Assembly: GCA_029838215.1 (NCBI GenBank)
Contig: JALGVI010000025.1
Span: 1-35,744 of the forward strand
Reading direction: 5' to 3'
DNA length: 35,744 bases
DNA from: Candidatus Helarchaeota archaeon
GTDB taxonomy: Archaea; Asgardarchaeota; Lokiarchaeia; Helarchaeales; RDOG01
Shown: piece by piece, positions 1-35,744 of the stretch
Layout: each line of letters opens with the position of its first letter
How positions within the stretch are numbered: the first letter of the stretch is position 1
Notes under the pieces: model-generated
What the model saw: only the letters and a program-made list of their open reading frames with translations
What the model was told of the DNA's origin: nothing
Database searches by the model: none
Translations under genes and position numbers: made by a program

Positions 1-1861
1 TTAAAGAAACCACGGCGAGAACTAACATGGATAGGTAGGGATCCAGAGGCACTTCAATAATTTTCCACGGTAAGAGCATTTCCATTGATTTAATACCGAA
101 AATGTCAAAATCTTTTTGAATCCAAGCCAAGGTCATCTTGTTATAATAGAAATTTGGGTACGAAACGATAAGAGGCAACTCGGATCGTGTTAGAAGCGGT
201 AGGAAACTAAACAGGACACTGACTTGAGACAGCACGATGGGAATGATTATGCCAATTGCCATGTTAAAAATAATGGAACCAATTATTGTCAAGCTTAGCA
301 TTGCGAGCGTGGTGAAGAAACCTATTAGAAAACAATAGCCACCAATTGAGAATATGTCTACCCAATAAGTCCAGCGAGTGAGGAAGAATGGCAGACCGGA
401 TAAGGCGATTGACAGACCAGATACTGCAGATCCGATAGCAAGGACAAGGATCGTGGGAAGAACACGTCCCCAAAAATACTCCCAACGCCGAATTGGTTTG
501 GAAAGAAACCACGATAACGTCCCATTCTTCAGACCTGGCATCATGAAAGCTCCGAGCATAATGGCAATTATCATTGGATAATAGATGAGCCAAAGTCCTG
601 AAAACACCGTTGCAACAGACGTTCTGTGAGTGTCGATTGAAAGCAGTGTAGAGGATTGACCTTGAAATGCCGCGGTTAAAAATCCCATGGTGAAATCCGA
701 AATAAATATGAAAAGTCCGGGCAGGATATTTATCCCCAAGATTATGATGCTACTCCATTTTTTATCATTGAAAGTATTTGAAATGATTTTATCCATTGTA
801 ATAATGGTTTCGTGCTTTCTTTTATGCCTGATGAACAAATAAGCACCCACGATGGCACCCGTTATTATTAAAAGCACGATCAGGAAAGAAACCAACGGAA
901 AGATGGCATAATTCACGACTTCAATGGAAGCCGTTGCTTCAAAGGTATTGCCATAAGCATCGGTCCCGTTAATGGTGAATTCGTGATTGCCAGCAGCAAC
1001 TTCAATGAAAATAGAGCCATTATAGACATCATAATATCCACTTCCATTAATGGTCGTGAAGTAGTTTCCATCAATGAAGATGTCAAAAGATATGTTTAAA
1101 TATCCATCAATTATGGGTGAATCATATGCACTCCACGTCAAATTTACGGAACGGTCGCCCGTGCTCGGCACGTAATCACCGTATGATAATGGACTTGAAA
1201 TCTGAACGAAAGGAAGCGAGTTGTCATTCAATATCAGGATGGTAGAACCCGTGATTAAAACCTGTGAAGAGCCCAAGATGTCCAATTGATTGATTGTCGA
1301 ATTATCGATGGTCAAAATGCCCTGAACTCCCCATTCAAGCAATTGCGTGACTTGGGAATCTTCAATGATTTCCATTGTCCCGGTGACATAGGTGAAAAAA
1401 ATCGTTAATTCCTTCGTATTCCTTGCCCAAATAGTAGAAACGGTTGAATTTTGAATATATGTCGTTGATGTTTCTTCACCAAACAGGGTATCGATAACAG
1501 TACGGTTATATACGGTCACGTTTGACGTTCCTGATGCAATCAGGCTTCCATTTATCGTGCAATTATTGACGTATAATTGTGCCTGATTATCCACGCGGAT
1601 GTTGCCATTCACGGTGACATTTTCCAGATTAACTCGTGCAGTATCAATTACAAACATGCTATCATTAATGACAATGTCTTCATATGTCGTGGTTCCAGTA
1701 TCGTTTACAATGCTTGTTGTCGATATTTCTGCCAGTGGGTCGGGAAATAGACCATTTGTCTTGCCATTGGAATTTGCAGACATGTCGGTAATGCTAATGA
1801 TGAATGCCAGGCTGAAAAGAAGAGCAAGGCAAGTAATGACCATGAGACTTTTTCTCTTCAA
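1..1861 (-). CDS. ABC-2 type transporter permease fused to an N-terminal extracellular region (signal peptide, beta-helix-like and Ig-like domains, TM helix); partial, runs off the left edge (at least 620 aa)
   Basis: Manual translation of the minus strand from TTG at 1861 (TTGA overlap with the ATPase stop, AGGAGG upstream) found no stop down to position 1. It reads LKRKSLMVITCLALLFSLAFII (signal), then Asn/Thr/Val-rich beta repeats, VNLTWSAYD...GNHEFTINGTDAYGN (Ig-like), a TM helix followed by RHKRK, and a multi-TM region containing WFLSKPIRRWEYFWGRV (ABC-2 permease loop motif). Confidence 0.85.
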   Translation of the reverse strand, partial: MKRKSLMVITCLALLFSLAFIISITDMSANSNGKTNGLFPDPLAEISTTSIVNDTGTTTYEDIVINDSMFVIDTARVNLENVTVNGNIRVDNQAQLYVNNCTINGSLIASGTSNVTVYNRTVIDTLFGEETSTTYIQNSTVSTIWARNTKELTIFFTYVTGTMEIIEDSQVTQLLEWGVQGILTIDNSTINQLDILGSSQVLITGSTILILNDNSLPFVQISSPLSYGDYVPSTGDRSVNLTWSAYDSPIIDGYLNISFDIFIDGNYFTTINGSGYYDVYNGSIFIEVAAGNHEFTINGTDAYGNTFEATASIEVVNYAIFPLVSFLIVLLIITGAIVGAYLFIRHKRKHETIITMDKIISNTFNDKKWSSIIILGINILPGLFIFISDFTMGFLTAAFQGQSSTLLSIDTHRTSVATVFSGLWLIYYPMIIAIMLGAFMMPGLKNGTLSWFLSKPIRRWEYFWGRVLPTILVLAIGSAVSGLSIALSGLPFFLTRWTYWVDIFSIGGYCFLIGFFTTLAMLSLTIIGSIIFNMAIGIIIPIVLSQVSVLFSFLPLLTRSELPLIVSYPNFYYNKMTLAWIQKDFDIFGIKSMEMLLPWKIIEVPLDPYLSMLVLAVVSL

Positions 1862-2817
1862 GCTTTCGCGACCTCCTTAGCAGAGTTGTTTTCAAGTACT
1901 TTCATGAATATGTCTTCAATCTCCATTCCAGAACCGATGAAATCAATTATTGGCATGTGGTTTTCGAGCGAAAACCGTGACAAAAAATTCCACGTGGCTT
2001 CACGATCGCTTGTTTTCACGATCAGGTATTTTTCATCGTCCACGATGTCCTGAATGAAATCCTTGCTTTCCAAAGCCTTTCGAATACGGTCATCCTTCGG
2101 ACGAATTTTAATCATGTTTTCTCCGAAGAGTTTTTGAAGGTGATTTATGGTACCTTCGGCGAAAAGGCGACCTTTGTTGAGAATTCCAATATGATCAGCA
2201 TTCATTTTCTGGACTTCTGGCAAGATGTGCGTGGAGACAAAAATTGTCTTGCCTTCTTTTTTCAATTGTTTGAGCAAGTCGATAATATGTGACCGTCCTA
2301 ACGGATCTAAGTTAGAAGTGATTTCATCTAAGATCAAGAGGTCAGGATCGTTCATGAGTGCTTGGGCTATCCCGATTCGTTGCTTCATTCCTGCAGAATA
2401 TTTACCGATTGCTCGGTGCCGAGCTTCTACCAAGTTGACGAGATTTAATATCTTTGAAATTCTCGTTTGAATTTCATTTTTTGAAAAGTTGAAAATCTTT
2501 CCAACGTATCGAAGAAGTTTTTCACCGGAATATTCACGAAAATAGACGGGATGCTCGGGCACGTAACCGATGTTCCTGAATACCCGGGTTTTGTTTTTCT
2601 TGACTTCTTGACCGAACAGCTGTATCCTTCCAGATGTGGGAAATAGTGAATCAACTAACATTTTAATGGTTGTTGTTTTTCCAGCACCATTTGGACCTAA
2701 ATATCCATAAATAATCCCGGTTGGCACTTTTAGGTTAAGATCGTTAACTGCAATTACTTTACCGAACTTTTTGGTAAGATTATCCGTTTCTATGGCCAGA
2801 TCTTTCATTTTTTTCAC
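1858..2817 (-). CDS. ABC transporter ATP-binding protein (CcmA/DrrA-like multidrug type)
   Basis: Walker A GPNGAGKT, signature YSAGMKQR, Walker B LLILDE, H-loop STH. Translationally coupled to the permease. Confidence 0.95.
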   Translation of the reverse strand: MKKMKDLAIETDNLTKKFGKVIAVNDLNLKVPTGIIYGYLGPNGAGKTTTIKMLVDSLFPTSGRIQLFGQEVKKNKTRVFRNIGYVPEHPVYFREYSGEKLLRYVGKIFNFSKNEIQTRISKILNLVNLVEARHRAIGKYSAGMKQRIGIAQALMNDPDLLILDEITSNLDPLGRSHIIDLLKQLKKEGKTIFVSTHILPEVQKMNADHIGILNKGRLFAEGTINHLQKLFGENMIKIRPKDDRIRKALESKDFIQDIVDDEKYLIVKTSDREATWNFLSRFSLENHMPIIDFIGSGMEIEDIFMKVLENNSAKEVAKA

Positions 2818-2980
2818 CCATCCATGAATTAATCAGTAATATTAAAAACATGACCGACAGCTAACTACATTAAAAATATGACGATATTTATGTTTATTTA
2901 TGCAATAATTTAAAAATAAAATAAAAATGCTCCTTTGATATTTAATCTTGAGGAGATCTGATGTAAGGACAAGCAAGGTG

Positions 2981-3835
2981 ATGACCTTGTATAAATTCAA
3001 AACACTTCTATTCGAAACAAATGAAAAAGGGATTGGCATTATAACTTTAAATCGTCCTGAAAAACTAAATGCCATTTCATTTCGAATGATAGAAGAGTTA
3101 CATGATTTATTGGATGATCTTCAGGTTAATTTGGATTGTAGAGTCATTATCTTAAGGGGAATAGGTAGGGCTTTTTCTGCAGGACTGGATTTGAAAGAAG
3201 CCAGTTATTTTGTATCAAAAAAGAAGCCGAAAGAGCTTCAAAAATTTTACTTCATGCAGGTACCCGATAAGATCAAGGCGAAGGCTTACTTCTTATGGCG
3301 CATCAGCCATTTGACGGTAAAAATGCGGAAAATCAGCCAACCAATCATTTCAATGATTAATGGTATTGCATCAGGAGGAGGTTTTGCCCTGACGATGGCT
3401 ACGGATATTCGGATTGCAAGCGAAAATTCCAAGTTTAATAATGCATTCATCAAGATTGGAGTTACAGGGGGAGACCTCGGAAGCAGTTACATGTTGCCAC
3501 GACTGATTGGATCATCTCGAGCCACGGAAATAATATATACGGGACGGTTCGTTGATGCAAAAGAGGCAGAACGCATCGGCTTTATATCTAAAGTTGTTAA
3601 AGAAGATAAATTACTGGAGACGGCTCTAGAAATGGCAGGTCAGATGCTAAAAGCAAGCCCACTTGGTTTGAGAATGACAAAAGAAGTGCTCAACTTGTCA
3701 ATGGATGCTCCGAGCCTTGAGACCCTAATTCAGCTGGAGAATCGCGCGCAAGCAATCTGCATGACTTCAAAGGATGTCGTGGAAGGCACGCTCGCTTGGT
3801 ACGACAGGAGAGACCCGAAATATTCAAAACGATGA
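2981..3835 (+). CDS. Enoyl-CoA hydratase/isomerase (crotonase) family protein
   Basis: ITLNRPEKLNAI, RAFSAGLDLKE, ISMINGIASGGGFALTMATDIRIA, C-terminal EGTLAWYDRRDP. ATG 2981 preferred over the ORF-track TTG at 2948. Confidence 0.92.
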   Translation: MTLYKFKTLLFETNEKGIGIITLNRPEKLNAISFRMIEELHDLLDDLQVNLDCRVIILRGIGRAFSAGLDLKEASYFVSKKKPKELQKFYFMQVPDKIKAKAYFLWRISHLTVKMRKISQPIISMINGIASGGGFALTMATDIRIASENSKFNNAFIKIGVTGGDLGSSYMLPRLIGSSRATEIIYTGRFVDAKEAERIGFISKVVKEDKLLETALEMAGQMLKASPLGLRMTKEVLNLSMDAPSLETLIQLENRAQAICMTSKDVVEGTLAWYDRRDPKYSKR

Positions 3836-3844
3836 GTTGATCAC

Positions 3845-4663
3845 GTGCTGGATCGTGACAGGTCAGAATTCTTCGATAGACAGCGTTTAATTAAATGGTG
3901 GGATCAGTCCAAATTAAAGAGAGCGAAGATTCTCGTTCTTGGAGTTGGAGGCATAGGAACTCATGTTGCCCTTGGTTGTTGTAGGAGTGGCATCGGAGCA
4001 CTTCACCTGATTGACAACGATCACGTTGAACCTTCAAATCTTAACAGGCAAGTTCTATATTCAAAGACCGATATTAACTCACGTAAGGTCCGGGTTGCAA
4101 AAGAAAACCTAAAACAACAGCATGATTTGACAACGAGCATTCAGGCACATAACTTGGATATCTTTGAACGATGGCAAGATTTTATCTCCATCTTGGAAGG
4201 AGTTGATGTGGTGATGAATGGATTGGATTGTCCGGAAACGAAAAGACTTGCCGTGGCCAGTGCGTGTTTAAAGAAAGAGATACCAATGATATATGCAGGG
4301 ACTGATACCATTTCGGGCAGTTCAGGGATGATTATTTTCCAAGATTCAGCTCAAGGACCGTGTTACAATTGCCTGCAGGATACCACGTCCCTTGTAAAGC
4401 AAGACTATCTTTCTCTCCTCTCGCCCGCGCGGATACTCGAACTGGATTCAATACCAATAATGGAATTAACCAAGCAGCACGACACACAACCAGCTGCCAC
4501 GTCGTTTCCTGCGGCTTCAATCATTGCAGGATTGGCTCTTTCTCAACTCATTAAGTTATTGCACGACGTCCCCGTGCCGCACAGAATCATCTGTGACATA
4601 CTAAATCTTCAATTAGAGCAATGGTTCCTCGAGCGCGTTGCCAATTGTCGGACATGTGGATAA
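3845..4663 (+). CDS. ThiF/MoeB/E1-like adenylyltransferase
   Basis: ILVLGVGGIG nucleotide-binding loop, IDNDHVEPSNLNRQ motif, Zn ligands CYNC and C-terminal CRTC. Confidence 0.9.
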   Translation: MLDRDRSEFFDRQRLIKWWDQSKLKRAKILVLGVGGIGTHVALGCCRSGIGALHLIDNDHVEPSNLNRQVLYSKTDINSRKVRVAKENLKQQHDLTTSIQAHNLDIFERWQDFISILEGVDVVMNGLDCPETKRLAVASACLKKEIPMIYAGTDTISGSSGMIIFQDSAQGPCYNCLQDTTSLVKQDYLSLLSPARILELDSIPIMELTKQHDTQPAATSFPAASIIAGLALSQLIKLLHDVPVPHRIICDILNLQLEQWFLERVANCRTCG

Positions 4664-4880
4664 AATGAGAGATGGATTTGAAAGAAATCCTCAAATTCTT
4701 GCGGATAGTTCGAAACAAAATACTTATTGCAACGTGATCGTGGAACGTCATGTATGGCGAGACATGAAGACTAATGATTATTTTTTAATATAGATTAAAG
4801 CTAATGTAATCAAATAACCTGAGAATTTTATTTTATCAGAAGAAGAAAATCAAAAAAAAATCCAAATGGAAAGGATTTGA

Positions 4881-6767
4881 ATGTTAGGATATAGCCAGAG
4901 AGCTTTAAGAATAGATTTGACGAATAACAACATAACGACCGAAAAAATAAGTGATGAATTCTGTGAGAATTATGTCGGTGGTTATGGTTTCGCAGCGAAA
5001 ATACTTTGGGATGAATTGCCTCCAAACACGGATCCCCTATCGCCTGATAACATCCTGATCTATGCCATTGGACCGGCACAGGCATCATTGCTTCCTACGG
5101 CTTCTAAATACGGCGTTTTTGCCAAGTCACCGTTAACGGATGTTTTCGGTCTCTCAATTTCAAGTGGAACTGTTGGAATGCAAATGCGGCAAGCAGAATA
5201 TGATATGGTCATAATTAAGGGAAAAGCTGCCGAACCCGTTTATATTTTCATTGACGATGATAACATTGAAATCAGAGATGCCTCAAAATATTGGGGGTCT
5301 GAGTCAAATGTGTCAAAAGATACATTCGAAACAGAAGATTTGATTCGTGAAGAGTTAGGCGATTCTAGAATTGCAGTTGCATCTATCGGTGTGGCAGGTG
5401 AAAAACTCAGTCGCATAGCTTGCATCACTAACGACCGTGGAAGGCAAGCAGGACGGACTGGCATGGGAGCAGTCATGGGATCAAAAAATTTGAAAGCCCT
5501 TGCTTTTCGCGGTTCCCATGACATAAAAATCGGTCCCAATAAAAAAGAAATCATGGCAAAATACTTAGATCTCATAAAACGGGCAAACGGACCAAAAACA
5601 GAAAAATATAGAGACTTGGGCACGCCAGTAAATACGCTGAAATTCAATAAATTAGGCGTATTACCCACCCGAAATTTCCAAACGGGATACTTCGAAGAAG
5701 CGGAAGCCATAAGCGGCGAGAAAATGGCGGAAAAACCGTGGGTGGTAAAGAAAGTTGCTTGTGCTAAATGTCCCATTGCCTGTGATCACTTATGTCTTGT
5801 CAAGGAAGGACCCTTTAAAGGGCACATAAGTTCCGTGGATTTTGAAAGCATTTTTGCCTTGGGAAGCTGTTGTGGTGTAGGAGACATGGCTGCTGTCATC
5901 ACTGCCATAGATTATTGTGATCGATTGGGCATTGATACCATGTCAGGAGGTGTCACGGTTGCCTTTGGAATGGAAGCTTACGAAAAGGGCCTATTGACGA
6001 AGGAAGATACTAATGGTGCCGATCTCCGTTTTGGAAATGCGGAAGCAATGGTTCAATGCGTGAAAGATCTTTGTAACAGAAGTTCTAATGCAGGTGATAT
6101 TTTAGCGGAGGGAACACGAAGAGCGGCATGGAAGCTCGGAAAAGATTCCATTAAATATGCAATGCAGGTTAAAGGACTCGAATTGCCGGGATATGTTGTG
6201 AGAGGGCTAAAGACCGCCGCATTAGGGTTCGGCGTTTCCATTCGGGGTGGTTGCCACTTGCGAAACGGTGCATATTCACCCGATATTGGTGGTAAGGTCG
6301 ACAGACTTATTGAAGAACCAGATCGTTATAAACACGTCATCCCTGTAGAGAATCTTTATGCCATCATTGACAGCCTCATTGTTTGCAAGTTCACGCGTGG
6401 TATTTATTCAGGAAATGCGGAAATCGCAGAGTGCGTCCAAATGATAACGGACATACAAATGGATGAAGCGAAACTTATCAAGACAGGAGAACGAATCGTA
6501 AACCTATCAAAATGTTTCAACATCCGAGAATTAGGATACGAAAAGAAATTTACGCCCAAGGATTATGACATGCTACCCGATCGTTGCTACGAAGAAGGCT
6601 TGACTAGCGGAGTGACAAAAGGCGTCAAGATTGACAAGAAAAAATACATTGAAATGGTTGAAAACTACTATAAGGCACGCGGTTGGGACAACGAAGGAAT
6701 TCCATCCAAAGCCAAACTCGACGAATTGGGAATCGGATTCGCAGCAGATGCGATCGGAGCCAAATAA
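4881..6767 (+). CDS. aor: Tungsten-dependent aldehyde:ferredoxin oxidoreductase family protein
   Basis: KSPLT, RQAGRTGMGAVMGSKNLKA, CAKCPIAC, DRLGIDTMSGG, GGCH, DSLIVCKF, YYKARGWD; 628 aa. Confidence 0.95.
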   Translation: MLGYSQRALRIDLTNNNITTEKISDEFCENYVGGYGFAAKILWDELPPNTDPLSPDNILIYAIGPAQASLLPTASKYGVFAKSPLTDVFGLSISSGTVGMQMRQAEYDMVIIKGKAAEPVYIFIDDDNIEIRDASKYWGSESNVSKDTFETEDLIREELGDSRIAVASIGVAGEKLSRIACITNDRGRQAGRTGMGAVMGSKNLKALAFRGSHDIKIGPNKKEIMAKYLDLIKRANGPKTEKYRDLGTPVNTLKFNKLGVLPTRNFQTGYFEEAEAISGEKMAEKPWVVKKVACAKCPIACDHLCLVKEGPFKGHISSVDFESIFALGSCCGVGDMAAVITAIDYCDRLGIDTMSGGVTVAFGMEAYEKGLLTKEDTNGADLRFGNAEAMVQCVKDLCNRSSNAGDILAEGTRRAAWKLGKDSIKYAMQVKGLELPGYVVRGLKTAALGFGVSIRGGCHLRNGAYSPDIGGKVDRLIEEPDRYKHVIPVENLYAIIDSLIVCKFTRGIYSGNAEIAECVQMITDIQMDEAKLIKTGERIVNLSKCFNIRELGYEKKFTPKDYDMLPDRCYEEGLTSGVTKGVKIDKKKYIEMVENYYKARGWDNEGIPSKAKLDELGIGFAADAIGAK

Positions 6768-6779
6768 AAGGAGTGAAAC

Positions 6780-7301
6780 ATGATGTTTAAACGAGATAGA
6801 AAAACTATCATTTGTGATGCAGAAAAATGCACGGGTTGTGAAATCTGCGAATTTGCCTGCTCCATTGAACACGACGATGTTTTCCAACAAATGCACTCCC
6901 GAATCAAACGTGTCAGGATCGAACCAATAATCAACTTTGCAATTAGTTGTCAATTCTGCAAGGACCCTGCCTGTGTTAGAGTATGTCCTCAGAAAGCATT
7001 ATCACAAGATGATGCCACGGGAAGAATCTTGGTCGATGAAAACAAGTGTGATGGTTGCGCATTCTGCATCAAGGCATGTCCTTTCGGAGCTATCATCATA
7101 AACATGCGGAATAACAAGGCTCAAATGTGTGATCAATGTTATGAACGCGAAGACGGTCCTGCTTGCGTGCAGTATTGTCCAAAAGAAGCGCTCATTTTCA
7201 CGACACTTGAGGCATATGCTGACGAAAAACGCTTTGATTCAGTAGAGAAACTCCTTAAGGAATATGCTGAAATAGGAGAACTCGAATCTCAAGCAAAATA
7301 A
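6780..7301 (+). CDS. 4Fe-4S dicluster/polyferredoxin subunit, likely the AOR electron-transfer partner
   Basis: Four Cys clusters (CTGCEICEFAC, CQFCKDPACVRVCP, CDGCAFCIKACP, CDQC...CVQYCP). Starts 12 nt after aor, with a GGAGTGA SD. Confidence 0.92.
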   Translation: MMFKRDRKTIICDAEKCTGCEICEFACSIEHDDVFQQMHSRIKRVRIEPIINFAISCQFCKDPACVRVCPQKALSQDDATGRILVDENKCDGCAFCIKACPFGAIIINMRNNKAQMCDQCYEREDGPACVQYCPKEALIFTTLEAYADEKRFDSVEKLLKEYAEIGELESQAK

Positions 7302-7311
7302 ACTGTTATAA

Positions 7312-7347
7312 AACCTTTTTATTTTTATTTTTTAAAGAATTTTTTTC
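7312..7347 (+). terminator. T-rich archaeal-type terminator region after aor-ferredoxin
   Basis: Oligo-T runs (CCTTTTTATTTTTATTTTTT...TTTTTTT) immediately after the stop codon, between convergent genes. Confidence 0.45.
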
Positions 7348-7429
7348 ACGTTAATTGTACCAATTCACGCGAATCAGTTTTTGGACCTTTCATTCCTGCA
7401 TGATGAATTGTTGTATCGAAAATACAGGC

Positions 7430-7750
7430 TTAGCCACCACCTTCAGGCGGAAAAATAACCAATTCTTGATTTTTATCTATTTTCAATTCAAGGCTTTCTT
7501 TTGTTGGTCGCAAGTGACGTCCATTTAAAACGTATGCCATTTCTTTATTCAAAATGTCGGGATTGTCGGGATCAAATACCCATTTCTTAAAATTTTCTCG
7601 TTCTTTTTCCCCCGCCAACTTTTGAATGGCTTCCGTGAGGATTTTTCGCACGCTCCACCCACTATTTTCGGCGACGAAGGAAATGATAACTTGCCGTGTA
7701 TTGACCTTCCGCTGTAGAACTCCTAGAAACGATATGGTAACAGAAACCAT
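7430..7750 (-). CDS. moaD: MoaD/ThiS/SAMP ubiquitin-like sulfur carrier
   Basis: 106 aa, beta-grasp pattern (VTISFLG...YVLNGRH...ELVIFPP), C-terminal GG (PPEGGG*). GGTGA SD 6 nt before the ATG. Confidence 0.85.
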   Translation of the reverse strand: MVSVTISFLGVLQRKVNTRQVIISFVAENSGWSVRKILTEAIQKLAGEKERENFKKWVFDPDNPDILNKEMAYVLNGRHLRPTKESLELKIDKNQELVIFPPEGGG

Positions 7751-7789
7751 TGCTCATCACCTATATGCTAATATAACAACGTAAATTCA

Positions 7790-7797
7790 TTTATAAA
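7790..7797 (-). promoter_or_regulatory. Putative TATA box of moaD
   Basis: TTTATAAA about 40 nt upstream of the moaD ATG. The spacing leaves a short leader that contains the GGTGA SD. Confidence 0.4.
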
Positions 7798-7827
7798 AGT
7801 TTGACATGGATATTAGATTTAAGAGTT

Positions 7828-8595
7828 TTAAATCAATTTTCGAGCAAAAGTAATCCATCCCGTATGACCTACCATGCGACCAAGTGGACGAACCTTGTTT
7901 TTTTGAACTTGCCATTCTCGCACGAGCGTTTCGATTGTACGGATCTCTTTAAACCCATTTGTTAGTAAGGCATGGACTGCTTTATCGACCTGATCAATCG
8001 TGGGAGAATAATTTATGAGCATTCCTGATGGTTTTAAAGAATCTCGTGCAATGGGAATCACATCCCAAGGTGTGGCGAGATCAAGAATGATGACATCCAC
8101 GTCCCTTTCCGAAAAACCTTCCAGGGCATTGGCGTGTTTAATTTCAACGTAACCGTCCAATTTTAACCGCGTTAAGTTTTTTTGGGCAATCTTTATAAAA
8201 TCTTCACGAATCTCATATGCATATATTTTTCCTTCGGGACGGACAACATTTGCTAATGCCATTGTCAAGCCGGCACTTCCAATTCCGGATTCAATGACCC
8301 TTGAACCAGGTTCTATTCCACCAAACAATAGAATGAGTGCACTATCTTTTGGATAAATAATCTGCGATCCTCGCTTTGATTTCATTATATAGTCATGAAT
8401 GAGGGGTTTAAAAACGTAAAAATTCAGGTTCATTGAACTTTTGACGGTAATTCCATATGACTTACCGATCAATTCTCCGAGATTGACAATGCCATTTGAT
8501 GTATGGAACTGTTTATCTTCCACTTTTAGTAACCAGCGTCTACCACGCTCGGAAACAAGAAGCACGTGATCTCCTTCTTGGATAATTTTATTCAA
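7828..8595 (-). CDS. trmI: tRNA (adenine57/58-N1)-methyltransferase (TrmI/Gcd14 family)
   Basis: SQIIYPKD, VIESGIGSAGLT, YEIREDF, LDLATPW, YSPTIDQV, RPLGRMVGHTGWITFARK. Confidence 0.95.
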   Translation of the reverse strand: MNKIIQEGDHVLLVSERGRRWLLKVEDKQFHTSNGIVNLGELIGKSYGITVKSSMNLNFYVFKPLIHDYIMKSKRGSQIIYPKDSALILLFGGIEPGSRVIESGIGSAGLTMALANVVRPEGKIYAYEIREDFIKIAQKNLTRLKLDGYVEIKHANALEGFSERDVDVIILDLATPWDVIPIARDSLKPSGMLINYSPTIDQVDKAVHALLTNGFKEIRTIETLVREWQVQKNKVRPLGRMVGHTGWITFARKLI

Positions 8596-9526
8596 CTTGT
8601 CCCATCTCCTGAAGTATTTTTGTTTTTATCCAGCAAAAATTGCAGGTTTCACCAGAGGTCGGAGCGCCACAGGCACATTCATTAATCGACCCCATGCTAG
8701 GTGTAAAATGATCACGAAATGCAGGTTTGTAGCTACTAATATAGGCCCGAATCAATGATAAATTCGAATTTGGGCGTATTTCTTCAAGATGCTTCATTAC
8801 TTTCTTGAGTCTTTTTGTAGATGCCTTGACATCATAAGGGCATGACTCGGTCAGGTAAGGAATACTTCGGACTTCGGCATATTTTCTCGTTTCAAGTTCA
8901 GAAACTTCATATAAGGGTTTGATTCGGGCTATTATATTAGGCTCTCGTGCCGGAAGCATGGGTCCGCCCCGTACTAACTGGTCCATGTTATTTTCAATGA
9001 GGTTTGACATGAGAACGGTCACTTCATCATCTAGCAGATGACCCGTGGCAATTTTTGTAAACCCTCTCTTTTTTGCCTCTTGATTGAAAACATATCGCTT
9101 GATGGTTCCGCAAATTGCACAGATTGGTCTTCTCGAAATACGATGCTCATATAAGTCTTGAATGGAAAAGCCATGTTCTTTCTTCAAATCCAAAACCTGA
9201 AGTTCGAACCCCAAGATGTCTTGTAGCTTGTTGATGAACCGCAGGCTCTTTTCAGATGAATTCGGAATCCCGAGATTGATGTGGAAACCGATTACCTGAA
9301 CTTCTTCGGGAAGGATGGTTTTCAATATATACATTAGAGACTGACTGTCTTTTCCTCCAGAAAGCGGAACTAATATTCTCTCGCCTTCTGGATCGATCAT
9401 CTTATATTTTTTGATGGTTCTCTGTACTTTTCGCTCTAAAAATTGAATGAAATGTTCGTCACAAAGTCTAAGACCACAATATTTCAAATAAATGGTTGCT
9501 GGTTGCTTGCAAATCTTACATTTCAT
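8588..9526 (-). CDS. ttuA: TtuA/NcsA (TtcA/Ctu1 family) tRNA 2-thiolation protein
   Basis: N-terminal CKIC...CDEHF Zn finger, PP-loop SGGKDS, CAIC, TGHLLDDE, SCPY, C-terminal Zn finger CACG...CNFC. ATG 9526 preferred over TTG 9541. Confidence 0.9.
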   Translation of the reverse strand: MKCKICKQPATIYLKYCGLRLCDEHFIQFLERKVQRTIKKYKMIDPEGERILVPLSGGKDSQSLMYILKTILPEEVQVIGFHINLGIPNSSEKSLRFINKLQDILGFELQVLDLKKEHGFSIQDLYEHRISRRPICAICGTIKRYVFNQEAKKRGFTKIATGHLLDDEVTVLMSNLIENNMDQLVRGGPMLPAREPNIIARIKPLYEVSELETRKYAEVRSIPYLTESCPYDVKASTKRLKKVMKHLEEIRPNSNLSLIRAYISSYKPAFRDHFTPSMGSINECACGAPTSGETCNFCWIKTKILQEMGQVE

Positions 9527-9686
9527 TTCATGAAGTCCCAACGTTTTGTTTAATAAATGAATTTTCTTGCTTCAAAATAAAATTTTCTAAAATCTCTGCA
9601 ATCTTTGCCATTATCAAATCGTCATGCTTGGGAAATATATATCTTCTTGAATTCACTTAGGATAATAAGATGCAGACATTAATTAT

Positions 9687-10610
9687 TTGACGTGGAAAGA
9701 TGAGGACGGATCATTAGTGGCAGAAAAGAATGGCGTGCTTTCATTTGCAAAAAAGATCGTATATCTTACCAAATTTCGTTATCTTTTCATTTCCTATCTG
9801 CTTGTATTCATTGGTTTTCAACTGATTTTCGTAAATTACCTGTATAGAGATATCGCCATGAATTTATGGAACGTTTTCGGACGACCGGACACGACATCAA
9901 GACTTCTTGTATTGTTCTTGCAGAATGGTTTCTTGCAATTCTTGACCATCTTAGCTTTTTGCTCGTTATTTTATAATGGATTATACGTGTTCAATGACAT
10001 AATGGATGCTGAAGATGACAAAAAGCATCCCGTAAAGCAATTTAGAGCGATACCAAGTGGAAAAATAACAAAGAAAACTGCATTCATTTATACTTTATCG
10101 TTAATCGTCCTATCACTAGTGTTAAGTGCCATTTGCGACTTGATTTTGTTTCTATTTTTGTTGATTTTTTTAGCCATTAACTTAATTTATTCTCTTGGAG
10201 GACGATCCGTCCCATATCTTGCACTCGTGCTTAATTCTTTCACGTATCCTCTCAGATTTCAATTAGGAATGCGATTGGCTCACGGCATGTTTTTTGCATT
10301 TTTCACGGATTTTCGAGCCGAAATTCAATATCTAATCGTTACGATCGAGTTTTTTCTCTTGGCCCTCATAATTTCAGTAAAAAAACGTCAGATAGAAAAA
10401 GAAATTGCGGCAGAAAGTCGCCCCACTCTAAAAAAGTATGACTTCAAATCGCTCGAGTTAATCGGTGTTATCTCGTTTCTTGCTTTGGTTTTTTTTCATG
10501 TCATTCTTTTCAACATCGCACTACAGCTTCTCTTCTTCCCAGTATTAATTTTAGGTGCAATGGGGCTTTCTAAAAAAAGTAATGAGTTGTTCAAGTGGTT
10601 TTGGAAATAA
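9687..10610 (+). CDS. UbiA-superfamily prenyltransferase, decaprenyl-phosphate phosphoribosyltransferase-like
   Basis: Multi-TM protein with YVFNDIMDAEDDKKHPVKQFRAIPSG, which matches the ND..D...D..HP.K..R.I.SG motif of the DPPR-synthase-like clade. Confidence 0.75.
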   Translation: MTWKDEDGSLVAEKNGVLSFAKKIVYLTKFRYLFISYLLVFIGFQLIFVNYLYRDIAMNLWNVFGRPDTTSRLLVLFLQNGFLQFLTILAFCSLFYNGLYVFNDIMDAEDDKKHPVKQFRAIPSGKITKKTAFIYTLSLIVLSLVLSAICDLILFLFLLIFLAINLIYSLGGRSVPYLALVLNSFTYPLRFQLGMRLAHGMFFAFFTDFRAEIQYLIVTIEFFLLALIISVKKRQIEKEIAAESRPTLKKYDFKSLELIGVISFLALVFFHVILFNIALQLLFFPVLILGAMGLSKKSNELFKWFWK

Positions 10611-10639
10611 TTAAATGGTTTATTTTATCTTCAATATGT

Positions 10640-10822
10640 TTAGGCATGTTCTTCACAAAGCTGGATGATTTTTTTCGCCCATACTTGAGCATCGGTCCAT
10701 TCATTCATTGTAGATGAAGACTCTTCTGGTGAAATATTAGTCCATATCTCTTCGAATGGTTTTAAATCTTCATTTATATCTTCATTTCTTTTATTTTCTT
10801 TTTTTTCATTCACGGACTTCAT
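10640..10822 (-). CDS. Small hypothetical protein (60 aa)
   Basis: ATG-started ORF that fills an otherwise empty gap, co-oriented with the thiolase; charged and helical, with Trp residues. Confidence 0.45.
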   Translation of the reverse strand: MKSVNEKKENKRNEDINEDLKPFEEIWTNISPEESSSTMNEWTDAQVWAKKIIQLCEEHA

Positions 10823-11025
10823 GAAATCATCTCATTTTAAAATGTCTCGGATATTTCAGTGTCATATAAACTTTTACAAATCTTGACTTAAAAACATCAC
10901 GAACGAAAACGTGCTTTTTTTGGTAAATCTAGTAAGGAATTTGAAGAATTTAAAGAGAATATAATTTTTTCTTAGACTACAAGAAGTCACGAAGATTAAA
11001 TAAAAAAAATAATGGTATAGGAAGG

Positions 11026-12405
11026 TTATTCTTCACGTTCGAGGATCACTGCAGTGCCCATTCCGAAACCCACGCAAAGAGATGCCATTCCGTAGGTATA
11101 TTTCTTGCGTTCCATTTCATATAGCATGGTACATGGCAGACGAGCCCCAGAACAACCTGTTGGATGACCAAGAGCAATGGCACCGCCTAGAGGATTGACG
11201 CGACCACCTTCGGCTAACTCACCTTCAGGGGTGAAATCACATTGAGATTTATCGTGTCCAAGCTCATCGGACAAGATTTTTCCACAAGCAATGGTAACGG
11301 AGGAAAATGCTTCATTTACTTCCATTACGTCCATGTCTTTTAGCGTCATATTGGCTTTTTTTAGGGCTTTATCCATCGCATAAGCAGGTCCTGTAAGCAT
11401 GTGATAAATGTCTGAACCAACGACACCATACGTGATAATTTTTGCGCGTGGTTTTAAACCGAGCTCTTCGGCTTTTTGCCTGCTTGCAAGTAAGAATAAG
11501 CAAGATCCGTCATTCGTTGGACAAGAATTTCCTGCGGTCATGAATTCGCAACCGGGAACGTTTCGGAGAGATCCCATTTTCTCTAGAGCGGCTTCTTTAC
11601 CCATGTCTGCAATGTTTGTCCTTATGACCTCATCAAAATCGTAAACAAACTTGCCTTTCTCTTTTGTCTTTGTATTTATGGGAACGATTTCATCCTTGAA
11701 TTTGCCTTCTCTCATTGCTTTCGTGGCTTTCAGTTGACTCAAGTAACCGAGTTCATCAAGCTGTCGCCTGTTTAGTTTCCAAGTTTTTGCAATCCTATCA
11801 GCCGAGATCAACTGTGATGCGAATGTTGGGTAGTTTTGCATCACGCCTTCGGCAGGAAGAGCAAGTTTGCGTTCGAAGTATTGCTTTTCCTTCCTGCTCT
11901 TTTTATATAGTCCTGGGTGTTCTTTTGATTCTTTGTATTTTGGGATTTTTACGGGAGGTACTGCAATTTCAGCATCGATTCCAATGGGATATTTTGATTG
12001 TTGTTCCACGCCACCGGCGACATACAATTCGCCCATTCCGCTCCAAATACCCATGCTTGCAACCATCATCGCAGTTTGACCACTTGCGCAGTGCCGATTC
12101 AAATGCAGACCGGGAACTGTAACAGGAAAGAGTGCTACTTTCTTACCGTCTTCTTCCTTTTGCGAACCTAATGCGACAACGCGTCCAATATCAAGGGCGG
12201 CACCACCTAGGGGGCTACAACATCCAACAATGACATCTTCAAATTCGGCAGCATGTTCATATAGCACGGGATTGCGCTTAAATAGAGCTTCTGCTAATTG
12301 GATGGGCATGTCGGCAGTAACCATTTCGCTTAAACTGCCACCTCTTTTTCCCATGGGAGTTCGGACTGCATCAATAACTACAACATCGTTTGGTTTATTC
12401 GCCAA
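11026..12405 (-). CDS. Thiolase (acetyl-CoA C-acyltransferase) with a loop insertion
   Basis: VVIDAVRTPMGK, catalytic LNRHCASG, NEAF, GGAIALGHPTG, ASLCVGFGMG; TTG start. Confidence 0.95.
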   Translation of the reverse strand: MANKPNDVVVIDAVRTPMGKRGGSLSEMVTADMPIQLAEALFKRNPVLYEHAAEFEDVIVGCCSPLGGAALDIGRVVALGSQKEEDGKKVALFPVTVPGLHLNRHCASGQTAMMVASMGIWSGMGELYVAGGVEQQSKYPIGIDAEIAVPPVKIPKYKESKEHPGLYKKSRKEKQYFERKLALPAEGVMQNYPTFASQLISADRIAKTWKLNRRQLDELGYLSQLKATKAMREGKFKDEIVPINTKTKEKGKFVYDFDEVIRTNIADMGKEAALEKMGSLRNVPGCEFMTAGNSCPTNDGSCLFLLASRQKAEELGLKPRAKIITYGVVGSDIYHMLTGPAYAMDKALKKANMTLKDMDVMEVNEAFSSVTIACGKILSDELGHDKSQCDFTPEGELAEGGRVNPLGGAIALGHPTGCSGARLPCTMLYEMERKKYTYGMASLCVGFGMGTAVILEREE

Positions 12406-12890
12406 TTTTCTTACACCTTTATTTTATTTATCTTTCGTTGAAAATGAAATCTAACGTCCTTGCGCTTGGTTCCATTTTCCAAGATCTGAGTGATTTTCCA
12501 TTCACCTTCAAAACTAGCTTGAAAGATTATTAAGTCGAAATAACAACGTTAATTTGATTTTAAAACTTTTGTAATCCAATAAGTCAATCGTTAGACCATT
12601 TCGTTCTTCAGTTCCTTGGCAAGAATTAGCATTCCATAGGGTTGGAAGAGTCATCCAACTCTTTGTTTAATAAATATCTTTCATTTATTGCTGAAAAACT
12701 CGAGCTTCATGATGAGAATTATCATTGAAGACAAAGGCAAAAAATTTAAATGAGATTTTTAAGTTCAGATTTAAAACGTGTCAAATCTCATGCATGAACT
12801 AAAATTTCGACTGAAACGTTGGAATTTTATAAGAAGGTGGTATTTCCAAGAGTCTCATATAAAAACATGTAATGCGCTTTCGTGATATGA

Positions 12891-13661
12891 ATGAAGGTAT
12901 CGATAGTCATTCCCGCACATAATGAGGAATCAAATCTCGAATATTTAATTGATAAGATCAAGAAAAATTTTAGGCGCATTAGGCATAAAGACTATGAAGT
13001 TATTGTCGTTAACGATAATAGCACGGATAGAACTCCGGAAATCATTGAAGAAATGCACGAAAAGGACAATAGGATTAAACCGGTTCATCGCAACAAGAAT
13101 CCAGGATTTGGAAATGCCGTTTTGGAAGGTTTTAAGAACGTATCAAGTCGAAGCGATGACGACATCATCATCCCAATGTGTGCAGATTGTTCAGATAATC
13201 CAAATGACTTGCCAAGATTGATCCGAGCAAGTAAAATGGGATACGACATTGTTTACGCATCGCGCACGAAATTTTATAATTATCCTCCTGTCAAACTCAT
13301 TTTCCGTAATTTTTATAACCTATTTATCAAAATCCTTTTTGGTTTTCGAGAGAAGGACATAACCAACTTTTACAAGGCATATAGATACAAAGTCTTTAAA
13401 GAAATTCAGAGGAAATTCAATCTCAAATCAAACGATTTTTCATTAACAGCAGAGTTGCCCATCAAAGCACACCTGCTAGGGTTCAGTTCCATGGAGATAC
13501 CCACGTCGTGGTTTGGTCGTGCTGAAGAGGGCATGGGCACCTCAAGTTTTCACCTCCGTCGAATGGGCATTCGATTTGGTATCATGATGTTAAAGATGTA
13601 TATTGCTTTTCTTTTCGTGAAAATATTCAGAATGAATCCAAATCGAATAATTCAAGTTTAA
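12891..13661 (+). CDS. GT2 glycosyltransferase, polyprenol-phosphate sugar synthase (DPM-like)
   Basis: VSIVIPAHNEE, VVNDNSTD, NPGFGNA, ADCSD, hydrophobic C-terminal helix. Confidence 0.88.
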   Translation: MKVSIVIPAHNEESNLEYLIDKIKKNFRRIRHKDYEVIVVNDNSTDRTPEIIEEMHEKDNRIKPVHRNKNPGFGNAVLEGFKNVSSRSDDDIIIPMCADCSDNPNDLPRLIRASKMGYDIVYASRTKFYNYPPVKLIFRNFYNLFIKILFGFREKDITNFYKAYRYKVFKEIQRKFNLKSNDFSLTAELPIKAHLLGFSSMEIPTSWFGRAEEGMGTSSFHLRRMGIRFGIMMLKMYIAFLFVKIFRMNPNRIIQV

Positions 13662-13751
13662 GTAAGCATGATTCTTTTATTTCAACCAAAAATTGCTCTA
13701 ATCAAGTTCAAATAAAATACAGTCCAAGAAATTAGTAAGAAGTTACTTTGT

Positions 13752-14276
13752 TTGAAAAGTTTTCAGAATAAAAGCAAGCAGGGAGAGGGGTACATCCTGA
13801 GCTATGGCGATAATACGATCTTATTAAACGATTCCGACTTGATCAGGAGTGCTCTGATTCTGGACGACATGCCATCAGAAGAAGTACGGCAAAAGTTGGA
13901 TGCATTTACAAAAGAATTCGAAACACAGTACAGGGCAACATTGGAACAATGGAAGGGAGAACTTGCACCATTCCAAAATGCAGGACCGATCGTTGCAAAA
14001 ACCCTCGAGTTAACTCTACTATATCCACAACAATTAACAGATCTCGGAAAAACAATTTTATCAGGAAAGGTGCCGAAAGGATTGGTAACGATCACGGACC
14101 TTGAAAAAGGACTCGTCAAACTTGTTAATTCAATGATGATCACGAACAAAGTCGATTACATCTATTTACCTGCACTTATCGAACTTGCAGAAGTCCGAAA
14201 GGAAAGTCGTTTGGAAATTGTTGGAGCCGTTTACCAACTCGTTAAGAAAGGCATTTTAAAACCGATGATGAGTTGA
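13752..14276 (+). CDS. Hypothetical protein: apparent C-terminal part of an Asgard-type longin-like domain plus a winged-helix-like tail; may be truncated
   Basis: Pattern ILLNDSDLIRSALILDDMPSEEVRQKLDAFTKEFETQYRATLEQWKGELAPF and the tail EIVGAVYQLVKKGILKP. TTG start; in-frame stop at 13713. Confidence 0.6.
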   Translation: MKSFQNKSKQGEGYILSYGDNTILLNDSDLIRSALILDDMPSEEVRQKLDAFTKEFETQYRATLEQWKGELAPFQNAGPIVAKTLELTLLYPQQLTDLGKTILSGKVPKGLVTITDLEKGLVKLVNSMMITNKVDYIYLPALIELAEVRKESRLEIVGAVYQLVKKGILKPMMS

Positions 14277-14378
14277 AAACCACCCTTTTTTATTTTTTAA
14301 TTTTCATATTTCATACTGAATTGACTAAATTTAAAGTGGATTTTATTTTCGATTAAAATAGGACAAGGGGTAAAGCAG

Positions 14379-14942
14379 ATGTGTTACTACATAACGATGA
14401 CACTACCGAGCAATGCTAGAATTAAAGAACTTCGACCTGTGATAGAAAAATACGATAAAGCATTCATCCCTTTAAAGAATCCCAAGATCCAATCACAATT
14501 ACCGACTGGTGAATTGTATTTCATCGCATCTAAAGGACACTGCGACTGCGGTACTGCAATTGGTGCCATCGATCTTGTTAAAATGCGCGAAACTTTATTA
14601 AGATCTCAGAAATATAGGAGCATCCTACGTAGAAAATGGTCCAAACGTGAAGTTGAGAAATGGTTAGTTGAAAAAATGAAAAAAATGATTAAAGAATTAG
14701 AAAATCATTCAAGTTTCCCAGAATATAAGAAAGAAGTCGAAAGCTGGATGGAATTTATTCGAGAATTACTTGCATCGGGTAACACGGCGCGTGTTGGTTT
14801 AATAAAACATTGGTATCACGATTCTTTAGAGACGGAAAAGATAATTCTTAAAAGAAAAATTCGTCTCAATGTCAATCTTGTAAAATCAGACGTCCTACTG
14901 CATGTTGGAGAAGATATTCTGTATGAGTTTTACAAGCAATGA
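14379..14942 (+). CDS. Hypothetical protein with an N-terminal Cys and an HCDCG motif (possible metal binding)
   Basis: 187-aa ATG ORF with a GGGGTA SD-like sequence upstream. Its stop directly abuts the convergent mobA stop. Confidence 0.75.
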   Translation: MCYYITMTLPSNARIKELRPVIEKYDKAFIPLKNPKIQSQLPTGELYFIASKGHCDCGTAIGAIDLVKMRETLLRSQKYRSILRRKWSKREVEKWLVEKMKKMIKELENHSSFPEYKKEVESWMEFIRELLASGNTARVGLIKHWYHDSLETEKIILKRKIRLNVNLVKSDVLLHVGEDILYEFYKQ

Positions 14943-15938
14943 TCATTTTGCATGATCGCTACACCATTTCACGTCACTCAAGACGTGTTGCTTTAAAATT
15001 TTTATTGGACAACGTTTAAAATACTTTAACTCTTTCTCATAATATCCTGCTGCCAGATTATAGGCATCCCTTTTAGATGAACCATCACTCGAACTTCTTG
15101 CCTTCTGTTCGAAAAGTGAACCCAACCAGAAGAATGCTTCTTTTTCTTCCAAGAATTGAACGTATTTTGGGTGTTCCGTGATCGAGTCGAGACACGTGTG
15201 TTGTATTTTCTGAAAATCATTAAGCGATAAATGGTTGCATTGAAGAGTTATTGCTTCAGGAGTTGAGTTACTTGCAATTTTTATCAATTCTGGTTGAATG
15301 ATATCTTCGGGCGTGTTGATGTTTACAAAACTTCGTTCCCAACCGTCCATTCCCTGAAATTTCTTGGTATAATGGATGAATAAAGAGCGGTTTGTTCCGC
15401 GAATAAGATCGGTAACTCGTCTTTTATGTAGATGACAAAGACAATTAATCACGCTACGGGCAGGATTTAAGTGCATGCTAATAACTAAAGATTCCAACCT
15501 ACCATTTGAGTGAAAATAGAAGCCCAAATCGTGTTTATTCGATGAATCCAGCAAGTATTTCAATACGTGGAGTTTTATGAATGGAACATCACCCGGGAGT
15601 ATTAACACATTGGAAGAAGAAACCAGATTCAAGCCTGAATGTAAACCCCGAAGGGGACCAATACAAGACGTGCGTTTATCCATGCATGTCTGAATATCCG
15701 AAATGCCGTGATTTTTCAAGACTGTTTCATAACGAATTTTTCTTTTCTCATCACTTGTTACTAAAAGGATCTCTGAAAAAAGTTGTTTTAACTTCTTGAT
15801 TTGATACACGATTATAGGCAAGTCATCCCATTTTGGATTTGAAATCATGAGTTTATCGATCCATTCATTATCGGATCGTTGGAATCGTCTTGCCTGCCCA
15901 CCTGCCAGAACTATTAGTGAGATATTATCATTTAGCAT
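14943..15938 (-). CDS. mobA: MobA-like molybdenum cofactor guanylyltransferase with a C-terminal helical extension
   Basis: LIVLAGGQARRF, DK, GPLRGL, PGDVPFI, NINTPEDI; adjacent to mobB. Confidence 0.85.
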   Translation of the reverse strand: MLNDNISLIVLAGGQARRFQRSDNEWIDKLMISNPKWDDLPIIVYQIKKLKQLFSEILLVTSDEKRKIRYETVLKNHGISDIQTCMDKRTSCIGPLRGLHSGLNLVSSSNVLILPGDVPFIKLHVLKYLLDSSNKHDLGFYFHSNGRLESLVISMHLNPARSVINCLCHLHKRRVTDLIRGTNRSLFIHYTKKFQGMDGWERSFVNINTPEDIIQPELIKIASNSTPEAITLQCNHLSLNDFQKIQHTCLDSITEHPKYVQFLEEKEAFFWLGSLFEQKARSSSDGSSKRDAYNLAAGYYEKELKYFKRCPIKILKQHVLSDVKWCSDHAK

Positions 15939-16812
15939 CGGTTAGCTGGGTCTCCGACCAATTAATAATTAATTCTACTTCTCTTGGAGGTGAATCGACC
16001 TTGATAGATGAAATTATACCCTTTAAAACATTGGCAAATTGATGTTGAACAAAATCTCTTAAGGGGAGCTCCTTATCGTTCACGAACAATTTGAGAACGA
16101 TGTCAGGACCGGAATCACGTTTGACCAAGTCAAAATGGGAATAAGAAGCTTTAACAAGGAGTGTTTTGACGTTATCAACACCCTTCAATACCGCAGTCAG
16201 ACCTAACACGGCATTGCCCAAAACATCTGCAACGAAACGATTAAACGCAACGTTTTCACCATTGATTTTTAATTTTACCTTCATTCTTTCATGTGAAACA
16301 TGTCTAGATTCTTTTTCATGAAAAGCATCTAAAATGATTTGGAGAATACCGTCAATGTCATCTCGAGTGAATTGAGGGTATCCACTTTCGAAGGACCCAT
16401 CATTGACGACTGCTAGGATTTCATCGGGTTTGAATTCTTTCAAAAAATCAGGAGATTTTGTCAGGATTATTTTCGGAATATTTTCCCTCTTGAATCCTTC
16501 CATGAGAATGATGTCCAATTTTGGCATTGCACGTTCCATCAGATATAGGAGCTTCTTCAGCGAAATGTCGTGCTTGATGTTCTGGATCAGGATAAATTGA
16601 TTTTCGCTTAAAACACACGTCAGTTCTGTTCCTGCTTTGACGTGCCTCCAAGAATCAGACCCTTTTTTGTCAAATTCGATGTTTTTTTGTGAATGTTTAA
16701 CACTGCCAACGCGATATTTATTTTTTAAACGGGTAATTAATTTCTCAATGAGAGTCGTCTTTCCACTTTCATGGAGCCCAACAATACTTATCGTAAAAAT
16801 CAAATCTTCCAC
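15928..16812 (-). CDS. mobB: MobB molybdopterin-guanine dinucleotide biosynthesis protein with a duplicated C-terminal domain
   Basis: VGLHESGKTTL, VKHS, DKKGSDSWRH...AG, IILMEGFK. Confidence 0.92.
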   Translation of the reverse strand: MEDLIFTISIVGLHESGKTTLIEKLITRLKNKYRVGSVKHSQKNIEFDKKGSDSWRHVKAGTELTCVLSENQFILIQNIKHDISLKKLLYLMERAMPKLDIILMEGFKRENIPKIILTKSPDFLKEFKPDEILAVVNDGSFESGYPQFTRDDIDGILQIILDAFHEKESRHVSHERMKVKLKINGENVAFNRFVADVLGNAVLGLTAVLKGVDNVKTLLVKASYSHFDLVKRDSGPDIVLKLFVNDKELPLRDFVQHQFANVLKGIISSIKVDSPPREVELIINWSETQLTDAK

Positions 16813-16832
16813 CTAAATTTCGACACATAATA

Positions 16833-16875
16833 TATTGTATAATAAAAAGAATAGAAAAAGAAAATAAAAAAGAGG
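16833..16875 (-). terminator. T-rich terminator after the mutase small subunit
   Basis: A long pyrimidine run on the minus strand (CTCTTTTTTATTTTCTTTTTCTATTCTTTTT) right after the stop at 16881. Confidence 0.45.
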
Positions 16876-16880
16876 CGAGG

Positions 16881-17279
16881 TCATTTAGCCTTTACGTTTT
16901 CCTGAATGAAGTTCACGATATCGGGAATCATTGACCCGGGACCATAGACATTTGCAGCACCAATCTCCTTCAATGGATCATAGTCTTTTTTAGCAATTGC
17001 GCCACCAACTAGAACGATGACATTATCCTTGATCCCTTTTTCTTTCATGAGATCGATGACACGCTTTGTGTACTTGAGGTGCGCTCCCGAGTGAATGCTC
17101 AGTCCTATCATGTGAACATCCTCTTGGATTGCAGTCTCAACGATCTCTTCAACCGTTTGGAAACCACCAAAGATGACTTCCATTCCTGCATCGCGTAGTC
17201 CTCGTGATACTACTACGATTCCTCGCCAATGACCATCAATTCCGGGTTTAGACATTAGCACTCTGATTTTTTCTGGCAT
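16881..17279 (-). CDS. Cobalamin-binding small subunit of an acyl-CoA mutase
   Basis: KPGIDGHWRG (DxHxxG), IQEDV, SIHSGAH, VLVGGAI. Confidence 0.95.
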   Translation of the reverse strand: MPEKIRVLMSKPGIDGHWRGIVVVSRGLRDAGMEVIFGGFQTVEEIVETAIQEDVHMIGLSIHSGAHLKYTKRVIDLMKEKGIKDNVIVLVGGAIAKKDYDPLKEIGAANVYGPGSMIPDIVNFIQENVKAK

Positions 17280-17297
17280 TTTTTGTACCAGCTCCGT

Positions 17298-18974
17298 TTA
17301 GATTACAATCGGTGGGTCCCACGTGCCCCATACTTCTCGATAGACGTTACATACTTCACCGACAGTTGCGCCTTCTTTAGTTGCGTCCATTACTGTAGGT
17401 AGGACATTTTCGCCCTTTTCACAAGCTCGCCGGAGAGCGTTGAGGCATTCTTCAACCTTCTTATTATCGCGCTTGGCTTTCAACTTGCGAATACGTTCAG
17501 TTTCAATGGCTGCCGCCTTTTCGTTTGTTCGGAACACGTCATCTATGACTTCATCGGCCATGACATATTTATTGACACCAATGACAACCTCGTGTCCAGT
17601 TGCAATGTTTTGCTCTCGTCTGCGGAAAGCATCTCGCATTTCACGGTATATCCAACCGCTTTCAAGGGCTTTTACTACACCACCAGCTTCTGCAAACCGG
17701 TCTAAATATTTCCAGACACGATCTTCAATTTCATCAGTAAGCCACTCAACGTAATAAGAACCGGCAAGTGGATCAATGGTGTTTCCAATTCTGGTTTCTT
17801 CTTGAATGAGCTGCTGGGTTCGCAACGCAAGCATTACGGCGGGTTCACTGACAAGACAATATGCTTCATCGTAACCGTTTGTGTGCATTGATTGACATCC
17901 GCCAAGTGCAGCCGCTAATGCTTGGTAAGCGGTACGGACGGCGTTGTTCAGGGGTTGTTGAGCAGTAAGAGAGCTTCCAGCAGTTTGGATGTGGAATCTG
18001 AAACCCCAATTTCTTGGGTTTGTTGAGCCATACTTATCTCTGATAAGTTTCATCCAAATTCGACGAGCTGCCCGATATTTAGCGATTTCTTCGAAGAAAT
18101 CTTTTGCTGCAGATAAATGAAATGCAAGTCTTCCTACAAAATCATCGATCTTATAACCGCGTCTTATCAATTCTTCAATGTGTTCGATGGCATTCGCAAA
18201 ACCAAAGCCGAGCTCTTGAATTGCGTCAATCCCGCCTTCACGATAATTATAAGTCGTAAAGTTGATGGGATGCCATTTTGGAACATTCTTTTGCGCTACA
18301 GTCCACTCAATTAGATCGCAGGCGAGTTTTAAGAGATACGGGGGTGCACAATTCTTGTAGCACGTGTACCCAATGGTTTGAGTCAGAATGTCATTCTGAC
18401 ACGTCCCCATGACATTTGAAAGATCTAATCCCTTATTTTTCACCATGTTAAAATACATCGCACAAATTGGTGCTGATGAAAAAGGTTCGACAACAAGTGC
18501 AACGCTTATTTTTTCAATGGGTAGACCTTCAGTCAAGGCATATAAGCTATCAATGCAATACAAAGGTACTCCAGAAGTACCGACTTCAGCATCACCTCTG
18601 GGATCATCAGGATCAATGCCATTAAAAGTCAAGGCATCTACCGCTGCGCTAAATCCAGTCTCACCTTCCTTGTAGAGCATGTGCCATCTTTGATTGGTCT
18701 CTTCGGGTGTTCCAAAACCAGAAAAGAGCCGAATGGTCCAGAATCTCGTGCGATACATCGTGGGATAAGGTCCCCGTGCAAATGGTTCTTGTCCGGGAAA
18801 TCCAGCATCTCTCAAGTAATCGTGATTCTTAATGTCCACTGGGGTATATAGCGGCTTCACCTTGATGCCAGAATCAGTCTCGAAATGATAATCGCGCTGT
18901 TTCATCTTCGCTATTTTCTCGAGCCATTCTTTTTCTTTTTCTTCAATTTCCTTTATCTTTTGTTGATCAAACAT
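17298..18974 (-). CDS. Acyl-CoA mutase large (substrate-binding) subunit, MCM/ICM family, with atypical specificity residues
   Basis: FPGQEPFARGPYPTMY, WTIRLFSGFG, QNDIL, FFEEIAKYRAARRIW, HIQTAGSSLTAQQP, DPLAGSYYVE, GVNKY. ATG 18974 preferred over the ORF-track start at 19031. Confidence 0.95.
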   Translation of the reverse strand: MFDQQKIKEIEEKEKEWLEKIAKMKQRDYHFETDSGIKVKPLYTPVDIKNHDYLRDAGFPGQEPFARGPYPTMYRTRFWTIRLFSGFGTPEETNQRWHMLYKEGETGFSAAVDALTFNGIDPDDPRGDAEVGTSGVPLYCIDSLYALTEGLPIEKISVALVVEPFSSAPICAMYFNMVKNKGLDLSNVMGTCQNDILTQTIGYTCYKNCAPPYLLKLACDLIEWTVAQKNVPKWHPINFTTYNYREGGIDAIQELGFGFANAIEHIEELIRRGYKIDDFVGRLAFHLSAAKDFFEEIAKYRAARRIWMKLIRDKYGSTNPRNWGFRFHIQTAGSSLTAQQPLNNAVRTAYQALAAALGGCQSMHTNGYDEAYCLVSEPAVMLALRTQQLIQEETRIGNTIDPLAGSYYVEWLTDEIEDRVWKYLDRFAEAGGVVKALESGWIYREMRDAFRRREQNIATGHEVVIGVNKYVMADEVIDDVFRTNEKAAAIETERIRKLKAKRDNKKVEECLNALRRACEKGENVLPTVMDATKEGATVGEVCNVYREVWGTWDPPIVI

Positions 18975-19365
18975 GATAATCAAGCCAAAAACATTAGTCA
19001 TGAATAATATCAAAGGAAACAAGAGTTCCAAATTGTGTAATTATACCAAGATTACATTTTTTAAAGTTTTCAATTATCACAAATGTTTCAAATTCGTGGT
19101 CGAAATCTGTTGAGAAACATCCAAGTTTTGAAGAGTTGGCACTAAAAAGATAAAAATCCTTTAGATTCTGAAAGAATGGACTGGAGCATTTAACGGACAT
19201 GTTCAGCATGAATGAAAGGGACTTGTCTTGCAATTAAAGTGTCAAGATTTCTTCAAATTACGAAACATTTAATTAAAAATTCTCAATTGGATTTTCAGAA
19301 TTTCCCTTCAAGGGAAAACATTTAAGATAAGAACTAGTGCGATCGGAACTATTCGAGGTTTAAGA

Positions 19366-20346
19366 ATGAGTGGAAAGAAGCCAGATTTAGAAGAGCTCAT
19401 AAAACAATTCAAAGAAGGTAAAAAATTAGCTCTTTCACGCTTAATCACATTGGTTGAAAATGATCCCATCCTTGCTAAGGAAATTTTCAAGCATTTTAAT
19501 AATTTGTTGGAAAAGGCCTATGTCGTTGGCATAACAGGTCCTCCGGGTGCGGGAAAAAGCACTTTGGTTGACATCATGGCAAAAAAAATCGTTGAAAAAG
19601 GAAAATCTGTTGGCATCATATCCGTGGACCCAACATCGCCATTTTCCGGTGGAGCATTTTTAGGCGACCGAATACGCATGAAACATTCAGTTGCAAGTGA
19701 CCCAAACGTGTTCATGCGAAGTATTGCTTCGCGTGGTGTTTCTGGAGGGCTTTCCAGAGCAATATTTGACATCACGTTATTATTTGAAGCATACGGTAAG
19801 GATATCATAATCATAGAAACAGTTGGAGCGGGTCAATCGGAAGTGGATATCTTTGAAATGGCTTACACTACAATAGTCGTAAGCGTTCCGGGGTTGGGCG
19901 ACCAGATACAGGTTCAAAAAGCAGGCATCATTGAAATCGCAGACATTTTAGTCGTGAATAAAAAGGACCTCGGTGGAGAAGATGTTGCAGTGGCATTAGA
20001 CCTGATGTTAGATGACGTATTTTCATATGGAATGGGACAGGGGTGGCGCCCACCCGTAGTAATGACCAATGGCATTACGGGAGAAGGTGTCGACCTGTTA
20101 ATCGAAGAAATCTTTAACCACAAGCGCCATATCGAACTTACCGACATCCTTGAAAAGAAAAAGAGACACAAGATCAAGAAGAAGATACACGACATCATCC
20201 TTACCACGATCGAAGATTACATAAATAAGAACATAATTAATGAAGAAAAACTTGAAGAAGTCCTAAAAAGAATCGAGAAAAAAGAAGTGGGAATGTTTGA
20301 GGCGGCATATGATATTTTTGATGAATATCTTGAGAAATTAAAATAG
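19366..20346 (+). CDS. meaB: MeaB/ArgK/MMAA GTPase chaperone of B12 mutases
   Basis: ITGPPGAGKST, VDPTSPFSGGAFLGDRIRM, ETVGAGQSE, NKKD. Confidence 0.97.
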   Translation: MSGKKPDLEELIKQFKEGKKLALSRLITLVENDPILAKEIFKHFNNLLEKAYVVGITGPPGAGKSTLVDIMAKKIVEKGKSVGIISVDPTSPFSGGAFLGDRIRMKHSVASDPNVFMRSIASRGVSGGLSRAIFDITLLFEAYGKDIIIIETVGAGQSEVDIFEMAYTTIVVSVPGLGDQIQVQKAGIIEIADILVVNKKDLGGEDVAVALDLMLDDVFSYGMGQGWRPPVVMTNGITGEGVDLLIEEIFNHKRHIELTDILEKKKRHKIKKKIHDIILTTIEDYINKNIINEEKLEEVLKRIEKKEVGMFEAAYDIFDEYLEKLK

Positions 20347-20385
20347 GGGGGATAAAAAATATCAAGAATAAGGCTTAAAAAAGGC

Positions 20386-20895
20386 ATGGTTCAAGTCTAT
20401 TACGGAAGAGGAAAAGGTAAAACCACGGCGGCTCTGGGACAGGCTTTTCGTGCCTGCGGACATGGTTTTAGAGTTTACATGATTCAGTGGATGAAAGGCA
20501 ATATTAAGTACGGAGAGCTTAAATCGGTTCAAAAGTTCGATAATTTCACGATCGAGCAGTTTGGACGCAAGGATCTCATTGCAGAACCCGAAGAGATAGA
20601 TATCGTTGAAGGTAAGAAGGCTCTTGATCGTGCTCGTGAAATCATCAATAGCGATGAGTATGATATCGTTATTTTAGATGAAGTTGGAGTTGCAATTGGA
20701 ATGGGCATCATAAACGTGGATGATGTCATCGAAATAGTAAAGAATCGTCCTGAAAAAGTCGAAGTCATAATGACTGGTGGTCCAGAAACGCACCCGAAGT
20801 TGCTACAGCTGGCAGACCTCGTCACGAACATGCGAGTCATCAAGCATTACTATGCCGCCCAAGGAATCGATGCACGGTTCGGAATAGAATTTTAA
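20386..20895 (+). CDS. cobO: ATP:cob(I)alamin adenosyltransferase (CobA/CobO/BtuR type)
   Basis: YYGRGKGKTTAALG, QWMKG, ILDE, EVIMTGG, KHYY...GIEF. Confidence 0.93.
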   Translation: MVQVYYGRGKGKTTAALGQAFRACGHGFRVYMIQWMKGNIKYGELKSVQKFDNFTIEQFGRKDLIAEPEEIDIVEGKKALDRAREIINSDEYDIVILDEVGVAIGMGIINVDDVIEIVKNRPEKVEVIMTGGPETHPKLLQLADLVTNMRVIKHYYAAQGIDARFGIEF

Positions 20896-21036
20896 TTCAT
20901 TTTTAAACGGGAAATCATCCGTGATTTCTTGCCGCTTCTTTTCTTTTAAAAACGCAATTCGATGAATTTCACGAAATGACTTAAATAATCACTTGCCAAA
21001 TTTTTTTTAATAATCGTTGAAAATCAAATTTGGTGA

Positions 21037-21465
21037 ATGTTCATGGTAAAAGTAGGTGATTATGAACTTCCTGACGACCTGTATTACACGGATAAGCATA
21101 CTTGGGCGAAAGTCGAAGGAGATAACGTCCGAGTTGGTGTAGATGCCATTGGCGTGGCACTAGCCGGCAAGATCATCTTCGTTCGCGTTAAAAAAGTAGG
21201 GAAAGAAGTGAAAGCAGGCAAGAATTTCGGGACTGGTGAAGCAGGAAAGGGGGTCATTCCTTTGGTTGCTCCAGTTACAGGAGAGATTGTCGAAACAAAT
21301 CCAAAAGCAGGCGGGCGAGAAGTAAAAGCCGTGAATGAAGATCCTTACGGAGAAGGCTGGCTTGCAGTGATCAAGCCGACAGGGGATAAGGATTCTGAAC
21401 TCGGTGCACTAAAACACGGCGACAACGTTGTAGCATGGGCAGAAGAAGAAATCAAGCAAATTTAA
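21037..21465 (+). CDS. GcvH/LbpA-like lipoyl-carrier protein 1
   Basis: YTDKHTWAKV, VRVG, lipoyl motif GEAGKG (Lys71 at 21247-21249), APVTGEIVE, DPYGEGWL. The true start may be ATG 21043. Confidence 0.92.
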   Translation: MFMVKVGDYELPDDLYYTDKHTWAKVEGDNVRVGVDAIGVALAGKIIFVRVKKVGKEVKAGKNFGTGEAGKGVIPLVAPVTGEIVETNPKAGGREVKAVNEDPYGEGWLAVIKPTGDKDSELGALKHGDNVVAWAEEEIKQI

Positions 21466-21585
21466 TTTTTTTCTCGCCCATTTATTTATTTTAGGACTAG
21501 TTTTTGAGAAGTACAACCAAAGTCCCATCATGCTTTATAAATAAAAAAACCTTGTAATCTTGAAAATCTACTGCAAGAAGGATGC

Positions 21586-22059
21586 ATGATAACCATGCCA
21601 GCGATTGATGGATATGACTTCCCCGAAGACGTGTTGATAAATGAACACAACTTATGGACGAAGCCGGCTCCTGACGGAGAGAATTATGCAATAGGAATCA
21701 CGGATTTTGCGCAACAGAATTTAGATAGCATTACCTTTGTAGAAATAGTTCTCGAAGAAGGTGAGCAGGCAAAATATAATCGACCCTTCGGTGCGCTTTT
21801 GGCTAGCGGCAAGGGATCGATCACGTTATACAGTCCATTAACGGGTGAAATAGTGGAAATAAATGAACGATTAGATGACGAACCTGCCTTGATCAAGCAG
21901 GATTGTTATGGTGAAGGTTGGATAATGAAAATAAAACCATCAAAGATCGAAGAGGAAACCGACAAGTTAATGGCGCCGGGTTCAGAACATTTTAAAACAT
22001 GGCAATTAAAAGAAATTGAACGTGTAAAAAAAATAAATGAAGAGTTAAAAAACAAGTAG
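21586..22059 (+). CDS. GcvH/LbpA-like lipoyl-carrier protein 2
   Basis: IGITDFAQ, LASGKG (Lys76 at 21811-21813), SPLTGEIVEIN, DCYGEGWIMKIK. Confidence 0.9.
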   Translation: MITMPAIDGYDFPEDVLINEHNLWTKPAPDGENYAIGITDFAQQNLDSITFVEIVLEEGEQAKYNRPFGALLASGKGSITLYSPLTGEIVEINERLDDEPALIKQDCYGEGWIMKIKPSKIEEETDKLMAPGSEHFKTWQLKEIERVKKINEELKNK

Positions 22060-22077
22060 AACTAGGAGGTTAAATGA

Positions 22078-22980
22078 ATCTCTTATGTACTTTTTCTAGG
22101 ATGCACTACGCCCGTTCGGGCTTTAAATTACGAAGTATCATTACGAAAATTGCTTGCTTTTTTTAACATTTCCTTGATCGATACAGATGAATTCACGTGT
22201 TGTGCACCTTCTTTTATTTCTACAATAAATCCAAAGACGGCTCTTCATGTTGGTGCAAGAAATCTGGCTGTAGCAGAAAAAATTAATGCCACGATCATCA
22301 CGCCTTGCTCGGGTTGTTTCAAATCGTTGAAAGAAGTCCAAGATGAGTTGAGTAAGGATCCAAGTAAAGTCAACATGATAAATGACTTTCTTTCAAAAAC
22401 AGGAAAAAGGTATGAAGGAAAAGTCAAGGTCAAGCACGTGATGGAAGTAATAATGGATGATATAGGGATCGAAACCATAAAAAAGCGCGCTAAACATTCA
22501 CTTCGAGGATTAAAAATTGCACCTTATTATGGATGTCACTTGATACGCCCATCCAACATTTCCCAGTTTGATGACCCGGAGATTCCGAGAAGTCTGGATT
22601 CCATTATCGAAAAGTTTGAAGGCACCAGTCTTGATTATGAAGGCAAGTTGGACTGCTGTGGTGGCCCATTAAAAACCATTAATGACGAAATTAGCCTTGA
22701 ATTATTAGACATTAAATTGAAAAGCTTGAAAAAAAAATCGGTTGATGCCGTGATTCTTGCATGTCCCTTTTGCTTTTTCCAATTTGAGTTTGGACAAAAA
22801 GAAATTTTAAAAGAAAGAGGCGTTAAATATGACATCCCAATTCTTACGGTCACGGAAATGTTGGGTTTGCTATTGGGACTGGAACCCAAGGAGTTGGGAT
22901 TCGGTCTCCACATTGTCAAGACTAAATCATTTTTATCAAAATTTCAAGAAATGAATGGAAAAGAGGGGGAAGGAAAATAG
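22078..22980 (+). CDS. hdrB: Heterodisulfide reductase subunit B (copy 1); 5' end extended beyond the ORF track, start codon anomalous
   Basis: The frame is open from ATC 22078 and encodes SYVLFLGCTTPVRALNYE, the first CCG-domain Cys. It then shows CCAP, PCSGC, YYGCH, CCGG and CPFC, so two CCG domains; about 300 aa. Confidence 0.92.
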   Translation: MSYVLFLGCTTPVRALNYEVSLRKLLAFFNISLIDTDEFTCCAPSFISTINPKTALHVGARNLAVAEKINATIITPCSGCFKSLKEVQDELSKDPSKVNMINDFLSKTGKRYEGKVKVKHVMEVIMDDIGIETIKKRAKHSLRGLKIAPYYGCHLIRPSNISQFDDPEIPRSLDSIIEKFEGTSLDYEGKLDCCGGPLKTINDEISLELLDIKLKSLKKKSVDAVILACPFCFFQFEFGQKEILKERGVKYDIPILTVTEMLGLLLGLEPKELGFGLHIVKTKSFLSKFQEMNGKEGEGK

Positions 22981-22981
22981 G

Positions 22982-23536
22982 ATGACGACTCCAAAAGAGG
23001 TCGTAAATTACGATGAATTAGATTCAAGTTTCATCATCGAGTTAAAAAAAATGGTTGGAGATGAAATCCTTGCTTGTTTTCAATGTGGAATGTGCACGGC
23101 AGGATGTCCTTCAGCACCATTCGGTTACAACATTCGCCAAATCTTGAAATTAGCCATTTGGGGATTTAGGAATGAATTGCTCGAAAGCGATTTCATTTGG
23201 TTCTGCACGGAATGTGGAAAATGTGCAGAACGTTGCACCCAAAACATTGAGCCATATAAAATCATTTTAGGAATACAAAGATTAGCTGCAAGACAAGGCA
23301 ATATCCCTCTTACGGTATTGCATCGCATTAAGCAGTTCATGAAGAGCGGTCGCGTCGTAGAGGTTGATGAACTCACGGAGCTGAAACGTGAGAGATATGA
23401 ATTACCAAAATGTGATAAAGAATTGCCGGAAAGTGTGATGAGAGAACTTGAAGCGATTTTGGATATGACAGAATTTCGAAAATCCTATAAAGACCGAGTA
23501 TCGAACAAAGATTCAGGAGATCGAAATCAAGAATGA
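22982..23536 (+). CDS. hdrC: Heterodisulfide reductase subunit C (copy 1)
   Basis: CFQCGMCTAGCP and IWFCTECGKCAERCTQ. The ATG is 1 nt after the hdrB stop, and there is an ATGA overlap with hdrA. Confidence 0.93.
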   Translation: MTTPKEVVNYDELDSSFIIELKKMVGDEILACFQCGMCTAGCPSAPFGYNIRQILKLAIWGFRNELLESDFIWFCTECGKCAERCTQNIEPYKIILGIQRLAARQGNIPLTVLHRIKQFMKSGRVVEVDELTELKRERYELPKCDKELPESVMRELEAILDMTEFRKSYKDRVSNKDSGDRNQE

Positions 23537-25482
23537 CGAGTTCAGATCAACCCAAAATCGGCGTTTTTATTTGTCATTGCGGAACCAACATCGCAGGCGT
23601 GATCGATGTAAAAAGAATCGTGAATGAACTACAACGGGCAGATAATATTCATGTCGTGAGACATTATGAGTTCATGTGTTCAGAGCATGGTCAAGAGCTC
23701 ATTAAAAAGGCAATTGAGAAACAGAAGATCAACCGAATCGTCGTGGCCTGTTGCAGCCCCAAATTCCACGAAAAGACATTTCAAAGATGCTTGGCTGCAG
23801 GTGGTATCAATCCTTTCTTTGTAGAAATCGCGAACATAAGAGAGCAATGTTCTTGGGTTCATAAGAGCAAACCTAATGAAGCAACTGAAAAAGCAATTAA
23901 AATAATAAAGGGAGCCGTTGGAAAAGCATTACATCTGAAACCCATTGAAGTCATTACAGTACCCATTATTCGTGAAGTAGTTGTTATTGGTGGCGGGATT
24001 GCAGGAATACAGGCGGCTCTCGATATAGCAGATACAGGAACCAAGGTCCATATTATCGAAAAATACGTGAGCCTGGGAGGCAACATGGCTCGCACGGAAA
24101 AAACATTTCCGACAAATGATTGCGCCATGTGCATTCTCTCCCCAAAGCTCAACGATGTACGAAGTCATGACAACATCACGATTCATACAATGTCTGAAGT
24201 GAAAAAAGTAGATGGCTTTCTCGGCAATTTTGTGGTCACCGTTGAAAAGAATCCGCGGTTTGTCGATGAAAAAAAATGCATTAATTGTGGAAGATGCATT
24301 GAAATCTGCCCAGTTGAAGTCCTCGATGAATGGCAATTAAACATGGGATTTCGGAAGGCAATTCACGTGCCATTTGCCCAAGCACTCCCTTCCTGTCCCG
24401 CCATCGATGAAAAAAATTGCACGAAATGCGGTAAATGTGAAGAGAAGTGCCCTACAAACGCGATAAACTTGAAGGAGACCAAACAAACCATTACATTAAG
24501 AGTTGGAGCGATCATTACAAGCATTGGTTGGGAAGAATGGGATCCGTCGCCAATAGTACAGTATAGATACGGACAAAATAAAAACGTGATAACTCAATTT
24601 CAATTCGCAAGATTATTGGATCCATTTGGTCCCACTGATGGAAAAATTCTGACTGCAGAAGGAAAATCGGTAAAAAGAATCGTCATGATTCAATGCGTTG
24701 GATCTAGAGATAAACGATATAACCAGTATTGCAGCACGGTATGTTGCATGGCAGCTTTGAAACACGCTCAATTAGCAAAGATGGAACATGATTCAGAAAT
24801 AGATGTCATAATCTGCCATCAAGAAATGAGAACACCAAAAAAACGACATGAACAATATTTTACGAATGCAAGAGAAATCGGAGTTAAATTCATCCGTGGA
24901 AGACCTTCAGAGGTTTTAGAAGATCCCGACTCGGATCAGTTGATTGTCAGGGTTGAGGATGAAGAACTACAGAAATTATTTTCAATCAAGACTGATTTGG
25001 TCGTGTTATCTACTGCTACTGTTGCGTCAAAAGATACGGAGAAACTCGCACGCATATTAGGTATCGATGTTGATGCCGAGGGGTTTGTGGCAGAGTTGCA
25101 CCCAAAATTAGCTCCTGTAGAAACAAAGGTTGCAGGAATTTTCGTTTGCGGTGCCTTACAAGGTCCAAAAGATATCCCTGATTCGGTTGCTCAAGGAGGA
25201 GCGGCTGCCGCCAAGGTAATCGCAACGTTCAGTAATCCTGTTATAAAGAAAAATCTTGAAATTCCCGAAATAAATCAAGACCTTTGTGTTCTTTGCGGTA
25301 CCTGTGTTGAATCGTGCAACTTTTCGGCATTAACAAAACACGATAAGCTAAAAAAAATCGTAGTTCACGCACTGAAATGCGTTGGATGTGGCATGTGCAT
25401 GCAGGCATGTCCTACAGGAGCATGTCAATTAAAAACATATCGGGATGATCAACTTCATGACCAAATCCAACAAATAATCTAA
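23533..25482 (+). CDS. hdrA: Heterodisulfide reductase subunit A, methanogen-type full-length (649 aa)
   Basis: GVFICHCGTNIAG, ACCSP, NIREQCSWVH, IGGGIAG, KTFPTNDCAMC, inserted 2x[4Fe-4S] domain, QCVGSRD...CSTVCCMAALK, C-terminal 2x[4Fe-4S] domain. Confidence 0.97.
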   Translation: MTSSDQPKIGVFICHCGTNIAGVIDVKRIVNELQRADNIHVVRHYEFMCSEHGQELIKKAIEKQKINRIVVACCSPKFHEKTFQRCLAAGGINPFFVEIANIREQCSWVHKSKPNEATEKAIKIIKGAVGKALHLKPIEVITVPIIREVVVIGGGIAGIQAALDIADTGTKVHIIEKYVSLGGNMARTEKTFPTNDCAMCILSPKLNDVRSHDNITIHTMSEVKKVDGFLGNFVVTVEKNPRFVDEKKCINCGRCIEICPVEVLDEWQLNMGFRKAIHVPFAQALPSCPAIDEKNCTKCGKCEEKCPTNAINLKETKQTITLRVGAIITSIGWEEWDPSPIVQYRYGQNKNVITQFQFARLLDPFGPTDGKILTAEGKSVKRIVMIQCVGSRDKRYNQYCSTVCCMAALKHAQLAKMEHDSEIDVIICHQEMRTPKKRHEQYFTNAREIGVKFIRGRPSEVLEDPDSDQLIVRVEDEELQKLFSIKTDLVVLSTATVASKDTEKLARILGIDVDAEGFVAELHPKLAPVETKVAGIFVCGALQGPKDIPDSVAQGGAAAAKVIATFSNPVIKKNLEIPEINQDLCVLCGTCVESCNFSALTKHDKLKKIVVHALKCVGCGMCMQACPTGACQLKTYRDDQLHDQIQQII

Positions 25483-25931
25483 ACTTCAGGGTTTTCTGGT
25501 ATTCGTTCTCTAATTTTCTTCTCCAATTTTCCGAGTTGGTATATTTTCTTCGTGAATTCACTTGCGACTTTGACCCACTCTCGAGCCATGCTTGCACTGA
25601 TAAAATGCATTTCAATTCGAGCGGGGCTGATGCCAATCTCTTTAAAGATATCCTGCACGAATTTTACGAGTTGTTCTGCACGATAATTACCACCAGAGTT
25701 ATTTCCCGTTTCATAATGACATTGATCTTTTAAACATCCACTAATAATTACACCATCTGCTCCCGACACGAATGCTTCTAAAATAAGGGGCAAATCCACC
25801 CGTCCAGTGCAAGGCACTCTTACTATTTTAATATTAGTAGGATATTCAAAACGGCTCATACCAGCTAAGTCTGCTGCCGCATAAGTGCATTCATTACAAA
25901 TCAATGCAAGGATGTTTATTTCATTCGACAT
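25479..25931 (-). CDS. mvhD: MvhD/FlpD [2Fe-2S] subunit
   Basis: CNECTYAAADLAG, RVPCTGRV, GADGVIISGC...CHY. ATG 25931 preferred over 25973. Confidence 0.95.
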   Translation of the reverse strand: MSNEINILALICNECTYAAADLAGMSRFEYPTNIKIVRVPCTGRVDLPLILEAFVSGADGVIISGCLKDQCHYETGNNSGGNYRAEQLVKFVQDIFKEIGISPARIEMHFISASMAREWVKVASEFTKKIYQLGKLEKKIRERIPENPEV

Positions 25932-26156
25932 GGTAATCAAAGCTGGTCTTCTCGATGATTTGGAAAAAAACATTTAAAAGCTAAGTTACACTATTCCAAA
26001 CAATCAGATTAAAATTTCCTATCTAAAAAAAATACGATGAAAATCTATTTTTCAAGGTCTTTTAGTCTGTTAGGGTGAAATCACGCCCATTACAAAATAA
26101 AAAGAATTAAAAAAAAGGAAAAAATAAGCATAAGGAAAGATTCAAGAGTTGTTTTT

Positions 26157-26648
26157 ATGGAAGAAACCTTAGAATTTTCTGTTGTATCAGAACTTGGTCC
26201 GAGAATGAAAAATATTAATGTAAAAGCGAAATGTGAGAGCATCAATGAGGTTCGAGAGGTCACGTCCCGTGGTGATGGAAGCACTCACCGCGTAACTGAA
26301 GCGGTCATTGGGGATGAAACCGGATCGATTTTACTTACGATTTGGGATGACACGATCGATCGTATTACGATTGGAAATTCATACGTCGTTAAAAATAGTT
26401 ACACGTCTCTCTTTCGAGGATCTTTACGGTTAAATCTCGGTCGTTATGGCGAACTTGAAGATTCAGATGAAGAAATCGAAACAGTCAATACCGAGAATAA
26501 TTTATCTGATAAAGTATATGAAAGTCCACGTAGATTTCAAAGAGGACCGAGACCTGGAGGCAGTTATGGTCGAGATCGACGAGATAGAGGACCTCCAAGA
26601 TACCAACGGAGAAATCCCCGTGGAAGAAGCAGAGGTAGTAGATACTAA
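26157..26648 (+). CDS. ssb: Single-OB-fold single-stranded DNA-binding protein with an Arg/Gly-rich tail
   Basis: VTEAVIGDETGSILLTIWD, YTSLFRGSLRLNLGRYG; low-complexity R/G/P tail. Confidence 0.9.
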   Translation: MEETLEFSVVSELGPRMKNINVKAKCESINEVREVTSRGDGSTHRVTEAVIGDETGSILLTIWDDTIDRITIGNSYVVKNSYTSLFRGSLRLNLGRYGELEDSDEEIETVNTENNLSDKVYESPRRFQRGPRPGGSYGRDRRDRGPPRYQRRNPRGRSRGSRY

Positions 26649-26721
26649 AATATCCATTATTCTAATAAAAAACTTCAATTTTTCTTCTTTTATTCTTAAA
26701 AGATAAAAAGAAAAGTATTTT

Positions 26722-27606
26722 TTAGGCAATTTTTGCCAATAGTGGGTTCAGTTTCACCCTATGGAACTTCACACCCAATTCTTTAGGTTTTTCACCAAAT
26801 GCAAGTGCTAAATACTCGGCAAAATATAAAACAGGTATCTTGTAATCAGCACCTTCGAATTGCTTGTTGACTTTTGATTGACCCATTTCAAATTGGGAAT
26901 AACAAGCGGGACAAATGACAACGAGTGCATCGGCATTCATGCGTTTTATTTGTTTAAGTTTTGATTCAAGCATGCTCAACTGTGCACTTTCAACTATCCC
27001 AGAAATTGCAGAACCACAACACTGATATTTCTTGAGATATTCAATGCTTTTAGCACCTGTTGCGGTTATGACCTTATCAAGAGACGTGGGTCTTATGGGA
27101 TCATCAAAGTTCAAGATATAACTAGGGCGACCATAATGACAACCATAAAAAGTTGCAATCCTGAGACCCGACATGTCTTTTGAAGAAGCTTCCGTGATTT
27201 TTTCCATTCCGATGTCTTCATGCAAGAGTTCCAAGAGATGTTTGACTTCTATCGTGCCCTTATATTCCTTGCCAACTTTTGAAAGAATCTCATTGACTTC
27301 TTCAAGTTTCTGTCCATCGTGCCGTAATTCGTGCCAAGCCGTCTTGAGCGTTTCAAAGCATCCATTGCACATTGTGAGAATGTCCATCTCTTTTTCTTCA
27401 GCAATGCACAGATTGTAGGCTGCAGAAGCAAGCCACGTGCTCTCCCGAATATTATGCATTCCCACGGGATCCGGACAACATCCGAAATCAGGAACGTCCT
27501 TGTATTTTATATCTAATTTATCCATCACTTTTCGACCGGCAATTTCAACATAGGGGAAACGATTTGCAATCAAACAGCCGACAAATAAGGCATATTCATC
27601 GCTCAT
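26722..27606 (-). CDS. hdrB: Heterodisulfide reductase subunit B (copy 2)
   Basis: FVGC, GCCPDP, MCNGC, FYGCH, CCGS, CPAC; all 10 CCG-domain Cys present. Confidence 0.95.
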   Translation of the reverse strand: MSDEYALFVGCLIANRFPYVEIAGRKVMDKLDIKYKDVPDFGCCPDPVGMHNIRESTWLASAAYNLCIAEEKEMDILTMCNGCFETLKTAWHELRHDGQKLEEVNEILSKVGKEYKGTIEVKHLLELLHEDIGMEKITEASSKDMSGLRIATFYGCHYGRPSYILNFDDPIRPTSLDKVITATGAKSIEYLKKYQCCGSAISGIVESAQLSMLESKLKQIKRMNADALVVICPACYSQFEMGQSKVNKQFEGADYKIPVLYFAEYLALAFGEKPKELGVKFHRVKLNPLLAKIA

Positions 27607-28124
27607 TCATTTGCAACCTCCTGACTTGCAGGCTCTTCTTTTTTCTTAATATATTCGACAAATCCCGTTAATTCGCAGATTTTCTTGAAGTCTTCTACGT
27701 TTGGACGCGTGATGTTTTCATCCAGCCCCAGCTGCTTCCGACGCCGAGCAATGGCAGGACTGCTGGGAATATTAAGAGCATTATTGTAAAAGCCTTCACC
27801 TTCAGCACGAAATACCTCAGGCAAATGGCCACGTTCGACAGATAAATTGCGTAATTCAAACATGATTTCGGATACTAAAACAGATTGGGGACAAACTTCT
27901 AAACAGGAATGGCACGTCGTGCAGTTCCATAATACGGGGTCATCTAGTATTTTTTCCTTGAATCCTAAAAGAGCATTTTCAACAATCTTTCGTGGATTGA
28001 AAGTGCGGGTGAATCGCGCCGCAGGACAAATTCCCGTGCACGTGCCACATTGATAACAGTAATTGATAGTCTTCCCAATTTCCGACTCGCTTAATTCCTT
28101 TCGAAATACGCTAGAAATCGTCAT
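27603..28124 (-). CDS. hdrC: Heterodisulfide reductase subunit C (copy 2)
   Basis: CYQCGTCTGICP and LWNCTTCHSCLEVCPQ; ATGA overlap with hdrB copy 2. Confidence 0.95.
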   Translation of the reverse strand: MTISSVFRKELSESEIGKTINYCYQCGTCTGICPAARFTRTFNPRKIVENALLGFKEKILDDPVLWNCTTCHSCLEVCPQSVLVSEIMFELRNLSVERGHLPEVFRAEGEGFYNNALNIPSSPAIARRRKQLGLDENITRPNVEDFKKICELTGFVEYIKKKEEPASQEVANE

Positions 28125-28258
28125 GGTTTTCCATCCAAATTGTCAATAACAAATAATAATTTTAATTACTCAAAATTCTTTTTAATAGTTTCTGATTTTG
28201 CTTGCCATGCTCCAATATTTACTATCGAATAAGCACGAAAAAAGAAGAAATGAGAAGA

Positions 28259-31200
28259 TCATTTTTTCTTAGCCTTGCGAAGATAAGAGTTGGCTTGCTC
28301 CGAGAACCTCTTGACTTTTTCAGTATATCCTAACCGAGAAGCAACCCGAGCTGCCTTTTTGTACAACTGTCCAGCCTTGGTATAATTGTTTTTTCTTACT
28401 TCGAATCGAGCATCACCTAAAAGATCGGATAATTGAATTTCCAAGTTCTTACGTTCTAGTTTACTGAGAGGTTTTGTTTCTACAGGGACTTTTTTCTTTG
28501 GCTTCGGTTTCTTTACGGTTTTGATGCTCTTAAGTGCTTTTTTCTTTTCTTTTTCAATGCGTTCTTCAATTAACTTCTGCTCTCTTAATTCTTCTTCCTT
28601 TCGCTGTTCGGATAATTGCTTGATGATTGATTTAACCTTGCTCGCGGGAATTGCGGGTTTTTCCTTCCTGCGAAACTGATATATCATGATAGCACCCGCA
28701 ACAAGGATAATGATGACTCCAAAAATCAGAAATATTTCCCACGGGATATATGGAGGGGGAATTACGGGAGGTCGTGGCGTGACAGTGAGTTGGAAGACAA
28801 AACTCATAGTTTCATCATCAGAGTCAACGAGAACGATTCGAAGAGTCCATTGTCTTGTATTGTAAGATAAATCAGCAAGATCATCTTCGTCAAATTCATA
28901 ATAAATAATAGATGAATTTCCAGTGACCGATGTATTAACTAATTCTTCAAGACCACCATCATTGTCATCAATTTGAATGGAAAATTCTTTTAAGCCTTCA
29001 AGGTCAGAAAAGTTAAGTTGCATTGTCAATGTCATACCCTCATAAAAATCATAATTAGGAGGATAAATCTGGAGTAATGAAATAATTGGGGCATTATTTA
29101 CTACCGTGAAATTATAGGATGTCGTTGTTTCATTAATTCCACCTTCTTCATCTTCAACAGTCACGTAAAATGTCCAGTTTCCAGTTTCATACGTGGTCAG
29201 GGGTGTCCAATCCAGATACCAAGAATTAGAACTCGCGTTGAAATCCATAGAAATGTTATACCATTGGCTATTCTTGTAGCAATAAAGGCTTGCATTTACC
29301 GTGAGATTCGCTCCTCTACTAAATACGTCAATATCACTGGCATTTGCAAGAAAGGTGATATTTTGAGTCCGATACACGCTAGAAGCAGGTTGATAAATTT
29401 CAACGATGTTTGGGACGTGATTCACCACGGTAATGATGGAAGTAGTATTAAAAGTAAGGGCGTCATTCTCACGATCTCTCAAGTAGAGGAATACAAGCCA
29501 AGATCCGGCACGATCAAGAGATGTAAATACATATGAAAATGTCCAGTTAGACGTGTTATACTTTGCACCCCCAACGTCATTCACGAATTTCATTGTTCGA
29601 TTTAACCAGATATCATGTTCGATGTTTAATAATTGAATTTCGGCGTAAACCCCTGTCTTATTATAATTCAATACTTGAATCTGAATGAAATCTACGTATC
29701 CATTAGTTGTAAGGTTAGTCGTATTCAATTGGAAGAAAATCTCAATCCTGTTGTTTTGGACGTTGTTAATTATATCAGTAATTTCGCTACCCGTAAAATT
29801 AACCGTTGTCGTAACGTCAGACGTGCTGTTAAATACAGTTCCATTGATGAGATCGGGCTGATTGGTTGTCCAATTCATGATTTTCCAACCTGCGAAAGTT
29901 ACGTTTGTGGTCTGGCTAATTTTTGCTTGCACGGTCACTTCAATCCCACCAATGCCACTTCGATCGAATCCGTAATTAGTAAGGTTAATGTAATATGGAA
30001 TGGATACAAAACCGCTCGAATCATTTTCAGCATAATGATAAACAGAATCATCGGTGAAAGTGTTTTCATGACGTCCGTAGAAGATGCCAGCCGAGGTCTC
30101 AAGAATAGAGGCGTTTCCATCTATTTGTAAAGAAGTATTAACATCACTTGCAATAAAATCGTCAATATCTTTCAAGGTAGTATTTAATGAAAAAGTCTCG
30201 TTCACGCGATAAACGGTAGTGTTTTCAATCTCGAATGATTCAACTTCTGGAGCCCAATTATCCACATATACATAACCGATATATTTAGCACCGTGGAGAG
30301 CTGTTGAGATGGCAGATTCTCCATATTCATCATAGCTCTGAACCTCAACATAAATGTCATATCGCCCAACGGGGTCGTATTCGGTAAAATTGTAAGAACA
30401 GTTCCACCAACTTTGACTTTTATACCAGTAAGTATTGTAAGGTGAAGAATAGTCTTCGATGTCCATTAACATATCCATTGATTTGTTTATCCAATGGTCC
30501 ATTGTAGCTGATTTCAAACATAAAGTCGCATTAAATTCGTAGTCGTCATTATCACGATATCGATCGTCATCAAGATCAGCAATCACTGCAGTAACATTTA
30601 GTGTTTCATTTATTCGTCGAATGTGCTGATTCTCAGGATTTGTAACTTGAGTATAATTTGTTGCATTATATCGAATATGAATTGCGGTATCAGGATAACT
30701 CCCTCCAGTTTTGACTTCAGGTCTGGCGGATATTAACGTAACATTATGTGAAAATGCTTGTAGGTCATCATAATTTCCTAAACTCTCAACAAATAACCAA
30801 TCATAACGAACTGGACCGAGTTTTGCACCGTCTTCAGTATGAAAACCGGGACCTAGAGTATCAACAGGAGCTTTTATCACGATATTGTATTCTCGACCGC
30901 TAAAATTCTCGGGCAAAAAATCATCCGAAATAGAAGTGTCAGTATAATTATGAATAAAGGTCTGGAATATATATCGGGTACTCGGTTGGAAAACCGTTCC
31001 ATTAATATAAATTCTAAATTTGGTATAAGGATCATTATTCGGATCAATGTAATCATCGATATCCGTAACATTAGCCCAAACTTCAGATCCTGGAGTTGCT
31101 ATGTGATAGTTTTTTCGTCGTAGGTAAGAAAATACGTCATGAAGTAATACTTTATAGTTCCCTGGGATGTACAATTCTTCACCCGCGCTCGGGATTCTCT

Positions 31201-34200
31201 GCTCGGGATCCCCAAACAAGACGAATTGATGATAGTCCTCACTATTATCGGGAAATCCACTTTCCTCTTGGATGTCATTTCTCCAATTTTGTGAATATAC
31301 CCGGGAAGTGGAATTTAATCCTAAGGCAAGACTCATTCCGATAGTATTATTATTTTGGATGGCTTGCTGTAGAAAAATGGAAAATACTTGTTCGGAATAA
31401 CCCAGCATGTTTTCACGATAATTTGCAATGAGTGAAGATGTCCCAAGACTCATGAACGTACTGGGCAAGGTTGTTGCAGCTAAATAATCGTCATTTAACA
31501 GAATGATGCTTACATTTATCCCTTCTGGCGGTGAATCGGAAATGAACTCACTTTCATTTTTAAAGAAACCATTTGAATTATTTACAGGATTGATTAGGAG
31601 TGGATCGTCGGCAGATTTTCCGTCATCAAATCCTCTCCAATAATCAATAGCACCTTCAAGAAAATTCATGGCACCCATTTCGCCATCATTACCATTCGAT
31701 TTCACACCATATCCACAATGATACCATAGAGCAGGTCCCACGCTAAAGTTGTCTAAAATATTATTATAACCAGTCGTATTCCAAACATCATAATTTGCAG
31801 TTGATAAGATCTCCGGAATTTCAGAAGAATAATTATGTTGGCTATTGTCAAATGTCAAGTTATGCCAATAGGATACGGAAGAGAAAAGTGCTCTTTGACG
31901 GGCAAACGGACCTTTATCATAGCTTATGTTGAATTGCACGAAGTCTATACTGGCATTAATATAATCGGTCGAATTAGATGCATTAAAATAAAAATCAATT
32001 TTTATTTGATTTGTCAAATTCCCAACGTAATCAGTAATGTTATAATTTTGAAGCAAGATCACTTCATATTGTTGATCAGAAGTTGAATTAAATATGGAAT
32101 CATTAATGACATCATAGTCATTATTCGTCCAATTCCAAAGTCTAACGCCAGCAAATGTCACGTTTTCAGTTAGATTTGTTTTGGCTTTTAAATGAACCCA
32201 GATCTGGGTTATGTTGTCCTTATTGATGTTGAGATCTCGCGTTCCATTATCAAGGTCAATATAGAAAGGAACGTCTATGTACCCATTCGAGTCATTCAAC
32301 CAAGAATAATAACTCCCATCGTTTTCGTATGTATTCTCGATCGTGCCTTCAATTGGCACTCCTTGACTTGTCTGAATTCCTGCGGCGTGTTCACCAGTCA
32401 AATTCGTGGGAAAATAGATTTCTTTATAATCGGGTGATAATTCACGATAGATAAAAAGAGGAGCAAAGATACTTCGTTGAATTTCTATTGAGTTATTTAC
32501 ACCAGTTTCACCCGGAAATCGACCCACGATGAATTTATCCAGCCCTATTATTGCACGGTCAAGCGTCAGGCGGAGATCAGTCGTGGGAGATACGATGATC
32601 ACGGTTCGATTCTTTACATCAGGGTTTGCCTTATCAAGATTACTCATCCAAGATTCGAAAGTGGTCGACAGATTGACCATGTCTTCATATAAAGGAGCCG
32701 GACCCGAGAAGGGATATTGAAAGTACGTTGTATTAAGCAATTGATAATTCTGATATGCTTGTTGATACACGGTATTTGATTCATTGACACAAGGTAATAC
32801 TACACCACCATGATATGCAGCCAAGAATGCAGCAGGAGCGAAATGACCATCCTCCAAGGATGATAGAATAACATCATGTTCACTGCTGAGATTATAGATG
32901 AATTCAATTATCGATGTCATGTTTTCTAATGCTGTTATTGTAGTAAGGTTCCAAGATTCTAATGATTGAGTGAAAATAGTCTGATTGATGGTGTTTCCGG
33001 GTTCTACGAATATTGCTTCATCGGGTTGCAATTTCTCAATCACTTGTTGGACCATTTCGGAAGGAATGGAAGAATCATTCACGTATAAAATTGGAACGTG
33101 TAACAAGGATGCTATCACCGCTGCATTCGACGCAGAAAGTGCAACATCTTCTTTTATGGATGAGAGATTTGTTTTAGTTACCGTGATGTTGTAAGAAAAA
33201 CTGTTCGTTTCCAGTTCTTTTGACGTGATATATAAATTCCATTGCCCCTTTAAAGGATGTTCAACACTAATGCTTCCACCATCATTCGAACGTTCTACTA
33301 ACTGTCCATTTGGATCCAATAACCAAACCTGACAGCGGCTATCGTTAACACTAAATTGTAATCTAATATTTGAATTGTCAATGTTAAATTGATGCGAAGC
33401 ACCGCTTGAATTGAAAAAAGTCAGATTATAATATTCAATTCCAGAAAATGCCGTTTTATTATAGACCTTTAACAGCCAATCGGAGCTATTGGCAGGATGC
33501 GTCACGTTGGGAAAGAACACGTAATCATTTGATGTAAAATTATTTGTATCAAACACCCATTGCGAAGCAACGGTCTGTGAGCCATTTCCAATAAGTTCTA
33601 AGCCAAATAAATCATTTTGCGTGTTATTTATTCGCATGAACAAGAATTCCCCTTGAATTGTCATGTTACTGGAGTTATATTGCTGCAAAGTAGACCCCGA
33701 ACTGTCAAGGCTTCCAAGGATATTCTGTGTTTCAAAAGGATTAACAGTTCCCGAAAATGATAACGTTTCATTTGCGCCATCACTAAGACTTTCATTACCA
33801 AATGCGACAATTATTTTTGAATTATTGAACCAAAAATAATCTGCAATTGATGCTGACAGGTCGAAAATGTTTTCAACAGAAAAATTCAAGGGAGCAAGTT
33901 CATCACCTGCGATATAAGAATAATTAAGGGCAGGTTCAATTTCATTTCGAACATTATTTGGAACATCACCAACATACAGGATTCGTTTCAAACCACCATC
34001 TCTAATTGTGGCGGAACCCCTCCGATCTTCCATGAAATAATTGTTATAACGTCTCCAGTCATCAAGTAATAGGCGTGTACTCTCATCTAAACAATCATAT
34101 ATAATTGGAGAAATCTTAAAAATTCCAGAATCGTTAAAAATCGCATTAGGAAGAATGCTCAGGTAAGCCAATTCATCAAAAAAACTCGAATCATTTTGAT

Positions 34201-34471
34201 GCACAACCGTTAAAATTTGTAATGGAGCAAAATCAGGATTAAATGCTTGCTGGATAATGTCCTTGTCATAAAAAGATGAAGGAGGATCAGATAATCCAGT
34301 TATTGGAACGGCAGTCGGTTCATTTACAGGGGAAAAATTGCCCGACATGAATGAATTACTTGCCATCATACTAAAAATCATTTGAGAAGCAAGTGGGATT
34401 AATATTGAACTTAATAAAATTAGGGCTGTGAATGATATACCGTAAAACCTGCAATTTTTCATGATTCTCAT
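28259..34471 (-). CDS. Giant (2070 aa) single-pass surface glycoprotein: CWB2-like repeats, PPC-like domain, C25/gingipain-like fold, Ig-like domains, TM helix, cytoplasmic Lys-rich and helical domain
   Basis: N-terminal hydrophobic signal, very dense NxS/T sequons, AVIASLLHVPILYV (CWB2-like), WLLDPNGQLV...PLKGQWNLYI (PPC-like), VLFGDP, Pro-rich linker, TM IFLIFGVIIILVAGAIMIY, RRKEK. Confidence 0.85.
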   Translation of the reverse strand: MRIMKNCRFYGISFTALILLSSILIPLASQMIFSMMASNSFMSGNFSPVNEPTAVPITGLSDPPSSFYDKDIIQQAFNPDFAPLQILTVVHQNDSSFFDELAYLSILPNAIFNDSGIFKISPIIYDCLDESTRLLLDDWRRYNNYFMEDRRGSATIRDGGLKRILYVGDVPNNVRNEIEPALNYSYIAGDELAPLNFSVENIFDLSASIADYFWFNNSKIIVAFGNESLSDGANETLSFSGTVNPFETQNILGSLDSSGSTLQQYNSSNMTIQGEFLFMRINNTQNDLFGLELIGNGSQTVASQWVFDTNNFTSNDYVFFPNVTHPANSSDWLLKVYNKTAFSGIEYYNLTFFNSSGASHQFNIDNSNIRLQFSVNDSRCQVWLLDPNGQLVERSNDGGSISVEHPLKGQWNLYITSKELETNSFSYNITVTKTNLSSIKEDVALSASNAAVIASLLHVPILYVNDSSIPSEMVQQVIEKLQPDEAIFVEPGNTINQTIFTQSLESWNLTTITALENMTSIIEFIYNLSSEHDVILSSLEDGHFAPAAFLAAYHGGVVLPCVNESNTVYQQAYQNYQLLNTTYFQYPFSGPAPLYEDMVNLSTTFESWMSNLDKANPDVKNRTVIIVSPTTDLRLTLDRAIIGLDKFIVGRFPGETGVNNSIEIQRSIFAPLFIYRELSPDYKEIYFPTNLTGEHAAGIQTSQGVPIEGTIENTYENDGSYYSWLNDSNGYIDVPFYIDLDNGTRDLNINKDNITQIWVHLKAKTNLTENVTFAGVRLWNWTNNDYDVINDSIFNSTSDQQYEVILLQNYNITDYVGNLTNQIKIDFYFNASNSTDYINASIDFVQFNISYDKGPFARQRALFSSVSYWHNLTFDNSQHNYSSEIPEILSTANYDVWNTTGYNNILDNFSVGPALWYHCGYGVKSNGNDGEMGAMNFLEGAIDYWRGFDDGKSADDPLLINPVNNSNGFFKNESEFISDSPPEGINVSIILLNDDYLAATTLPSTFMSLGTSSLIANYRENMLGYSEQVFSIFLQQAIQNNNTIGMSLALGLNSTSRVYSQNWRNDIQEESGFPDNSEDYHQFVLFGDPEQRIPSAGEELYIPGNYKVLLHDVFSYLRRKNYHIATPGSEVWANVTDIDDYIDPNNDPYTKFRIYINGTVFQPSTRYIFQTFIHNYTDTSISDDFLPENFSGREYNIVIKAPVDTLGPGFHTEDGAKLGPVRYDWLFVESLGNYDDLQAFSHNVTLISARPEVKTGGSYPDTAIHIRYNATNYTQVTNPENQHIRRINETLNVTAVIADLDDDRYRDNDDYEFNATLCLKSATMDHWINKSMDMLMDIEDYSSPYNTYWYKSQSWWNCSYNFTEYDPVGRYDIYVEVQSYDEYGESAISTALHGAKYIGYVYVDNWAPEVESFEIENTTVYRVNETFSLNTTLKDIDDFIASDVNTSLQIDGNASILETSAGIFYGRHENTFTDDSVYHYAENDSSGFVSIPYYINLTNYGFDRSGIGGIEVTVQAKISQTTNVTFAGWKIMNWTTNQPDLINGTVFNSTSDVTTTVNFTGSEITDIINNVQNNRIEIFFQLNTTNLTTNGYVDFIQIQVLNYNKTGVYAEIQLLNIEHDIWLNRTMKFVNDVGGAKYNTSNWTFSYVFTSLDRAGSWLVFLYLRDRENDALTFNTTSIITVVNHVPNIVEIYQPASSVYRTQNITFLANASDIDVFSRGANLTVNASLYCYKNSQWYNISMDFNASSNSWYLDWTPLTTYETGNWTFYVTVEDEEGGINETTTSYNFTVVNNAPIISLLQIYPPNYDFYEGMTLTMQLNFSDLEGLKEFSIQIDDNDGGLEELVNTSVTGNSSIIYYEFDEDDLADLSYNTRQWTLRIVLVDSDDETMSFVFQLTVTPRPPVIPPPYIPWEIFLIFGVIIILVAGAIMIYQFRRKEKPAIPASKVKSIIKQLSEQRKEEELREQKLIEERIEKEKKKALKSIKTVKKPKPKKKVPVETKPLSKLERKNLEIQLSDLLGDARFEVRKNNYTKAGQLYKKAARVASRLGYTEKVKRFSEQANSYLRKAKKK
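29660..30075 (-). repeat. Internal protein-level repeat, copy 2 (about 140-aa beta domain)
   Basis: ENTFTDDSVY...NDSSGFVSIPYYINL...NVTFAGWKIMNWT...FNSTSD...YVDFIQ aligns by eye with copy 1. Confidence 0.75.
31920..32340 (-). repeat. Internal protein-level repeat, copy 1 (about 140-aa beta domain)
   Basis: ENTYENDGSY...NDSNGYIDVPFYIDL...NVTFAGVRLWNWT...FNSTSD...SIDFVQ. Confidence 0.75.
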
Positions 34472-34745
34472 CCAATATTTTTTATTTAATCTTCTTTAAG
34501 CTTGTGATACGATCCTTTACTAATGAGTGCTGAAACCATTATAAATGAAAGTATCACGTGCCTGTTTTATCCATATATTTTTCAAACAGGTCCAAAAACC
34601 TGACATTAAACCTTAAACTGGTGAAGAAATTCGAAATTCTATATAAAAAAGTTGTAGTTAACTGCCAGAAAAATAAAAGAAACACAAATCAGGTCTGAAA
34701 TTCAGATTTAGAAAAAAAAAAGAAAAGATTGATTTTTTTGGGTTT

Positions 34746-35744
34746 TTACTGTATTGTACCGGTTGTCGAGATGTAAATCTCACGATAGTAGGGTTGTGAT
34801 TGTCCGCCCCATCCTTCTGATAGCGGTTCAGTATCGTACCTATTTATGACGTGGAAGGTGGACTCAGGTTCTTTCCACCAGCCGCTAAAGTAGATACGAA
34901 TTGGTGCTACAGCAGGATTTTCATTCCATGCATGCACGTATGATGGCGATGCTTGAACTCTTAGATTATAGACTATTGTGTAAGACGATGAATATGGATC
35001 AATGTCGATCGTGGTTCCCAACCGATAGGTTTCTGCCCAAGCAGTGCCCGTATCGTTATTATAGCTGATTATTGACTTTGGAGCGAATAGAGAAATCTTG
35101 CTGTTTAGTTTTGTGTTTCCAACAATATACTGCGTTAATCGTTCAATATTTTGTTGAAGATATCCGCGCGGGTTACCAATTGTAAGATTTAGATAGTAGG
35201 ACTTGAGAGCTTGGTTGCTTGCGATTGACACGTTTATCTGATAAGTCGTTTCAAGATCAAACGACGTGATATTTGTCATGATAAACGGACGGAATGATGA
35301 GTTTAGTGCAGTCCATAACGTTCCGAATGGACGGTTTGCATCATCATAGAGCACGTCTCCACGGGCACCTTTCACGTCGTCATTTACAACAGAATCTTCC
35401 ATCTCTAGCCGGACATATATCTTCGAGGCTAACAGAGTATCATTGACGAGATAGCCATCTCCATCGATCGTAAAGTTACCGGGCAAGTAAGCGGCCAAAT
35501 CCTGTAATTTTGTAACTCTCGGATACACGTTGTATGAAATCGTGAAGTTTGCACCAGGCCAAGTCGTATTGTCAAATGGATCATATCTATCCAGTGGATC
35601 ATACATTTCTGCAGAAATGTCAAATCCTGAAATGAAACCTTCGGGTAATTCAAAATCGTCGTCCCAACTGGTATAGAAGTATATCTTCGTTATTTCGATT
35701 TGTGCATAAACGTCCACTTCGGACAACGAAGCGTTTGCAGTATT
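34746..35744 (-). CDS. C-terminal part of a large, probably secreted beta-rich protein; partial, starts beyond the right edge
   Basis: The frame stays open upstream of the ORF-track TTG 35726 to the window edge (NTANAS-LSEVD...). It is Asn/Thr/Tyr-rich with sequons and has no C-terminal TM helix. Confidence 0.8.
   Translation of the reverse strand, partial: NTANASLSEVDVYAQIEITKIYFYTSWDDDFELPEGFISGFDISAEMYDPLDRYDPFDNTTWPGANFTISYNVYPRVTKLQDLAAYLPGNFTIDGDGYLVNDTLLASKIYVRLEMEDSVVNDDVKGARGDVLYDDANRPFGTLWTALNSSFRPFIMTNITSFDLETTYQINVSIASNQALKSYYLNLTIGNPRGYLQQNIERLTQYIVGNTKLNSKISLFAPKSIISYNNDTGTAWAETYRLGTTIDIDPYSSSYTIVYNLRVQASPSYVHAWNENPAVAPIRIYFSGWWKEPESTFHVINRYDTEPLSEGWGGQSQPYYREIYISTTGTIQ

Follow-up and report, generated by a model that had tools for sequence, protein, structure and literature searches.

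Two genes for lipoyl-carrier proteins, H1 and H2, lie beside methanogen-type hdr genes in the window analyzed here, i.e., positions 1–35,744 of contig JALGVI010000025.1 (GCA_029838215.1) of Candidatus Helarchaeota archaeon (Helarchaeales), and a functional link between the H proteins and Hdr is well supported. The more specific proposal, to which we give an even chance, is that H1 and H2 are lipoylated LbpA-type carriers serving the adjacent HdrABC/MvhD and HdrB2C2, with the lipoyl arm as the (di)sulfide substrate of Hdr. A host without detected methane enzymes or a glycine-cleavage system (GCS) pairs two divergent lipoyl carriers with a methanogen-type Hdr, this pairing recurs in other anaerobes, and protein-bound lipoate is a candidate for the disulfide substrate of Hdr in non-methanogens.

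Organization of the locus

The genes for the LbpA-like lipoate-binding proteins H1 (21037–21465; 142 aa, lipoyl Lys71 in GEAGKGVIPL, no Cys) and H2 (21586–22059; 157 aa, or 154 aa with an alternative translation start at 21595, lipoyl Lys76 in ASGKGSITL, long C-terminal helix) are followed by hdrB1 (22078–22980; 300 aa, two complete CCG motifs with 10 Cys, PF02754 twice), hdrC1 (22955–23536; 4Fe-4S dicluster subunit, Fer4_8/9 families, TIGR03290 97.8 bits) and hdrA (23533–25482; 649 aa, full-length bifurcating-type flavo-iron-sulfur subunit), all on the plus strand, as the preliminary description had stated. Its claims of a gap of less than 20 nt between H2 and hdrB with a GGAGGT Shine-Dalgarno (SD) motif, and of coupling among hdrB, hdrC and hdrA, hold as well. 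The TAG stop codon of H2 (22057–22059) is separated by 18 nt from the conserved HdrB1 N-terminus (22078), and the SD motif, read from the sequence, occupies 22065–22070 on the plus strand, 7 nt 5' of the ATC codon at 22078. The hdrC1 stop and hdrA start overlap in the ATGA at 23533–23536, and the hdrB1 stop codon (22978–22980) either overlaps hdrC1 (start at 22955) or is 1 nt away from it (start at 22982); the latter start is more likely, and the hdrC1 orthologue in the closest relative, L011, aligns only from residue 9 onward.

Downstream of the SD motif, an ATG occurs at 22074, but not in the HdrB1 frame; in that frame, the conserved N-terminus starts with the ATC at 22078, and use of the first canonical in-frame start, TTG at 22150, would remove the first cluster cysteine. 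The same spacing of SD motif, 7 nt and ATC is repeated in L011 (68% identical), and translation of hdrB1, to judge from the sequence, is probably ATC-initiated. H1 probably forms its own transcription unit, since it lies 120 nt from H2 and the sequence in between shows a T-run on the H1 side and a TATA-like box on the H2 side.

The wording that full-length HdrA occurs "with MvhD" has to be corrected: mvhD (25479–25973, minus strand; 164 aa, PF02662 150 bits) is a separate gene convergent with hdrA, and the two 3' ends overlap by 4 nt. About 1 kb beyond this first module lies a second pair on the minus strand (26722–28124), consisting of hdrC2 (27603–28124; 173 aa, Fer4 families, TIGR03290 116.5 bits) and hdrB2 (26722–27606; 294 aa, two complete CCG motifs, PF02754). 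Among the window ORFs of at least 100 aa, no GCS P, T or L protein, 2-oxoacid dehydrogenase or mcr product was found, in agreement with the preliminary description.

H1 and H2 as LbpA-like proteins

Both proteins match PF01597 (H1, E 7e-29, 100.6 bits; H2, E 6e-27, 94.4 bits) and also resemble solved GcvH structures. At the same time, their scores against the NCBIfam GcvH model (109.5 bits for H1 and 94.2 bits for H2) remain below the cut-off of 117, which is passed by H3, the third H-family copy of the genome. The lipoyl Lys is retained in a G-K-G context (K71 in H1, K76 in H2), as previously noted, whereas the motif is E-S-x-K-A-x-S-D in canonical GcvH and E-S-G-K-W in true LbpA1/2. The conserved Cys pair of bacterial LbpA is missing in both proteins (no Cys in H1, one in H2). 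In a quick tree of the H family, a branch with an SH-aLRT value of 98 splits 60 canonical rows, including H3, from 55 LbpA-like rows, and the latter side holds H1, H2 and LbpA1/2 of Thioalkalivibrio and Burkholderiales. Because of the Lys motif, the sub-threshold GcvH scores and the position outside the canonical clade, H1 and H2 are classed as LbpA-like, not canonical GcvH, in line with the earlier suggestion. Note that the AU test did not reject a placement of the Helarchaeales H1/H2 group beside the canonical clade (p 0.30), so the LbpA-like placement rests on one SH-aLRT branch of the quick tree together with the motif and the gene context.

The AlphaFold model of H2 (pLDDT 92.6) has the H-protein fold, with the lipoyl Lys on the hairpin between strands 67–73 and 77–82 and a helix at 134–155. 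Both H1 and H2 are predicted to be lipoylated. H1 orthologues with 62–74% identity are present in the same order, and H2 orthologues were seen only in Helarchaeota-labelled MAGs.

Association of LbpA-like genes with hdr

The survey sample comprised 115 H-family genes (55 LbpA-like and 60 canonical), for which the presence of hdr or mvhD within 10 kb was scored. Such a neighbour was found for 37 of the 55 LbpA-like genes, 28 of them at a distance of no more than 3 kb, against none of the 60 canonical genes. In the host, chance adjacency would be infrequent: only 2.6% of its genome falls within 500 bp of an hdr/mvhD gene, and 11.5% within 10 kb. The linked genes span several Asgard families as well as a Desulfomonilaceae MAG, a Myxococcota MAG and a Methanomethylicia MAG, and their arrangements are diverse: H is inserted between mvhD and hdrC in one Asgard family (hdrA-mvhD-H-hdrC-hdrB in L056, L059 and L062), adjoins hdrC-B-A-mvhD in L066 and L071, and occurs as H-LplA-hdrC-hdrB in L075, as hdrA-mvhD-hdrC-hdrB-H in the Desulfomonilaceae MAG (L105) and as hdrB-H in the Myxococcota MAG (L080).

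The order H2-hdrB1C1A-mvhD-ssb-hdrB2C2, including the position of mvhD, is kept in L011. In more distant family members (L009, L010 and L012), it is the hdrB2C2 pair, not hdrB1C1A, that adjoins H1/H2 (hdrB2 orthologues with 68% identity; hdrC2 syntenic in L009–L012); the H genes there are divergent from each other and convergent with hdrB2, so H and hdrB2 are neighbours, not an operon. In another genome of the same family (G302), a ligase of the type encoded on contig C74 (see below) adjoins an LbpA-like gene; the opposite strand carries an hdrC-hdrB-hdrA array at a distance of about 2.2 kb.

The gcvH-hdrB synteny that the preliminary description had singled out for a survey thus recurs in Asgard families and anaerobic bacteria, but is not universal. 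The H1 orthologues of two sister families (L163–L165) have no hdr gene within 10 kb, and the large KIQSRKW subfamily is accompanied by LplA/LipS2 only; in a second sample, dominated by this subfamily, 3 of 34 LbpA-like genes were near hdr and 23 of 34 near LplA/LipS2.

Properties of the Hdr subunits

Residues 6–646 of HdrA align with the methanogen HdrA structures 9SFI/5ODC (644 bits), whereas the short sHdrA structure 6TJR covers just residues 327–563 (104 bits); the best NCBIfam model is HdrA2 (NF040770, 749 bits). MvhD matches the MvhD chains of Hdr-Mvh structures (102–120 bits). HdrB1 aligns end to end with 5ODC_B (209 bits), HdrB2 matches the same chain (253 bits), and all ten CCG cysteines are present in both and invariant across the H-linked HdrBs. 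HdrA and both HdrBs are, by these alignments, methanogen-type and full length, as had been proposed for HdrA and HdrB.

At the CoM/CoB-binding positions (residue list from PMC13261682), HdrB1 carries Lys for the CoB-binding Arg201 and Phe for Arg240, with a loop shortened by 2 residues after the second CCG, and HdrB2 carries Ile for Arg201, Ala for Phe233 and Met for Arg240. With its cluster cysteines complete and these residues altered, the Hdr of the window looks catalytically competent yet not tuned to CoB.

Genome context

No GDC-P, GCV_T or Biotin_lipoyl (lipoyl-E2) domains were found in the host genome, which is 94% complete, and no alternative job for H1 and H2 was found in it; the searches for mcrA and ComA were negative as well. 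None of the 7 genomes of the order yielded GDC-P, whereas 45 of 54 genomes from elsewhere in the class did. The genome-wide search for GCS genes, which the preliminary description had asked for, found no P or T protein, but L-protein-like dihydrolipoyl dehydrogenases are encoded outside the window. There are two dihydrolipoyl dehydrogenases in the genome: the one on C92 passes TIGR01350, and its gene precedes an hdr array of the same orientation by 1.6 kb; the one on C98 belongs to a group of oxidative-stress genes that also comprises a flavodiiron protein, NADH:rubredoxin oxidoreductase, desulfoferrodoxin and OsmC. Additionally, a disulfide reductase related to dihydrolipoyl dehydrogenase abuts a fused HdrA-MvhD (790 aa) on C2.

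Lipoylation genes, which had also been named as a point to check, are present as two LipS1/LipS2 sets, with LipS2 and LipS1 passing the NCBIfam cut-offs, and four LplA-like ligases. The second LipS2-LipS1-LplA set, on C1, is most similar to that beside sHdr-lbpA in L096/L106, and the ligases on C33 and C74 are most similar to those adjoining LbpA-like genes elsewhere.

The host appears to be anaerobic, with a metabolism rich in Hdr and linked to CODH/ACS. Its genome encodes some 20 HdrA-like proteins and roughly 8 HdrBs, most of these genes having no H gene nearby, so two or three H proteins cannot alone explain the role of Hdr, as the preliminary description had hoped. The connection to acyl-CoA catabolism proposed there relies on MCM/MeaB as neighbours, an arrangement that relatives do not share.

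Proposed function and alternatives

In the proposed mechanism, HdrB would act, at its two noncubane [4Fe-4S] clusters, on a protein-bound (di)sulfide, namely the lipoyl-lysine dithiolane or sulfur attached to it, which would take the role that CoM-S-S-CoB has in methanogens. HdrC would connect HdrB electronically with the FAD of HdrA, the site of bifurcation or confurcation with ferredoxin; MvhD would link the module to a third redox partner, and the dihydrolipoyl dehydrogenases of the genome could couple dihydrolipoyl/lipoyl to NAD(H). The lipoamide couple has a low potential, about −290 mV, and would serve poorly as the "high-potential" acceptor in bifurcation; a role in confurcation or in balancing NAD(H) against ferredoxin is therefore more plausible than that of a strongly exergonic terminal reductase. 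Direct contact between H and HdrB, a lipoyl disulfide or lipoate-bound sulfur as substrate, and the direction in which electrons flow are all inferences.

Adjacency could also have no enzyme-substrate meaning, with H1 and H2 in another lipoyl-dependent role (candidates are a reductant of an OsmC/Ohr-type peroxidase via dihydrolipoyl dehydrogenase, or a lipoyl relay) and Hdr acting on a low-molecular-weight disulfide or polysulfide. This is unlikely. The placement of the C98 dihydrolipoyl dehydrogenase beside OsmC, the sister-family H1 orthologues without hdr neighbours and the abundance of hdr genes (the 11.5% of the genome within 10 kb of one) are in its favour, as is the fact that in two Asgard families the H-adjacent HdrBs retain the whole CoM/CoB-binding residue set. 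However, the contrast between LbpA-like and canonical genes in the survey, including H between mvhD and hdrC and hdrB-H in two bacterial phyla, argues against it, as does the short H2-hdrB1 gap with its shared SD context, kept in L011.

Rather improbable, too, is a sulfur-trafficking variant, in which H1 and H2 would offer HdrB sulfane sulfur bound to their lipoate arm, be it as a persulfide or as a mixed species, and the module would serve sulfur or polysulfide metabolism, as in sHdr-LbpA. The Gly-Lys signature and the tree side shared with true LbpA1/2, the affinity of the C1 LipS1/LipS2 set, the presence of two HdrB and two HdrC subunits in both systems, and the occurrence in the genome of one DsrE-like and four TusA genes (the LbpA-type ligase on C74 is 300 nt from one of the latter) are consistent with it. 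Nevertheless, DsrE/TusA/rhodanese genes, described as constant companions of sHdr-LbpA clusters (PMC11094781), are absent from the window and from the inspected related Asgard loci; moreover, HdrA is of the bifurcating type, the two LbpA cysteines are missing, and the apparent lifestyle of the host does not fit.

That H1 and H2 are ordinary H proteins for a GCS encoded elsewhere is highly improbable: the strong PF01597 matches, the likeness to GcvH structures and the AU test would permit it, but the genome lacks detectable GDC-P and GCV_T, none of the 7 genomes of the order has GDC-P, the G-K-G motif departs from the canonical one, and both proteins fall below the GcvH cut-off while canonical H3 is present.

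Comparison with known systems

The carrier-Hdr pairing proposed here has a close parallel in the sHdr-LbpA sulfur-oxidizing system of Hyphomicrobium denitrificans, Thioalkalivibrio, Aquifex and Sulfolobales (Cao et al. 2018, PMC6067878), whose classical locus was recovered in the survey as L096 and L106. Common features are GcvH-like single-domain lipoate-binding proteins, usually two, beside hdrB/hdrC, the doubled HdrB and HdrC subunits, Gly before the lipoyl Lys, and a dedicated LplA and LipS1/LipS2 lipoylation set. In contrast to sHdr-LbpA, with its sHdrA of about 340 aa, the window has the 649-aa methanogen-type HdrA and a separate MvhD, has no hyp gene or DsrE/TusA/rhodanese genes in the cluster, and differs in gene order; the residue after the Lys is Gly instead of Trp, the conserved LbpA cysteines are lacking, and an anaerobic Asgard archaeon takes the place of aerobic or microaerobic sulfur oxidizers as host.

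Each of HdrA, HdrB, HdrC and MvhD can be aligned over its full length with its counterpart in MvhAGD-HdrABC of hydrogenotrophic methanogens (5ODC and relatives), and all cluster-binding cysteines of HdrB are kept. Unlike that system, the window has no mvhA/mvhG near hdr, belongs to a genome without detected mcrA or ComA, shows the HdrB substitutions at CoB-binding Arg201 and Arg240 and the 2-residue loop deletion after the second CCG, and adds lipoyl-carrier genes. HdrA2B2C2 of Methanosarcina acetivorans (NF040770), a soluble bifurcating Hdr independent of Mvh hydrogenase, provides the nearest NCBIfam model to HdrA; its HdrA2 has a C-terminal MvhD fusion, whereas MvhD is separate in the window (and fused in the 790-aa copy on C2), and its substrate is CoM-S-S-CoB. 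The DsrK-DsrC pair of dissimilatory sulfate reducers offers a precedent, in that a catalytic CCG-domain (HdrD/HdrB-like) subunit acts on protein-bound sulfur and not on a small heterodisulfide, but as a membrane complex with a DsrC Cys trisulfide substrate, without lipoate and without HdrA.

The idea of a lipoyl-H substrate for Hdr is not unprecedented. It has already been speculated for Culexarchaeia, in which an Ehe hydrogenase/HdrA2B2C2 cluster contains GcvH, suggested by the authors as a possible disulfide carrier for HdrB (bioRxiv 10.1101/2022.04.06.487207). That case concerns another phylum and a membrane hydrogenase context, and the prediction was made without a distinction between LbpA-like and canonical GcvH and without a survey; like the present host, however, Culexarchaeia are non-methanogenic archaea without CoM/CoB synthesis that carry an H-type gene in an Hdr cluster.

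Organization of the window

The window constitutes contig C62 of a MAG of 3.62 Mb in 170 contigs (completeness 94.3%, contamination 6.2%). Two genes for lipoyl-carrier proteins with strong matches to PF01597, H1 (21037-21465) and H2 (21586-22059), are located on the plus strand and are followed on that strand by hdrB1 (22078-22980), hdrC1 (ending at 23536) and hdrA (23533-25482; 649 aa). These positions and gene calls agree with the preliminary description, as does the coupling of hdrB, hdrC and hdrA, whose stops and starts overlap or abut. The gap of less than 20 nt between H2 and hdrB with its GGAGGT sequence was also confirmed: the H2 stop codon occupies 22057-22059, GGAGGT lies at 22065-22070 and the conserved HdrB N-terminus is encoded from 22078, leaving 18 nt. 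However, MvhD, which had been named together with HdrA, is not a part of it but is encoded by a separate gene (25479-25973, minus strand) convergent with hdrA; moreover, there is a second pair, hdrB2 (26722-27606) and hdrC2 (27603-28124), both on the minus strand.

H1 and H2 are spaced by 120 nt, with a T-run behind H1 and a TATA-like box ahead of H2 read from the sequence. Because of these features, H2-hdrB1C1A likely forms an operon, and H1 is probably a transcription unit of its own. The start of hdrB1 is unusual. The ATG at 22074 belongs to another reading frame than HdrB, whose own frame contains a TGA at 22075 followed by ATC (window 22060-22110); the first canonical in-frame start, TTG at 22150, would cost the protein its first cluster cysteine. 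In L011, the closest related locus (68% identical; 1810-1850), the same Shine-Dalgarno sequence, 7 nt and ATC are found, likewise without a canonical start. Initiation at ATC is the simplest reading, and a non-AUG start is likely. The L011 hdrB1 gene has been truncated to 201 aa by gene callers. H2 and HdrB1 share one reading frame in the window and in L011, which prompted the idea of stop-codon read-through fusing the two proteins, and this was ruled out by three in-frame stops between them in the window.

Directly upstream of H1, the small and large subunits of methylmalonyl-CoA mutase (16881-19031, minus strand), MeaB (19366-20346) and an ATP:corrinoid adenosyltransferase (20386-20895) make up a complete adenosylcobalamin-dependent mutase set (16881-20895); this neighborhood is not kept in the relatives, where CdhC or other genes stand instead. 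An Ssb-like OB-fold gene (26157-26648, plus strand) lies between mvhD and hdrB2 and occupies the same place in L011 (79% identity). An ORF of 2070 aa that matches no Pfam family significantly (28259-34471, minus strand) is located directly downstream of hdrC2, as in all family members examined (35-55% identity), and in two more distant loci, L009 and L010, an ORF of approximately 3480 aa comes after its counterpart.

H1 and H2 as probable LbpA-like rather than canonical GcvH proteins

Homologues were pooled from two samples, one made up of the top-scoring matches to H2 among the genomes of 301 Asgard species, the other of 80 loci that an H1-type alignment picked out in a scan of 185,579 species genomes. 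The resulting 115 proteins split into two classes by their lysine motif. The canonical class carries E-[SA]-x-K-[AST]-x-S-[DE]; in the second, the lysine is preceded by Gly and followed by Trp or Gly, and this class takes in the true LbpA1/LbpA2 of one Thioalkalivibrio and one Burkholderiales genome. The loci of these LbpAs (L096, L106) have the classical sHdr gene order, with LipS1, LplA and LipS2 coming after it. The lipoyl Lys of H1 and H2 is invariant across the three H-protein alignments, and its G-K-G context, noted previously, was confirmed: the sequences GEAGKGVIPL (H1) and ASGKGSITL (H2) depart from the canonical lipoylation motif E-S-x-K-[AST]-x-S-[DE], to which the third H copy of the genome, H3, conforms with VESTKAVSD. 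With the curated GcvH models TIGR00527 (cut-off 115.85 bits) and NF002270 (117 bits), H1 (84.0 and 109.5 bits, respectively) and H2 (92.0 and 94.2 bits) fell below both cut-offs, and H3 exceeded one of them (NF002270, 121.5 bits). The H2 model (pLDDT 92.6) has the H-protein fold with an extra C-terminal helix, places Lys76 at the tip of a hairpin between strands 67-73 and 77-82, and superimposes on GcvH crystal structures with TM-scores of 0.83-0.92 (normalized to target) and rmsd of 1.2-2.4 Å.

A maximum-likelihood tree, built by a quick search over 141 columns, agrees with the motif split: the 60 canonical rows, including H3, and the 55 LbpA-like rows, including H1, H2, LbpA1 and LbpA2, lie on either side of a branch supported by an SH-aLRT of 98. 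Motif, scores and branch support set H1 and H2 apart from bona fide GCS H proteins, but the AU test does not reject a position of the Helarchaeales H1/H2 groups beside the canonical clade (p 0.30); the deep nodes of the LbpA/GcvH tree likewise lacked resolution in Cao et al. (PMC6067878). LbpA proteins have two conserved cysteines, one N-terminal and one C-terminal, although some archaeal LbpAs are devoid of them (PMC6067878). H1 has no Cys and H2 has a single internal one; the bacterial LbpAs of L096 and L106 have 4-5. Encoding in or next to an hdr-like cluster, a further mark of an LbpA, is found for H2, which lies 18 nt from hdrB1, and for H1/H2 orthologues that adjoin hdrB2C2 within the same family. 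On this evidence, H1 and H2 are best read as lipoyl carriers of the LbpA type, with K71 and K76, respectively, as the putative lipoylation sites, and not as ordinary GcvH proteins.

The closest homologues of H2 carry the label Candidatus Helarchaeota, which makes the host a Helarchaeales-like Asgard archaeon. A metagenome scan with H2 yielded no close H2 orthologue (best identity 48%), and this non-independent sample was dominated by one KIQSRKW subfamily. The H subfamily with the KIQSRKWIGKL motif (L083 and L187-L245; metagenome contigs) is large and tight, has LplA and a LipS2 of the type found on contig C1 of the genome studied here downstream of it in nearly all cases, has no hdr in the flanks available, and is probably the NCBIfam family 'GcvH_rel_desulf'. 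In one Asgard family (L056-L065; genomes G020, G031, G041, G050 and G058), each genome carries 5-9 H-family genes of at least three LbpA-like subtypes (ESGKW, DS[AS]KGTN and DSWKGS), and several of the H genes are embedded in hdr clusters whose HdrA consists of three ORFs.

Absence of glycine cleavage and lipoyl-E2 partners

The preliminary description had allowed that the H genes might serve a glycine cleavage system (GCS) encoded elsewhere. A search of the 94.3%-complete genome revealed neither GDC-P (PF02347) nor GCV_T (PF01571), and no Biotin_lipoyl domain and no lipoyl-E2 was found in it; dihydrolipoyl dehydrogenases resembling the L protein do occur. None of 7 genomes from the order has PF02347, versus 45 of 54 in the rest of the class; therefore, the absence of GDC-P is lineage-wide and is not an assembly gap. 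The only 2-oxoacid_dh-like gene, on C165 (51057-51908; L022:7058-7909), which encodes a 283-aa protein with a weak match to the catalytic domain and adjoins a gene for a ferredoxin-domain protein, was rejected as an E2, being without a lipoyl domain and far below the E2 cut-offs. H3 (C5:12855-13286; L006:8853-9287) is an orphan canonical GcvH in a genome where P and T were not found, and it adjoins a MetE-like (Meth_synt_2) gene; the location of gcvH near methyltransferase genes has been mentioned in an Asgard paper.

Linkage of LbpA-like genes to hdr

Synteny was scored by tblastn of the Hdr proteins of the window on the flanks of loci that had been picked by similarity to H1/H2 and not by their neighbors. 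Genes for Hdr proteins or MvhD were present within 10 kb of 37 of 55 LbpA-like genes versus 0 of 60 canonical ones, and for 28 of these 37 the distance was within 3 kb; as a baseline, 2.6%, 5.6% and 11.5% of the genome studied here lies within 0.5, 3 and 10 kb of an hdr match. Lipoylation genes stood near 18 LbpA-like genes versus 1 canonical gene. Three Asgard families each show an arrangement of their own: the first (L056, L059, L062) has hdrA-mvhD-H-hdrC-hdrB on one strand, the second (L066, L071) has hdrC-hdrB-hdrA-mvhD and a convergent H, and the third (L075) has H-LplA-hdrC-hdrB. Beyond the Asgard archaea, a Desulfomonilaceae MAG (L105) contains hdrA-mvhD-hdrC-hdrB-H, a Myxococcota MAG (L080) contains hdrB-H and a Methanomethylicia MAG (L100) contains H-LipS1-H-hdrB-hdrC. 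Such differing arrangements argue against simple inheritance of one block. In the KIQSRKW-dominated metagenome sample, 3 of 34 LbpA-like genes were near hdr and 23 of 34 near LplA/LipS2.

L011, the closest relative, keeps H2-hdrB1-hdrC1-hdrA, mvhD, ssb and hdrB2-hdrC2. In the more distant loci of the same family, L009, L010 and L012, H1 and H2 are divergent and immediately adjoin hdrB2-hdrC2 and the giant ORF, and the hdrB1C1A-mvhD-ssb block is missing; therefore, the neighbor conserved at the family level is HdrB2C2. The gcvH-hdrB synteny that had been proposed for survey across archaea does recur, but H1 orthologues of two sister families (L163-L165) have no hdr within 10 kb. In sum, linkage to hdr is recurrent, rearranged and specific to the LbpA-like class.

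Hdr type and the substrate pocket of HdrB

Residues 6-646 of HdrA align with solved methanogen HdrA chains (644 bits), and the match to the short Hyphomicrobium sHdrA (6TJR) is confined to residues 327-563, which bears out the earlier view that this HdrA is full-length and methanogen-type rather than a short divergent sHdrA. Both HdrBs can be aligned with 5ODC_B over their whole length and retain the ten cysteines of the two CCG motifs, none of which varies among eleven HdrBs that are H-linked or related to these, and MvhD matches the MvhD chains of solved methanogen Hdr complexes. Together, the full-length HdrA, HdrC, MvhD and HdrB with two complete CCG motifs constitute a methanogen-type HdrABC-MvhD.

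The conventional substrate of such a complex would be CoM-S-S-CoB, which is held in 5ODR by the backbone NH of Gly46 and Gly198 and by Arg201, Arg14, Arg240 and Phe233 (PMC13261682, 2026). Arg14 is kept in the HdrBs of the window; the Gly46 position is occupied by Ser or Val, that of Arg201 by Lys or Ile, and that of Arg240 by Phe (HdrB1) or Met (HdrB2), and there is a two-residue deletion after the second CCG. None of the other HdrB paralogues of the genome has the full set of CoM/CoB-binding residues, and neither mcrA nor ComA was found in this genome, so that the combination of binding residues, mcr and CoM genes indicative of this substrate was not found. HdrBs adjoining H genes in two Asgard families do keep the full set. 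The HdrB had been called canonical, which holds for its intact CCG motifs but not for the CoM/CoB pocket: as read from the alignments, the catalytic clusters are intact and the CoB-specific contacts are lost. A complex prediction combining the HdrB1 and H2 alignments gave a score of 0.00, with controls not run, and speaks neither for nor against binding.

Elsewhere in the genome, approximately 20 HdrA-like genes (many of them split into 2-3 ORFs, and many accompanied by an MvhD gene) and some 8 full-length HdrBs were counted, and the expanded hdr genes are distributed over C2, C10, C12, C39, C92, C110, C135, C144, C146 and C164. The single NiFe-hydrogenase large subunit gene (C49) adjoins neither mvhD nor hdr.

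Lipoylation genes and dihydrolipoyl dehydrogenases

The search for LplA and LipS1/S2 suggested in the preliminary description revealed two clusters, LipS2-LplA-LipS1 on C46 (9727-12506), which passes the NCBIfam cut-offs, and LipS2-LipS1-LplA on C1 (70945-73901), as well as two further LplA-like genes of 332 aa each on C33 (5654-6652) and C74 (8125-9123). Judged by best-hit similarity, the C46 set is most like a Bathyarchaeum cluster beside canonical GcvH, the C1 synthases are most like those adjoining sHdr-lbpA loci, and the C33 and C74 ligases are most like those adjoining LbpA-like genes in other lineages. An LbpA is expected to receive its lipoyl group exclusively through a dedicated sLpl(AB)/LipS1/LipS2 pathway, and the C1 set and the C33/C74 ligases are candidates for such dedicated genes. 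In G302, a genome of the same family, a C74-type ligase (58% identity) directly adjoins a third LbpA-like gene, and an hdrC-hdrB-hdrA array lies approximately 2.2 kb from this pair on the opposite strand. A TusA gene is located 300 nt from the C74 ligase, and nothing else sulfur-specific was found in this context. With two lipoate clusters and extra ligases, and no GCS P or T and no lipoyl-E2 found, the genome invests heavily in lipoate.

Two proteins of the genome pass the dihydrolipoyl dehydrogenase equivalog cut-offs. One (C92:12691-14166) has its gene on the same strand as a large hdr array, 1.6 kb upstream of it, and the other (C98; L025:5322-6758) in an oxidative-stress cluster with OsmC, which also contains a flavodiiron protein, NROR, a DsrE-like gene and desulfoferrodoxin. 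A MerA-like disulfide reductase gene (C2; L024:6514-7914) abuts a fused HdrA-MvhD; two of the three class-I pyridine-nucleotide disulfide oxidoreductases (C92, C2) are thus within 3 kb of hdrA genes.

Proposed role and comparison with known systems

The interpretation with the most support has H1 and H2 cooperating with Hdr in the way that LbpA cooperates with sHdr, the partner here being a full-length, bifurcating-type HdrABC with MvhD. The lipoyl groups would be carried on K71 and K76, the lipoyl arm would enter the HdrB site, and the species handled may be the dithiolane disulfide or lipoate-bound sulfur; electrons could flow in either direction. Lipoamide is a low-potential couple, and for this reason we would speculate that the system serves less probably as a terminal acceptor than in confurcation or in NAD(H)-ferredoxin balancing via dihydrolipoyl dehydrogenase.

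The preliminary description knew of no characterized system with this architecture. LbpA is indeed established with sHdr only, in sulfur oxidizers (PMC6067878, PMC10332631, PMC11094781), but a related idea has been raised for Culexarchaeia, where a GcvH gene in an Hdr/hydrogenase cluster was suggested to provide the disulfide holder for HdrB or HdrA2B2C2 (bioRxiv 10.1101/2022.04.06.487207). In the literature searched, no link between LbpA and Asgard archaea was encountered beyond a remark that LipS1/S2 are common in them, and Asgard papers still name an 'unidentified heterodisulfide' (PMC11291895). The lipoyl-H/Hdr idea therefore has a precedent, and the chemistry suggested here is a proposal, with a reach broader than first described.

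In Asgard archaea and many other non-methanogens, the genes for soluble HdrABC rank with the most abundant and most strongly expressed ones of energy metabolism. An LbpA-like lipoyl carrier is a specific protein candidate for the substrate of this complex that can be cloned and assayed. It is accompanied by ligases and synthases of its own and by partner dihydrolipoyl dehydrogenases, and it can be recognized by a signature (lipoyl Lys preceded by Gly and followed by Trp/Gly), which makes the question of the Hdr substrate directly testable. Sulfur oxidation by sHdr-LbpA is the one non-canonical role known for lipoate; a positive answer would extend this role to the energy metabolism of strict anaerobes and would have consequences for how Asgard syntrophy is modeled. 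It is conceivable, though we hold it rather doubtful in this full extent, that LbpA-type lipoyl proteins take the place of the 'unidentified heterodisulfide' as partners of the bifurcating-type HdrABC-MvhD complexes of Asgard archaea and further non-methanogenic anaerobes (Desulfomonilaceae, Myxococcota and Methanomethylicia MAGs), forming an NAD(H)-lipoyl-ferredoxin (con)furcation module, with the sHdr-LbpA of aerobes as a derived offshoot of an older anaerobic pairing.

The system of the window differs from sHdr in its accompanying genes and in its HdrA. The sHdr clusters have DsrE, TusA or rhodanese genes in or near them (PMC11094781), whereas none is present among the ORFs of the window, the TusA and DsrE-like genes of this genome being located only outside it. 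The type I sHdr (shdrC1B1AHC2B2) contains a short sHdrA of approximately 340 aa without the ferredoxin and N-terminal domains, in contrast to the HdrA of the window with its 649 aa.

Follow-up and report, generated by a model that had tools for sequence, protein, structure and literature searches.

The sHdr gene cluster of sulfur oxidisers is laid out with a short HdrA together with DsrE/TusA. In the sHdr-LbpA systems, GcvH-like carriers, often of two types, are encoded beside the hdr genes, together with LipS1/S2 and dedicated ligases (PMC6067878, PMC10332631). A basic ligase-facing surface has been used as a criterion for LbpA (10.64898/2026.10.01.755906). In addition, HdrB/HdrD-like enzymes without a known disulfide substrate were noted for anaerobes (PMC9430772; 10.1101/2022.04.06.487207). 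The Ehe cluster of Culexarchaeia contains GcvH with HdrBC and HdrA2B2C2, and a lipoyl disulfide was proposed, from gene order alone, as the partner of HdrB (10.1101/2022.04.06.487207). The idea of a lipoyl GcvH-HdrB pair is thus already published, and its experimental characterisation was not found in the literature searched. The initial annotation of the DNA studied here knew of no characterised system of such architecture.

Compared with sHdr-LbpA, the present locus was similar in its GcvH-like carriers beside hdr, LipS1/S2 and ligases, the Gly before the lipoyl Lys, and one carrier (H1) that was sister to LbpA-type proteins. It differed in that neither carrier had the N- and C-terminal Cys, that a full-length HdrA of 649 aa with MvhD and the order B-C-A were present, that sulfur transferases were absent from the locus, and that the host was an anaerobic ACR-bearing Asgard archaeon. 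The candidate H2-Hdr system is a variant on the sHdr-LbpA theme. By published description, it resembled the Culexarchaeia cluster in the co-location of GcvH with hdr, whereas that cluster is associated with a membrane hydrogenase, SdhA and CdhA, and its host lacks full CoM/CoB synthesis (10.1101/2022.04.06.487207).

Gene organisation of the locus

The window analysed was a stretch of 35,744 nucleotides from a Helarchaeales genome that was 94% complete. H1, H2, hdrB1, hdrC1 and hdrA were all located on the plus strand, as first annotated. H1 (21043-21465, ORF from 21037) and H2 (21595-22059, ORF from 21586) belonged to the GCV_H family, the former being a GcvH/LbpA-like and the latter an acidic lipoyl carrier. 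Both had the lipoyl Lys in the reported Gly-Lys-Gly context (codons 21247-21249 and 21811-21813), and that of H2 was invariant in 15 relatives. The segment between them (21466-21541, plus strand) contained a T7 run, putatively a terminator, 3' of the H1 stop and, at 21534, a TATA-like TTTATAAA upstream of H2 with a putative promoter function. Judging from these two elements, H1 is probably a separate transcription unit that is not co-transcribed with H2. The linkage of H1 to hdr is loose.

H2 ended 18 nt before hdrB1, and the Shine-Dalgarno sequence GGAGGT was found between them (22065-22070, plus strand), in agreement with the initial annotation, which had also noted the coupling of hdrB1 (22078-22980), hdrC1 (22982-23536, ORF open from 22955) and hdrA (23533-25482). 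The spacing between the hdrB1 stop and the hdrC1 ATG was 1 nt (22980/22982), and hdrC1 and hdrA overlapped by ATGA. The annotated full-length HdrA with MvhD held for HdrA, which could be aligned to methanogen HdrA along its entire length, but mvhD (25479-25973) was encoded on the minus strand and faced hdrA tail-to-tail. In the relative L040, mvhD (67% identical) was inside the hdrA operon, unlike the convergent arrangement here. A second pair, hdrC2-hdrB2 (26722-28124, minus strand), had orthologs also in Helarchaeales without H2. For a random gene, the chance of lying less than 1.5 kb from any of the 9 hdrB genes in the genome was about 1%.

As annotated, the window contained no genes for P, T or L of the glycine cleavage system (GCS), 2-oxoacid dehydrogenase or mcr; dsrE/tusA were likewise absent from the window, and mvhAG from the locus. 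Acyl-CoA genes were found upstream near the locus, and the neighbours common to relatives included tRNA-modification and molybdopterin genes. The suggested link to acyl-CoA catabolism was unsupported, since nothing beyond this loose neighbourhood was found.

A conserved ATC is the most likely translation start of hdrB1, as read from the sequence. The ATG after the Shine-Dalgarno sequence, at 22074, was out of frame with HdrB1, and the HdrB1 frame had TGA at 22075-22077 followed by ATC at 22078, 8 nt from the end of the GGAGG core. Another record of this sequence gave identical bases here. Furthermore, all five HdrB1 orthologs had ATC or ATA at a near-identical position, 5-9 nt 3' of a strong Shine-Dalgarno sequence, and three of them had no in-frame ATG, GTG or TTG near the start. 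The gene-caller models of HdrB1 were too short (268 and 201 aa) and lost one cluster ligand; given these truncated calls, the ATC/ATA start is relevant to annotation.

H1 and H2 among lipoyl carriers

Like the glycine cleavage H protein, H1 and H2 had the fold family PF01597 and the lipoyl Lys. Unlike it, they were under the NCBIfam gcvH (equivalog) cut-offs, carried Gly-Lys-Gly instead of the Val-Lys-Ala of GCS H, and were placed outside the clade (100/98) formed by T/P-linked H proteins and the third H of the genome (H3). The Gly before the lipoyl Lys was present in 24/24 Hdr-linked and 56/56 CCG-linked H proteins and in 0/45 GCS-linked ones, all samples being drawn from H1/H2 or Pfam queries. 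It was also present in 21/21 LbpA-type proteins, a count partly due to selection, since this set consisted of one two-Cys protein of Acidithiobacillus and 20 database proteins chosen by two terminal Cys and the Gly-Lys motif. In the careful trees, from which long-branch rows were left out and in which GCS- and CCG-linked rows were subsampled, H1 was a Helarchaeales-wide clade sister to the two-Cys LbpA-type proteins (100/92), and H2 was placed apart from these. The separation from GCS was less firm for H2, as its joining to the GCS-linked set was left unrejected by the AU test (p 0.26). H1 had no Cys and H2 had one internal Cys, so that the terminal Cys of LbpA were lacking in both. A basic patch was located ahead of the lipoyl hairpin in H1; the charge of this 12-residue stretch, a sequence patch only, was +4.9 in the H1 clade, +2.1 in LbpA-type proteins, -3.6 in the H2 clade and -2.5 in GCS. 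H1 is an LbpA-like carrier related to H2. Three H domains fused to GlcD and CCG domains in a protein of 1391 aa were discounted as a Rosetta stone because the lipoyl Lys was missing.

For lipoylation, the genome encoded LipS1/S2 (LipS1 just under the cut-off), two lipS-lpl clusters and four ligases, and LpdA was above the cut-off. By family search and tblastn, GCS P was found in none of the seven Helarchaeales genomes and T was not found in this one; E1 and a lipoyl-E2/lipoyl domain were not found here either, these absences being soft because genome completeness was 94% and McrA was missed, as a false negative, by one family search (Pfam MCR_alpha). E1 was present in the six other Helarchaeales, and a stand-alone E2-like acyltransferase domain was encoded on contig C165.

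All nine H2 loci with context bordered an hdrB. H2 and hdrB1 were co-directional in four; in the other five, H2 was tail-to-tail with hdrB2 and thus co-transcribed with no hdrB. Orthologs of H2 and HdrB1 occurred together in 2/7 Helarchaeales genomes and were both absent from the other five, and these cases were not independent, being confined to one family. In the relative genome G001, hdrB1 was relocated away from H2, and another H was found beside lpl, dsrE, dsrE2 and hdrCBA. The HdrB of this second cluster, together with a bacterial H-linked HdrB, was sister to HdrB1 (SH-aLRT 93). G001 alone was returned by a GTDB scan with the HdrB1 alignment. Among the matches listed in a survey of Asgard genomes and one metagenome sample, hdrA/mvhD-H-hdrC-hdrB operons were found in four genomes of another Asgard family, one of which had a separate T-H-P cluster as well; one Baldrarchaeia representative had H-lpl-hdrC-hdrB, and a Desulfarculaceae-type contig had hdrA-C-B-H-glcDF. 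Plasmid searches yielded no sHdr reference cluster. A query that found McrA in 7/7 Helarchaeales gave no match in five tested Asgard genomes with H-hdr operons. A protein on record from Desulfoferula mesophila had 90% identity to the H protein of the bacterial hdr operon.

HdrB1, HdrA and the predicted complex with H2

The locus was similar to methanogen HdrABC-MvhD (PDB 5ODC) in its full-length A, B, C and D, non-cubane ligands, Lys409 and Arg14, and differed in the H gene in front and the absence of mvhAG. With the ATC start, HdrB1 retained all ligands of both non-cubane [4Fe-4S] sites (two CCG sets), as expected of the canonical HdrB that had been annotated, but the CoB anchors were partly changed: R14 was kept, R201 was replaced by K and R240 by F, and a loop was shortened by 2 residues. 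R14 was absent in 3/5 HdrB1 orthologs, and Gly198 of the CoM site was retained in HdrB1. Anchor loss was rejected as a diagnostic, because the anchors were absent from most HdrB paralogs in the genome. Moreover, a solved methanogen HdrB had Val at 240, and the H-linked HdrB of Baldrarchaeia had all three anchors. In HdrA, Lys409 was present and Glu356 was replaced by Ala, as also in the orthologs L104 and L040. Because Glu356 is missing, HdrA is more likely non-bifurcating, unless it is paired with another HdrA. The proposed link to ferredoxin by bifurcation was weakened by this substitution.

The HdrB1C1-H2 model, built from own alignments with apo H2 (lipoyl group absent), scored 0.68, and the best control, in a set without the paralogs H1, H3 and HdrB2, scored 0.29. 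The pass mark was reached by 58/80 solved pairs and 2/110 mismatched pairs. The model runs agreed in at least 84% of contacts, with a partner pLDDT of at least 87. In the prediction, the Lys hairpin of H2 was within the interface, over the mouth of the CoB channel, and H2 contacted residues 199 and 238 of HdrB1, the equivalents of the CoB anchors R201 and R240 (PMC13261682).

Lipoyl-H2 as a candidate substrate

With a probability of about 0.58, H2 is a dedicated lipoyl carrier whose lipoyl disulfide is the substrate of the HdrB1C1A(-MvhD) encoded behind it. The partnership is supported by the adjacency, the split from GCS H in trees and motif, the lack of other lipoyl clients and the passing model; the pairing of lipoyl-H with HdrB envisaged initially thus gained support for H2 only. 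Against the lipoyl idea, methanogen Hdr has a narrow substrate range (PMC13261682), and Sporomusa Hdr-MetVF was not stimulated by free lipoate (PMC9430772).

Hdr had initially been seen as needing an explanation in a non-methanogenic archaeon. However, alkyl/methyl-CoM reductase mcrBGA and A2 and the CoM synthase MMP16 were encoded in the genome (tblastn, NCBIfam), which means that the customary task of Hdr exists in this host and that the genome is not CoM/CoB-free; searches of it for ComA, cysteate synthase and ComD gave no match. Since CoM/CoB is used, HdrB1 could be an ordinary paralog, and HdrB1C1A a further CoM-S-S-CoB enzyme of an alkane oxidiser, with the H genes neighbours by history and serving as a lipoyl relay or store. 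This would suit the abundance of hdr genes (at least 13 HdrA and 9 HdrB), R14 and the complete cluster ligands of HdrB1, the broken or convergent H2-hdrB linkage in 5/9 loci, and the E1 of six other Helarchaeales as a possible relay target. It is nevertheless unlikely: H-hdr operons recurred in lineages without a McrA match, no E1 or lipoyl-E2 was detected as relay acceptor in the genome itself, the HdrB1C1-H2 model passed, and the usual CoM-S-S-CoB role is probably performed by another HdrB, methanogen-like and encoded on contig C92, which is the better CoM/CoB candidate.

A sulfur system like sHdr-LbpA, in which the lipoyl arm bears sulfane sulfur and Hdr oxidises or reduces a protein-bound persulfide, appears quite unlikely. 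The Gly-Lys motif common with LbpA, the sister position (100/92) and basic patch of H1, the LipS1/S2 route and the dsrE-linked H of G001 agree with it, but the LbpA cysteines and dsrE/tusA are missing, HdrA is full-length in a gene order unlike sHdr, and H2 is grouped apart from LbpA. It is also improbable that lipoyl-H2 is a protein-bound CoB analogue in a CoM mixed disulfide, or an alkyl acceptor from alkyl-CoM, tied to the alkyl-CoM to acyl-CoA step. That step is unresolved (PMC6478937), the host carries ACR, H2 is predicted to dock on the CoB side with the CoM-site Gly198 kept, and the C165 acyltransferase domain would fit. However, H2 and HdrB1 are absent from 5/7 ACR-bearing Helarchaeales, the closest H-hdr operons come from genomes lacking a McrA match, and the locus is unlinked to the mcr operon. 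Literature searches for lipoyl together with alkyl-CoM reductase found no publication. Finally, a decaying, non-functional cluster with hdrB1 frameshifted at its start, as the out-of-frame ATG might suggest, is highly improbable and was rejected on the start codons of the orthologs, the reading frames and ligands also being intact.

If lipoyl-H2 is the substrate, LipS1/S2 and one of the four ligases would lipoylate the H2 Lys, and H2 would dock at the HdrB/HdrC crevice, as modelled. The lipoyl-lysine arm, which chemically resembles the mercaptoheptanoyl arm of CoB, may then enter the CoB channel, where the two non-cubane clusters would open or close the disulfide. The conserved LpdA could exchange the lipoyl electrons with NAD+/NADH. 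The module would be an oxidoreductase from the ferredoxin/MvhD side via lipoyl-H to NAD(H), working alongside the alkane pathway's own CoM-S-S-CoB enzyme and not replacing it.

More tentatively, H proteins of the Gly-Lys type may be a widespread class of CoB mimics that offer HdrB and HdrD/GlcF-type CCG enzymes a protein-bound disulfide as substrate, both in anaerobic archaea and in Desulfobacterota. LpdA would then couple these enzymes to NAD(H) without CoM/CoB, and sHdr-LbpA would be one branch and H2-HdrB1C1A another. Such a role would give the HdrB/HdrD-like enzymes of many anaerobes a candidate substrate with a predicted docking site. Its sequence marker, the Gly before the lipoyl Lys, separates Hdr-type carriers from true GcvH although databases file both as GcvH. 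Desulfoferula mesophila may serve as a cultured test system. If true, the proposal would account for the retention of LpdA and of lipoate synthesis in Helarchaeales despite their lack of a glycine cleavage system, and the electron flow of alkane-activating Asgards would gain a branch linked to NAD(H).

Gene neighbourhood and phylogeny of the H proteins

All five genes named by the initial annotation (H1, H2, hdrB, hdrC, and hdrA) were found as described, with the lipoyl Lys of both H proteins in a G-K-G context and hdrB1-C1-A tightly coupled in sequence. The MvhD placed alongside HdrA was encoded too, but on the minus strand (25973-25479). Since a related locus, L040, had the operon order H2-B1-C1-polyferredoxin-A-mvhD, mvhD is probably part of the H2-Hdr unit. 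A T7 run lay 3' of H1, and H2 had a TATA-like box of its own. In all nine H2 loci having context, hdrB adjoined H2; H2 and hdrB1 were co-directional in four, and H2 stood tail-to-tail with hdrB2, of the second hdrC-hdrB pair, in five. Such adjacency is expected by chance in about 1% of cases per locus, the relatives not being independent. H1, whose closest named relatives were from Ca. Helarchaeota, was found order-wide, often distant from hdr; in most members of the family it was divergent from H2, and the closest relative lacked it upstream of H2. In several relatives (L039, L105-L107, and L044), H1 was tail-to-tail with cdhC (acetyl-CoA synthase beta), which recalls the neighbouring acsB and gcvH of clostridial acetogens. 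A 2070-aa protein (28259-34471), probably surface-anchored and with no confident Pfam family, was encoded beside hdrC2 throughout the family.

Four genomes of another Asgard family had the order glcD-CCG-hdrA/mvhD-H-hdrC-hdrB (CCG being a domain of HdrB and HdrD/GlcF-type enzymes), with a separate glycine cleavage system (GCS) shown in one, and Baldrarchaeia had H-lpl-hdrC-hdrB, or hdrCBA facing H. No match to McrA was obtained in the five tested Asgard genomes having H-hdr operons outside Helarchaeales. A Desulfarculaceae-type contig carried hdrA-C-B-H-glcDF, and many metagenome contigs carried glcD-CCG-H-CCG-lpl-lipS. The recurrent bacterial cluster, glcD-CCG-H-CCG-lpl-(lipT-lipS) (L124, L130, L168, and some 50 others among L113-L192), probably encodes a lipoyl carrier and, coupled to it, a 2-hydroxyacid dehydrogenase. 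In Ca. Helarchaeota LW55_61 (G001), of the same family as the host, H-lpl, dsrE, dsrE2, and hdrC-B-A were grouped in an sHdr-LbpA-like layout (L046, G001:C5:1372500-1382000).

A 97-row tree placed H3, the third H of the genome, in one clade (100/98) with every T/P-linked H protein, and H1 and H2 outside it. In an 80-row tree, H2 grouped with other Asgard hdr-linked H proteins (98/92), and two-Cys LbpA-type proteins were the sister of H1 (100/92). The alignment was short, and a placement of H2 next to the GCS group was not rejected by the AU test. Gly preceded the lipoyl Lys in every Hdr-linked (24/24) and CCG-linked (56/56) H protein, and in none of the GCS-linked ones (0/45). GCS P was not found in any of the seven genomes of the order, and neither T, E1, nor a lipoyl domain was found in the host genome (94% complete). 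The H2-Hdr unit is probably not a GCS.

Several H-domain fusions were also observed. An Asgard genome encoded a small GTPase (Ras/Roc) fused to a GcvH-like domain without the Lys (L063:7329-8321, G001:C5), and an H domain was fused to a DGC domain in G003 (L051:7133-8059, G003:C185), with similar fusions of 295-309 aa in several Lokiarchaeia. Protein P0134 (L272:3234-7409), behind a two-component system, had three Lys-less H domains with GlcD, Fe-S, and CCG domains, and P0289 had an HdrC/D-like region fused to an H domain keeping the lipoyl Lys.

Lipoate and CoM/CoB genes of the host

Two lipS1/S2-lpl clusters and four ligases were encoded by the host. A 12-residue sequence patch was basic in H1, as in LbpA, and acidic in H2, which suggests that the two may be lipoylated by different ligases. 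Dihydrolipoamide dehydrogenase scored above the cut-off in six of the seven genomes, host included; in the host, lpdA was followed after 1.6 kb by a large hdr/mvh cluster containing a methanogen-like HdrB (G000:C92:12688-26953). In G005, lpdA came after hdrC2-B2 (L203). E1 was present in the other six genomes of the order, for which H3, placed inside the GCS clade, could act as lipoyl relay. A stand-alone E2-like acyltransferase domain without a lipoyl domain was seen at G000:C165:51045-51905, with no E1 found in that genome.

The premise of a host without CoM/CoB failed, because the genome encoded mcrB-G-A, an uncharacterised 181-aa ORF, and component A2 (G000:C27:57552-63670, L109), as well as MMP16, the CoM synthase (PMC12068725). 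The Pfam MCR_alpha search of the genome missed this McrA; McrA was encoded in 7/7 genomes of the order. HdrABC of Helarchaeota has already been assigned to CoM/CoB recycling (PMC6478937), and HdrB1C1A might be one more ordinary paralog of this kind, which we consider unlikely. The host had at least 13 HdrA and nine HdrB genes, and methanogen-type loops occurred only in the HdrB at C92:20424. Two HdrA paralogs (G000:C144:10334-12253 and C12:26264-28180) had two in-frame TGA codons, probably for selenocysteine.

Predicted complex and proposed mechanism

The cluster ligands of HdrB1 were all kept. The CoB anchors of HdrB are R14, R201, and R240 (PMC13261682), where HdrB1 had R, K, and F; taken alone these changes are little proof, because deviations also occur in other paralogs and in a methanogen enzyme of solved structure. 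In a quick tree, HdrB1 orthologs grouped with bacterial H-linked HdrB and the H/lpl/dsrE-linked HdrB of G001 (SH-aLRT 93). Glu356 and Lys409 are a proposed marker of bifurcating HdrA (PMC12054007, PMC9430772); the HdrA of the unit and its two orthologs kept Lys409 and had Ala at the Glu356 position.

The model of HdrB1 + HdrC1 + H2 scored 0.68 vs 0.29 for the best control, in a test that close cousins could also pass. The mark for this score was reached by 58/80 solved pairs and 2/110 mismatched pairs, and is only roughly applicable here because custom alignments and three chains were used. The runs shared at least 84% of contacts, with partner pLDDT of at least 87. The modelled interface joined the H2 hairpin 71-73 (Lys73) to HdrB1 199-203 and 238-245 and HdrC1 130-139; HdrB1 199 and 238 are equivalent to R201 and R240, at the mouth of the CoB channel. 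No solved H-Hdr template was seen in PDB sequence searches, since H2 matched only GCS H proteins and HdrB1 only methanogen HdrB.

Accepting a lipoyl disulfide of H2 as the substrate of HdrB1C1A is favoured at a probability of about 0.58, a figure that includes recycling by LpdA and a non-bifurcating HdrA. In this mechanism, lipoylated H2 would dock on HdrB1/HdrC1, its disulfide would be turned over at the HdrB1 non-cubane clusters, and the carrier (lipoamide, −0.29 V; PMC6067878) would be recycled by LpdA with NAD(H), the HdrA being probably non-bifurcating. The unit would share this way of working with sHdr-LbpA; however, the H proteins here had no Cys pair, HdrA was full-length, and the locus was without sulfur transferases. 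A sulfur-carrier role for lipoyl H is rather improbable, and a CoM mixed-disulfide or alkyl-transfer role slightly more so.

The hdrB1 start and significance of the H-Hdr unit

The SD claimed before hdrB was present, but the downstream ATG was not in the HdrB frame, which opened at ATC 22078 (22078-22080), immediately 3' of a TGA. The bases there were identical in a second record of the same sequence. The nearest relative had no ATG at this point and kept the SD and ATC at unchanged spacing, and three further orthologs had ATA or ATC 5-9 nt 3' of their SD (ortholog starts at L104:1826, L270 near 1750, L040 near 5500, and L108 near 8390). Since the SD and ATC/ATA were kept in orthologs and the second record agreed, we infer from the sequence a conserved non-AUG start rather than a broken gene. 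Gene callers shortened HdrB1 at this start, and ATC/ATT were apparent starts in 5/102 SD-led genes of the genome. Decay of the cluster is very improbable, as the hdrB1 frame was intact in the nearest relative.

For Culexarchaeia, a GcvH-HdrB idea has already been published from gene order. What is new here is a Helarchaeales H-Hdr case in a host bearing an alkyl-CoM reductase, and the recurrence of H-hdr linkage across Asgards and bacteria, together with the Gly-Lys marker, the predicted docking site on HdrB1C1, and the putative non-AUG start of hdrB1.

Follow-up and report, generated by a model that had tools for sequence, protein, structure and literature searches.

GcvH-family lipoyl-carrier genes beside a methanogen-type hdrBCA cluster in a Helarchaeales archaeon: a candidate protein-bound substrate for Hdr

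Introduction

In sulfate reducers, the dithiol/disulfide (trisulfide) of DsrC is the substrate of DsrK, the HdrD-like CCG subunit of the DsrMKJOP complex. The redox potential of a lipoyl disulfide is about -290 mV and that of CoM-S-S-CoB about -140 mV.

A lipoyl-protein/Hdr-like system has been characterised, sHdr-LbpA, in which sHdr requires LbpA (PMC6067878), and GcvH was already suggested by the authors describing Culexarchaeia to be a disulfide carrier for HdrB/HdrA2B2C2 (PMC9723716). With these two precedents, the idea of a lipoyl-H protein linked to Hdr is already known in kind. The view of the initial annotation that no characterised system has the architecture described here was thus too strong, all the more so as clusters of H-like, hdrC, hdrB, hdrA and mvhD genes occur in Bacillota. 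The H genes beside Hdr genes in an Asgard archaeon devoid of a glycine cleavage system (GCS) provide a lead on the Hdr substrate in non-methanogens.

Results

Organization of the H/hdr locus

The window, the whole stretch of 35,744 nucleotides analysed here, comes from a Candidatus Helarchaeota archaeon (Helarchaeales, Asgard). The genes H1, H2, hdrB1, hdrC1 and hdrA are all located on its plus strand and face mvhD:

21037-21465, plus strand: H1, GcvH-family lipoyl carrier, 142 aa (Pfam GCV_H, E 7e-29)
21586-22059, plus strand: H2, divergent GcvH-family lipoyl carrier, 157 aa, or 154 aa if the start is ATG 21595 (Pfam GCV_H, E 6e-27)
22065-22070, plus strand: GGAGGT Shine-Dalgarno-like site between H2 and hdrB1, read from the sequence
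22078-22980, plus strand: hdrB1, methanogen-type HdrB with two CCG motifs/domains and 10 Cys (CCG, E 2e-23)
22955-23536, plus strand: hdrC1, ferredoxin-like HdrC with two [4Fe-4S] motifs (Fer4_8/Fer4_9; TIGR03290, E 5e-28)
23533-25482, plus strand: hdrA, full-length bifurcating-type flavin/Fe-S HdrA, 649 aa (NF040770 HdrA2, 749 bits)
25479-25973, minus strand: mvhD (FlpD), separate gene, 164 aa (FlpD, E 4e-44), convergent with hdrA with a 4-nt overlap

The ORF coordinates agree with the gene order, common strand and short H2-hdrB spacing first read from the sequence, the H2 stop codon (22057-22059) lying 18 nt before the hdrB1 start with the GGAGGT site in between. The proposed coupling of hdrB, hdrC and hdrA was borne out by overlaps of 26 nt (hdrB1/hdrC1) and 4 nt (hdrC1/hdrA). 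H2-hdrB1-hdrC1-hdrA would form a single operon, with H1 probably having a promoter of its own and ending at an oligo-T stop. No ATG, GTG or TTG was found upstream of the conserved YVLFLGC motif of hdrB1, and ATG 22074 was ruled out as a start, not being in the hdrB1 frame. The probable start is a conserved non-canonical ATC at 22078, 7 nt after the Shine-Dalgarno-like site; the hdrB1 of the 68%-identical relative L013 also has ATC at this place, likewise without ATG, and GGAGGC at the position equivalent to GGAGGT. As initially annotated, the domain search of the window's ORFs detected neither GCS genes (P, T or L) nor a 2-oxoacid dehydrogenase or an mcr gene.

The 10 cysteine residues of HdrB1 are all invariant in our comparison, and its best PDB match is 5odc_B (E 6e-61). 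HdrB1 and the second HdrB of the window, HdrB2, both carry the complete methanogen-type cluster ligands, with M. wolfeii HdrB as best solved match. The HdrA protein, with four Fer4 stretches and a FAD fold, matches positions 1-640 of the 777 of the HdrA2 model NF040770, and the mvhD product matches positions 644-776 of the same model. The initial description of a full-length HdrA with MvhD therefore stands for HdrA but not for a fusion, MvhD being encoded by a separate gene on the opposite strand, in a position conserved in L013. All three subunits, HdrA, HdrB and HdrC, score below the NCBIfam equivalog cut-offs (for HdrB1, 244 bits against 345 for TIGR03288).

H1 and H2 are distinct from canonical GcvH proteins

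H1 and H2 reach 84 and 92 bits, respectively, both below the curated gcvH equivalog cut-off of 115.85. Both keep the lipoyl lysine in the G-K-G context noticed initially (EAGKGV in H1, ASGKGS with Lys76 in H2), in a column that is invariant across the alignment of 31 H-like proteins, and their lipoylation is predicted. The AlphaFold model of H2 (pLDDT 94) exhibits a GcvH fold, with a TM of 0.9 to 1onl/3ab9, Lys76 within a hairpin turn and a C-terminal helix extension at 134-156. In the phylogenetic tree, neither H1 nor H2 belongs to the canonical GcvH clade, and H1 groups with Hdr-linked H-like proteins. H1 orthologues of 62-74% identity were found across Helarchaeales, and H2 orthologues are confined to the window's family.

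The genome (94.3% complete, 170 contigs) contains lipoate assembly genes, as a LipS2-LplA-LipS1 operon, a second cluster of LipS2-like, radical-SAM and LplA-like genes, and four LplA-like ligases, two of them outside the LipS clusters. A dihydrolipoyl dehydrogenase (E3) above the curated cut-off is encoded outside the window, on the strand of another Hdr supercluster and about 1.6 kb upstream of it. The three H proteins are the only lipoyl acceptors detectable in the genome. H1 and H2 could be ordinary GCS H proteins, or lipoyl-relay donors for enzymes encoded elsewhere, located beside hdr by chance: both have the GCV_H match and the lipoyl lysine, the E3 gene and one ORF with an E2 catalytic domain only are present, and at this completeness and contig number genes can be missing. 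We consider this very improbable, since GcvP and GcvT were found in none of the seven Helarchaeales genomes searched (the window's genome and six others), the Biotin_lipoyl domain, which an acceptor for the relay would carry, has no match anywhere in the genome, both proteins fall under the gcvH cut-off and outside the canonical clade, and the H-hdr adjacency is conserved and recurrent.

Conservation of the H-hdrB juxtaposition in Helarchaeales

The synteny survey showed that the association of H with Hdr genes is conserved in relatives and recurs in unrelated lineages. Each H2 orthologue adjoins an hdrB, which is hdrB1 in the window, L013 and L134, and hdrB2 in L009, L010, L014 and L015. Of three assemblies with a tight junction, the window has 18 nt, L013 about 12 nt and L134 3 nt, at H2 identities of 50-68%. 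The junction recurs in this form and outlasts rearrangements of the surrounding genes, so that the H2-hdrB juxtaposition appears to be more than chance. The hdrB2 orthologues adjoining H2 in L009, L010, L013, L014 and L015 are 68-79% identical, the H2 of L013 adjoining hdrB1 as well. Two observations argue against a lipoyl-H protein acting with Hdr: H2 and hdrB2 are convergent and not co-transcribed in the type-B relatives, and no hdr genes were found within several kb of the H1 orthologues of two other families. CCG, HdrA or FlpD genes are present in all four H1 homologue contexts, and L135 has an H-like gene, a split E3-like gene and HdrA-like/FlpD genes, in this order.

We found also that the conserved block extends beyond mvhD:

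26157-26648, plus strand: single-stranded-DNA-binding (OB-fold) gene (Ssb-like_OB, E 3e-14)
26722-27606, minus strand: hdrB2, second methanogen-type HdrB (TIGR03288, 300 bits; CCG, E 2e-27)
27603-28124, minus strand: hdrC2, partner of hdrB2 (Fer4_8/Fer4_9/Fer4_17)
28259-34471, minus strand: gene of a 2070-aa protein, candidate block member (ORF call)

The hdrB2-hdrC2 pair (26722-28124, minus strand) lies 1.2 kb beyond hdrA and belongs to the same block, with hdrC2 orthologues of 64-86% identity in every related locus. The OB-fold gene, which has a counterpart in L013, probably has no functional tie to the hdr genes. The 2070-aa protein is encoded 3' of hdrC2 in all related loci that are long enough (L009/L053, L010, L013 and L014, where it is interrupted by the contig end); L053 and L013 have homologues of 35-55% identity at this place, and no Pfam hits are on record for the relatives' counterparts, which measure 2033-2052 aa.

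Recurrence in other lineages and the CoM-S-S-CoB alternative

The sampling of 80 HdrB loci in other lineages gave 11 with an H-like gene no more than 4 kb away (Bathyarchaeota, Bacillota, Syntrophaceae, Desulfomonilaceae, Stahlbacteria and others), compared with none of the 12 methanogen/ANME loci sampled. The H-like gene is directly upstream of hdrC-hdrB in four Bacillota loci, with a full-length hdrA next in three of the four and mvhD in both loci long enough, and L137, an Ehd/Ehe-like locus, also contains an H-like gene. In the HdrB tree, HdrB1 belongs to a non-methanogen clade, beside an H-linked Bathyarchaeota HdrB.

The premise that the organism is free of CoM/CoB chemistry did not hold, since an mcrB-G-A-like operon is present on another contig of the genome and McrA-like genes occur in six of six relatives; CoM-S-S-CoB is thus still a possible Hdr substrate, which counts against the lipoyl-H proposal. 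The Hdr modules might be ordinary CoM-S-S-CoB enzymes serving an alkyl-CoM reductase, in agreement with the complete CCG motifs of HdrB1 and HdrB2 and with a methanogen HdrB as nearest solved structure. The adjacency would then reflect shared regulation or inherited gene order, and H1 and H2 would have another role; they might be carriers in C1/alkyl transfer with CdhC or MetE/URO-D-like methyltransferases, as type-B relatives have cdhC beside H1, family f3 has URO-D-like genes beside it, and the neighbour of H3 is a MetE-like gene. The entire neighbourhood (AFOR, TrmI, TtuA, MobA-like) is syntenic with a sister genus, so part of the adjacency is merely inherited, and the large number of paralogues in the genome (about 36 CCG-domain proteins, at least eight HdrB and at least six HdrA) makes adjacency weaker evidence than usual. 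We nevertheless regard this explanation as rather unlikely, because the H-like/hdrCB(A) clusters are found at loci of Bacillota, Desulfobacterota and Bathyarchaeota that are not known to use CoM/CoB, and are missing from the methanogen/ANME sample, because HdrB1 and HdrB2 are both outside the methanogen clade, where another paralogue (C92:20508) groups, and because the 3-18 nt junction was kept while the surrounding genes moved.

A sulfur-carrier role for H1 and H2

H1 and H2 could instead be LbpA-like, their dihydrolipoyl arm bringing sulfane sulfur (persulfide/polysulfide) to Hdr for sulfur oxidation or reduction rather than taking part in simple disulfide redox. sHdr-LbpA is the precedent (PMC6067878, PMC11094781), and two hdrBC pairs around one hdrA resemble the type I sHdr arrangement (C1B1A-H-C2B2). 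In the sister genus, LplA-like, H-like, DsrH, DsrE and DsrE genes form a cluster that faces DsrE2-like, HdrC, HdrB and HdrA-like genes, and sulfur-relay, H-like and CCG genes are found together in the bacterial loci L084 and L111 (DsrE/DsrH) and in L136 (TusA/DsrE). However, DsrE, TusA and rhodanese genes were not found among the window's ORFs, the HdrA is of the full-length bifurcating type with MvhD, and the identity of H1 and H2 to the H-like protein linked to DsrE in the sister genus is just 38-40%. Nor do they have the two cysteines conserved in LbpA: H1 lacks cysteine altogether, and the single one of H2 is internal. This role appears distinctly improbable.

Discussion

A predicted functional link between lipoyl-H proteins and Hdr is well supported by comparative genomics. 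The initial interpretation stands for the non-GCS nature of the H genes, the lipoate machinery and the synteny; it fails for the CoM/CoB-free host, the HdrA-MvhD fusion and the uniqueness. That H2, and probably H1, are lipoylated non-GCS carriers providing a protein-bound dithiol/disulfide substrate to HdrB-type CCG modules is our tentative proposal, quite possible though short of probable. The contact between H and HdrB, the substrate role and the direction of the reaction are what we infer from the gene data. The operon products with MvhD, and possibly HdrB2C2, would form a flavin-based electron-bifurcating or confurcating complex, in which the lipoyl arm of H2 (E0' about -290 mV) would be reduced or oxidised at the pair of non-cubane [4Fe-4S] clusters in HdrB, in the place held by CoM-S-S-CoB in methanogens. 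The FAD of HdrA might couple this reaction to ferredoxin and, via MvhD, to a third partner, and the dihydrolipoyl dehydrogenase encoded elsewhere would tie the lipoyl-H pool to NAD(H). As a high-potential acceptor, a lipoyl disulfide is far inferior to CoM-S-S-CoB, which would make the energetics marginal in the reductive direction and weighs against the proposal. The likeliest direction would be oxidative, with dihydrolipoyl-H and reduced ferredoxin confurcated onto a mid-potential acceptor, in a host envisaged as an acyl-CoA/alkane-oxidising, probably syntrophic archaeon. As the H/hdr pairing recurs in many anaerobes, the Hdr substrate outside methanogens could be a protein-bound lipoyl disulfide, a possibility open to testing.

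Compared with the known systems, the locus is similar in kind to sHdr-LbpA types I and II (PMC6067878, PMC11094781), which also have a GcvH-homologous lipoate-binding protein genetically tied to HdrB/HdrC/HdrA homologues, LplA-type ligases with LipS1/LipS2 in the genome, an H protein not needed for glycine cleavage and, in type I, two HdrBC pairs per HdrA. It differs by its 649-aa bifurcating-type HdrA with separate MvhD instead of a short sHdrA, by a cluster without sHdrH, TusA, DsrE and rhodanese genes, by H proteins without the two LbpA cysteines, by lipoate maturation genes located outside the H/hdr cluster, and by its host, which is not a sulfur oxidiser but an anaerobic member of the Asgard archaea possessing an alkyl-CoM-reductase-like enzyme. 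With the methanogen MvhADG-HdrABC complex (5ODC and related) it shares the two-CCG HdrB with 10 Cys, HdrC, full-length HdrA and MvhD, whereas its subunits are below the equivalog cut-offs, its HdrB proteins are outside the methanogen clade, mvhAG genes do not adjoin its hdr cluster, and an H gene is translationally juxtaposed to hdrB, as in none of the sampled methanogen/ANME loci. The DsrC-DsrK pair likewise has a small protein-borne dithiol/disulfide as substrate of a CCG-domain catalytic subunit, with a cysteine pair instead of a lipoyl arm and a membrane complex instead of HdrABC as partner. With the Ehe cluster of Culexarchaeia (PMC9723716), a non-methanogenic archaeon likewise encodes GcvH together with HdrB and an Hdr predicted to bifurcate; that cluster is built around a membrane-bound group 4 [NiFe] hydrogenase with SdhA and CdhA, and the window has soluble hdrBCA/mvhD and two H paralogues.

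Organization of the H1-H2-hdrB1-hdrC1-hdrA locus

The genome that bears the window has a size of 3.62 Mb in 170 contigs, with a completeness of 94.3%, and the window corresponds to its contig C62. Pfam-type domain scans showed archaeal markers around the locus (SSB/RPA-type OB fold, TrmI and TtuA), and the closely related homologues of H2 are labelled Candidatus Helarchaeota. The features of the locus are the following.

Features of the H/hdr locus (window positions)
21037-21465, + strand: H1, GcvH-family lipoyl carrier gene (Pfam GCV_H, E 7e-29)
21586-22059, + strand: H2, second GcvH-family gene (Pfam GCV_H, E 6e-27), stop codon at 22057-22059
22065-22070, + strand: Shine-Dalgarno-like GGAGGT between the H2 stop and hdrB1
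about 22078-22980, + strand: hdrB1, two CCG (HdrB/HdrD cysteine) domains
22955-23536, + strand: hdrC1, overlapping hdrB1 and hdrA
23533-25482, + strand: hdrA, 649 aa, full length
25479-25973, - strand: mvhD, separate gene, tail to tail with hdrA
26722-28124, - strand: hdrB2-hdrC2, completing a conserved block with the ssb gene
28259-34471, - strand: giant ORF of 2070 aa, beyond hdrC2

This reading of ORFs and domains agrees with the initial annotation, which had placed H1, H2, hdrB1, hdrC1 and hdrA on one strand, with H2 close before hdrB1 and GGAGGT in between. The coupling proposed for hdrB, hdrC and hdrA was borne out by the hdrB1/hdrC1 and hdrC1/hdrA overlaps, but the description of HdrA with MvhD as one unit was not, since mvhD is encoded separately, on the opposite strand. 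H1 and H2 both have the lipoyl lysine in a G-K-G context, as claimed earlier, and its column is invariant in the 31 aligned H-like (GcvH-family) proteins. Counterparts of the giant ORF, of 2033-2052 aa and 35-55% identical to it where compared, likewise follow hdrC2 in all related loci whose sequence reaches far enough past that gene; no Pfam hit is on record for these counterparts.

Directly upstream of H1, at 16881-20895, are found the genes of the large and B12-binding subunits of methylmalonyl-CoA mutase (- strand), followed by those of a MeaB GTPase and an ATP:corrinoid adenosyltransferase (+ strand); in the sister genus, cdhC takes this position instead. The acyl-CoA genes of the window comprise enoyl-CoA hydratase, thiolase and methylmalonyl-CoA mutase with MeaB and the adenosyltransferase, and an aldehyde:ferredoxin oxidoreductase gene is also present. 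The Rfam scan of the window gave no family at the gathering score. Sigma-70 promoters and intrinsic terminators were predicted at fewer, or no more, sites than in shuffled sequence, with a model that is not applicable to archaeal promoters.

The conserved HdrB N-terminus, YVLFLGC, begins at 22078. No ATG, GTG or TTG stands ahead of this motif in the window, and the ATG at 22074 is in a different frame from hdrB1; the likely start codon is the ATC at 22078. This ATC lies 7-8 nt after the GGAGG site both in the window and in the related locus L013 (1811-1850), the H2 proteins of the two loci being 68% identical; in L013 it follows GGAGGC, with an ATT where the window has the ATG. In L134, a further relative, hdrB has a GTG start 3 nt after the H2-like stop. 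Read-through of H2 into hdrB1, which are in the same frame, was ruled out by three in-frame stops between the genes in the window, and a sequencing error was rejected as well, since L013 shares the ATC and likewise has no canonical start. The conserved ATC points to a non-canonical start, and possibly to a translation of hdrB1 that is coupled to H2 or regulated by it. The gene is shortened by gene callers (201 aa as called in L013).

H1 and H2 are distinct from canonical glycine-cleavage H proteins

H1 and H2 both belong to the GCV_H fold family and carry the invariant lysine of its lipoyl hairpin (Pfam). The predicted model of H2 (pLDDT 94) has the GcvH fold, with a TM of 0.9 to solved H proteins, Lys76 in the hairpin turn and an extra C-terminal helix (134-156). 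The curated gcvH cut-offs were missed by both proteins, with 84.0 bits for H1 and 92.0 bits for H2 against 115.85 for the TIGR00527 equivalog, and 109.5 and 94.2 against 117 for PRK01202; H3, the third H protein of the genome (contig C5), reaches one of these cut-offs. In an unrooted tree of 31 rows, in which deep nodes are weak, H3 clustered with canonical GcvH whereas H1 and H2 fell outside that group, as expected if they are not bona fide GcvH. The partners of H1 (96/95) were H-like proteins linked to Hdr, one from a Bathyarchaeota MAG and one from a metagenomic contig (P0171), and H2 formed its own long-branch clade (100/99).

In the alignment of the same 31 proteins, G-K-[WG] replaces the canonical lipoylation motif [VT]-K-[AS]-x-S-[DE] in most Hdr-linked H-like proteins, as ESGKWVGRI in the bacterial and DsrE-linked type, EAGKGVIPL in H1 and [AQ][SA]GKG[SW]ITL in H2. 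The exceptions are P0152 and P0155, which keep the canonical ESVK, and P0171, with SSKF. This motif may be a signature of carriers that do not serve the glycine cleavage system (GCS). H3, at positions 12858-13290 of contig C5 (1495-1929 of locus L001), has the canonical motif ESTKAVSD and lies directly upstream of a MetE-like methyltransferase gene, which echoes the gcvH-methyltransferase linkage reported from other Asgard archaea (PMC11291895).

The absence of GCS enzymes, noted at first for the window, extends to the genome: searches for GcvP (GDC-P) and GcvT (GCV_T) found neither of them in the window's genome, with its completeness of 94.3%, nor in any of the 7 genomes searched from Helarchaeales, while control genomes matched as expected. 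That H1 and H2 are nevertheless GCS or relay H proteins, lying beside hdr by chance, would agree with their fold; set beside their position in the tree, their scores and the missing partner enzymes, it appears extremely improbable.

Lipoate machinery and dihydrolipoyl dehydrogenase

The idea of lipoylated carriers was followed up by searches of the genome for lipoate genes, which gave both synthases above curated cut-offs and several ligases, all outside the window cluster. A lipS2-lplA-lipS1 operon is located on contig C46 (LipS2 362 bits, cut-off 270; LipS1 290 bits, cut-off 230), and three more LplA-like genes were detected: one in a second cluster on C1, with LipS2-like and radical-SAM genes, and two elsewhere. 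For LipA (TIGR00510) only a weak radical-SAM match was found in the genome, and from this gene content LipS1/LipS2 are judged to be used in its place.

No Biotin_lipoyl domain was detected anywhere in the genome, and the sole match to 2-oxoacid_dh is an ORF of 283 aa with the catalytic domain only. Since lipoyl-domain acceptors are absent and lipoate genes present, H1, H2 and H3 are the sole lipoyl acceptors that could be detected, in an organism with a heavy investment in lipoylation. The 283-aa ORF, at positions 51057-51908 of contig C165 (7058-7909 of locus L138), is an E2 acyltransferase catalytic domain without lipoyl domain and has ferredoxin-like genes on either side; a free-standing lipoyl-H protein could serve as its substrate.

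Dihydrolipoyl dehydrogenase (E3) scored 467 bits against a TIGR01350 cut-off of 408.8 and is present here and in 6/7 genomes of the order. Its gene lies on C92, on the same strand as a 13-kb Hdr supercluster and about 1.6 kb upstream of it. This region (locus L142, C92 12692-27000) contains E3, two unknown ORFs, HdrA-like, HdrA/MvhD fusion, Fer4, HdrC, HdrB, HdrA, MvhD, Oxidored_q6-like, HdrC and HdrB genes. On contig C2 (locus L143, 10100-14914), a MerA-type pyridine-nucleotide disulfide oxidoreductase (TIGR02053 558 bits), which has no metal-binding domain at its N-terminus, precedes a 790-aa HdrA-MvhD fusion and then a polyferredoxin, all on one strand. This arrangement may represent another disulfide-reductase/Hdr coupling.

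Conservation of the H/hdr pairing in Helarchaeales and beyond

The gcvH-hdrB pairing first noticed in the window proved to be conserved in Helarchaeales and to recur in 11 of 80 sampled HdrB loci. H2 orthologues (50-68% identity) were found only in the window's family, and each of them adjoins an hdrB. Two layouts were distinguished. In type A (the window, L013 and L134), H2, hdrB1, hdrC1, (Fer4) and hdrA are on one strand, with mvhD in addition; in type B (the sister genus, GCA_019058315.1, and three metagenomic contigs), cdhC, H1 (-) and H2 (+) are followed by convergent hdrB2-hdrC2 and the giant ORF. Being common to both types, H2, hdrB2C2 and the giant ORF form the invariant set, into which the hdrB1C1A-mvhD-ssb block is inserted in type A. 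The sister genus was judged to have no true HdrB1 orthologue, the best match there being 49% identical and located in a different hdr cluster with no H gene nearby.

H1 orthologues (62-74% identity) occur across the order; in two other families no hdr gene lies within several kb of them, and their neighbours are URO-D-like, AIRS-like and other genes. In family f2, an H-like gene is convergent with the gene of an HdrD-like protein (Fer4_8 and two CCG domains). The sister genus has in addition an sHdr-like locus (L042, contig C5 of genome G006, 1372500-1380700), in which LplA-like, H-like, DsrH, DsrE, DsrE and AsnC genes face DsrE2-like, HdrC, HdrB and HdrA-like (1014 aa) genes. The window's genome is without this type of H-like gene, yet has kept on C74 a ligase 58% identical to the one beside it. 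The f2 and L042 arrangements are two further, independent H/CCG associations in the order.

The 80 loci were obtained by a scan of species-representative genomes with the HdrB alignment, and the 11 with an H-like gene within 4 kb of hdrB extend beyond the order. In one Bathyarchaeota locus, an H1-like gene (49% identity) and hdrC-hdrB are divergently oriented, and an LplA gene is close by. In four Bacillota loci the H-like gene stands directly upstream of hdrC-hdrB, with full-length hdrA next in 3/4 and mvhD in both loci long enough to show it. The others include Syntrophaceae, Desulfomonilaceae and two deltaproteobacterial MAGs. DsrE genes are present in two of the 11, one of which also has DsrH. 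By contrast, an H-like gene near hdrB was seen in none of the 12 sampled loci from methanogens/ANME. Distant H1 homologues stood beside Hdr-type genes in 4/4 contexts, among them an H-like gene with a split E3-like gene behind it and HdrA-like/FlpD (MvhD) genes next, a tusA-dsrE-H-like-[NiFe]-hydrogenase-HdrD-like-lplA cluster, and an Ehd/Ehe-like H-like-HdrB-hydrogenase cluster.

An H gene was thus observed in 14% of the loci, against less than 1% expected, by our own rough estimate, for 1-3 H genes per genome falling within 8 kb. On the HdrB tree of 94 rows, the H-linked label requires 8 changes compared to 16.7 in shuffles, with 0/500 as low, a figure that kinship inflates. On this synteny, the H/Hdr pairing is not unique to the window.

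Hdr subunits and an Mcr-like operon in the same genome

Two complete CCG motifs (10 Cys) of HdrB ligate two non-cubane [4Fe-4S] clusters. The alignment of 28 HdrBs shows no variation at the ten cysteines of HdrB1, C9, C41, C42, C77, C80, C153, C193, C194, C229 and C232. As in methanogen HdrABC-MvhD, HdrC, a full-length HdrA and MvhD are encoded in the window, the latter as a separate, convergent gene. The curated equivalog cut-offs were missed by HdrB1 (244 vs 345 bits), HdrB2 (300 vs 345), HdrC1 (98 vs 160) and HdrA (749 vs 1100). In the 94-row tree, HdrB1 fell in a starred clade beside Bathyarchaeota and Jordarchaeia HdrBs, an H-linked one included, and the methanogen HdrBs grouped with a different paralogue of the same genome, the HdrB at 20508 of C92 in the L142 supercluster.

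The initial annotation had presumed a non-methanogenic archaeon and noted no mcr gene in the window; the genome as a whole is not free of Mcr. MCR_gamma search, tblastn and Pfam scans showed on contig C27 (57500-63700, locus L146) an mcrB-mcrG-mcrA-like operon with an A2-like ABC ATPase (MCR_gamma 211 bits, MCR_beta 230 bits, MCR_alpha_N 189 bits). The search with PF02249 (MCR_alpha C-terminal domain) missed the window's genome and scored in all six relatives. That miss is a false negative, McrG and McrB being clear and the C-terminal domain of the McrA-like protein divergent (23 bits on PF02249 vs 189 bits on MCR_alpha_N); screens on PF02249 alone can wrongly call such genomes Mcr-free. ComA (PF02679) was absent in all 7 genomes, which is uninformative on CoM use because Mcr-bearing genomes lack it too. 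The organism is therefore typical of Helarchaeales in having an enzyme like alkyl-CoM reductase (compare PMC6478937), which makes CoM-S-S-CoB available as an Hdr substrate.

The Hdr repertoire is unusually large: 72 CCG-domain matches in 3.6 Mb, equivalent to about 36 HdrB/HdrD-like proteins. Methanogen-type HdrB number at least 8, HdrA of full length at least 6, and MvhD paralogues more than 12. With an Mcr-like enzyme and so many paralogues, chance adjacency becomes likelier than in an ordinary genome, and a claim for a lipoyl substrate therefore concerns one or two specialised modules and not "the" Hdr of the organism. An ordinary CoM-S-S-CoB reductase, with the H proteins doing something else, would suit the operon and the subunit architecture; confronted with the missed cut-offs, the tree and the recurrent H/hdr pairing, it is a rather unlikely but serious alternative.

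Proposed role of the lipoyl arm

Taking the gene neighbourhoods together, we tentatively favour, as the most likely reading, that the lipoyl arm of H2, and probably of H1 too, is the substrate of HdrB-type modules in an Hdr/MvhD complex linked to E3. H2, and probably H1, would be lipoylated by the LplA/LipS1/LipS2 system, and the H2 arm would serve as dithiol/disulfide for HdrB1 (perhaps HdrB2) at the two non-cubane clusters. Electrons would pass through HdrC1 to the FAD of HdrA, which would couple the reaction to ferredoxin and, via MvhD, to a third partner, while E3 would equilibrate the lipoyl-H pool with NAD(H). As to direction, lipoamide has a low potential; this and the presence of acyl-CoA genes and aldehyde:ferredoxin oxidoreductase in the window make confurcation of dihydrolipoyl-H and reduced ferredoxin seem more plausible than lipoyl disulfide as a high-potential acceptor. 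Complex prediction for HdrB1 (28-row alignment) and H2 (31-row alignment) gave a score of 0.01 against a mark of 0.32, which is no evidence either way.

More broadly, H-protein/Hdr pairing might, with some doubt, mark a widespread class of flavin-based, electron-bifurcating Hdr complexes of anaerobes that use the lipoyl arm of a free-standing H protein as disulfide substrate, and not CoM-S-S-CoB or DsrC, with dihydrolipoyl dehydrogenase as the tie to NAD(H). Such a class, on the same doubtful footing, would span archaea (Helarchaeales, Bathyarchaeia and Culexarchaeia-like lineages) and bacteria (Bacillota, Desulfobacterota and Stahlbacteria). If true, it would carry the role of lipoate beyond the metabolism of 2-oxoacids and glycine and the sulfur oxidation of sHdr systems, into the electron bifurcation of strict anaerobes. 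It would also explain why lipoate synthesis, H proteins and E3 are kept in lineages without GCS or 2-oxoacid dehydrogenases, call for revised models of Asgard energy metabolism, and account for the function of Hdr in many non-methanogens. The lipoyl protein, small and expressible, whose gene lies 3-18 nt ahead of hdrB is a concrete, assayable candidate.

Comparison with known systems

HdrABC homologues abound in anaerobes that are not methanogens, for instance in Asgard archaea, Bathyarchaeia, sulfate reducers, syntrophs and acetogens. Outside methanogens the Hdr substrate is usually given as an "unknown heterodisulfide", for example in Asgard archaea (PMC11291895). GcvH as disulfide carrier for HdrB or HdrA2B2C2 was proposed in passing for Culexarchaeia (PMC9723716); in the literature on Asgard archaea or the H-linked bacterial lineages we found no paper describing or testing an H-protein/HdrBCA-MvhD system.

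A lipoyl protein that works together with Hdr homologues has a characterised precedent in the sHdr-LbpA system of sulfur oxidisers (PMC6067878, PMC11094781). Like it, the window has a strictly conserved lipoate-attachment lysine in H1 and H2, and the genome has an LplA-type ligase and LipS1/LipS2, though outside the window cluster. Unlike LbpAs with two conserved cysteines near the N- and C-termini, H1 has no Cys and H2 a single internal one (QDCYGEGW); some archaeal LbpAs also are without the two cysteines (PMC6067878), and the published LbpA phylogeny has deep branches without support. HdrA, with 649 aa, differs from the short sHdrA of a system that also comprises sHdrH, C2B2 or B3-etfAB-emo, and TusA/DsrE/rhodanese, and domain scans showed no sulfur-transferase gene in the window. 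A function of H1 and H2 as LbpA-like sulfane-sulfur carriers, to which the shared lysine and ligases and the DsrE-bearing H loci elsewhere would point, seems improbable beside these differences. The closest system in subunit architecture is methanogen HdrABC-MvhD, from which the window proteins depart in curated cut-offs and tree placement.
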